Source: Octopus bimaculoides (Eukaryota). From it: a DNA stretch of 61,316 bases. The stretch is from contig NC_068982.1 in NCBI RefSeq assembly GCF_001194135.2, positions 104,462,017 to 104,523,332 of the forward strand, in the 5' to 3' direction. The translations under genes and the position numbers were made by a program. The notes beneath the pieces were generated by a model that saw nothing but the letters and a program-made list of their open reading frames with translations, searched no databases and had not been told where the DNA came from. Positions within the stretch are counted from its first letter, which is position 1; the number at the start of each line of letters is the position of its first letter. Of this stretch, positions 1-61,316 are shown piece after piece.

Positions 1-536
1 TCAAACTAGATACCATAAAGCACCTGGTTTAACTCAAAACAATCATTTCCTACCTCTTTACTTTTTCACCTTTGTGTGCATATGTGTGTGTGTGTGTGTG
101 TGTGCAACTGTTTGTTACTTCAACAGTTCCTTACACACAAGAAGATTCCTTCCATCTGACATCACATTATCAAACTATTGCCTCTCTCCTCATCTGAAAT
201 CTACTTTTAAAGGTCAGTCATACTTGACTCCACANNNNNNNNNNATATATATTTACATATAGGTCCACGCATGTATTGTTTTGTTGTGTTTTTTTGTTTC
301 TGTTTTTCAATCAGTTACAGGGTTGATTCAGGTATTGTCTACTATTTTACTGTTTATTTTTTATATTTCTATTATTTTTCTTTTATAACACCCTGACACA
401 AACACCAGATTAGTGGAAAGCTATTATTGTAGGATTTGAACTCACAAGAGTGGTTTATCAAACTAGATACCATAAAGCACCTGGTTTAACTCAAAACAAT
501 CATTTCCTACCTCTTTACTTTTTCACCTTTGTGTGC

Positions 537-570
<34 letters not shown>

Positions 571-1099
571 ANNNNNNNNNNAAGATTCCTTCCATCTGAC
601 ATCACATTATCAAACTATTGCCTCTCTCCTCATCTGAAATCTACTTTTAAAGGTCAGTCATACTTGACTCCACACGTCAGCATAATCACTATATCCATTG
701 ATAAACAAAAAGTAAGCTCTCTCTCTTTCTCTCTTACACACACACACACACATCCACACACAGTGGAGCACTAAGTTCATTATACTAACTGTTTCTTTCA
801 CTGAATTAAACACTGCCCTTCAAAATTATAGATTGAAATTGCTTCTTGTAATATTTATAATTTGCAATTCTCCAAGCAAAACTCCTCCCAGAACCATTGA
901 TTTAAACCCTTCATAGTATTTATCGATGGTGGAATTAAAAGAAATTAATCATTATTATGTCATTATATACTTCATTGTCATCTACATCATGATTACATCA
1001 TCACCATCATCATCATAATTGGTTTAATATCTATTTCTCCAAGATGTTCTACTGTTTCAGTTTCACAACTGCATTTTAATTTTTGACCTATTTTCTCCA

Positions 1100-1900
1100 A
1101 TTCACTGCGTCTAATATGTCAAGAAAAGTTTACACCTAGAATCCATTATTTATCATCTATTTGGATCAGATTCTTTTTAATGAATTGATCAATTATTCTT
1201 GTAAACATCAGCCATTGATTTGGGTCACAATTTGCTTTCTCAATTCATTTATATACAACCTGTCTCTCAAGTTTACATTGCATACATTCAACTGACCTTA
1301 TTGATTTTTCTCCTCGTTCTCTGTATTTGCTGTCTCTAATTATTACAATTTTTGACATAATTCATTGATAACATATGCCTTCCAGAGACAGGATCCACTT
1401 ATCACCAAAGGGATAAAGTTTCTTCACCCAGTTTCAGTTCATTTCATATCCTAAACTTTGTGCTATACCTAGTTCCTCTCTTAACATTTCAAATGTTATC
1501 TAGTTATAGAGCTTATCTATTACCTTCTGAGAATTACTTGAACCTGTCATAATCTCCAATCCTTTGCTTCTCATAGTGTTTAGCTACACCAGTACATGTT
1601 GCCTATTTAAAATTTTGATTTCTTGTACAACTCACAGTGACTGAACAATACTGAATACTTCTCTACTTATTTTCTGAGAATGACCATTTCCTTGATACCA
1701 CTAAATTTGGGACTTTTTATTACTACATCACTCAATTAAGACCAATTCTTCCACTAAACTCCTCTACAGCAAAAAACCTGTCCTCTTCTTCTCTGGCCCT
1801 TTCTTTCATACATCTCCTAGCATAAAGTTGCCTTCATCTCTACTGTTGCACTATACAGTCAAAAGGGATATTAGGTTTGTGATCTTCATACTAACCTCAC
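1100..1900 (-). mobile_element. Probable highly decayed LINE (RTE-like endonuclease region) relic
   Basis: Purine-rich minus strand with remnants such as EIKILNRQHVLV. No intact ORF. Confidence 0.3.
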
Positions 1901-3710
1901 TAGTGCTGGTTTCTCAAAAAAACAGGACTCAGTATACTCTATAAAGTGGTTGGCATTAGGAAAGATATTTAGCTAGAGAAATTATGCCAAAGCAGATATT
2001 GGAGAAGTCTTCAGACCTGTTGAGTCTAGGCAAACCTGTGCCAATATGAAATATGGGCAGTAAAAGAAAAAGGAAGAGGAGGAGAAGGATGGAATGGTGA
2101 TCATGAAGAAGAATATAGTCTACCTTTCAGAAAATCTAATTTCTATTGCTGCAGCCAAGGATGAAGAGCATTTGAATCATTTAATTTTAACATAATCTAA
2201 AAACCTTCTAAAATGTAACCCACATATGGAAGAACTAATTGTAATATAAGAAACAAGCTAATTGGGACCAGAAGCGATTTTCTTTTACTTTGATTTACAG
2301 TGCTAAAATAAAATATGTCACCCTTATCATGACCTGTTTGGATTCCTTGTGGAACATAAGATCTCTCTTGCCATTTTCATGTGTTCTGTCTTATGCATTT
2401 CTTTGCAATGGGTTCCATATCAATTTGGTCATTTTCAGTTCCTCTTCTTCCAACCTCCATCGAGTGATCCATGACAAACATCTTGTCTTTCTTCACCTGT
2501 CTGACCTCCAATTTAAGCTAGCTTTTTAGTTTCCTTAACACGTTTTGCTATTTGTAGGTCAATGGGTTCTTGTTTGGTTATGTCCCATAGGTCTTTGTTG
2601 CTTACAGTTTCTTATAGCTAATGTTTAGAATGTTTTTGAGACCTCATTGTCAGGCAGAGGGATTATGTGTTGATGGGGGTCAGTGCAGAGACTAAATACC
2701 CTTGCAGTGGTGGATGCTGTGAAAGTGGTATAGGAAAGGTTGTCAACTGCTGCTGATGTTGTCAACAACCAATGATAATGATAAAAGTCAGTATTCATGA
2801 AGACTACCACTACTACTACTAATAATAATAATAATGATGATGATGAAAATAATAATAATCGATTATAATTTGATTAAGAGAAGATATCACTTCATAGAAA
2901 CCCTTTTCTTTTATTATTGTTTTTTTTTTTATATATTTTCAAATATACTACATAACCAACAAATCTGATTTTTTTTCCCTCCCTCTTCTTATTTTCCTCT
3001 TTTCCTCTTCTTAGATACCTCTTAACCATATGAAGACTTGGTTTATCTAGAGTGGAATATTAACTAATGTCGATAATCTTTTACATTTCCTAACCTGTTA
3101 TCTCACTCTTCCTCTTCAACCTCTTCTCTTGTAATTTGTTTTCCTTTGTATGATAGCATTTACTTTATTTCTGACTTTAAACTGCTGTTGTTTGCTTTTA
3201 TAAACATGACTTCTCTTTTCTATGGCTTAGGAATAGCTGATTTATTATTCAAACTTCTTAACAAAATATTATATATATANNNNNNNNNNNNNNNNATATA
3301 TATATATATATATATACATACAAAGTCTCTGCCTCCCATTATCTCCCTTCATTGCTTTTTTAACTTTAATAAATTTTTCATTTACTTTTCTCCAAACTCT
3401 TTGTTTAATATTTGGTGTTCCATTAAAAGATAAAGCAATGTTAACAATCTTGGGTATATGTGTGTGTGTGCATTTTATACATACATGTATAATAAATTTG
3501 TATCTATATCTACTTCTCTCTCTTCTTCTCTTCCTTTTTCCATATCTATATATATGTGTGTGTGTATGTGTATGTGATTGTATGGTGTGAAATTTTCAGC
3601 TCACTGTGATGTGTATTATCTTTAAACTTTTTAGCTTAAGTTTGTATATTGTACAAACATATTGTAAGATTTCTTATTCTTCAAAGACTATGAAACAATG
3701 ATATTCTGTT

Positions 3711-3746
<36 letters not shown>

Positions 3747-4191
3747 CATATATACATGTATGTGTATGTACATATATGCATGTATGTACATATATATATA
3801 ACTGGACTTATTTATTTTCTGTTCACCTTATTGAAACCCTTTAATATATTAATATTCCCCTTCCCTAACTACATCACTCTCTCCCCCTCCCTCTCTACTT
3901 ATATGTATACATACACATGTATATATAGACCATCGGCAATTTGCTGTGCTTCGGAAGACACATCAAGCCAAGTGAAATTGTTGTGTGGCCAATGCCAGTA
4001 ACATGTAAAAGGCACCCAGTACACTCCACAGAGTGGTTGGCATTAGGAAGGGCATCCAGCCATAGAAACCAAGCCAAATCAGACTGGAGCCTGGTTTACC
4101 AGTTCAAGTCAAACCATGTAACCCATGCTAGCATGGAAAGCAGGCACTAAATGATGATGATGATACACCTACACACATATATTTACACTTA

Positions 4192-4228
<37 letters not shown>

Positions 4229-4638
4229 GCAAACACAGAGTAATCTGTGTATCATATTTAAAGCAGATACATCATGGAAAGCCTAATTAATTGTGATATT
4301 CACCCTGTGATAGTATTTCCAATTGATGTACAGTGTTAAAAATCACAAAAATATATCAGCAGCAGACAAAAATAGTCCAGCAGTCTGGTGGTATTGCTAC
4401 CTTTGTTTTTCTGCTTCTTTGGCCTTATCAGTAGCAAGTATCTACTGGCAATTACATGCTTAGTCAAAATCTGCCTTTGTTGATATAGTAAAACAGTGAT
4501 TGAAAGATTATTGCAGTATGTGATGAAAGCAGTATTAGTTCAAAATAACAATCTTTATATGATACTGAAAGAAGATAGTATCTCTTTACAGTACTATCTT
4601 TCTCACTCTTCCTCTCTCACTTTCTCTCTCTGTGTCTA

Positions 4639-4669
<31 letters not shown>

Positions 4670-7365
4670 ACAAGAAGAGAGGTTGTCATCTATACTATGG
4701 CCACAGTGAGAGAACTCAAGAACTAGTGTACAGGACCAGGACAATATATAGTATATCTATACTTATACATATTGTTGTAGTATAGATGTCATCATATGAT
4801 GATAAGGTGCCTAGAATTAGTGCCTCTTAGAATGGGCAGTATCTGTTTTAATGTCCATTTATTTTCAAAAGTTATTTAAAGTGTAAATCAATGTATAGCA
4901 GCCTCTTTTTATTAATGTAGTACATAAGACTGCATATATTTAGTATTCTCAGAGTTTTATAGTAATTACAAGCTATTATCTTAACTCATGGGAATTAAAG
5001 GACACCTGTTTTCCAACCAAATAGGTTCAAGAAAACTATAATCCAAAATCTATAAGAACTTTCTTCTAAATCTTGCATTACATGAACAGAATATAATGAA
5101 AGCTTTCTTTCATTATGAAAAATAATTGATTATAAGATGCAGGCTTTATTTTAGTAGCTACGGCTATTACTGAAAGCTGACATTGATATATGTCAGGTTT
5201 AAGACCTTTTAAAGTAACAGTCTGAAAATAACAAACTTTTTGATGGGATATACTCTTTCTTCCTTATTTTATTAATAATATAAATCTGTCTATGAAAGAT
5301 GAAAAAGTGTTTAACAGTTTAGATTGATGCTTCAGGTTAAGTTTTTGAATAAAAAAATGTGTTTGTAAATATAAAGTTAAAACAAATGTAAATTTTGTAT
5401 ACAGATGATGTCATATAATAAATAAACTGGCATGTTATCATAAAATAAATGTTGAGTCAAACAAAATTTCTTTACATATAAAAATAGCTTTGTCCTCCAG
5501 TAATTATTGATCTCCTTAAAAAGCCAAGCTCGACCCAGCATAGAAATTAGTTACAATATCTAGAATTATTCACCCTCTATAGTCACAAATATTCTATGTT
5601 GTATATTGATTTCCAGCCTTACCACACATACAATCTCCTGTACACTAGCAAGCTCTTTTAAATCATCTATAATGACTATAAGAATCTCTGCTCATCTATA
5701 AATGTTCATACTATCCTACTTCTAAACATCACACTCAATCATATTTTATGTGTTTTGTTGCTACAACCATTTCATCTCTCTTAAGGCACCTTTCTTCCTA
5801 AAACCATGCTTATTTCTTTGGATAGTCCCTCCCACTCATATTTACAGCCAATTACTAACTGTCAACACTTCACATGAAATATCAAACAAATTAATCTTAT
5901 TTAATCATCCAATTCCCCCATGTCAGAAATTCCACAAGATATTAAGTACCACATTTCCTGCCTTGAGCTATGCCTAGATATAAATAATTTATTTTTGTAG
6001 AAAGTATTTTACTGGCTTTGAATTAACTACAGAGTTGTCAGTATGACTTAGTTGCTAAAACATCAAGTTCCTGAGTAAAATATTTAGTTCACTTTTGGAT
6101 AATTAAACCTATTTGAAGCTATTTTTGCTTTTGAATTGAGATTTATCTGTACTTTTAAAATGAAAAAATGTAACAAGATTAAATTTATTATCTTTCAAAG
6201 GAATTTCTTATTTTTGAATATTTAAAGCCATGTTTAAATATTTCAGTAAAATTCTGTAAAATTCTGTTTAAAATTTAAACACTTTATTTTCTAAAATATG
6301 CTAAATATGCTTTGAAATGGTTAACTGTTGTAAAAACTTGTCATGACACTTTATGTCAATGACTTATAATAGAATAAATGGATATTAATAGAGATTACTT
6401 TAGTTTCCAACACATAAAGATCTAGTAAATAGTAAACTTGATTAAAAGTGAATAAAATCACTTTGCTTTTTAAACATTCTCTACAACAATCAACAATATT
6501 GATCTAAATCAAATATTTTTACTATAGACATATCTTGGAAATTTATGCTATTACCATTCTTCAAAGCAATTTCAGAATTATTTATTTCACTAAATTTAAA
6601 TCAAGAGTGTAAAATAATGGTTTGTGTTATAACATTTTGCACTGAACATAATTTTATTGCTAGTTTCATATCTCTTCTAAAGAGCAAGCCATAATAAAAC
6701 TGAAGTAGATTTTTCTGAGCATTTAATGAAATTCATTAAAAATTTCATTTGTGGTGGAGAGGCTGTTTAAATAAAGTAATAAATCACAAGTAAATAATTA
6801 TGAAGCTGTTAATCTTCTGACACTGACTAACCCCAATCAACAGAAAATTTGGTGACATACAGTGGTGGAACTGGTATTCTCTTCACACTTTAACCTTTAT
6901 TAAATCATTAATAGCTACGATTAAAGGCATTCTAGCAGTTGTCCATCACTTCTTTTTTAAGCAGTGTTTACCCAAAGACCCATTACCCAATACGCCCTTC
7001 CTAGGAAGATGTGATGTGATGGAACTTTGGTTGACTACAGAGAAGCTTTCTTATTAATTTGTAAGTGTAGTAATTAAAAATTTGACTGCAGCAAACAAAT
7101 CAACACGATTACTGACTAATGTTTAAAAAAACTCTGGCAGGAAAGTCAACATTAATTCAACCTGTATATAAAAAACAACATAGATGCCAAATAAATTCAG
7201 TTCTTGAAAATGAGACTGTGAAGATCTGGAAATGTTGAATATGAATTTAGAGTCTTTATTGCTTCAAAATAACTGTTTAAAAAATTGAATAATAGGAAAT
7301 ATTTAAATTTAAAAATATATAACTTGAACACAGACATGTAATTAATGAACCACACATTTTTATAT

Positions 7366-7368
<3 letters not shown>

Positions 7369-7434
<66 letters not shown>

Positions 7435-7446
7435 TGTGTGTGTGTG
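7369..7446. repeat. (CA)n directly followed by (TG)n microsatellite, one of many simple repeats ((ATT)n, (TA)n, (CT)n, (TACA)n, (CTT)n) in the window
   Basis: Read directly from the sequence. Confidence 0.95.
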
Positions 7447-7934
7447 TATAGATATATATTTGGGTATGTGTAAACATGTTTTGTTTTAGTATATATTGGG
7501 TTTTGTTTTATCATCAATAAATTGTGTGATTGCTACTGAATGGACTAAATATGCTGATGTCTGTTCAATTTATTCTATATTTTAAAATGTGTTATAGTGT
7601 TATCCACAGAATAAAGCATGGGCATGTTACATTCAGTCTCCAATATATTCTTTCATTTATATCATATTGTGCATCCTTGATTTTTATCAGTTTATTCTCA
7701 TCTTCAACTATTTTCTTTCTTTTCTTTTTTCTATACTATTGGGGTTTTTTCTTGCTAATTTCCAATATTTTCACAGAAAGCATGCTAGAAAACTAGTTCC
7801 TTTTCTATGTCTGTAACTATATATTGCTGTCAATTTTTTTTCTCTCTCCTTTAATATCAAACATTTCTACATTATAAATAAAACCTACTTCAGCAATTAA
7901 TGACAGGTAAATGCTATTATTATTATCATTATTA

Positions 7935-7987
<53 letters not shown>

Positions 7988-7988
7988 T

Positions 7989-8226
7989 AAGGCTGTGATC
8001 TGGCAGAATCATTAGCATGCTGAACAAAATGCTTAGAGGCATTTTGTCTGTCTTTACATTCTGGGTTCAAATTCTGCCGAGGTTGACTTTACCGTTCATC
8101 TTTTCAGAGTTTATAAAATGAGTAACAGTTGTGTTCTGAGATCAATGTAATCGACTAACACCTTCCCCCAAATTTCAGGCCTTGTGCCTATTGTAGAAAG
8201 GATTATTATTATTATTATTATTATTA

Positions 8227-8258
<32 letters not shown>

Positions 8259-8440
8259 TAAGGCAGTGAGTTAGGAGAATCATTAACATGCCAAAGTGCT
8301 TAGCATTTCGTGTCTTTACATTCTGAGCTCAAATTCCACTGGGTTTGACTTTCCTTTCATCTTTTCAGACTCGATAAAATAAGTACCAGTCAAGTACTAA
8401 GGTCGATGTAATCAACTAGCCCTCTCCCACAAAATTTCAG
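7989..8440 (+). mobile_element. Two tandem copies of tRNA-derived SINE family B (7989-8201, 8260-8440) separated by (ATT)n
   Basis: Head AAGGCxGxGAGCTGGCAGAATC..TTCTGAGTTCAAATTC, body AAATAAGTACCAG. More copies at ~43630-43855 (-), 43883-44100 (+), 44113-44330 (+), ~47440-47590 (-) and ~52550-52700 (-). Confidence 0.85.
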
Positions 8441-8813
8441 GTCGAGTAGCCCATCCCGCTCAAAAGGTCCCTGAATAAGAACTGTTTAAGGATGTTGAAT
8501 GAAACGCCTATGTTTCCAGAGGTGTATTATTCAAACCCCAAAGACTTCCTCTCAACACATGGCTATGATGCTCCCCAACTACTTCTGCTCATGATCAGAG
8601 ATGCACACCTTGTCAGCTACCAAGGGAATGTTTAAATGATTACGGTCAGACAACTAACAAGCAATTCTGTGATATTGAGCAGAATATTTGCTGTAGCTCA
8701 TCTTTTTATACCAAGACAAAACATGTATATGATAACACTTCCAATCAGTTAAGATCAGAAGCCATGAGAGCCAGTGCCTGGTATTGATGTTATTATTATT
8801 ATTATTATTATTA

Positions 8814-9258
8814 NNNNNNNNNNNNNNNNNNNNNNNNNNNNNNNNNNNNNNNNNNNNNNNNNNNNNNNNNNNNNNNNNNNNNNNNNNNNNNNNNNNNNNN
8901 NNNNNNNNNNNNNNNNNNNNNNNNNNNNNNNNNNNNNNNNNNNNNNNNNNNNNNNNNNNNNNNNNNNNNNNNNNNNNNNNNNNNNNNNNNNNNNNNNNNN
9001 NNNNNNNNNNNNNNNNNNNNNNNNNNNNNNNNNNNNNNNNNNNNNNNNNNNNNNNNNNNNNNNNNNNNNNNNNNNNNNNNNNNNNNNNNNNNNNNNNNNN
9101 NNNNNNNNNNNNNNNNNNNNNNNNNNNNNNNNNNNNNNNNNNNNNNNNNNNNNNNNNNNNNNNNNNNNNNNNNNNNNNNNNNNNNNNNNNNNNNNNNNNN
9201 NNNNNNNNNNNNNNNNNNNNNNNNNNNNNNNNNNNNNNNNNNNNNNNNNNNNNNNNNN
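8814..9258. other. Assembly gap (N run); a second large gap lies at 26743-26916
   Basis: N characters. Both large gaps abut the inverted arm of a Penelope-derived element. Confidence 0.99.
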
Positions 9259-9562
9259 ATTATTCAGGTCACTGCTTGGAATCAAACTCGGAATCTTGGC
9301 ATATGGCGTAGTGGTGAAGAGCACAGGCTACAAACCCCAAGATTCCGAGTTCGATTCCAAGCAGTGACCTGAATAATAATAATAATAATAATAATAACAA
9401 CAACAACAACAACGTTGAAAAATACCTTAGGAATGAGAACCCAGGTTCGAAATTTCCCCAAGACACCTGGTGAAGGCTGGAGGGTATATCAGCCGAAACG
9501 TTGCATTAACAACAAACAAGATGAGGACAAATATCCATCAAATGTAAATAATGTAAATAATT
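9259..9562 (+). mobile_element. Penelope-derived tRNA-head/(AAT)n/hammerhead element, copy 1, with a short inverted 5' arm
   Basis: The + copy starts GGCATATGGCGTAGTGG (A box) at 9298, followed by B box GTTCGATTCC, (AAT)n(AAC)n and a degenerate hammerhead (CTGGTGA core) at 9462-9507. Segment 9259-9298 is the reverse complement of ~9337-9376. Confidence 0.75.
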
Positions 9563-9634
9563 GGGGTTGATATAATCAACTAGTCTCCTCCAACCAAATT
9601 TCAGGCCTTGTGCCTATCGTAGAAAGGATTGTTA

Positions 9635-9694
<60 letters not shown>

Positions 9695-10840
9695 TCTTAG
9701 GTTACTGAACTGCAAAATTAGTAAAACAAAGTACAAACTGTCTTGTGGTATTTAGTTACGTCTCTTTGCATTATGAAGTCAACTCCTGGAGAGGTTGACC
9801 TTGCTTTTCTTCCTTCATAGGTTGGTAAAATAAAAAAACCAGTCATGTATTGAGGTGGATTTCATAGACTTATATCCCTTCAAAATTTGACCATGTACCT
9901 ATTTCAAAAACCATTGTTATGCTGTGACTCTACATGAACACACCTTAATTATCAACTAAATTCCAAGTCTACTTGACTAAGTTTCATGTCTCTATAAGAA
10001 ATGTTTTCTTTATACTTTTCTTTTTTTCTTCTTGTAAATTCTTTTTGTAAACAGACAAAATTTAAAATAAGTTTACATATTTTCTTAATGTAACAGTAAC
10101 TGCTTGTGTATTTCTAATATTAAATCAATTCTTTTTAAATTATTGGATTTTATATTTTAAATTTGTTGTTTTTTATTTTAATTATTTCATGTGAATTCTT
10201 GAATGTAATCAATCTGCAATTTTACTTGATAGTATCATTGAAATAATCAATATTTTCTTATAACTGTTTCTTTTTTCATTGATAATTCTTGAAATTTTTT
10301 TAAAGGTAGCATTAACTTCCCATATCAAAATAAAGGCTTTTGTTGTTACCAATGATTTGCTAGGAGATCAAACTTCTAGTCAAATTTCCATCCAATTTGT
10401 AGCTATTCATTTCACCTATGTTACTAATCATCATCATCATTTAACGTCCGTTGTCCATGCTGGCATGGGTTAGATGGTTTGACCGGGCTGACATGCTGGA
10501 AGGCTGCACCGGATTCCAGTCTGATTTGGCATAGTTTTCTACAGCTGGATGCCCTTCCACCAACCATTCCAAGAGCGTAATGGGTGCTTTTACGTTCCAC
10601 CATGCACACACATTTGCATGCACATGCATGTGTATGCACACACATGTTAATGTATTTGTATTCATGTATGAGTATTGACTTATCCTGTCTACAATAGGAA
10701 AAGAAACCTTCAGATAGTTCAATACCAACCAATGGTTTATAACTTCATCTTTATCTATAACTCCTATGATGATATTGCACTGATACTGCACTTATTGCTC
10801 TGTTTTGTTTTTGATCATTTTCACAAAGTATGCTGACACC

Positions 10841-11634
10841 AGGGTGCTTTTACATGCACCCTGCAAGGGTACCAACTTGCATGATACCGGTATCTGCCAC
10901 AACTGCGATTTTGCTTGGCTTGATTTTGCACAACATAATGCCAAAGGTCTCAGCCATTGCTTCCTTGAGGCCCAACACTCAAAAGGAACTCAGCCACTTT
11001 GCCTCTGTGAAGCCCAATGATCAAAAGGTGTTCTTTACATGCCACCAGTACGGATGCACTTAGCTTGATGGTCCTCTCATCACCAAAGGTCTCGGTCACT
11101 AGTCATTGTCTCTGTGAGGCTCAAAGTTCAAAGATCATGCTTCACCACTTCATCTCATGTTTTCCTGGGTCTACCTCTACCACAGGTTCCCTCCACAGTT
11201 AAAGATTGGCACTTCTTTACACAGCTGTCCTCATCCATATGTATCACATGACCATACCAGTGCGGTTGTCTCTCTTGCACACCACATCTGATGCCTCTTA
11301 TGCCTAACTTTTCTCTTAAGTTGCTTACACTCTGTCGAACATGCACACTGACATTGCACAGTCAGCAAAGCATGCTGGCTTCATTTCTTTCAAGGCTACA
11401 CATGGCCTCGGCTGTCACAGCCCATGTTTCACTGCCATGCAGCACAGCTGTTCACATACAGGTATCAAACAATCTGCCTTTCACTCTGAGAGAGAGGCCC
11501 TTTGTTACCATCAGGGGTAGGAGCTCTCTGAACTTTGCCCATCCTAATCTCACAACTACGCTCTTGGAGCATCCGCCTCCACTACTAACTTGGTCACCTA
11601 GATAATGGAAGCTATCTGCTACATCTAGCTCCAC
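10841..11634 (-). mobile_element. 5'-truncated RTE-clade LINE (RT C-terminus and 3' UTR)
   Basis: Fragments DSFHYLGDQVSSGGGC..WAKFRELLPLM and LREKLGIRGIRC..WYGHVIHM..VEGTCGRGRPRKT. Confidence 0.85.
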
Positions 11635-11642
11635 CCCCCACC

Positions 11643-11717
11643 CCCCTTGCAGTTGATGGAATCTATTTTCTGCCCATTTTCTATGGGTAGAAAATAGACT
11701 CCATCAACTGCCAGGGG
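11643..11717. other. Compact near-perfect hairpin (~35-bp stem, 5-nt loop)
   Basis: GCAGTTGATGGAATCTATTTTCTGCCCAT-tttct-ATGGGTAGAAAATAGACTCCATCAACTGC has one G-U pair and one A-C mismatch in 29 bp, and is extended by CCCCT/AGGGG. Confidence 0.85.
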
Positions 11718-13919
11718 AGCAAGCTGAAGCTAAAGCACAAACATATCACAACAATTAATTCTGCCCAAATTCTAAGATCAAAAAGGTTAAGTTTTGCATT
11801 AATAAAAATTCCAAATTATAATTATTTGTTATTATAAGTAAAAGTCAAGCAGTTATCAATAAATTCAACTTATGACACTTGCATGAAATTAATAAATTAT
11901 TTATGCATTGATTGTTATCATTCAGTCCCAGATCAACCCTGATCATACAGACTTGTGGTCAAAAGCATTGAAGCCATAATCACCCCACACACTTTCTTTT
12001 CTTTTCTCAGAATAATAGTAATCTCTAAGACTACATTATCCAATGAGTCCTTTATTTAAAATGGTAGGGTATGATTTTAGATAGATGGTTATTTCTGGTT
12101 GGCTGACTGATCAAGTAGAGGTTCCTTCGTTGGTTCTTTGTGAATCATTGATTTTTGTGGTTGGACAAATGAAATTTTTGTCTTGTTGAATGTTATTTAT
12201 AAACAATAGATATTCTGTTACTTTTTCTAAAAAGTGGTTGAATAAAACGGAAATATATCGAATGTTATTCAGATAAGATTAATATCTAAAATCTTCTTAG
12301 TTAATCTGGTTTATAGATTTTTCAACTATTGCTCAAAAAGAAACTGATATGATGATGACAACGATGATGATGATGATGATGACTATGACGATGGTGATCT
12401 GTTAGAAAGGACTGTCTATATTCAATGTTTAGTTTATGTATTTACCCAATCAACTGTCTGGATTTCATTTCTAGTCTTAACTTTACAACGTTACAAATAA
12501 TTTTTTTTTTTTTGACATGAGAGGGAATAATAATATTTGATTACAAATAAAATAACTTCTTAATTTTATTTAAGGATCATAAGCATTAGCTCAATATCTA
12601 ACATGTCTTTTTAATTCCTATGGATATTTTAAAATTGTTTTATGATAGCCTCAAGTTATTTGATCAGAGGTATCTCCAACTCATGTCAGTCAATCAGTTA
12701 GTCAAGGATATTGTCTTATGTCTGTTGCTTAGAAATATCACCATCTTGTCAGTCAGGAGTATTGCTACTTCATGTCAGTTGGTCAAAAGTATTGCAATCA
12801 GACAACAGTCAGTCAGTGATATCTCCATCTTATATCAGCTGGTCAGACATTGCTATCTCACATCAGTCATTCAAGGATATCTTCAGCTCATATTGGATGA
12901 GGTACACATAATGTACACCAACCTGAAAACTCTGTTCCCCCTTTCCTAATATAATTCTTCATTATTATTGCCTATGATCATAACTATGGATCCAGTCAGA
13001 TGTGATGTCTGATATTGTGACTACTTTCCTGGAGATTAATTGAAAAGGACTTCATAATCAAAGTGTTTCACAATAACATCACTATCATAGCTCATGATGG
13101 GCATAAAATTTTGTAGATAATGTTGTTACTTCTTTAACATCTAGCTTTTAATTGTGAACTTTGTGATGTAGTGGAAATTTTCATTACATCACATCTACAA
13201 CACATTTTACTATTCTCAAAAGGAAGTTTTACCTTTGAGAATATAATGAATATCTTAAGTACCCATTTGTTTTCCCTTATAATGTGTGGTCACTAGAGGT
13301 TCAATGCCCAAGTAACCAATCATTTATATTATGGTGAAGTTTATTATTACAACCACAGTATATTATATACAATGGTCTCAATAAGATTTATTCTAAATAT
13401 AATATCTTCTAAATGCAGGCATGGCTATGTGGTTAAGAAGTTTACTTCCACACTAAATTGCTTCAGTTTCAGTTCTACAATTTAAGCAAGTGTCTTCTAC
13501 TAATACTACATGAAAACTGTATGTAAGTCTGTTATTTGTGTGTGGCTCTGTGAATATTGACATTCCACAGCTTGTCACTGACTGAGCAAAGCTGTGACAT
13601 ACTTGCATTCCTTATTAACATTATCACTGGTTGTTCTGTACTTTTAAAGACCAGTGGAATGAAGAAAACTCCTTTACCTGAAAAAAAATGGTTGATGATA
13701 AGACAACCTTAAGATTCTGCTTCGAATAAGTCCCCTGGCCAATCCATGTCAGCATGGCAATGCAGACATTAAACAAGCAAATGAATAACCATCATTAACC
13801 CTAATTTCTTTTAATTTATATTATTGCCTTTGAAAAAAAGACAGGACATACACTGTAAATTTGAGACTTCTATCTCTGTTAAGAATTGATATCTACATAA
13901 CATATCTTTGCCATTTCAG

Positions 13920-14010
13920 TTCTATCATCAGTGACAAACATGCCAAACAAGAAAGATAAAGCTGCCGCTAGTCCAGGATCACAAATGAAGAAAATTTCAA
14001 ACATATCAAA
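13920..14010 (+). CDS. slo: Probable slowpoke exon, RCK1-RCK2 linker (phase 1 to phase 2): LSSVTNMPNKKDKAAASPGSQMKKISNIS(K)
   Basis: Acceptor tttgccatttcAG (13918-19), donor GTAAGA (14011). The 91 nt are open only as 2+87+2, and the terminal AA joins G at 49880 to give K-PTSP in frame. I recall the same phase pattern in the vertebrate KCNMA1 linker exon. Protein similarity itself is weak. Confidence 0.62.
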
Positions 14011-14706
14011 GTAAGAGTGCATACCATTTTCTGTTCATTTTTAATATCCTTTCTTCATAAATACATGTACTTGAAATAAACTGCTCTAAAGAAATAATAT
14101 CAAAGACTGACTGAAATCATTATAACTCTGTTTAATATTCAACCTAATATTATAACTAAAATTAAATCTGTTTCTAATTTGTCAATATAAATTTCTTTCC
14201 AAATTTCCTTCACCGGAATTAATTTGTTACTTAATGAAAAAAAATCAATTAAAAAAAATTTTTAATTCTGCTATTTTTTACCTCAATGGTTGGATACTTT
14301 TTTCTATTGCATTTAATTGATTAATTTATTTATGTATTGAACTGCAAGATTTTTTCATTATAGCTAGAAGATATTTTCATTTATTTCCAACAAAAAAGAA
14401 AATCAGTAATTTTTTGAAAAAGCCCTATTCTGTATGTGTTTTTTATCACAAAACTTTTATCTAATTATATTCCTCTCATAGATATATGGTTAAATGTTTC
14501 ATAATACTTATCAAACTCCAACTTCTTTTTATATTTCATGTCATTTATTTTTACAAGTATGTTAACTGTTCTAAATGTTTGTTTGTCTTTCTCCTACAAA
14601 ATTACATCATCATATGGAGCAGATCAATGTTTCACGAACCCACAGGTTTAGATATTTTAAAGCTACAACTATATTTTAATGTATATTTATATATATATAT
14701 GTATGC

Positions 14707-14753
<47 letters not shown>

Positions 14754-14897
14754 TATATTGAACTCATGACCTTCTGCGTGTAAAGCAGATGTGATAACCA
14801 CATATGTATATGTATGTATGTATTGCTGCAGCTCTCAAGCTGAAACTTGTGAAAGAGTATATATATGTATGCTTGGGAGTGTGTGTGTATGTGTGTG

Positions 14898-14943
<46 letters not shown>

Positions 14944-15359
14944 TATTTTTTTAAATGTATGTATATACATGTATGCAGATATATATATGTATCTTGCACT
15001 TTATCTTCTAAAGAGAATGCAGCAACTCAGCAGCACAGAGCTATCAAAATCTATGCTAGCTGATACTTTACTTTGCTCTTATTTATAGCAAACAATATTG
15101 TCTCAGTATTGCACCTGCTTGCATATCATGCATTGTTATATCAACCAATCAAAACAGCTGTAATGATACTGACTGATTACTTCAAATAAATTGTATACAG
15201 AATTTTCTTATAAATGCATTTTTTATACCTATTATCGTTTGTCTGTCCTGTTATTTGTTTCTATGTGTGTATGTGTTGTTCCTTTTCTCTTTTTAATTTA
15301 GAATAAATTTTGACCAGCCACTTACTTGGTAGCAAGGTTGTGAAGGAAAACATCTTGTT

Positions 15360-16340
15360 TTGTTCATCGTCCTTTAAATCTTAAGAAGGTCTTGCAAATT
15401 TTTATAGTCCCAGATATCATGGTCATTTGTAGTGTGTGAATTAAGAATTTGTGTTCTCTCCCCCAAAATCCAAGTATAGCCATGCTTTGTTCCAGAAGGG
15501 TTGGTATGTATCTTGTTGTTCCAATAACAGTAGATATGAAGCTGAAAGTGTATCTTGTACACTGGGTTTGTCCACTTTCTCTTGTATTTTTCTAATTACA
15601 TTGATGTTCTGAGAGCAGCTGATTTCCACAACAGAACATACCTTTTCCTTATGGTTTCACACAACAATTTCTGGTCGGTGGTGGCTGTTTTAATTTCTGA
15701 GTGCCACCAATATCCCTTTGACCCATTGGTCTCAATATAGTCAACTTTGTCTGTAGGTGTTTTCTTTTTTGTTACCCTGTTTCAGACTGTTCTGGCCACT
15801 GCATCTTCCATATCTGGAAGAAACTTCTCTCACAGTTGGCAATAATGTGGCTGATGTCTTCTGTCTTGGTCCTGCACAGCCTACATTTGTTGTCTGTCAA
15901 TGTAGATACTTGGTGGGGATTTCTTGTTCTTGAATTACATGGAGGTAGCCTTCAAAATGGGACATCATAAACTCGTCAGTATTCCATGCCAAGCTTTTGA
16001 CATGATCAGCCCCTTCCCTGGTTTTTCATGCCAAGTACCCATGTACTATCTTCCCCAGTGAACTGGTCCATTTTTTATTTTATTTTGTTCACATAAATAG
16101 ATTTTACCAATATTCCTTCGGGAGAGACCTGTATCAGCTTTTATTTCATACTTCCCCTCAAGTTCATTAGCTATCCTATTTATGTTGTTGATTTCATGGT
16201 CACATACTTGGTCAAGATAGTTATTGGTCTCTTTCTCCTGCTGCAGATGTTGTTTCAGTATCACAATATGTGCTTCATATGACATCAATACAGGTTTGAG
16301 GCCACAGCTGCCATCCTTGTGTGGGAAGTATATCTTCTTT
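15360..16340 (-). mobile_element. 3' fragment of an RLE-type (R4/Dong-like) non-LTR retrotransposon
   Basis: Minus strand gives IYFPHKDGSCGL (RLYLPR..GGRGL-like), CCHC knuckle KCRLCRTKTEDISHIIANC, DAVARTV, and a PD-(D/E)xK-like RPEIVV..VVEISCSQNINV..K. Confidence 0.7.
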
Positions 16341-16454
16341 ATGTATGCATACATGTATAAATATATATATATGGATGCATATGCATATGTGTATGGATAC
16401 ACTTTTACTACACTTTGATCTTAGCCAAAAGGTCAGTATATATATTGTATACAT

Positions 16455-16860
16455 AGGCGTAGGAGTGGCTGTGTGGTAAGTAGCTTGCTTACCAACCACA
16501 TGGTCCCGGGTTCAGTCCCACTGCGTGGCATCTTGGGCAAGTGTCTTCTACTATAGCCTCGGGCCGACCAAAGCCTTGTGAGTGTATTTGGTAGACGGAA
16601 ACTGAAAGAAGCCTGTCGTATATATGTATATATATATATGTGTGTGTGTGTATGTGTTTGTATGTCTGTGTTTGTCCCCCAACATCGCTTGACAACCGAT
16701 GCTGGTGTGTTCATGTCCCCGTAACTTAGCGGTTCGGCAAAAGAGACCGATAGAATAAGTACTAGGTTTCCAAAGAATAAGTCCTGGGGTCGATTTGCTC
16801 AACTAAAGGCGGTGCTCCAGCATGGCCACAGTCAAAAGACTGAAACAAGTAAAAGAGTAA
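16455..16860 (+). mobile_element. tRNA-derived SINE family A, near full-length
   Basis: Head GGCGTAGGAGTGGCTGTGTGG..GGTTCAGTCCC, internal (TA)/(TG) tract, tail GAAACAAGTAAAAGAGTA. Other copies lie at ~39398-39790 (+), ~20255-20580 (-), ~51225-51590 (-) and ~51685-52072 (-), with partials near 13410, 53640 and 56600. Confidence 0.85.
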
Positions 16861-16991
16861 TACATATACATGTGTATGTATATGCATGTTCATGTATATC
16901 TGCATACATATGTGTGCATATATATATATATATAGGATCATTTGTAAAAAACATAAATCCAAAAGAAGCACACTCTAAGATGTAGAGAAGT

Positions 16992-17233
16992 ATATATTAA
17001 AAATGGGGAAGGCTGGTTTACGTGATTGCTTTTGGTTTCCCATCCATAAAGGGTTTAGCTTTATGGCTTATCGTCAGATTCCAAAAACCTGTTGGCTCAT
17101 GACCTCTTAAGATATATGGAGGTCATGGGCCAAAGGGTTTTTGGGTTCTGACGATACATCATAAAGCTAAACCCTTTATGGATGGGAAACCTAAAGTAAT
17201 CCCATAAGCTGGCCTTCCCCACTTTTAATATAT
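16992..17233. repeat. Foldback/MITE-like palindrome, ~115-bp arms, 12-nt loop
   Basis: ATATATTAAAAATGGGGAAGGCTGG...GACCTC / GAGGTC...GCTGGCCTTCCCCACTTTTAATATAT are reverse complements with few mismatches, in TA context. Confidence 0.9.
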
Positions 17234-17720
17234 GTATATAATCACATTATTTCTTTAAGTGTGTTATATTTCTTGGTGTATTTAGACTCATACTTAAATA
17301 TTCATCTGTGGAAAGCTTTCAGCTTCCAAATAACCAAAGAACTTCCATATCTAAAGAGCCGTGGTTAAATTTATTGAACATTGGTCTAAATATAATTTAA
17401 GGTGTGTGTGTCTTTGTGTGCGCACACATGTTAGTATTTGTATTCACGTATGAGCATTGACTTATCCTGTTTACTGTCTACAGTTGGAAAAAAACCTTCA
17501 TATAGTTCAATAACCAACCAGTGATTTACAACTTCATCTTTATCTATATCTCCTATGATGATTTTGTACTGATACTGTGCTTATTACTCTGTTTTGTTTT
17601 TAATCATTTTAACAAAGTATGCTGACACCTGCCAAATGAATCTCATAATTTTTAAAGAAAAACATGTTTGTCTTTGCATATAGTTTTTAAATATATCATA
17701 TAAAATCCACATACACACAC

Positions 17721-18178
17721 ATAAAATATGAGAGATGGAAAATGGAATTCACAAGACTCTTTATTCAGAATTACTATGATCGTTTCAACTCATCATGCAT
17801 GGTACCTTACAGGTAACTTGCTGTAAAAACATTTGTCATGCATCATAAGTGCAAATGCATCTCTTCAGATACCTTGTATTTTTATTTGCCATTTCACTTA
17901 TTTCTATAAGAATACATTTTCTTAAGTTCCTTATAGAAATAGATAGTATACTACACGTTCCAAAATGTATTGTTATAGAAATAAACAAGACAGCAAGTAA
18001 AAAAAATAATGTACTCTTTGAAAAGTCACCTGAAGAGATGCATCTGCACCTATGATGCATGACAATTGTTTATACAGCATCTCACCAGTAAGGTACTGGT
18101 GTGGGAGGGGTTGAAATGATCATAGTGTTTCTGAATAAAGAGTCTCATGAATTCCATTTTCTATCTCTTATATTTTAT
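17721..18178. repeat. Foldback/MITE-like element, ~150-bp inverted arms, ~155-bp spacer
   Basis: 17721-17873 is an imperfect reverse complement of 18029-18178. Confidence 0.85.
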
Positions 18179-18319
18179 ATAAACTCTACAGACACAAAGG
18201 AATTCCTGAAGTTAATCCAATGGCATATACCTCCATATTCTTGTTGACATCAGGTGGTCAAATATTGTGGATGGGCTTTAAACAGCATACTATAAGGTGT
18301 ATACCTGAATATAAAATTA

Positions 18320-18358
<39 letters not shown>

Positions 18359-18946
18359 CTATGTATATGTACAGTTATGGTTTTATGAAACAGATCATTG
18401 AATTGTTTAATATATGAGGTGAGAGTTCCTAAGATCATTTATGAGAATTTTGAGTCACATTGAGTACTAAGTAGTTCCAAAATGTTTATAGGGATACTGT
18501 CTTGCTATCATGAAGAAACAGATGATGATGATGCACCAGTAACAGTGGTGCTGATGATGATGGGGAGGAGAAGGATAAAGAAATCATTTATTGTTCATCA
18601 TAAAATATGGCCAAGAAATAGCGAATAGTTATTTAGCCAGACTGAAGTTGGACAAAATTTGGTAGAAGTTTTATTGCTTAGATAGCAATATGAAATCATT
18701 TCAGAAAAAGTTAAAATTCTTTAAAAATGTTCTTGTAATTTTGCTATTAATGTAATTACTTTCCGTATTGTAATTTTCAATCAAGATATGGAGGGAAGAT
18801 TATGATTACTGCTGTTGTTGTTATCATTCTTGTTGTATAGCTCTAGATCAACCTTGATCAAGTAAATTTATAATTAAAATCTTCCATTTTCTTTAATATC
18901 TAGTATTGTATTATCTAGTATTGTATTATCAAGTAACCTCTCATTA

Positions 18947-20228
18947 CAAGGATTGGCTGAAAAGTTTACAGGCTGACCAAGATTCTCTCATGGAATGTGA
19001 CCAAATGAGGTTTATTTTTCAACATAGTCCCCCTTGAAGTTCACACACTTCTTCCAACAGTGTTGTAGTGCGTGGATCCCATTAGTGAAGAAGCTTTCAT
19101 CTTGTTGGTTAAAAAGTCAACAACAGATATGATATCATCATCACTGTAATACTGGTTCCCATTCAAGCGTTTTTCCATGCTGGGGAACACATGATAGTCA
19201 GATGGGGCCAAATCAGGAGAATAGGGAGGATGGTCAACCAGTTCAAAGCCACAATCACACACAACAGCCATTGAAAGCAAGGATTTGTGTGCTGGAGCAT
19301 TGTCCTGATTAAAAAAGACCCCTTTCGTCAGTTTTCCTGGATGTTTGGTCTTGGTAGCCTTTTGTAACTGCCTCAACAAGTTGGTATAGCACTTTCCATT
19401 GATGGTGTGGCCCTTTTGTAAATAGTCAATAAATACAAAGCCTTTTGCACCCCAAAATTATGAGGCCATTGCCTTCAGCAGGGAAGGTGCAGATGAAACG
19501 ATCTTGGCCTTCTTTGGAGCAGATGGGGAGGGGTGTTTCCACTGCATGGGTTATCTCTTTGTCTTTGGCTCAAATTAATGAATCCAACACTCATCCTTGG
19601 TTAGGAAACCAGCTGGATCTGTCTGAAATAAAGTCAGACTTTCTCATGATGTGATCAGCTTGGTGTGCTTTTGATCAGGTGTCAGAAGAGGTGGCACCCA
19701 CCAAGCAGAAATCTTTGTCATGCCAAGTTCATCATGCATAATATTTACAACTCTCTCATGGAATACAATAATAGCATTGGCTACTTGATTTATAGCCAGT
19801 CACCTGTCGTCCATCACCATGTGGTGAGCATAATCAATGTTTTCCTTGGTGGTGGCAGTTTTAAGACAGCCAGACCTTGGGTCATCTCCAAAACTTTCCC
19901 TTCCCTTCTTAAATTCAATTGCCCACTTTTGTGCTTTTGATAAAGCTGGAGCATCATCCCCATATAAAGTAACCATGTCAGCATGAATGTCCTTGAGGGC
20001 TAAACCCCTTTTTCTGCAAATACTTGATAACACCATAATGCCAAATTTTGTCCATTTTCAAGAGAAGTTGCTACTAGTTACTTTTGAAGTGTTCTTTGAA
20101 GAGTCAGATGTCAGTTTACCTAGAAAGAAACAATGCAGATATTAATAAAAAGAGTTTGAAATGCAAGTTTTCACAGCTCCAGCATTACTCCTTCATAGTG
20201 AGCCTATGAACTTTTCAGCCCACCCTCA
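18947..20228 (-). mobile_element. Full-length decayed mariner (DD34D) DNA transposon
   Basis: ~28-bp TIRs (CAAGGATTGGCTGAAAAGTTTACAGGCT / AGCCTATGAACTTTTCAGCCCACCCTCA) with TA on both flanks, 1282 bp. Transposase fragments include MDKIWHYGVIKY, WVP, QDNAPAH and HPPYSPDLAPSDY, interrupted by frameshifts. Confidence 0.93.
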
Positions 20229-23200
20229 TAGCTTCTGTGTTGCTATCGTTTATCCATTACTTGTTTCATACTGGGGGCCTGCCTTGAAGAATTTGTAATC
20301 CAAGGAATCAACCCCAGCACTTAGTTTCTTTTAAGACTAGTACTTATTCTCTCGGTCTCTTTTCCTGAACCACTAAGTTATGTGGACACACACACCACAC
20401 ACACATGCATGCACACGCGTGTGTATACAAAAAGTTTCTTTTTGTCTCCATCTACCAAATCCACTCATAAGGCTTTGGTCAGCCTGAAGCTTTTGTAGAA
20501 GACACTTACCCAAGGTGCCATACAGTGGGACTGAACTTAAAACCATGTGGTTGTGAAGCAAACTTTATACTACACAGCTACAAATTATAGCAAAAAATAG
20601 AATAGCAAAGAAAAAATCGAATCAAGTAAGCAACTACATACAGAGGAAGTCTTACTTATTGAAGAATAATCTCTAAACAAGTATATATTTCAAAATAACA
20701 TGTGTCCACCATTAGAAATATTTTAGTATTTAAACCAGCAAATTAAAGAACAGGATTAGGGATGAGCCAATGAAGAAGCTCTTATTCAGCCCTTAAGTCC
20801 TGCTAGAAATAGCAGACAAAACATTCTAAAATCATTTTTAAAATTGTAGAACACATTGATTGATCATGTTTTTGATCTACAATCTGTGTAAACTAGGCTG
20901 ACCTTGGTCTACATGACAACATTAGGAATGAGTAAAGCTCAGAACATGATCATAATAGACCAGGTGAACATTCTTTCAAGTTATACCTTTCCATCTTAGA
21001 ACAGAATCCTAGATAGTATAAGTTCAATCCAGTGTAAATTTTTTCCTTCTCTAATTTCTCTTGCTGAATGACCATCATCTGAAATGTTGAATTCTCTGGT
21101 TTCTTTCTTGTAGTGTAAAATTAATTATCATACACTCTTATTTGTTTTTGTTATTTTTGTTCCTGAAACCTTTTGGCTTGTTCTAGATACACACAATGAT
21201 AAGGTAGTTAAGGCTGGAAAGACTTTGAGCATAATTCTGCTTGACCAGGGCTTACCTGGGACTAAATAACAACTTTGCTCTGAGGAATACAATTTTATTA
21301 ACTTAGTTATTCAGTGGAATGTAAGGGTTACATTTATAGATAAGGTGGTTATGATATTACTCTCAGCAGTGAATGATAAATATAGCCACTGATCAATAGG
21401 AAATAATTTTCAGAAATATGTAGTGTGTGACTATTTTTGCTGTTATGAGACAGTGGCTTATAGCTAAGGTTTTTGGATTGCTAACATCATCATCTTTCCT
21501 AGCCATCATGTTGTGCTCTGAAGCAAAGTATAGAACTCTATTTGCCTCAGTTAACATAACAAAGTATTTAGCATTTAGCAGCATGAAAGGTATCCAATCG
21601 TAAAAACATTTTGCTGATAATAAATCCAACAAGGGGGTTTGTGTATACTCATAAGTTAATGAGACGTCTATGAGATTGATCAACCACTCATAATAACAGT
21701 TAAGTCTCTAAACATTGTAGGGTAGGATTTGAGAAATCACACCCTGCTCTCTTAAAAAAGACAAGATGTATTTGATAATGTTCCAGATACATTGTTTGAA
21801 AATAAGAACTTGAGATGGTTACTGCTGCTTTAACTTTGATCATTGTTTTGTTTAGTTATGGCTGGCTTGTAACTACTCAAACAAAAATATCCAACCTCAC
21901 ACATCATATTTATAGAAGAATAAGGAGTGGGAATGAATCAGTAATAGAACATTAACAATAATATTTCTTTGTATTTAAATTGTAAACTGTTTGAAAGCAA
22001 GCCAGAAATACTATATTTATCTGGGAAACATGACTAGTGCACAATATGAAAAAACAAAGACAATGTGTGTCCTAAAAGCATTGACAAGATAAACTCTGAA
22101 CTTGTCAAGCCTATGCCAATATAAAAACAGAACTGACATAGATGGATGATGACACAGTGAATATTTCTTCTTTCATGTTTTAATTCTGTAGATCTGTTTA
22201 GATGTTGATGGCTATTTTATTTCTTCTTTTGTATTATTTGAACAATTTTCCAATCATACAAGCAATTACTTTTGTGGAATTGTCATCCTTGATAGAACAA
22301 ATAAGTTTTATTCTTGTTTTATATCTATTTTTATATGGAAAAATAAAGCCTAGCAAATGAGAAAGATTTAGCAGCTTTCATCACAATTTGACAGATCTCG
22401 TAATTTCTTCCATGACCTCTGTCACTGACAATACTTTCAGCTTTTTGGACTTCTACTCTGCTATGTTCTGAAGGGAATCAGACAGAATGTTAACTGACCA
22501 AATTCTTAATGCAAATATTTCTTTTAGATTCAACTTTAGCTCATAAACTTTCAATATTACATAGAACAGATATATTTTTTTAACAACATAATCCATCTGT
22601 TAGTTTTAAATATATATACATATTTACATTCTATATGCATTTTTGAATCATCAAACTTTTTTTCCTTCTTCTTTGGAATTTTGTATCTATTTTTGTTTTT
22701 GTATGGCTATTGCTGTTTGTAATTGTAAATGATGTTAGCTTTATTATTTAAAATATTTTTATATCTTTCTTGTTTCCTGTATATTTCCGTGTTGTCTATT
22801 TAATATTAACAATATTTTACCTGTCTGAATATTGTTCTTTCTTCTTCTCATATGCATTTCTTTGCTAAAATATTTGTGTTGTTCTAGTATATATATATCA
22901 GTGCTGATCTCAGTTTGAAAGATTTTGTAGTAGAGCTAACCACCATTTCATTGTCAGCTACATAGACCTGCATTTAATGTCCACTTAATCATTCTGAGAG
23001 TGGCTCAAGATGAATGATAGAATTAGACTATAATCATACTATAATTTTTGCTCAATCAAGTGTGGTAAAATAGATCTCAGAATTTTTTCTCAGTGGTAGA
23101 AAAACTGTCTTACTAACTGGTTCCAAGCATCATTATAACAGAATATTGTTTCACAAGTAGAGTATTCTTAATCACAGAAAGCACTACAAAGTTTGATATG

Positions 23201-23789
23201 ACTTGCATTTTTCCCTAGACCAATATTGATTGTAAAGCCTGTGGTCAAGAATAAAACAGTTTAGTTATTAATATTTCTTAAATATTGTGTAATTCTGCAT
23301 TGTGTCAGCATGTTTTGTATCATATCAAAGTATTCCTGATAAATTAATCAATATAACTAACCTTTTCGCACTGATCCTGTCAGTCCTTCAATGTGTTTTG
23401 TAGATTATAAAGGAGATATAAACCATAAGTACAACTCTAAACAAATAGTAATCTATACAGCATTGACCCAAAGTACCCAAACATTGACCAGCTCTCAGCT
23501 GATAATAATGAAATGATAATTTCTTAATTATACAAGTATTATGAGAATAATATTGACAGATGAATAAGGCCATGCCACCCTCATCTTACCACAAATAAAT
23601 TAATAATTCTGTACTACTTGAAAATCTTTAGTCAGATCTAGTCAGAATAGGTTTATAAATTTGTGATGATTTATTAAATTTTAGAGATGTCCTTATCTGG
23701 TAAGTGATTTCATTTGAGACCATTGGTAAGTGATTTAATCTGAGACCATAAATTAAAACTAAAGAAATTACAATATGGAAGGCATATAT

Positions 23790-23992
23790 TAGTCATTCAA
23801 AAACACACAAAATCTGTTATTTTCATTTTAACATTTATTATTTGGTGTCAAAATTTTCATCACACTAACTGTGACCTGGTCACTGACACAATTCCACACT
23901 TCCAGTTTGCAGTGAGTGCAACGAAAATTTTGATACCAAATGATAAAATATTTTAGTGTAGTTAACAGTTTTTATGTGTTTTTGAATGATTA
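23790..23992. repeat. Foldback/MITE-like element, ~80-bp imperfect arms
   Basis: TCATTCAAAAACACACAAAA..TTTGGTGTCAAAATTTTC pairs with GAAAATTTTGATACCAAA..TTTTATGTGTTTTTGAATGA. TA flanks. Confidence 0.8.
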
Positions 23993-26916
23993 TGTGTCTT
24001 CTATTCATTAAATGTTTGTAAGCAAACAACATATCCAGTACACCTAAACTGTACAGGTTTTGAGTTGTCTATAACCATTCTGCATGTTTTCACATACTGT
24101 CAGGGGGTTATGAAAGATGCAGAGAGGCAGTCAAATAAAATGACATTCTAATAGTGAGTGCAGTAGTTTTCATATACCAAGATGGTTGTATAGCATCCAC
24201 ATTGAGAATATTCAAGAAAAACACCAGACAGTAAAAGATGGTTTTAATTCAAATGTGTTCCACTCATTTGTTTCTGAAGATGGATATATCTTAGAGTTTG
24301 TAAGCACAAATGGAATCTATCATTATTAATCAACTATTAGATTTTAATTCAAATGTTGAATCCTTGAAGGAAATCTATTTTAAGAGAGTCCAGTTTCAGA
24401 GAGATATACATATATAATATTTTGTATAAAGGTAGATTAACTCAGTTGAATCAATGGCCATCCAATAATATGTACATTCACATGTTAAATATATGTATGT
24501 TTTGTAGCATGTTTCCGTTTCATTTACATGAAATGCAGAAGAAATAAATAACCTTCATCTCCACAGCTTCAAAGTTTGTGGCAGTATGCCAGTGGAGGCA
24601 ACTGGTACAGGTGGCAACATACTATTGTGCTGGGCAAGAAGCCATGATGTAGGGCAAACATCTGGAATGATAATTTATGGCCTGGACATGCATCAAGTTA
24701 GGTGGTGCTGCAATATCTGGTGAACCCCTCAGCCAGTTTGGCAATCTCCTGCATTCTCATACAAGCTAAGCTGTCATGACTTTATTTTGCCTCTAGGCTT
24801 CTTGTGTGAGAGCAAGAGAGTGAGTCTGATGTGCATGCAGCTCTTTCTTGCTTTAAAGAAACCTTGCACTACTCAAACGTCTGCATCTAGTGAATAAAAT
24901 TGTGTGGCACATACTTGACAGACCACCAACTAAATATCAAATAGTTTTGTTGTTGAGGTTGTACTGTTCCACACACTTTCCACATTAAAATACCACCACT
25001 TCCATAGTTTTAGGCACAAGAAAGGTATGGTGTAGGTGGGAGTAGTTGTGGTTTTCTGCTCCCCATCACACACACACACACAACTGCATCTCTTGTTAAA
25101 GTACCATACAGCTAGCCATGGTCTTCATTGATCATCAATGGCTGAAGCCATTTGGAGTCACAGATGGTAGACCTTTCATTGAAGCAGTGGAAGAATCACA
25201 CTTTTGTGACAAATACTGCTACCTCCTTAACTTTTTAGCTTTAGATGTGTGAAAGGTGGAGTATATTTAGGAGTTGTTGTAGTTCTCTGGTCTCTTGCAC
25301 GATGCATCCCAGCTGAGGTTCTGTGCAGCTGAAGTCATTTTCTTCAGTGATCACCAATAGACATATCTTAAAATATTAGATATTTTTGTTTCCTTCTTTA
25401 TTTCTTTCTTCATTATTTTATTTATTAATTAAATTTTGGCAGTTACTTGATCATTGCCAAATCTTATGGATGAACCATTATATATATGTGTACATATATA
25501 TCACACATACATACTTACATATATACATGTGTGTGTGTAAATTAAAAGTAAAAGATTTTAAAATACAAGCAATAACTTCCAAGTTGAAGTAAAAAAAAAT
25601 TAATAGCCAAATAGATCAGGTTGACACAAGATACATCCAGTTTAAGGGTGTCAGGTTATGACTATATTAAGCAATAAAAAAATTTTAAACTACATTGATA
25701 ATAAGTTCAAGGTTATTTGGGTTACAGCCCGATTGAGGTAGTTAAAGTAGACCATAAGGTTCCATAAGAGGAGTTATTGTCAAGGTTTAACAAAGATGAT
25801 GAACTTCAAGTATAGATTTATAGTGTGAAACAAATATATATGTGATAAATAGATACCAACAACAATACACAAGAATAGTTACCAATATACAAACACTCTG
25901 CTGCAGATTTATCGACACCCATAACACACTTGCACAGAGAATACAACTGACTGTATACTTACAATTAGACACCTAATGTATACACAAATATACATTATAT
26001 AACCCAGTATATAAAATATATAAATAAACAAGCAAATAATGCATACACACATGCATAACTGATATGATGATAGCAGGTGACTCAATTATACAAAACTTAA
26101 TTGAAACAATGACAGTTATTCGATATCTCGCAAAACTACTCTGAATTACTCTATCCACTTACTCCACTTACTAAATTAAAAAATACTACAACAATACCGT
26201 GAGCTCATAATAATATGAGATACAATACATTATTTTGTTGATAATATGTTATCAGTATCAATAAGTAAAAATGCTGTAATATTAATGATATGCAAACTAA
26301 ACAATGGTTAAAATAATACTCATAGTAGCAACAGATCATCATTCTAGCATTTGTTCAAATTAACATTGGACATGCTTGGAATAAAAGAGAATTTATACAG
26401 GTTAAAAAGTATGTATGTTCAGCTAATATATTTTAGGTGTAGATAAAATCACTTAGGTTATTTATACTAGTATTTATGTGACAGTCATTTGAATTGTAAT
26501 ATGAAAACATATTGTTTGTAGGTCCATTTATGGTACCATCACCCTTCACATGCCTGATTTAGTATAAATCACTTAGTTCATGATACTTGGAATTAGATTT
26601 AAAAAAGGAAGAGCAACAAGAAAGAGAAAAAAGGACATCAGGAATGACATGTTTTGACATATATTCTCATATGTATGTTATGTGTGTGTGTGTACATGCA
26701 CTCGTGAGTGTATACATTATTTGTATATATTATATAATATATNNNNNNNNNNNNNNNNNNNNNNNNNNNNNNNNNNNNNNNNNNNNNNNNNNNNNNNNNN
26801 NNNNNNNNNNNNNNNNNNNNNNNNNNNNNNNNNNNNNNNNNNNNNNNNNNNNNNNNNNNNNNNNNNNNNNNNNNNNNNNNNNNNNNNNNNNNNNNNNNNN
26901 NNNNNNNNNNNNNNNN

Positions 26917-27787
26917 CTGCCTGGAATAAAACTCGGAATCTTGGGGTTAGTAGCCCACGCTCTTAACCACTATGCCATATGCCTGTGGGCAATTATGGAG
27001 TGAATTTTAGGGCTTATAAATCTAACATTTTCCTATCCTTCCTTAATACCGGTTCCCATATGCTATTCATATCTGTACTCGGTCTGCTTAGGGGGTTGTT
27101 GTGTCCTAGCATATGTGCTGTTTCTTTTAGTTTTCGTATTTTCCAGTGGTGTTCTCTGTCTATTATTTTAACTTCATCCACAGGGGGAGGTGGTCTCCAT
27201 TTTTCCATGCATGATCAGCTATACCCGATTTATCAATATCTCCTTGTGTCACAGCTTTGCAATGTTCCAGTACCCTTATTTTGAGGGGGTGATATGTTTC
27301 ACCTTTGTATAAATCAGGTATAGCTGATCATGTATGGAAAAATGGAGACCACCTCCCCCTGTAGGATGAAGTTAAAATAATAGACAGAGAACACCACTGG
27401 AAAATATGAAAACCAAAAGAAACAGTACATATGCTAGGACACAACAACCTCTTAAGCAGACCGAGTGCAGATATGAATAGCATATAGGAACCGGTATTAA
27501 GGAAGGATAGGAAAAATGTTAGATTTATAAGCCCAAAAATTCACTCCATAATTGTCCACAGGCATATGGTGTAGTGTTTAAGAGCGTGGGCTACTAACCC
27601 CAAGATTCCAAGTTCAATTCCAGGCAGTTACATGAATAATAATAATAATAACATCGAAAAATACCTTAGGAATGAAAACCCATTCAAACCTGATGAAGGC
27701 TGGAAGGTATATCAGCCAAAACATTGTGTTGACAACAAACAAGATGAGGACATATCCATCAAATGTAAATAATGTACATAATTCATC
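26917..27787. mobile_element. Penelope-like element fragments, head-to-head inverted pair (GIY-YIG C-terminus, tRNA-like head, (AAT)n, degenerate hammerhead)
   Basis: The minus arm translates with one frameshift as YKGETYHPLKIRVLEHCKAVTQGDIDKSGIADHAWKNGDHLPLWDEVKIIDREHHWKIRKLKETAHMLGHNNPLSRPS..., the YIGET..R..EH..S..A.H..W..V.I..E..R..E pattern of PLE GIY-YIG endonucleases. Arms 26917-27233 and 27309-27627 are inverted copies. Confidence 0.85.
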
Positions 27788-27809
27788 ATCTCTGAGTGGT
27801 TGACTACAC

Positions 27810-27970
27810 TCTCTGAGTGGTTGGCGTTAGGAAGGGCATCCAGCTGTAGAAACTCTGCCAAATCAGACTGGAGCCTGGTGTTGCCATCCGGTTTCACCAG
27901 TCCTCAGTCAAATCGTCCAACCCATGCTAGCATGGAAAGCGGACGTTAAACGATGATGATGATGATGATG
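27810..27970 (+). mobile_element. Short RTE-3'-end repeat ending in (GAT)n
   Basis: Reads GAGTGGTTGGCGTTAGGAAGGGCATCCAGC..CCCATGCTAGCATGGAAAGCGGACGTTAAACGATGATG. Similar copies at ~3960-4160 (+), 10427-10600 (-), 38850-39017 (-) and ~42380-42540 (+). Confidence 0.75.
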
Positions 27971-28399
27971 ATATATATATATATATATATATACATATCT
28001 CTTTTTTTTTTTACTCTTTATATATGTATGTTGTATATATATATATGTGTGTGTGTATGTTGTACANNNNNNNNNNATATATATATATATATATTATTTA
28101 TCTATACTTATATGTATGTACATATTGTGTGTGTGTGTGTGTTTGTATGCACTTATTATTAATTATATATTTACCTATATATGTGTGTATCCATGCATAT
28201 ATATCAAGGTATTAATGCAATACAGCCATTTCAGGTGGCTCCATCTTCAGTTGCAAAAATATAGATTTTCAACAGACAGGATATTCTATTATAATTTTTA
28301 GCAAATATTTCATCAGAGCTAGAGAATGAAAGAATGGAATTCTTTCAATGTCCAGCTTCTACAAAATATTTACTAAAAATTATAACAGAATTAATTCTG

Positions 28400-30800
28400 A
28401 CTGTGAAAAAAGTGTTTCTGCAAATCATGGATACTGTGTTGGTTTTTGATATTATTAGCATGTCTACTAGTGATAGAGATATTGAATTCAAAAAGATTAC
28501 CAAAGTTGTTGGATTTCTATCAACTCGGCTAAACATCGAATCTTTAGAGTGTTAATGTTCAGAGAGCCAATACATTCAAGTTATGGTAAGTGACATGACA
28601 GAAGGTATTCATCTGGTTGCACATCTCTGATCAACTTCTATTAGATCAGTATTTTGGACAAGGTGAAATTTCCAGACTTGACAAAACTGTGAGTGTGGAC
28701 ATGCCATAGCCATATAATGCTTTAAATACATAGCTTAGATTGCTGGTGAGTGTTTGACAAAGGTTTTACTGAGTGATGCTAAGAAACCTTCTGTGATTTT
28801 GAAGATTTTAGAAGTGTGATTCATTTGGCACAAATCATTGTTGACAATAATGCTGAAGTCACATTTACCAGCAGATTGCTTTAAAGTTAGTGTTACGGAG
28901 GGAGTAGGTAAATTCTAGCTTTTCATTCCCAAAATGTATAGTGCTGCACTTTTCTACAACTAGTTTGAGTTGCCAATCCATTGCTATATTGTATCCTGAT
29001 CAGATTGCAGGAAAGATCTATTGTCTTAAGATCTGTTCTTTTTCTCTTAAGATACAGCATAATGTCATCTGTGTATCTTAACTGAGTAACATGTTTCAAG
29101 TCAGCATCTATTTCATTAATGTATGCACAGATAACAGGAAACCAAGAACAGATTCCTGTGAGCCACCAGATGTCATTCCATAATGTGCAAAATGTTGTTC
29201 TAGTACAGTAACTACCTCTTTTCAACCAATAATTTCGGACTTCAGTCCATTGCAGAAAGCTTCACCATAAGCTGTTTGTGTGGTGTTGAATTAAAGGCTT
29301 TGGTGAAATGAAAATAGATAACATACTTCCATGAGCTGTCATCTGTTGTTCAGATGTCTTCAAGAAATTCGTTGAGTTGGCCACAGCAGATTGAATTAGA
29401 GATAAATCAAAATTGTGAGAAATAAATAAAGTTACAAGAATTCCAGTGATTCAAGTGTCATTCTGATACAGGATTCCATTAATTTCGCAATACAGATTGT
29501 GAGACTGATTGGATGGTAATTGACAATTGATGTGTAGTAACCTTTTTTGAACCAGTGGATAATATTGGCAATTTTCCACTGTTCTTGGGTAACAAAATTA
29601 CTTGAAAAAGTAAAGAAAGCTGGTGAGCAGGAAGTGCCTGCTGTATTTGAAAAGTAGATAAGTAACACTGTCAAAAATATGACATTTAAGTTGGCATCAC
29701 AACATTGCAGGAGTAAATTCTACAGATATTAAGGAATTTGACTTCCATAGCAGTGAAGAGGGTACATTTGAATTTTCAACAATAAAAATGCCAGCATAAC
29801 ATTCAGCAACAAGTTTTGCATGCTCTTTAAGTTCATCAGTAACCTAACTTATATAGGGATTGCAAAGAGAGCTACTGAAGAATGAGGACTCTGTTTTGTA
29901 TGCACATACTCCCAGCACAGTTTACTCTCTGGGTTGGTTGCTATGTGTTCTTCAAATTGAAGAACCTTTTAGTCACTTGATATGATTGGACATACTTTGC
30001 ATCTTTATTATCTCCTGTTTGAAAACCTGTATTTATGTTCAGCATCCACTCACTCTTTCCTGGCAAAACAGACCACTGCAATCTCCCGTATTACACTTTT
30101 GGGAGATTCTAATGTATTTACATAGTACTGATGCTTTGCATGCAGCCCAGCCCAGACTGAAATAAAGAATGTATTGAAGGATAGAACCGACATCTGGAAT
30201 CATAAAATACAAACCAGTTTGGACACTGTAACTCAGTACAACAGGAATTCTAGTCACCTTTGTTCCAGACAAAATGAGTAATTTGGAGATGATGATGGCT
30301 TTTCTTTCTGTCCATAAGAGACAGATTGGCAATAGTTATAGCAAGTTTTGAGTCATTTAAAAGTTTCTTGAATAGAAATGAATAGCTGATCCAAAGTGTT
30401 GTTACCTTTTGTAGGGATCATGACTAAATGGGACCAGTTTGAATCTAACACTCAATCAAAGAAATTTGCTCTTTCTCAGCTGTGAAAAGTTTCCCAGTCA
30501 ATTTCTAGGTAATCAAAATCACCAATGATGAAAAGATAGGTAACTGATTTCATAGATGCAGCTCTGAGTTGTGTGCCTTTATTGTAGTTTAGGTGACAGT
30601 AAGCAACTCCAAGTTGAAATGTTGATGTGCTCATATGAATGTCACAGAAAATCACTTCTTGTTGCATAGGCTTCACATCATCACAAGAAATTGCTGACAA
30701 GTTTGAGTGAACATAGACCATCACACCACTCCATGGCAATTAGAACAGTCTTTGCAAAACCAGCTGAAGCCAGCCATGCTAAAACTATAACTTTGTTCTT
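28400..30800 (-). mobile_element. Decayed CR1-clade LINE (APE endonuclease plus RT fragments)
   Basis: ORF pieces GVMVYVH...FIIGDFDYLEIDW (APE), WKIANI..FKKG..NYHPISLTICIAKLMES and YTDDIMLY (RT). Boundaries are approximate. Confidence 0.8.
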
Positions 30801-31691
30801 AACTGAATTATTGTAGTAGAATTAGAAAAGAAATTCCAGATAAAGAAGCAAACCCTAGAATTGAAGTATTTCAAAGTTGACTTAGCAAAGATTAAAGTTT
30901 TACTCACTGGGAAAACAGACAGGAACCTATTTCCCTCAAGGAAATGGCTTTACTCAATATGTAGGAAAGTGTACTCAATACAAACTATGAACACACAAGA
31001 GGTGTAAGAAAATAATTGGCAGGATAACAGAGAAAATAGGCCTTATGTGTGGTAGATGTGCAAGAGCAATGAACATGAAGAGCACACAAGAAACAAATTT
31101 TCCCAAATGTCAAAAAGGATTCTTTGAGGTAGCAGAGATTCTGTTACATAAGTGATTACATAATCAGCAGTGATGAGGGATGTTCTTAAAGTATAGTAAC
31201 CAGAGAAAGAATACTATATAGTTCAATATCCAGGCCAACCAAAGCCATGTGAATAGATTTGGTTGCTGGAAACTGAACAACCATCATGTGTACATATCTG
31301 TGTGTGTGTGTGTGTGTGCATGTGTGTGTGTGTGTGTGTGTGCGTTTCCATGCTTGAAGGTCTGTGTGCTTATTTACATCTGTGTTCACTTGTACAAACT
31401 TCAGTGAGTGGTTTTGTAATCAGTTTCTCTTGTCAACAAATTGTCCAGTCACTTTGTGTCTTTGAAGTTGTGTGGAATAAGAGGTCCCTTACTTGAAAGG
31501 GTTAGCATCAGGAAGTGCATCCAGCTGTAAAACAATATGCCTCAAATAACATATTCATCTACCCCATGAAAGCATCAAAAAGCATATTTAGAATAAATGA
31601 TCAAACAACACATACATACATGTGTGTGTGTGTGTGTGTGTGTGTACATACAGACGGACATACACATGTTTATATACATATATGTATGCAC

Positions 31692-31725
<34 letters not shown>

Positions 31726-31750
31726 TTAGAATAAGATATATGATACATGC

Positions 31751-31781
<31 letters not shown>

Positions 31782-31793
31782 TACATACATACA

Positions 31794-31824
<31 letters not shown>

Positions 31825-31920
31825 GTAATTATTTCAAGTTACTCATAAATAGAAAAAGTATATACATATATACATCCCTGCATGCCATGTTACATTAGAG
31901 GTCGGTTTTCTGTGTTACAG

Positions 31921-32010
31921 CTACTCGAAAATTCTGGAAGATGTCGAGGAAGGTGATGATAGAATGCTGGCAATTTCTGAACAGCCACCTAAGGGATCAC
32001 GGCTAGCGAT
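31921..32010 (+). CDS. slo: Candidate slowpoke cassette exon, 90 nt, phase 2-2: (N)YSKILEDVEEGDDRMLAISEQPPKGSRLA(M)
   Basis: Acceptor ttttctgtgttacAG, donor AT/GTAATT. Length is a multiple of 3 and it is open in the frame required by the flanking exons. It is CpG-containing and coding-like amid microsatellites. Confidence 0.55.
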
Positions 32011-32677
32011 GTAATTAATTTCAGCTTAATGTTTATGCTGCATCTTCTACCTCATTTTTTTCCTTCTTTTTTTTTATCCAAACCACACCCACCAATTTAC
32101 TTTCACTTTTGTATGTGTGTGTGCGTATGTGTTCTTTTTACTTTTTAAAGTTTTCTTCTTCTTCTTCTTCTTCTTCTTCTTGAATTCCATTCTTTCAGCC
32201 TGCAATGATATGTATGTTTTATGAATATTGCTGTCTGCAGATCAGCATCTGGCCTTGGACAATAGTACTTAAAATATATATATATATGCTTTGAAGATTT
32301 TTGCTCTTCTCTTTTCCTTTCCAATAGCTATTTATGTTTTTTGTGTGTTTTTTTTTTTTCTCTTTCTTTTAGTATGAAGCCTTACAATCAAGGCTGCTTA
32401 GGTGTGGAGCATTTCTTAAAGAATATTCTTGTTATATGATTGTATCATTACCCTTCCTCCAATATAAATCTAACTCCTTTCTATCTAACATATATATATT
32501 TATAGATATATCTATCTACAGACTTAGTCTGAAAGTTTTATATCTCAGATAGATTGCTTTTAGAGTTACTAGGTACTAGAGTGGCCTGTTGGGAAAAAAA
32601 CTAATCTGTGAGTTCTTAACTATTTTAAAGTGTTACTTAACTGCACTGCTTCTATTTGCCTACTCAACTATGCATGA

Positions 32678-32715
<38 letters not shown>

Positions 32716-32989
32716 TTGTACATGCTATAAATAAGTGTACACCTCTTCAATACAAGCTCTTATGTAATTAGTTATTAAGTACACCTCTTAAGCACAAGCT
32801 TAAGACTTTCTATTTATGAATTTCATATATTCAGAATTATGAAAGAGCCAGGAATTCTTCAGACAGCTAAAGTTCTTCAATGTTTCATACATTCAGGTGG
32901 AAAACTCACCATGCATCTAATTAAAGTTCTTTCTGTTCTTTCTCCTTCCCTCTTTTCCTCTCTCTCTCCCTCTCTCTCCCTCTCCCTCT

Positions 32990-33026
<37 letters not shown>

Positions 33027-36000
33027 TGGACCTATCTCTCTTTCTATTTCATCTTTTAACTTTGTCTCTTTTATATACCTGTAATTGAAATAATACATGT
33101 ATATTTCCTGGATTTACCACTTTGAATAGAGCACTCAGTGTTGATATTATGTGTGGACATGTTTTATTAAAGCTGCAAGTCCAATAAAATAAATTCACAA
33201 TTTTAATAAAACACACACACACACACACACGCCATCATCATCATCATCATCATCAAACTCTGGGATTTATAAAATAAATCACAATCAAATACTGGAGTCA
33301 ATTCAATGACTGAATTACTATTATATATGTGTAGACTTACATCAAAATATCAAATCAATATCTAAGAGCCAGTCCAGTAAAGGAGCCTCTATAGAGTTGT
33401 TCAATCTGCCAAAAATTGCAACCAAATTACATTTAAATTACACTCTTCCATCTTTGATAAAAGAAAGACATGTTGGATATTGTAGTCTGAGATAAAGTAT
33501 ATCTAAAGATGAGGTTGATTAGGCTTTGAATGCCTTTAATCATAGCTCTACTTGTTTTGGACTGACCTGGAGTTAAATAGCAATCAATATCTCTGAAATT
33601 TTATGATACCCTACCATTACCATAATCCTCTTCATACACTAAGTTTTAATCCTAAACTTTCTCTGCAAACTTTTTAGCTTTTATTTCTCTCAGACAATGT
33701 GTTTTTGATTTCTGACAGATATTTATCAGTCTTTTTTGACATTTTTGTGATATACGAATAACTCCCACTAATTTTCATTTTCAAATTAACAAGAAAATAT
33801 TACAAAATGTTCTTTCCTATTTGTATGAAGCATATGTAATAAGTATAAAGCTTCATGGTAATGCAACATGGATACCAGAATGTAGAAGATCTGCAAAGAT
33901 GGAGAGAAATGAATTTATGTTCTTTTAGCTGTGTATTGTGTTGGAATGAATGCTAATAAATTATTAGTATTTACTAAAAACAAAAAGGGTCTATGCGCTA
34001 ATATTAGAAGGAAAACATGGAAGAGGAGGACCATGTAAGACACATGAAGAAGTCATAAAGTTGAATTTCATTATACTGAGCCTTATAGACAAGATGACAC
34101 AGAATGAAGAGAAGTTTTCTTTTTGTTACTTTTATTGCTTATTTTATTACTTATTTTAGATTGAAAATGTGTGTACAACTGTATGTATGTATGTATGAGG
34201 AAAAGATTCAGATGTATGAGGAAAAGATTAAAGTATTTTGTTAATGTAGTTTGGAGGTCTTCACTAAGTATAATTTGTGTGAAGTATAAATTATAGATTA
34301 CATTGACAGTTTCAAACATGAGGTGGTTGTTAAAGAGTCAATAAACATTTCTTACAATAGCAATGAGCCTCAGATTCAGAGAAGAGGAAATGATATCATG
34401 AGATGTTCATACCTTTTTTTGTTTTAAAAGAAACATCACTGTAAATGAAATGAAATAATTACAGGTGTGTTTTAAATTCGTGTTGAAGATTGAACCTACT
34501 AGGAACTATTTTGTGCTCACCATTTAGTATGCTGGTATATATTGCACTCACTGCTCAATAATTTAATGAATACAAACCATTTCAGTTTTATCTACTCATT
34601 TTAAATTTTAAATTGTAAACTGTTTCATTATTTTATTTTTATTAGTTTTGCTAAACATTTATCATACTACAAGACTTAGATTTTGTTATATTATCTATAA
34701 ATGTTTCATCATCCTTAACAACATCATCTATGTACATATTAATAGAGGATTTGGAAATTTAAGATAGGAAGCAATTTAAAAAGTTGTTTCGCATTTTGCC
34801 TAAGTTTATTATCTGGTCAATATATAGTGAAAATACAATAAAAACCCAGCTGTTTTAGCCACAGAGCTAGCTACACTGTTGTTAATTACTATAATCACTC
34901 AGTTCTATAATTATGGAATTTTAGACAAAGATTAAGCTACAAATATAAACTTCCTATCTTTTGTTACAACATGAAACATTTTACTTTGAAGAGTTTAGGT
35001 GTGACAAATTTCCCTAACCTTTTCTGTTGGCAGTCTTTGTTATTTAGTAGGTACATACTAGTCAAAACTAGTTAAGTTGTTGATTTATTGATCAATGAAT
35101 CACTACTCTTATTCTGCCACTAATGCTACACAATGAATCTGTGGGGTTATAGTTTAATATTGTAAGAAATAAGAGCACTGTATAAAAACTGATTGTTTTG
35201 TTTGCTAGCAATGCTGGAAATCATCCTGTGAATTACTATAAAAAATATCAATCCTGGACTAGAAGCATACTTAAAACAAAAGCGGTGAAGTTATAGCATG
35301 TCAAGTTCATAACCTCATTTTGATCTTGGTTATAGTAGTTTTCCTGCAGTTATATTGTTCATACACCTAGAAATAAGACCATCTTGAAGGAGTATGATGA
35401 GGTGTTATATTTAATTAGTCTGTTATTTTGAGACAACTGACTCTATATTTCCTTTGCATCAGATTTTTGTAAAGTTTCTTCTAAATCCTTGAAAATACCA
35501 AAAACCTTTCTATATCAAACAACATTTCTCTAATCTTTTTCAGTCATCTCTCCCACTCATGTGCCTGTTCTGCATCAATTTCATAATTAGTACCAACAAA
35601 ATCAAATATAATAACCAATCCAATAAGTATTGTGTTTCAAAATAATTGTATTTTAAATGAAAATATGTTTCATGTCAATGAACAAACACACCCAAAAAAA
35701 ATACACAAACGACAAGAATATAGGTACAAAATATCTAATTCTTTTTCAAAACAGAATTTGCATGGAATTTTGTTCAATTTTAATAGCAAAGCATTATTAC
35801 AATTGAAATTATTCAACACATATCAGTGCATCAATCAATCTGATTTATTAACACTGTGGTTCAAGACAGTCATGTTTTGTCATTGAATTGACTGTCTCTG
35901 GCCTCAACAGGCATGAACATTAAGAAATGCTTTGGTTATTTGAATGCCAAAATAATGTGATTATTTTAAGAATTTCTTAATTCACTGACATTGCACAATA

Positions 36001-36082
36001 ATTTTTTTTTTCTGTTTTCTTTTTACCATTATTAATTATTAAGCATGATATCAACTTTTGCACAAAACTTTTCCTAATATTG

Positions 36083-36141
<59 letters not shown>

Positions 36142-37463
36142 ACAATTAAAATAATTTGAAAGGATCCATTTAGTATGGAAAATTATTTTTATTTCATATT
36201 ATTCTGACAATTTGATAAAGCATGTAAAATAAAAAGTATTTTTAATATTTCTAGATTTCTCATTAAAAAAACAAATGTCTGAAAATTTCTCCAAATGAAT
36301 AATATTTTGAATTGTCATTAGTCTTTAAAATTTTGTAATTTTTTTTAATCATAAAAATCATAAAATGAGTTAAAATGTATAAAAAGCAAAAGAGTAAAAC
36401 TTGTTTAAATATATGTTGATAAAGAGATGAATTTAATAGAATGTTTCTAAAATTGTTAACTTTTATATGCTTACATATCAACGTGTATAACTGTATATAT
36501 TGATATAGCTAATGTTTCAGTAGTTAGATACTTATATGTTACCCTGCCCCTCAAGAGTAATAGGAAAACTAATGCACTGTCTAATATGCTTTTTGTCTTC
36601 TCTACTCTGGACATGGTGTTTTAGACACTCCATTCTGACATCAAACATTGGTGTATTGCTTCTGCATTTAAGCTGCAACATTGTCTCCATGTTTCATATA
36701 GCTGCAACTGTTTCTAGTATAATTTATATTTTAAGGAAAAAATACTAATATATACATGTAGTTTACTAATCTAGTTTACGATGTTTAGTTATTTCACAAT
36801 ATTTCTTTATAAATATTTTAACATAGAACACAACTCAGTTGATATTAAACTAATATTTTAAATCCAACTGTTTGTGAAATATATTGTGTCCTGAGGAAAA
36901 TATGATATATATTAATGTTGAAATTTCATAGAAAAATATTTCAATGTTTGTCTGCAACTTGTTGATGGTACAAAACCATATTTCTTGCTAGAAATATTGA
37001 GCTGTCATTATTTGCTGTTATATTATTTTCACTTTGAAAAATAGGAATGGAAACATTGATTTCTTAAATCTTGTGGCATATGTTTGGTTTAATGATTCCT
37101 CACTTTTCTACTTTATTATAATTTTATCACTGATTTTGAAGTAATAGGGATATTACAATGTCTGAAATTCTAACATTAACTTCTCACAACAGTGACAGTA
37201 ACTCTGTAACAGCTTTACAGTGACTGCTCAGTATTTTTAATCTCAGTAAATAAGAGTAGTGGTTATGAACCAAAATTAAATTGATTTAAACTTTATTAAT
37301 CTTCTATTGGGTTGACATTTTTTAGGAAACTTTTGCATTGAACAAAATATTCAATGTATTTTAATGCTTCAAGTAAGAGTTCAATTTTTATTTCTTGTTC
37401 TCTTACTATTATCTGCTCCTCAACATAGACTACAAGTAACAATGGTAATTCTTTACATTTCAG

Positions 37464-37499
37464 GAAATTACCTTCTTTCTGGCAACTAAATCCTTCTCA
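37464..37499 (+). CDS. slo: Candidate slowpoke microexon, 36 nt, phase 2-2: (K)KLPSFWQLNPS(Q)
   Basis: Acceptor attctttacatttcAG (37462-63), donor CA/GTAAGC (37500). The 1+33+2 nt are open in the required frame. Confidence 0.5.
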
Positions 37500-40400
37500 G
37501 TAAGCCATAAGATATTTCATGTTTTGTTTCTTTTATTTCTATATCAATATTTCCTTTTTTTTTCACCTGATAACTTTATGTTGTGTACTTTTACTTTTAT
37601 ATCCACTTTAACTTCAGTTTATTGTTTCAAACATTACTTGCTTACATCAAAGATAAAGCACCAAAAGAAAATCAACAATATAATTCTCTAAAAATATATC
37701 AAGTTATTTGTTTCTTGAAAGACCATTTCAGATTCTGACCTCATGTCAACTTACATACATCTAAAGCAACCAACAGTGATTCTTATTTTGTTTTGTTCTT
37801 TTTTTAAAACCTTGTTTCTTAACCCTACCTAGCCTGCCTTATCTTCCATAAATTCATCACTGATATCAAGTTATTTTCAACGTTTTTCTTTTTAGGCGCA
37901 GACATTGTTCTTGTGCTATAATCTTTGACAAACACTTAGAATTGTTTCATATTTTTACAAATGAACACCAACGTTTTATAATACTTGAAAACTGTTAGCA
38001 CAAATTCTAATATAAGATTCCTGGGAGGAAAAACTAAATTTCTATCCACTAACCTTAAAGAAGTTAGACATTTTCTCAGCTGCATATTTTTCTCAGACAA
38101 TCAATTTACAAACAAACCTTGTACTTTTGTACTTGACTAAATCCCTTAGTATAATTAGCTGTTCAGACTAGGTGCCAGACAGATAGCTCAAGACAGATAG
38201 GTGCCAGACAGATAGCCAACTGGCAGGATACCTAGGGATAGAATGACATGGTTGGATAATATCCATTGTTCCAGTTGGTCATGCTTGGGAATCCAACTAG
38301 AAAGTGTTATGATGTTGCTTCTGATAGAAAGTATCTGAAGACTCAACCCATATAACCCTCCCAGGAATAGTGGGTGGAAAAGATGGATAGATGAGATGGA
38401 TGTAACAAAGAACTTTCACTTTGATCTTTCAAACTTCTGTGGATCAACAAAATAAGTGCCATTTGAATACTGGTTTCAATCTAATTAACTTAACTAGCCT
38501 CACAATTTGAGCCTTTGTGCCTATGTCAGAAATCATTAAATGCCATACGCATAAACTTGCATCTCTTCTAAAATACTTTTTCAATGCATGAGCCAGCCAA
38601 GGAAGTTCTACATGGTCACTTGATCTGTTAGAAACAACTAAATTCACTCAAATCTCATCCTATGAGCTTAACAAAGGAAGGACACATTAGACAAAATAGT
38701 CATATGTGTTTGTACACAAAAGATCAAAAGGATACATAGCTGGAATGCCTTTGATCATAGTTTGCTCAATCAAGGTTGATCTGGGGCTACACATCAATAC
38801 ACATGCTAGGCTAGAAGAGCAAATATCAACAAGTAATATTTCAGGTGTTAATCATCATCATCGTTTAACATCCGCTTTCCATGCTAGCATGGGTTGGACG
38901 ATTTGACTGAGGACTGGTGTTCCAGATGGCTACACCAGGCTCCAATCTGATTTGGCAGAGTTTCTACAGCTGGATGCCCTTCCTAATGCCAACCACTCCG
39001 AGAGTGTAGTGGGTGCTTAAATTAGGAATTCTATAAGTATCACTTGGTGTGTTGGAAATTTTCTGTTGCGTTATCCATAAAAGGCTGGTACTTTGTCCAG
39101 GATGAGATTTATCTTTCAAATGCTTAATGCTACAGAAACTAGAGTATAGCACTGGTCAAATTATCCCCTAAGGTTGATGAAATAGTTAACTTTGATTTCA
39201 GAAAGAATTTTAACCCTGGTCCTAATAATTTTTATAAAAAGGTCAATCTTAAAAACTTACAATGAATGTAACCTTGTTGCCTTTCCTGTTCTTATACAGT
39301 GAAAAATCAATAATAATTCTGGTGATTCAGTATTTTAAAAGCAACCACAGTTGAAATTAGAAGATAGACAATTATTTTTCTTAATTTTATTCACATAAGA
39401 CACAGGCATAGCTGTGTGGTAAGAAGTTTGCTTCTCAACTGCATAGTTTCAGGTTCAGTCCCTTTGCATGGCACCTTGGGCAAGTGCCTCAGGCGTACCA
39501 AAGCCTTGTGAGTGGATTTGGTCAGCTGACACTGAAAGAAGCCTGCCATATGTATGTGTTTGTGTGTGTGCCTTTGTGTCTTTGTTTGTTCCTCCACTAC
39601 CACATGACAACTGACATTGGTGTGTTTACACACCCATAACTTAGCAGTTCAGTAAAAGAAATCAATAGAATAAGTATCAGGCTTTAAAAAATAAGTAAGT
39701 ACTAGGGTTGATTCATTCAACTAAAATTCAAGGCAGTGCCCCAGCATGACCACAGTTTAATGGCTAAAACAAGTAAAAGAAAAAAAGAATAATCCTAGCT
39801 TTATTGTAGAAAATAGAATAGTATTACAGTTTGTTTGAAGAATTTTGGAATAGAAAAACTATGACTTGGATAGCTACAGCAATGCAGTTGAGAAGAAATT
39901 AAATATGAATAGATGCAAAACTTTAAAATTTTATCTCAAATCTTTATATCATTACTCCTCAGCTGAAAGTCTCTAATCATAGATGAAAAGAAATAAACTA
40001 ACACATTGCTGCTTCACTTTTCACCCGTGACTAGAAATATTTGTTGGTTGAGCTATCAAAATTATTAAATGATTTAGGATAAAAGTTTTTTGTTATTCTT
40101 GTATTTAATTTATTCTCAACTACATTGCTCTGGTTTTCTTAATCAGTTTTTCTCTAAACAATAGTTCCTTGAGATTTATGTTCCATTTTTATTTCACCCC
40201 AAAATTCCATGCTTCTTGTTCTATGGCTCATATGCCTAGTAAAGCCAAATTGCTGTAACTAATGTATGACTTGCAGCTGTTAAGGTTTAAACAGAGGCTT
40301 CCTAATAATATTTGCTACAGTAATCTGATTGTGGCATGTATGTTATTGTTGAATTCACTTTATACAAGAGTATTTTTTTAGTTTTTTTTACCTCTTCCGT

Positions 40401-43400
40401 CTTTTTATGAGTGGTAGCAAGTATTCATGCAATACCTGTTGGTTGGTTACTCTGAGAAACAAAGGTGTTATCTCTGAAAAGAGGATGCGAAACATTTTAT
40501 TAAAAAAAGTATACCTCCCACAATATATACATGGGAACTGACCAACTGCTACAAGAGAAAGCCAAATGCTAATTCTGACATTTTACTATTATTATAAACT
40601 AGTGGTGACTGAAGAAATGTTTAGCAAGTAATATTTGGACCTGTGGAAAGAAATATTGTGAGAATGTTTCTTTGTGTCCTTTTTCTCTCTTCAAATTTTA
40701 CCTTTGTAATGTTGTGTCTCCTTTCTTCCTTTCTTTCTTTTCTTTTTTATACACTTTACATACTTCTATTAATTAACCTTGGTTTTCCTTTCTGTTTGTC
40801 ATTTCTTTTTTGACATTTATATTTTTTAATAAATTTTTCATTTATTTTGTCACTAAGCCTGGAATCTCTACATAATAAGCAGTGGTTTATCTTCAGCAAA
40901 ACTTTAACAACAAAGGAGAAAAATTGTTTCTCAATATCAATTTTTTTAATAATTATTTCTCAATGTAGTTACGTGTTATTTTTTTTTCACTCTTGACAAT
41001 TTCTATCAGTGATATGTTAATCACTTTTTTTTTGCACATTTCCTAGAGGGGGAGTCTATATTTTACATATTTATCTATTTAAGAAATTGTTACTTGCTTT
41101 TTATATTAAAAGTTGTATATATGCTTTATATTAAATTGAAGGTACTTATAAAACAAAGCTACAAGATCTTACAAATAATTAACTTTCTAAATTTTCAGCA
41201 AATATTCCATGCTATTTTGTTTTGGTGCTGATTTATGCATTATTTTAACTCAATTTTATTTTCAGAATAAAAAAAACTAAAATACTCAATGTAAAAAGTA
41301 TTTTCTTGTTACCATTTTTGCTTCTAAACTCATTTCCTCAATCACATGCAAATATGGGGTAAAATATAATCGAAATAATCACCAAAGTATTAAGAATGAT
41401 ACTATTGACATTTAATAGAATAATATTGATTGCTTGTGCAGTTTCTAATATCAACTGAACTTTCTTTGACTTATGTAAAGAAAAAGTATAAATTAACATC
41501 TTAATATAAATTGGGAACAGAAAGATTGCTTAATCATAGACATGAAAGTGGCTTAGAATAAAATCTATAAATTCCAGTTGAAAAATTCTTCTTTGCTACT
41601 CTGTAGAAATTAGATCAGTTAAAGATAACCAAAGTCACTCAATAATGGTCGGGAAAATGGTCATGTATTCTTTTAAATGATAAAGATTAAGCATGTATTG
41701 ATTCTTTGTTTTGCAGTAAAGTTTTGTAAATGCTGCAGTTTATGCTTTGAAATATCTTTGCTGTCTGTGTCGAAGACAATACATTTAAGATCAAATAAAA
41801 TTTGTAAGATTGTAATTAATATAACATTTTGAAAAACAAAAATGTAGCTTAATCTCAGATTCTGTGGGTTTGATCTTTAATACTTTCTATTCTATAATAT
41901 AGTTCTGATATCTAATGACATTTAAACTAACATGAAAACATGAAGAAACAAGTTGTCAATAATAAAAAAAGAAGGTTCATGTTCTTCTACAGATATTCTT
42001 TGAAAGCAGATATTCTCTTGTTTAGGATTGGTTGAATACTCTTCACTGGATTAGGTTTATTCAACACAAATAATAAATAGTATACAAAGGACAAATAAAA
42101 AATGAATCTGCAATAAGGTAAACAGTTCTTTGAAACTTAGGGATTTTAATAATTGAGTGAAGTCAGTATACTTAGTAGGCAATTTGAATTTGATAGAGTT
42201 TATTTTTTTAAGGCTAAATTGTGCACAGAATAGTTACAGAGTGATTCTATTTTTGGAAAGAAGGGCTGAGAAAAGATTTTTTTATTTGGGGTAATAAAAA
42301 TAATCATATCAGCATAGTGAAAATACTTAAATATTATACAAAATTATGTCATGATGAAATGCACCTTGTAAAGTAGTTGATGTTAGGAAGGGTATCCAAC
42401 TATAGAAACCATGCCAAAATATAACATTTGAGCAAGATGTGATTCCCCAATCATCTACAAGGGCAGTATCTCCAAATAAGAACTAACTCAGATCATGATG
42501 ACTTGTCCAACCAATACCAGCATGGAAATTACATATAAAATAATGCAACATCTCAAGAGTTTAAAATAGGAAAAATTAGGAATTCTATAAGTATTATTTT
42601 TTTTTAACATTGACAGACAAGTTAAAAATAAAAGAGTATGACAAAGATGATAACAATACTGACAATGGCAACGATTGATCCAAATGGGTAAAGTGTGTTC
42701 CCCAAGAACTTTAATTTCATGCTATACTTGGTGCCAAATTTGAAATGGAGGAATAGCATATGTTTTGTAATCAGGAATATTGTCCCCAATAATTGATAGA
42801 TAGTAGTTCAACTCACATCATGGGACATATTGCTAGATTTTGTCTCAAAGCAGTTATTTTACTACCTAATATCATTTAATCTTGGCAATTCGTAGTGTCA
42901 AACTTACATAATGGTTAATGTAGTTATGGATCTCCTCCTAGAAGATAATGATAAAATAAACTGAAAAATGCATTGTTTTTCCCTTCATTCATGAATTAAT
43001 AAGGGGAAGGTCAGTTCTTATAGCTTTTTTTAAGCTACCCACTAAACTGATGGATTTTAATAATTTGGTGATATTAGTGTACCACATAGTTTGTATTTGA
43101 TGCAGTTCAGTTATTTGAGAATAAACTGTGATTCTATTCTGTGCAAAGAAGAATTGGGAAAAGATTTCTCATTTGAGGTAGTCAAAATAATCATATCAAC
43201 AAATCAGAAATACTTGAGTGGTGTTCTATAATATTATACTTATTATAATAAATAGAAGAGCATACACTGAAATTTGTGCATATTATTATATTGGCAGTGA
43301 AGGAAAAATAACAGAGAAGTGTTAAAGTATTAAAATAGAGTAAGATTCAGAGAAACTTTGTCTAACTAGCATTATTTCACTATGAGGCTAATAGAGTCCC

Positions 43401-45297
43401 TGAGTTTTGGGGGGTTGTTTTTATAGACCAACAAAAATGAAGATAATCTGACTGAAGAATAAATTGAAATTTATGAGCCAACAATTTTATACAGATTTAA
43501 ACTCACTTGACACATCTTTAAATGTTTGTGCCACTGATCTTGCCTATTCAGATAGAAATCTGATCTTACAAAATTACTTTTGTGAAATCCTATAAATACC
43601 GTCTTAATGTTTCTTTTATATAGATGTGATATCAATATTGGTTTTAAATTTAGGCTCAAGGCCAGCAATTTTGTGGGACAGTAAGCTGATTTCATCAGCC
43701 ACAATTCTCAACTGGTACTTATTTTTTTATCGACTCTGAGAGGACGAAAAGCAAAGTCAACCCTGGCAGCATTTGAACTCAGAATGTAATGTATGAAGAA
43801 ATGCCATTAAGCATTCTGTATGGCATAGTAACAATTCTACCAACTCACCATCTTATGTGATATTAATATTGAAATAAGGTAAAAGGCAGTGAGCTGGCAG
43901 AATTGTTAACACCCTGGACAAAATGCTAAGTGGCATTTTGTCTGTCTTTACATTCTGAGTTCAAATGCCACTAGGATCAACTCTGTCTTTCAACCCTTCA
44001 GGGTTGGTAAAATAAGTACCAGCAGAGTACTGAGATCAATGTAATTGACTTACCCCTTCCTTGAAATTGCTGGCCTTGTGTCAAAATTTGTAATCAATAT
44101 TAAAATAAGTTCAAAGGCAATGAGATGGCGGAATCATTAGTGTGCCAAGCAAAATGCTTATTGACATTTCATCCATCTTTACATTCTGAGTTCAAATTCT
44201 GCCAAGGTTGACTTTGCCTTTCATCCTATCAAGGTCAATAAAATAAGTACCAGTTGAGCACTATGGTCCATATAATTGGCTTATTCTGTCCCCTGAATGT
44301 GCCAAAATTTGAAACCAGTATTAATATAAGGTCAGGAAAATTAGAGTTTATGAAATTCATGCACTTCTTAAGGGTATTAGTTCTGTAAATATATCAGTTC
44401 TACCTGAAAATTGAATCATTAGCTGAATAATAAACATTATATTCAATTTAAGCTATCAGTTGTGGAATTGGCATTTTTTAATGTAATATTCCATATTTCA
44501 TTTAAGCACCAATGTTATGTGTGAGAGTGAGTGGAGAGAGAGGGAGGTAAGCAGAGAGGAAGTTGATGACAAAACAGCATGAATTGAAAAATTTGGTTTG
44601 ATTTTAAAATTCCTTTGCATTCCTTGTAATATAGCAAGTGAAAATAACATAAATTTCTTTATAGAAAAACATGTTAGTTAACTACTCTGAAATAACTGAC
44701 AGAAATCATTTTGTTAATCTGAAGGTGAGGAAGTTATTCAATTATGCAAAAACATTAAAGTTTTAACACTTCAAGAAATCAAAAATGAAAAATAAATTAA
44801 ATGATTTTTATCTTTTGCTTCAAGGCATACAAAAAAAGACAATAAAATAATGTAATGAAGCCACAAGAAACAATACAATAAAATAAAGTTTCTAAGTAGT
44901 CACTCTACTTAAAAAGAAGCATAAACACAATATAAAAATATGTATTGCTTGGAAGTATTGCTGTTCTAAAGAAGTGCTTTCTGTTTGATGTTGGAAGACC
45001 TGAAGAAACTGTTTCTTATTCTACTTGTTTGCTTCTGCACTGTATATACAAACCTGAAAATATAAATAATATTGATAATAATCATTGTCATCATCATAGG
45101 TTTGGTAGCTGTTTTGTGGTGCTAGCTTGGAAAAAAATAGGAATTTTCTGTTCTGTTGAGCAACAAATAATTAAAGGTAATAAACTCCTATTTAGGTTAT
45201 TCCTGATAATGGTTCCTTAGATATGAAGATATGACTACATAAAACATTTGACAAGAAGAGCATATTGTAAAAGATTGAAAAGAGTAGAGTAAGATTA

Positions 45298-47409
45298 TAC
45301 TGGGCAATGAAAAATATTTTTGTCTGGCACCTGGAATATTTCAACGAATTCTTAAGTGATTTTGCCTGCTAAATTAAAAAATAACTTCGTTTTTCTCTAT
45401 TAGGTCTAGTTTTCTGACTAGACTTGATAGAGTAAGAATTTTATTCATACAAGAAGCATAGCATAACAAAAACCAAAACAAAGTACAAATAAAAATTCAA
45501 AATTGAAAATGCACATTGGTAGAGAATTCGAGGAATAAATTTACGCTTCTTTGTGCACCATGAATGTTGAGCAACAGGAGTATCTTGTTTTAAATATCAA
45601 CAATAGTCTGCCATCATCACAGTGTCCCAATGTCCTTGGTACTGGTTTCCATCTGCTTGATGTTCTGATGGAATTGTTCATTTTGTTCATCACTAACATC
45701 TCCGAAATTTTCAGGAAAATGATCAAGATGACTAAAAAGATAATGCATTTTTATGCTCATATTTGTGCCAATATCATGAAAAGTTGATATCAAGTTGGTA
45801 ACAAGGTTTTTATAGTTTTCACTTGTGTTTCCCAAGGAAATTTTTCACTATTTCTGCAAAGGCTAGCCAAGCATATGCTTCATTTTCGCTCATCGTTTTC
45901 ATGAAATTTGTGTCCTTCAAGAGCTTACAGATCTGTGGTCCATCAAAAATCCTTGCTTCAAGTTTTTCAGTCCTCAAGTCTGGAAATACACTGCAGATAT
46001 ACTTGAAGCACTTCTCAGTTTTGTCAAGAGCTTTGACGAATTGCTTAATCAATCCAAGTTTGATGTACAAAGTGGAGTAAATGATCTCATCTCACTCAAG
46101 TAAAGGTTCTTCCAGCATATTAGCAGCTCTACTTGGAGCCATATTTGTTCAAGGCGGCCAGTCTTTCTTAACATAGTGGTTTACTTGGTCTCTACTGTCC
46201 CACATGTAAAGAAAGCATGGATATTTGGTATAACCAGATTGCTGTCCCATAAGAAAATTCACCATCCTTAAGTCAATGCAGATGGCCCGTTTATGATCAT
46301 GATACAGTATCTTCTCTAAAACCAACTTAATTTCTTCATATTTTTCCTTCAGAGTTGTTGAGTGGCCGAGTGGAACAGAGCCATACACATTTCTGTTGTG
46401 CAACAATACACATTTTAAACTACACTAAGAGCTGTCTATGAAAAGATACCATCCTTCTGTTTTGTATTCCTCAATGCCAAGTTTATTAAAAAGTCCACTG
46501 ACATCTCCGCAGTAAACCAGCTCTTCTTCTTTTGTGAAGAAAGGAATTCTTCATGCCAACTCCAATAAAAGGTTATACAGACACCATTCTCTAGAAGATT
46601 CTTCTCTTTCAGTCAGGAAGCCAACAGTTCTGTAGAATTTTTTGGGAGGTTCAAGTCACAAACTAAGTCATTCAGCTTTACCTAGGAGAATAGCTGAGGT
46701 AAAGTCTCAACTGAAAAGTCTTGATCTCTGGTGTCATCTTCTTTGGTTGAGGGTAAAGTTATCGGAGGCAAACATTCAAGACAAGAATAGGAAGCTCTTC
46801 ATGGTCTAATAGCAGAGGCAAGATTAGTATAGACAAGTGTTTGTCAATTTTTTCCAGTTAATACCCTTCAAATTTAGGTTACAACAAAAATAACAGTCGT
46901 CCTATACCACTGGTATAGCAAATCTCATACTTTTCCTTGTCCCTTTAGTCTATTGTCGCAAATGTTCTGCACATTGTTTGCTGACACTGTGCAGTGCCCA
47001 ATATTTATTTTGGGCTCCCAGCTTGACCCCAAAATATGCCATATGTGCTCTGTCAACAAAATCAGTGATGTTTCTACAATTTCCAAGTAATGTGTATTCT
47101 CTACAATCATAACAAAACACATTTGGAGAATTAATGCAACTCTTGCTTGAAGAGGACATCTTGCTCATTTTCTATTGCTTAGTTCACCGCAATGTCTAAA
47201 AAGTATGGAAAAAAAGAAAAAAACTTAGAATTAGAATAAGGTAATGAACACTGCATACTGGACGTACACATATACATAATGACTAGAGGGATGTTCAATA
47301 ACTTAAAAACTAGATCTGATAGGTCAAAAGGTTATTTGAATTCAGGAGATCAATTTTGTATAGGAATGATGTCTATTTCCTAAATAACCAAAAACCTTGT
47401 AGACCAGTG
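45298..47409 (-). mobile_element. Full-length decayed Chapaev3-like (CMC superfamily) DNA transposon
   Basis: Termini tACTGG...CCAGTG flanked by TTA on both sides. Minus-strand fragments read SCINSPNVFCYDC..AYFGVKLG, ICIDLRMVNFLMGQQSGYTKYPCFLYMWDSR, YIKLGLIKQFVKAL and SIKMHYLFSHLDHFPENFGDVSDEQ. The family name is from my memory of Chapaev3 transposases. Confidence 0.75.
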
Positions 47410-49879
47410 TTATAGTTGCTGAACTTGCCATAGGTTAAGTAATTGTCTCAAATTTTGGCACAAGGTCAGAATTTTTAAGAGAGGGAGTGAGGGAGTAAGT
47501 TGATTACATTACCTCCAGTGTTCAACTGGTACTTATTTTATTGACCCTGGAAAGATGAAAGTCAAAGTCAAGCACAGCAGAATTGAAGGTTAAATAATGA
47601 TAGTAATATTAATGTGTATCTAGAAAACTTTTAGATCAACTATTTTATAGAGTTCAAAAGTAATTAAAATATGGCACATCAGAAGGTTTTATTTGTATGT
47701 ACCCAATAGTAAGCATCCGTCAGTCTTGAGAGACCATGGATCTGCAACCGGAGAAATTGAGTCAGCTGCTGTGGCTGTAGAGGCCCACACAGGAGTGACA
47801 GTCATGAATACAGTGACTGCATTTGAAGTTTTCTACTGGTTACATAAAATGTTACATAAAATAAATTAACACATTCTTTTAACACTACTCTTATTTGAAA
47901 CTTCATGGATAGAATGATACAACAAATATTACTGGCACAAATAAGATATTTGTTATTGTTCTAAAAGTGGTTATTTTGATAAATCATCTCTTAATAATAA
48001 AAAATTCTTTAAAGGTCTTTTGAGTTGATATCAATCTTTTTCCATCATATTTCTTCTTAGTATTTCTAAAGTAGCCAATATAAACTGTTCAATGAAATAG
48101 TAAACATGAGTGCTAAAGTATTAAAACAAAATACCATCTTCACTTTATTTATACTCTAAACACTTTCTCAAACAAACATTTTCAATTGTATTTGAAAGTG
48201 TTTAAATCTGCATGATTTTCCTGTTTATCTTGAAATTCTTGTAAAATTCAAAACTATTATAAAACATAGTATTTTTACTTTTGTAATATAGGTGAGGAAT
48301 GAATAATACATATTTCTGTTGAATTCATTTAATTTTGTGTAACATGACCTATTTCTTTCAGATGAAGATTCCCTTTCCAATGTTTTTGTTTTCAGCTCTG
48401 AGAATGAAGAACTTCTTAGAATGATTTGATATTTTTATTTAAGATTTTGTTTCCATATATGCTTATCCAAATGATTTGATTAACAGTGCATTTAGTTGAA
48501 AAATGATTACTAGTTTTGTGCATCTGTTAAAGAGTTGAAATTTTATCAAATTGATAAATGAAATCTTTATCCAAAATCCCTTTCTAAATTCAACTTAATT
48601 TTATGCTTCACTCCAAAATTTTGTATGTCCTTAACTAATACATAAAATTATATCATTCAACCTTAAACATAGTATAAAGGTGTTCTAATTAATTACCTTA
48701 AAATTCAAAATAGTAATGCCAAGTGTTGTACATGACTCTTCACAATTTTAAAAAAGATAATTTTTATAGTATTTTCACTCAAATAAATTCTAGTATTTTT
48801 TCAAGTAAATATTTTTTAAATTCTTTCAGTTAAAAGTTTTATCGTAGCTTTATTTTTTTAATTTTTATTATTAGACCTGTATAGTGACTTAATGCAAAGT
48901 TATTTGATTCATTATAATGGAAACTCCATCCAATATCCCTGATAACTATGGAAGCAATGTTTGCAGTAACAGATGTTCTGTAACAATTTCATTGATTCAC
49001 TATACTTGTAGATATCATAGTATGGCTTAGGAAAGTAATTTAATCAGGTAAGATAGTAAGAAAAAAATAAAGAGGTCCTTGAAGATAGGCTAATCTTTTT
49101 ATAATTGATTTATTTTCTGGACATTTAACACTTATGTATGGAAGCTTGTATATTCATATTAAGATACTCTGTTGAGTTTAGTTCATGCTAGTGTCTCTCT
49201 TAGTGCAAAAGATCAAAGGGAAGTTATTAAGTATAATATAATAGAAGAGCAGATGGCAAAAAACAGCATCACATAATAATATGAAAGTAGAGCAAGGTTG
49301 AAACAAAGAAATGATCCTGACATTAATTTATTGAGTGTTGTAGCTCGTTGTGCATCAGCCTTCATATTCTAAATACATTAATACACAGAACTTCCTTCAT
49401 AAAAGAAACAATTTAAAAGAGAGCATCATATAGTTTACAAAAGCAATCCCTAATGAGGATGACAAGAAGGATGAATATACATATGTATAACTAAAACATG
49501 ACTGAGATCTCTAAAACTGTAAAATAAAATTTTAAAAGAGTTAAACAAGTGATTGCATATAAAATAGATCTATCTTACTTTGTCTCCCCACCTCTCTTCC
49601 TCTCTCTCAAACACACACACACTCATATAAAATGCCAAAGAGAGAACTTAATACTTAAATTCTGGCAGAAATTATGATATTCTGGTCTGTTTGAATATAA
49701 ATAATCACTATTAAGTATCACATACATCAACAGGGATCTTTAATCTCTTTATATCTCCGTTATTTAATAAATATGGTCTACATCAATTGCTAAACAGAAT
49801 TTCTTATTTTTTATGTTTTTATATTTTTATTTATATCTGAATTATACATTTTCTTCTTTCTGTTTGGTTTTGTCACCAG

Positions 49880-50042
49880 GCCCACCAGTCCATCTAAAGG
49901 AACTTTACAAGCTTTAGACAAAGGAAACTCTGCCAATTTACCCCCTGATATGAATGTTGTGCCTGGAGAGGAACCTCGAAAATTTGATTCGACAGGAATG
50001 TTCCACTGGTGTCCAGAACGGTGTATTGAAGATGTTCTTATG
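49880..50042 (+). CDS. slo: slowpoke exon (phase 2-0): [54 protein letters not shown]
   Basis: Carries the [11 protein letters not shown] hallmark of Slo1 at the start of RCK2. Acceptor ttttgtcaccAG, donor ATG/GTAAAC, 163 nt. Confidence 0.95.
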
Positions 50043-51422
50043 GTAAACTATAGAGATTCCTTGGATTATTGTTGCTTTCTGTATTAGTTACATATCAACT
50101 ATTACAAACATTTTTTTTTAAATGTACCACTTGCACAAAAAGCGAAAATTTAGCACAAAACAATGCACAAACACAGAACAACCACAAACACCACATCTAA
50201 TCAAACTATTGAAGCAACAAAACTATTGTAGAAATATTATTATTATAATCTCTCATGAACTTTTAATCTCCCCAAAAACTATAAGGAATATGAACTAACA
50301 AATTCAATGTGCATATTTGAACTGTTGGAAGTAGCAACCAAATCTTTCTCAAATTACATTCTGTCATCTTGAAGAGGAGGAACATGTTGGATAATGTTAT
50401 TTTAACTATCCGTGGCCTAAAGAAAAGAGGAAGTGGCTATGGGTGGAATGCATATATTTATACTTTTGCCTTGCTATGGCTGACATGGGCTAACAACAAA
50501 GTACACAAAATAGTACATTTCTCAATTACACCATCTATATACAGTCTGCATTTATACTCATGTGATGATCAGTTTCTTTTTTACTACATGCTGTCAGACT
50601 CAAGCAAGCCAGCACTTCTACAGGATCCCAGAACTCTATCCTAACAACATGATCCCACTCATTCAATCCAGAGAAACTTAAAAAATACATGCAATAATAA
50701 CAGCAGGAGCAGTATCAGTAAACTTGTTAGCTCTAACAAGTTTACCATAGTGGCATGCTGACCACCTCATGAACACACATACACATGATTATCAAATGTC
50801 AAGCCTACATCTGATGTAGCTGCAGTCAGGCATAAAAACAAACTGAAGAGTGAAATGAAAGAGCAAATTGCCTCACTTCTCTCAATACAATAAAGTGCTC
50901 CATATCAAAGTGCACAGCATGGTCCTCAGTTGTGCAGAACCATGATATTTATGCAGCAGTGATTGTAAACAAGTTATAGCAAACAAAATCTAGGACTTAC
51001 AATTTCTGCTAATGCATTAAAGTTTATAAGAAATTGGAAGGCCTGGAATTAACAGAATATGATGGTTTTTAGCTGTGTGTTGTTCATGAATAAACCAATT
51101 GCAAAGAAGGATAAGAAAACCAATTACAAAAAAGCTATGGTAGTTGAAGTCATATGAGAGTTACACCTTATGAGATTTTTGCAAAAGGATTCAGTAAGCC
51201 TTATCTAAAAATTATTTTTTATCATTCACTTGTTTCAATCATTCAACTGTGGCCATGCTGAGGCATTACCTTGAAAGTTTTAGTCAAACAAATCAAACCT
51301 GGTATTTGTTTTTTAAAGTGTGGTACTTTATCTATCATTCTCTTTAGCCAAACTGACAAATTTCAGGGACTTAACCAAGTCAACATTAGTTGTCAATCAT
51401 TGTGGATGGGGACAAACACAAA

Positions 51423-51464
<42 letters not shown>

Positions 51465-52165
51465 TTAAATTTCCAAACAATTTCCATATACCAAATTCAC
51501 CCAGAAGGCATTGGGCAGCCCATGGTTATAGATACTTACCTAAGATGCCATGCAGTGGACTGAACCTGAAGCCACACAGCCATGCCTGCACCTTGTTGAC
51601 AATATCCAAATTGTTTTTGTACACATCTAGTCCTTGCTAGCTTTGAAAAGCAGTTGAAAAAATAAATTAATCTTTTAACTTTTTTATCTTTTACTTGTTT
51701 CAATCATTTGACTACAGCCATGCTGGAGCACCACTTTGAATGGTTTTAGTCAAACAAATTGACCCCAAGATTTATTTTAAACCTAGTACTTATTCTATTG
51801 GTCTCTTTTGCCTAACCATTAAGTTACAGGCATATAAGCACACCAACACCAGTTGTCAAGTTGTGATAGGGGACAAATACACACACACACACACACACAT
51901 ATATGTATGACAAATTTCTTTCAGTTTCCGTCTACCTAATCCACTAACAAGGCTTTGGTCAGTTCGTGACTGTAGTAGAAAACATTTGCCCAAGGTGCCA
52001 CAGTGTGGGACTGAACCTGGAACCATGTGGTTGGGAAGCAAGCTTCTTACCACACAGCCACATCTGCACCTATTAATAATTTCATCAAAGAATTTTTAGA
52101 AATCCAATATGTTTCTCACAAAATTAATATCATAAAAATAAAGATGACTATATTTCTCTTTTCAG

Positions 52166-52390
52166 GATCGAAATCAAGCAGCACTAACTGTACTGTGTAA
52201 CCATGTTGTTGTGTGCTTATTTGCCGAAGCATCATCTCCGCTCATTGGTTTGAGGAATTTAGTCATGCCATTACGAGCAAGTAATTTTCACTACCATGAA
52301 CTCAAACATGTAGTTGTTGTTGGAGATCTTGAATATCTCTGTAGAGAATGGAAAATGCTTCAGAACTTTCCAAAAATATCAATATTACCA
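52166..52390 (+). CDS. slo: slowpoke exon, RCK2 (phase 0-0): [75 protein letters not shown]
   Basis: [23 protein letters not shown] is diagnostic of Slo1. Acceptor ctcttttcAG, donor GTAAGT, 225 nt. Confidence 0.98.
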
Positions 52391-53009
52391 GTAAGTATTT
52401 AGTTAATAATCATTTGTTAATGTGTGTATACTAAGAGTAGCTACTAACTACAGGGAAAATAAAAATACTTAAGTACTGTCCATCTGAAGATTTCAGACAG
52501 TTAGTACTTACTTTAATATATTAATATGACATTGTTATGAGTAATAATGGTTTCTATCACAGGCAAAACACTACTAATTTTAGAAACAATAGTCTATTGA
52601 ATTGACCCCAGTAATTGATATTTATTTTGTCAAACCCTTGAAGATTGACAGGCAAAGTTGAGCTCAGCAGGATTTCAACTCAGAATGTAAGAGAAATTAC
52701 TACAGTTGTTGCCCTTGTAACAAATTTTAAAATTATTAGTAGTATTATAGTTATTGTCTTTATTATGTAATCAGTGAACTTAAAGAGCTCTCCAATGCCT
52801 AATTTTCTCTAATGATTTGTTTGTAATATTTCCCTTACTTCAAGCAAGAGTTGTAATCAATTCTTATGTAGCAGAATAGATTTATGTGTATATCAGAAAA
52901 CAAATGTTATATATGTAATAATAATGATATAAATTGCATTTATTCTCATGTCTTATTTGGTTTTCTTCTCTCTATTGCCATTTGTGATTTTGTGCTTCTC
53001 TTTCCACAG

Positions 53010-53205
53010 GGCTCTCCTCTAAACAGAGCTAACTTACGTGCAGTAAATATTAATCTGTGTGATATGTGTGTGGTTCTATCAGCCAAAGATAAAAACTTAG
53101 ACGATCAGCATCTTGTAGATAAGGAGGCCATCCTCTGCTCACTCAATATCAAAGCTATGACATTTGATGATAGTATTGGCCTTATACAAGCTTCAGCCCC
53201 AACAG
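53010..53205 (+). CDS. slo: slowpoke exon, RCK2 (phase 0-1): [65 protein letters not shown](G)
   Basis: Matches Slo1 [20 protein letters not shown]...[18 protein letters not shown]. Acceptor ctctttccacAG, donor G/GTAGTT, 196 nt. Confidence 0.97.
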
Positions 53206-53818
53206 GTAGTTAAATTTTGGAAGTTTTGTTTTCTGTTCTTTGTTTGCTTTTGTTTCTTGCTTTATTTTTACTGGTATTTTCAGAGATATATTTCTACTGT
53301 TTATACTTTGTATTATTTTAGTCTTGTTGAGGACAGGACAATCTTTCTGGTGCTGATGCCAAGATAAAATGTATTCAACACACACTGTTAAGTGACTGGT
53401 CTTGGAAGGATATCCAGCCATAGAAATCATACCAAAAATAAAATTAATGAGACATGGTGCTCCAATCTGTCTATGAGAGCACTAATGCCAAATAAAAATT
53501 GACTTGGACAGTGACAGCACATCCCACCCATACTAATATGAACAATGGATATAAAACTAAGATAGTGTGTGTGTGTGTGTACTTTTTTCTAACCCTCATC
53601 TATGGCACAAAGCCATCTTGCTCAATGGGCTTCTGTACAATTCTTATCTTCCAAATTCCACTCGCAAGGTAATGCCCAATCCCAGACTATGATAGAAGAC
53701 ACTTATCCAGTACCATGCAATGGCATCAAACCAAGAACCATGTGGTTACTTAGGAAATTTTTTAACTAAACAACCATATCTGCCTTTGATTTACACCAGA
53801 TTTGAGAATACCAACCCT

Positions 53819-53855
<37 letters not shown>

Positions 53856-53948
53856 TATATTAGTTTTATATCCATTTTTATTTAATTGGATCATGACATT
53901 GATCTAATGATGCTACTTACATAGCTGAAGTCTTTTTTCTCTTTCCAG

Positions 53949-54047
53949 GTTTTCTTCCTCCTGGTTTCTCCCCAGTTGGTAACCAACAACATGCTCCTCG
54001 GAGAGGGTCACTATGTGGATCAAATGTTCCACTCATTACAGAATTAG
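53949..54047 (+). CDS. slo: slowpoke exon (phase 1-1): (G)FLPPGFSPVGNQQHAPRRGSLCGSNVPLITEL(A)
   Basis: RRGS...NVPxITEL resembles Drosophila Slo. Acceptor tttttctctttccAG, donor G/GTTTGT, 99 nt. Confidence 0.95.
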   Translation, partial: VFFLLVSPQLVTNNMLLGEGHYVDQMFHSLQN

Positions 54048-55555
54048 GTTTGTTGTTATATTTGTAATTTTGTTCTAAAAATGAATGTATAAAAACTATA
54101 AGTAAAACAACTAATGAATGGAAAAACAATTTTCAGTTGAAAAGTTCCTATCAAAAATAGATTTTGTTATAGAACTACTTCCTGAAAATTCCTATTTTTC
54201 ATAGATTCTTCCTAATTAAAATTTTTATTGACTTTCACTGCCCTTATTTATTTAATCAACAGTTTCAATTAAAAAAATATTACACAGAAAGACATAGGAA
54301 AAGTGCTAGTATTTGATAGGTTTACCATGGAGGTAAAATCTAAAGAAAGCTCTGATTGTCTGAAATAATGGTGAATTTTAGTTATCTTTGATGAGTTATT
54401 GCTAAAGTAATGTTACCTATTCTTAGAAGGTTACTATCCAATCTCTTTCCAAACCAAAAGTTTAAGAACAAAAATACATCAACTACAGTTTACAATTTAA
54501 CATTCTCCTTCCATGTCTTGTAAAAGCACAACTACTGTATCAATACAGTAAGTGTTATGTTTAAAGAAATATAGAGAATCATATCCATATATATATTTCA
54601 AGGCACAGTGAAATTAGATCCCAATCTGAAATATACATTGCAATTGCAATTTAAACATTAATGTTTTAACAGCACAAAAATACAATCATTACACATACCA
54701 TGAAAAAAATTATTGTATTTCCACTAAATATGAACAATATACAACTAATGCCAAGCCTTTCACATCCTCAGTGTAGTAAAGACAGTATCCCAAACACTGG
54801 TTTTCCTCTTTGGAACCTGACATTATTTTAACTCCCAAAAATTACTAATCCCATATAAAGTTCATGAGACTCACAATCTGGGATGATACTGCTACTATGC
54901 ATCAACATCCAGGGCAACATACAAAACAATACCACCTGATTGGTTTGCTTGAAGTCACTCACCAATACACTCTAATCTCTAACCCACAGATGTGCTGTTT
55001 TCTCTGCCACAATTACAATGACCCTTCTGTACCACTCCTAAGCTCTTTCATCTCCTTCCATCACCTATATTTCACTCACTCACCCCCAGGCTTTGCACTA
55101 CCCACTCTCCCAGCCTTTGCTCATTAAAATGGTAGTTTTCTGAAATACCAGCAGCATCAACTCCAGCAATTTTGCTGGTTTCAGGGGGTTTTCAAAAGAC
55201 AGAATAATTGCTTCCACCCAGCCAAACCAACAAAAAAAAAACTATCCATGTTGTAAACTTTTTCTTTGAAGAACCAAGGTCTACAGATATTTAATTGTCA
55301 GGGTTTATTCCTTACAAACCATTTGTGAGAGTTTTCTTCTCTACTTGCATCATTCCAATCATTAATATGGCCAGTGAGTTGTTATAAACCCTTGTGAAAT
55401 CACATTTACATGATAGAAAATGGATAGAAGCAGTTTCTTGCTTTATGAGCTTCAAATTGGCCCTCTTCTTGTGCAAGGAGTAGATATTCAATGCTATAAG
55501 AATCAATTAATTTTCTTTTTTATTATTATTCTCTAAAGAAAGAATTTTTAGCTGA

Positions 55556-55759
<204 letters not shown>

Positions 55760-56759
55760 TAAAGTAATTCATACAACACATTTTTTAATCTTTGGGCATG
55801 ACTGATAAACATTTTTAGCTCTATAGTTCTAACACTCACAGGACTGTATTAATTTATCTTTGTAGTTGCCACTAAAATCAGATGATATATGAGCTTAAAT
55901 TAGCATAACATTGTGAAACAGTTTGTAACATATACTGTAATTGAAAGATATGTTGTCTCACTCATATAGTCACGTAATTGCTACATTTTCTCCTCTAAAG
56001 ATTTCTGATAAGTTCTATTGCATTAACATGTAATAGTCTTATAGATAATCTTGAAAGCATACAGTCTTAAAAATTCATTAACCATTTCCAATTTTTGTTT
56101 CTTTCTTAAACTGTAAATGAACAATAAAAATTTTGTTCATATCAATTGTATGACTAAGCAAGTTGCCACAATAGAAACTGGACCTGTCTTTAACAATGTT
56201 CCTCATTTGCTTTTCATAAAACAAATGCTATAATTGTTTTAGGGCAGCTAAAGATTAATATGGGCTTTTCCTTTCTTTTTAACAATTTTTTTTGTCTTTA
56301 GAATGTTTAGTTTACTTAAAATATTCTTTAATGACTTAGAGAAGAAACAGTAGTGTTGACCATTCTTTTCAGGACCTCCAAAATTGGCAGGAGGAAAGGT
56401 GGCCTGAATGCTTGTATTATGGCAGATTAATACTTGTATTGTGGCCTGACCTGAATGCTTGTATTATGGTAGATTCCTAAACCAGGTAGTGATATTAATA
56501 CAGGCGATTGATCAAGTCTACCATTGAAGAACAGAAATGATCCTTTCAATAGACTTAAACATTGCTAACAGCTATCAAATTCCACTCTGACAATTTTGGT
56601 TGGCCTGAAGCTACAGTCATAGATCCTTGCCCAAGATACTGTGTCATGGGATCAAATTCAAAACCATATAGTTGTGAAGCAAACTTCTTAACCACCCAAC
56701 CATGCTTGCACTGAAATTGTGTGGAAGTTGTTATTTCAAATCATGTTTAAAATAGGGTA

Positions 56760-57170
56760 AATGACTGATGGAGGGTATTCATCTGGTAACAAATCTCTGA
56801 ACAGCTTCCAGAGGATTGATATTCTGAACAAGATGGGTTTTTCCAAATTGTGTGGCTGTACCATAGCCATATATAGTTTTAAATAGATGGCTAGTTAACA
56901 AAGATCACACTTAGTGATGCTAAGACACTTTTGACCTTTTTAACAATGTTAGAAATGCCATTTAGCCAGTGCAGGTCATTGTTGCCAGTAATGCCAATGT
57001 CATGTTCATAAGGCAGATGTTGTGAAGGAAGTAGGTAAATTCCTGGTTTTTCCTCCCAAAATATATAGTGGTGCACTTGTCTACAGGCAGATTGATTCAC
57101 CAGTCAGCAATCTGTTGCTTCATTTTGTCCAGATCACTTTGCAGGAAGATCTATATCATGAAAAGAACAG
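56760..57170 (-). mobile_element. 3' fragment of the same CR1-clade LINE family
   Basis: Visible similarity to 28580-29040: gaggtattcatctggt, gagtaggtaaattc, gcaggaaagatcta. Confidence 0.65.
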
Positions 57171-57343
57171 ATTCTGTATACTATAGATCATATGATTACA
57201 ATCATATGATCTCTATCGCATGCAATAAAATTGTTACACATCTGTAAAAATGTTAATTGATATGTTGCAATACCACTTTGTTATAATATTGGTAAAGCAA
57301 TGACATTTATGCCAAAATGTAATCTCTTCCATTTCTTTGACAG

Positions 57344-57538
57344 AGTTACTTTAATGATAATGCACTAACATTGATCCGAACTTTAATTACTGGTGGTGCT
57401 ACTCCAGAACTAGAGCAGATTCTGGCTGAAGGAGCAGGAATGAGAGGTGGTTACAGCACTCCAAGTATCTTGGCTAACAGAGACAGATGTCGAGTTGCAC
57501 AGATTTCATTATATGAAGGGCCACTAGCTCAATATGGG
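57344..57538 (+). CDS. slo: slowpoke exon (phase 0-0): [65 protein letters not shown]
   Basis: Slo1 [23 protein letters not shown]...GGYST...NRDRCRV motif. Acceptor tttctttgacAG, donor GGG/GTGAGT, 195 nt. Confidence 0.98.
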
Positions 57539-58509
57539 GTGAGTCATATGTTTGTGCTTTTACATTGTCTATGTCTGTGTTATCAGCTATATAGTCCCAA
57601 GACTAATAGTTGTCTAGAATGTTACCAGAAGCTAAAACATAATCTTCATTTAAATTTCTTTTAAATTGTGGTTTTGTCATCTTTGCATATTTATGTAAAC
57701 TTTTTCTTAGTGCTTTTAATTAATGTGAAGGAGATGAGCTAATTCAGTTATAGGTTTAATCCTAAGGTCATTGCCTAATATATATTCCTAGTTGGTAAAA
57801 TTGTGGCCTGTTGCATTTAGAGTTGATGGCTCATATCCGAGCATCATTATTCAAATTGATTCTTGGCAGTGGTACTTTGCTCTCAAAAGTCCACTATACT
57901 TTCACTTGGTGGCACATGAGTTACTATCTATGACACTAAATAACAGAGGAATGTTTTTTTAGCTAGGTGTATTGAGTTCAAATTCTCTTGCAGAAACTCA
58001 CATTCAGAGAGAAAGATTGCATTGAAATTTTTATCATTAAATATGAGATCAATTATATATTATCCACCACATATTTAAGACAGAATCCAATAAAGGCTCC
58101 ACTGCATAACCACTTAGACTGCTAGAAGAACAGCCAAATCTTCTTCAAATCACTTTTAAGAATGGAAAGAAAATATTCAATAATAGTGTCGTCCCTGATA
58201 TTCAAAAAGATATGGTGGCTGTGGTTGGAACATCTTTCCCTATATGCCTCCTCAATCAAGGTTGACCTGAGGCTGAACAATGGCAACAATCTTCATTAAA
58301 GAGATCTGCTCAAAATATATGCTCTGAATCCTTGTACTCTGTTGTATATCCATCTCACTCATCATTTCTATAAATACATTCCATCTGAACTATGCAGTGA
58401 CTGAATCATGAGAAATTACAAATAAACCTCATGGTGCTAATTACAGTGTATTCAATACATAATGCGAAGTAGTCAACGAGTGAACATTTATTGTTGTATT
58501 ATTCTTCAG

Positions 58510-58680
58510 GAAAGTGGCCGTTATGGAGATTTGTTTTTAGCTGCTCTTCGAAATTTTGGCATATTATGTATTGGTCTCTACCGGTTCCGGGATACTAGCG
58601 CTACTGTGAAAAGTCCATCATCAAAACGTTATGTTATAACGAACCCATCACAAGAATTCCCTCTATTAGCTACAGACCAG
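58510..58680 (+). CDS. slo: slowpoke penultimate coding exon (phase 0-0): [57 protein letters not shown]
   Basis: Slo1 YGDLF...[10 protein letters not shown]...KRYVITNP motif. Acceptor tattcttcAG, donor CAG/GTAATT, 171 nt. No terminal exon is recognisable before the window end. Confidence 0.97.
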
Positions 58681-59193
58681 GTAATTAATTTTGTATTCAA
58701 TTGTTATTATAATGAATAATAATAATATTATTATTACTTGTTATTTTTATTATACCATTGTATATTTTATCAATGAATATCAGCAAGAAAATATTTTCAC
58801 CTCTTTCGAATTTTGTAGCTTTAATTTTCATTTATTTACTTTTTACTTTCTTAGTTTTTTTATTTTCTATTATTTATTTACTTTGCAACAAACTACAGCA
58901 ACATGACTTTCTAATATCATTAGCAAACTGAACATTTAAAAAGTGGTGAAAAAAGCAAAGCATAAATGAAAGATGAAACCAAATATATTTTAGTGATTTT
59001 CTATTGATTTTATCAATTAGTTATTTGCCATACTTTGCTCTTTTTGTTTTTTTGTTTTTTCCTTTTTTTTTTCTGAATCACACACAAACATGCTGTTTTT
59101 GCATAATAATACATGTTTAAAAAACAACAGAATTTAGTATCCATTCAAACGTTTAATGATAACTCATATGTTTATTACACAATAAATAAATGT

Positions 59194-59232
<39 letters not shown>

Positions 59233-60989
59233 ATCTAAAATTAAAGTTTAAATACAAGACTTTAAAATGTAATATCCAAACCTTGTTTTGGGTATGTCCC
59301 TTGTTGTGTGCCTTGAGAGCACGCTCACCACTTACAGCTTCCAGGTGTCATCCATGGTACTGCACCTTCATAGCAGGATCTACATAAAGAATTCCTTGGT
59401 GCATGTTTAGTATATTTTAAATTATAGATAGGGAAAACAGAGTGCACTGTAAGCTTTATTTAGCATGATGATCATTTCAGCTTACATCTGCAGATGTATA
59501 TATACATACATACATACATACATACATACATTATGATTTCACTGAGACATAGCAATACTGATAACCAATTGTTAGAATTCAATATACTTATACTTTAGAA
59601 TAAAATATTAGCCGAGTACAAAGCATATTATTAATTTATTAAATGAAGCTGTTTCTGAAATGAGAAACAGTGCACTCAGAGGTGAGTGCTTATGCAACAT
59701 CTTATTTCAGAAAACATTTAAATACATGTAAACTAATGAAGTTGGTGACGTAATTCCTATTCATTTGTCATTCAATAATTGATATATTTGGTTTGAATGG
59801 AATTCAGTGTGACAGTTAGACCATATTCTATTATATTTGCTGTAGTACTGTATATGATAAGCTCATGATTGTTATTATAAGATTCTACCTAGATAGCAAT
59901 AATATAAAGTGCATTTAGTTATTATAGAAATATTGTTAGTCAATGAAGTAATTCTATGAGAATACTCATCCTACAAGTGAAACTCTAAAAAACATTTATG
60001 TTGTAGCTATTTTAATGTTGAGGCAACAAACTGGCAAAGGCAATAAATTATTGGATACAATACCTTATGGTATTTATTCCAACACTTTGCATTTTCAGTT
60101 GAAAGCCCACTGAAGTCAGTTTTGTTATTTGTACTTTCGACTTATTTAAGCTCTCCACTCCTTATGGAACAGAGGTCATCAATGACCATTCTCTATTGTT
60201 CTTGATTCTGGGTTGTCTTTTCCTTAAGGTGTGGCCTATCCCTGGGGGAAGACTTTCTTCTAGGTGTTGTAGGTTTTGAATTGTCATCAATGTGTTGGAG
60301 CTATGCAAACCCATTTTTACTTTTCAAAAGAAGTAGTCCACTTTAGTCTGCTCTCTCTCCTTTGATCTATCTAGCATGGGAGGCCCTACCAGAAGCTTGT
60401 ATCCCACTAGCTTAGCTCTCAGTCATTGAATCACACAAGCCACCACACTGTAACATGGACTGGACCTAGAGACAGTCATACTTTCAACGTAGATAAAAAA
60501 AAATCATCCAAAGGGTTGGACAAAATACCTTGCAGTATCTTATCTGATTCTTTGCATTCCATCATCAACTCTTGTGACAACACTTGTGCCAAGCTGAATA
60601 ATCCCGTATTGACAGCTGTTTCTTGGGATAAACATCAGTAGCATGGAGAGAGAAGACTTGCATGTATTTGCAGTTGTGTGAAAGACTATCATTGATAAAT
60701 CCAAGTGTTTTATGAATAATTAGATATGTCAATACTCATAGAATGTATGAATTAGAATATGTATAATTTATTTTGTATTCCCCATAAATTCACTAACTTG
60801 GAATTCATGGATGTAAAAGTGTGTGTATCATTTTCCCTAAGAAATCATATTTTGAAAGTTCTCACTTATTGAATACTCTGAAATATTTATTATAATCCAT
60901 AATCTTCATAGGATAATTCTATAATTCAATATTGTTTTCTATAAAAATAAGAACTAAATAAGATTTTACAGTTCTATATTTAAGAGATG

Positions 60990-61162
60990 AGGAATTATTT
61001 ACATTATTTACATTATCTACATTTGACGGATATTCGTCCTCATCTTGTTTGTTGTTAACACAACGTTTCGGCTGATATACCCTCCAGCCTTCGTCAGGTG
61101 TCTTGGGGAAATTTCGAACCTGGGTTCTCATTCCTATCGATGTTACTATTATTATTATTATT

Positions 61163-61194
<32 letters not shown>

Positions 61195-61316
61195 CAGGTC
61201 GCTGCCGTGAATCGAACTCGGAACCTTGGGGTTAGTAGCCCGCGCTCTTAACCACTACGCCATATGCCCGTGGGCAATTATGGGGTGAATTTTAAGGCTT
61301 ATAAATCTATTATTTT
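60990..61316 (-). mobile_element. Penelope-derived tRNA-head/(AAT)n/hammerhead element, copy 3 (runs off the window end)
   Basis: Reverse complement of the same module: end of the GIY-YIG ORF, tRNA-like head ~61198-61268, (ATT)n, hammerhead 61057-61102. CpGs are retained, so it looks young. Confidence 0.85.
61057..61102 (-). ncRNA. Minimal type I hammerhead ribozyme motif with intact core
   Basis: Minus strand reads GACAC-CUGACGA-A-GGCUG-gagggUAUAU-CAGCC-GAAA-CGUU-GUGUU. Stem I is GACAC/GUGUU, stem II is GGCUG/CAGCC, and stem III is the loopless palindrome AACGUU, as in PLE-associated minimal hammerheads. Confidence 0.75.

Follow-up and report, generated by a model that had tools for sequence, protein, structure and literature searches.

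The window analyzed here is a 61,316-nucleotide stretch of Octopus bimaculoides DNA whose host gene, judged by sequence similarity, is a BK/Slo1 channel: the spliced translation matches Aplysia BK (5tj6 and others; E = 6e-48), and the downstream exons are 50-95% identical to human BK (against a human probe). The exons and the other features discussed below are collected in Table 1. The exon starting at 49880 encodes the start of RCK2, so the intron directly upstream of it, in which a candidate exon lies, interrupts the RCK1-RCK2 linker. The initial annotation had placed the candidate in this linker, and the placement holds: the flanking exons match BK, and the candidate lies between them, within the Slo1 intron and on the coding strand. 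The downstream exon is conserved in genomic open reading frames (ORFs) of other species, and its phase-2 start is kept in another species' locus. The same intron contains a 36-nt micro-exon candidate at 37464, possibly another cassette. A weak tblastn match to it (EKLSSFWPLEP, E = 0.028) was seen in L003, one of the other-species loci described below, and its conservation there was dropped, the splice sites and phase being unmatched. Among the accepted exons, the RCK2 exon at 58510-58680 stands apart in its CpG content (7 CpGs, observed/expected 0.98, versus 0.23-0.52 in the other exons).

Table 1. Coordinates of exons, splice signals, repeats and other features in the window (PWM, position weight matrix; splice borders are marked by a slash)
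Feature	Position	Strand	Details
Assembly gaps (N runs)	235-244, 572-581, 3280-3295, 8814-9258, 26743-26916, 28067-28076		The two long runs are 445 and 174 nt
Interspersed repeats	7948-10600, 16453-16866, 20306-20581, 26917-28003, 38849-39780, 43667-44276, 51213-52073, 61003-61316		Families with 2-5 window copies each, 70-94% identity
Upstream linker exon	13920..14010	+	Encodes ..LSSVTNMPNKKDKAAASPGSQMKKISNIS + AA; ends phase 2; splice sites cag/TTC, AAA/gtaaga
Decayed LINE-like remnant, broken ORFs	28923-30739	-	Endonuclease-like ..GVMVYVHSNL..IIGDFDY and RT-like ..YTDDIML motifs
TGCATG, Rbfox-type hexamer	31879..31884	+	37-42 nt 5' of the 3' splice site
Possible branch point gttAc	31888..31892	+	About 30 nt 5' of the AG; putative, 4/5 match to yUnAy
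3' splice site, pyrimidine-rich tract	31900..31920	+	ggtcggttttctgtgttacAG; crude PWM +4.2 bits
Candidate cassette exon	31921..32010	+	Phase 2-2; encodes (N)YSKILEDVEEGDDRMLAISEQPPKGSRLA(M)
Internal competing donor	31953..31958	+	AAG/GTGATG; PWM +3.45 bits
Weak 5' splice site	32011..32019	+	GAT/GTAATTAAT; T at -1, T at +5; PWM -1.4 bits
Pyrimidine-rich stretch downstream of donor	32041..32100	+	Purine fraction 0.10 in 32041-32070
(TTC)n	32153-32181	+	3' of the pyrimidine-rich stretch
Micro-exon candidate	37464..37499	+	(K)KLPSFWQLNPS(Q); 36 nt, phase 2-2; splice sites ttcag/G, TCA/gtaagc
GC-richer unique island	47690-47851		2 kb upstream of exon 49880
Downstream constitutive exon	49880..50042	+	Encodes ..PTSPSK...; starts phase 2; start of RCK2
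Exons matching human BK	52169-52390; 53001-53198; 57344-57592; 58504-58683	+	Human BK probe
Calcium bowl exon	55580-55705	+	Match to human BK probe

The candidate is flanked by an AG at 31919-20 and a GT at 32011-12, and the letters around its borders read ...ggtcggttttctgtgttacAG/CTACTCG...GCTAGCGAT/GTaattaat. Its length is a multiple of three (90 nt) and its phase matches that of the flanking exons. A single forward frame is open, starting at 31922, with stops in both other forward frames; splicing of the exon that ends at 14010 to the exon starts at 37464 or 49880 (both of which are G) requires precisely this frame. The description of a symmetric 90-nt exon open in the needed frame is thus borne out at these exact coordinates, the AG/GT borders and the translation being in agreement. 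Translation of the insert, with AA supplied by the exon that ends at 14010 and G by the exon that follows, gives the peptide NYSKILEDVEEGDDRMLAISEQPPKGSRLAM, which remains in frame whether or not the 36-nt exon is spliced in. Seven of the peptide's residues are acidic and four basic, for a net charge of -3; it has an EDVEEGDD cluster and no Cys, and its inclusion would convert the junction Lys to Asn. Six GAR triplets make the candidate purine-rich and enhancer-like, and a TAA stop overlaps its donor.

The two splice sites of the candidate differ in quality, as scored with generic matrices rather than ones trained on Octopus bimaculoides, so that all scores are crude. The acceptor, at +4.2 bits, is preceded by a pyrimidine-rich run (ggtcggttttctgtgttacag) and is the sole positive-scoring AG within 31839-31985. 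The donor scores -1.4 bits: a G at -1 or +5 is present in all eight accepted donors of the window and at neither position here. The RCK2 exon ending at 58680 has the same nine intronic bases (GTAATTAAT) as the candidate donor, but after CAG. In addition, a GT at 31953 within the candidate is stronger than the donor at its end and, if used, would yield a 32-nt exon and a frameshift; neither the weak donor nor this internal GT was part of the earlier reading. The pyrimidine-rich stretch downstream of the donor could conceivably be a binding region of the PTB/TIA type.

A good acceptor followed by an internal donor that outscores the frame-preserving one (3.45 bits versus -1.4 bits) is compatible with a splice-competent but mainly non-productive element, which would use the donor at 31953 or be included only rarely and noisily, as a 'poison' exon that regulates dosage or as splicing noise, instead of contributing a peptide. 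We regard this as improbable, because all 90 nt are open in exactly the required frame and because the CpG and GC signal (described below) reaches 32010 rather than ending at 31952, with two of the four CpGs located past the internal donor.

An Rbfox-type hexamer just upstream of the candidate had been put forward as a sign of regulated splicing. The TGCATG is indeed present at the position claimed, and the argument built on it is weak: the window contains 53 copies, compared with 47 +/- 8 expected after shuffling. Rbfox bound upstream of an exon usually represses inclusion, enhancing sites being usually downstream, and the next forward-strand TGCATG downstream of the candidate is at 32671. 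Because its density is at chance level and it lies upstream of the exon, we do not count this motif as evidence of regulation.

We evaluated how readily the intron would produce such an exon by chance. Throughout intron 14011-49879 (36 kb), we counted the intervals of 30-300 nt that run from an AG to a GT, are divisible by three in length and are open in the required phase. The AT-rich sequence offers 1,044 such pseudo-exons, and the candidate could in principle be one of them, that is, unspliced and functionless unique DNA of the intron in which AG, GT and open frame occur together by accident. The poor donor and the stronger internal GT are in keeping with such an origin, as are the choice of this stretch after the fact and the absence of external support in the collections searched (which are without cephalopod BK). 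Only four of the 1,044 intervals, the candidate included, equal or exceed the candidate's scores at both splice sites, and of these four the candidate alone contains more than one CpG.

CpG retention is the strongest internal evidence for the exon. The initial annotation had pointed to several CpGs in CpG-poor surroundings, and this is confirmed: the candidate has four, with an observed/expected ratio of 0.85 (versus 0.08-0.17 in the nearby intron); the ratios of the real exons extend from 0.23 to 0.98 and so take in this value. The non-repeat intron carries 0.28 CpG per 90 nt, from which the Poisson probability of a 90-nt window with four or more CpGs is 2e-4 each, and approximately 0.075 such windows are expected in the whole non-repeat intron. 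Apart from the candidate, none of 30,881 non-repeat 90-nt windows of the intron contains at least four CpGs, and 16 contain three. The expectation of about 0.075 CpG clusters, taken together with the four intervals that have good splice scores, puts the coincidence required of a chance pseudo-exon on the order of 1e-3. Moreover, a step in GC content coincides with the splice sites: GC is 0.47 in the candidate and 0.30 in both flanks, with a sharp drop at the donor (for the eight accepted exons, GC is 0.35-0.44 versus 0.12-0.35 in their flanks). Such a joint occurrence being improbable, we consider a pseudo-exon that arose by chance unlikely. Taken together, the splice signals, the frame, the length, the step in GC and the retained CpGs resemble an exon more than chance would explain.

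The candidate obtains 8.8 bits per 90 nt from a codon-position composition score that was trained on the exons of the window; the seven real exon segments obtain 2.9-8.65, and the candidate ranks among the highest 1.2% of open windows in the intron. Approximately 20 other islands on the forward strand of the intron reach at least 7, which favors a chance pseudo-exon, and the numbers on the minus strand are similar. Because so many other islands and the minus strand score alike, this score is mostly a GC detector and adds little. The intron's top coding-like score belongs to the unique, GC-richer island upstream of exon 49880 (17.8 bits per 90 nt on the forward strand and 15.3 on the minus strand), which has a 58-amino-acid forward ORF and an in-phase AG at 47708-09 and no good phase-compatible donor.

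Three of the four candidate CpGs could be lost by synonymous change, so constraint on the protein alone fails to explain their survival, which would instead fit a sequence that is young or one that is constrained as RNA. Retention at synonymous positions also fits protection from methylation, as in a short regulatory element of the intron that is non-coding, bound by protein and unmethylated. Such an element would leave unexplained the bracketing AG and GT, the single in-phase open frame and the length divisible by three, and no RNA family or structure signal accompanies the candidate; we give this explanation very little weight. A hidden RNA gene is unlikely too, because there is no Rfam match in the window and no unusual fold (z-scores of 0.2 and 0.6, both strands having been folded).

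Youth of the sequence brings in a different explanation, in which the candidate is a low-copy or recent insert (a transposon or a retroposed piece) whose CpGs have not yet decayed and which resembles an exon by accident. Across the whole window, the 90-nt stretches with at least four CpGs fall into nine clusters. Six of these are interspersed repeats with other window copies at 70-94% identity; the remaining three are the real exon at 58504-58680, a cluster at 8369-8461 (also with repeat copies) and the candidate. That six of the eight other clusters are interspersed repeats speaks for insertion, as do the microsatellites that flank the candidate island, the decayed minus-strand LINE-like remnant approximately 1.2 kb away, a 12-nt imperfect direct repeat (ATGTAATTATTT / ATGTAATTAATT) that brackets 31835-32008, and the three CpGs that the protein code does not protect. 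On the other hand, the candidate has no second copy in the 61-kb window, whereas the recognized repeat clusters all have several, and neither the 1.84 billion protein representatives searched nor Pfam contains a match to it. It is also without terminal inverted repeats, a poly-A tail or a tRNA-like head, and its CpGs and rise in GC do not extend over a longer element but are limited to the 90 nt of the open frame and 17 nt more. On balance, insertion of a mobile or retroposed piece appears distinctly unlikely.

Several specific forms of repeat origin were considered and set aside. The 12-nt repeat was rejected as a target-site duplication, because an AT-rich match of 11/12 occurs at about chance frequency and no element termini are found. 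A tRNA-derived SINE was rejected because ARAGORN found none. The candidate is unlikely to be part of the LINE-like remnant (whose Pfam RVT_1 match, at E = 0.034, is below the cut-off), since more than 1 kb and microsatellites lie between them and no minus-strand ORF crosses the candidate.

The interspersed repeats of the window contain 1.0 CpG per 90 nt, as opposed to 0.28 in the unique intron, and explain nearly all of its non-exon CpG clusters. Both of the long assembly gaps adjoin repeat copies.

Searches beyond the window found no relative of the insert and no spliced transcript with it, in collections that lack cephalopod sequences. The 31-amino-acid peptide had no match among 1.84 billion protein representatives or in a word-indexed protein collection (all of them collections without cephalopod BK), nor in Pfam, and no DNA or peptide-pattern match was found in JGI metagenome contigs, GTDB genomes or IMG/VR (which are without cephalopod genomes). 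Neither Aplysia BK nor Drosophila isoform J BK (PDB) aligned to the insert, the alignments beginning within the insert or past it and showing no real similarity. A composite query of upstream exon, insert and downstream exon retrieved nine short genomic ORFs from non-octopod species, all covering the downstream exon only (44-72% identity over the aligned parts), and brought up neither flanking exon from an octopod; because the same query missed even these exons, the failure to find a homologue of the insert says little. Five loci (L001-L005) reached through the downstream exon are from distant species, and two of them have introns of less than 1 kb. In three distant loci, no insert-like sequence was seen in the sequence of up to 10 kb upstream of the orthologous exon (5.5 kb in L001). 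In the literature, we found neither a paper on cephalopod BK splicing nor any text containing the candidate peptide.

One of these loci has an unusual structure of its own. In L001 (ENA ERZ21930238, contig ctg24992l), a 131-bp unit is repeated approximately 50 times head to tail, with 98% identity, at 5550-12160. Each unit carries two-thirds of the orthologous linker/RCK2 exon, from its 3' side, together with its GT donor. The array follows the complete exon and precedes the next exon of RCK2; it may be either a true satellite made of exon fragments or an artefact of assembly.

We propose that 31921-32010 is a genuine, frame-preserving cassette exon of BK/Slo1, probably a regulated one, and assign this reading a probability of about 0.5. 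That the candidate itself is spliced is something we infer from the letters of the window. It would be spliced in after the exon that ends at 14010 and ahead of the one that starts at 49880, whether or not the 36-nt exon is also used, and its inclusion would add 30 mostly acidic residues to the disordered RCK1-RCK2 linker. The weak donor and the purine-rich exon make regulated inclusion more probable than constitutive inclusion. By analogy with other BK inserts, the added residues would change channel gating or its regulation, through electrostatics, phosphorylation or the binding of partners and not through membrane anchoring; the specific suggestion that the insert tunes calcium and voltage gating draws on analogy only. 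The candidate may already exist in automated gene models, and its description as unannotated and cephalopod-specific in the initial annotation is unsupported.

A more far-reaching version of this proposal is that the insert is an acidic cassette, undescribed to date and restricted to the octopod or coleoid lineage, that arose at the ancient site-2 position independently of STREX, generating a BK isoform with altered calcium and voltage gating or regulation in cephalopod neurons or muscle; this we regard as doubtful. BK channels determine the shape of spikes, the rate of firing and the release of transmitter. If the cassette is genuine, then it offers a simple, testable isoform pair, with and without the insert. 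It would change no concept, given that alternative cassettes are expected in the RCK1-RCK2 linker.

The intron that contains the candidate, immediately before the exon with a conserved linker/RCK2 motif, is presumably at the position of vertebrate splice site 2 (the STREX site). Mammalian site 2 occurs with no insert, with IYF, with STREX1/2 or with a 28-amino-acid exon (PMC3840924), and its inserts lie in the disordered RCK1-RCK2 linker (PMC4122160). At this place in the linker, vertebrate inserts move the voltage of activation by tens of millivolts and switch how the channel responds to kinases (PMC4122160, PMC3840924). The KCNMA1 site-2 exons are optional in-frame cassettes of the linker, as the candidate would be, and at 30 amino acids the candidate is close in length to the 28-amino-acid mammalian variant. 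STREX itself is 59-61 amino acids long and Cys-rich, with a palmitoylated Cys-Cys pair, a polybasic stretch and a PKA serine (PMC4122160), and its use is proven by cDNA and electrophysiology. The candidate has no sequence similarity to STREX and is shorter (30 amino acids), net acidic and Cys-free, so its likeness to the STREX family is one of insertion site only. Anchoring to the membrane by S-acylation is ruled out, because the peptide has no Cys.

The slowpoke genes (Drosophila slo and Caenorhabditis elegans slo-1) belong to the same family and also vary the cytosolic domain by means of alternative exons. Many of the Drosophila slo sites are mutually exclusive exon pairs, whereas the candidate has no paralogous copy in the window, and we rejected the possibility that it is the duplicate of a mutually exclusive exon. 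Its nearest structural counterpart at the locus, the 36-nt exon at 37464-37499, is in the same intron and is likewise phase 2-2 and frame-preserving, but is shorter and has no CpG, no rise in GC and a better donor (TCA/GTAAGC). Together, the two would make this a multi-cassette intron, like mammalian site 2. If the candidate is real, cephalopods too would diversify BK at the linker position, with a chemically different insert.
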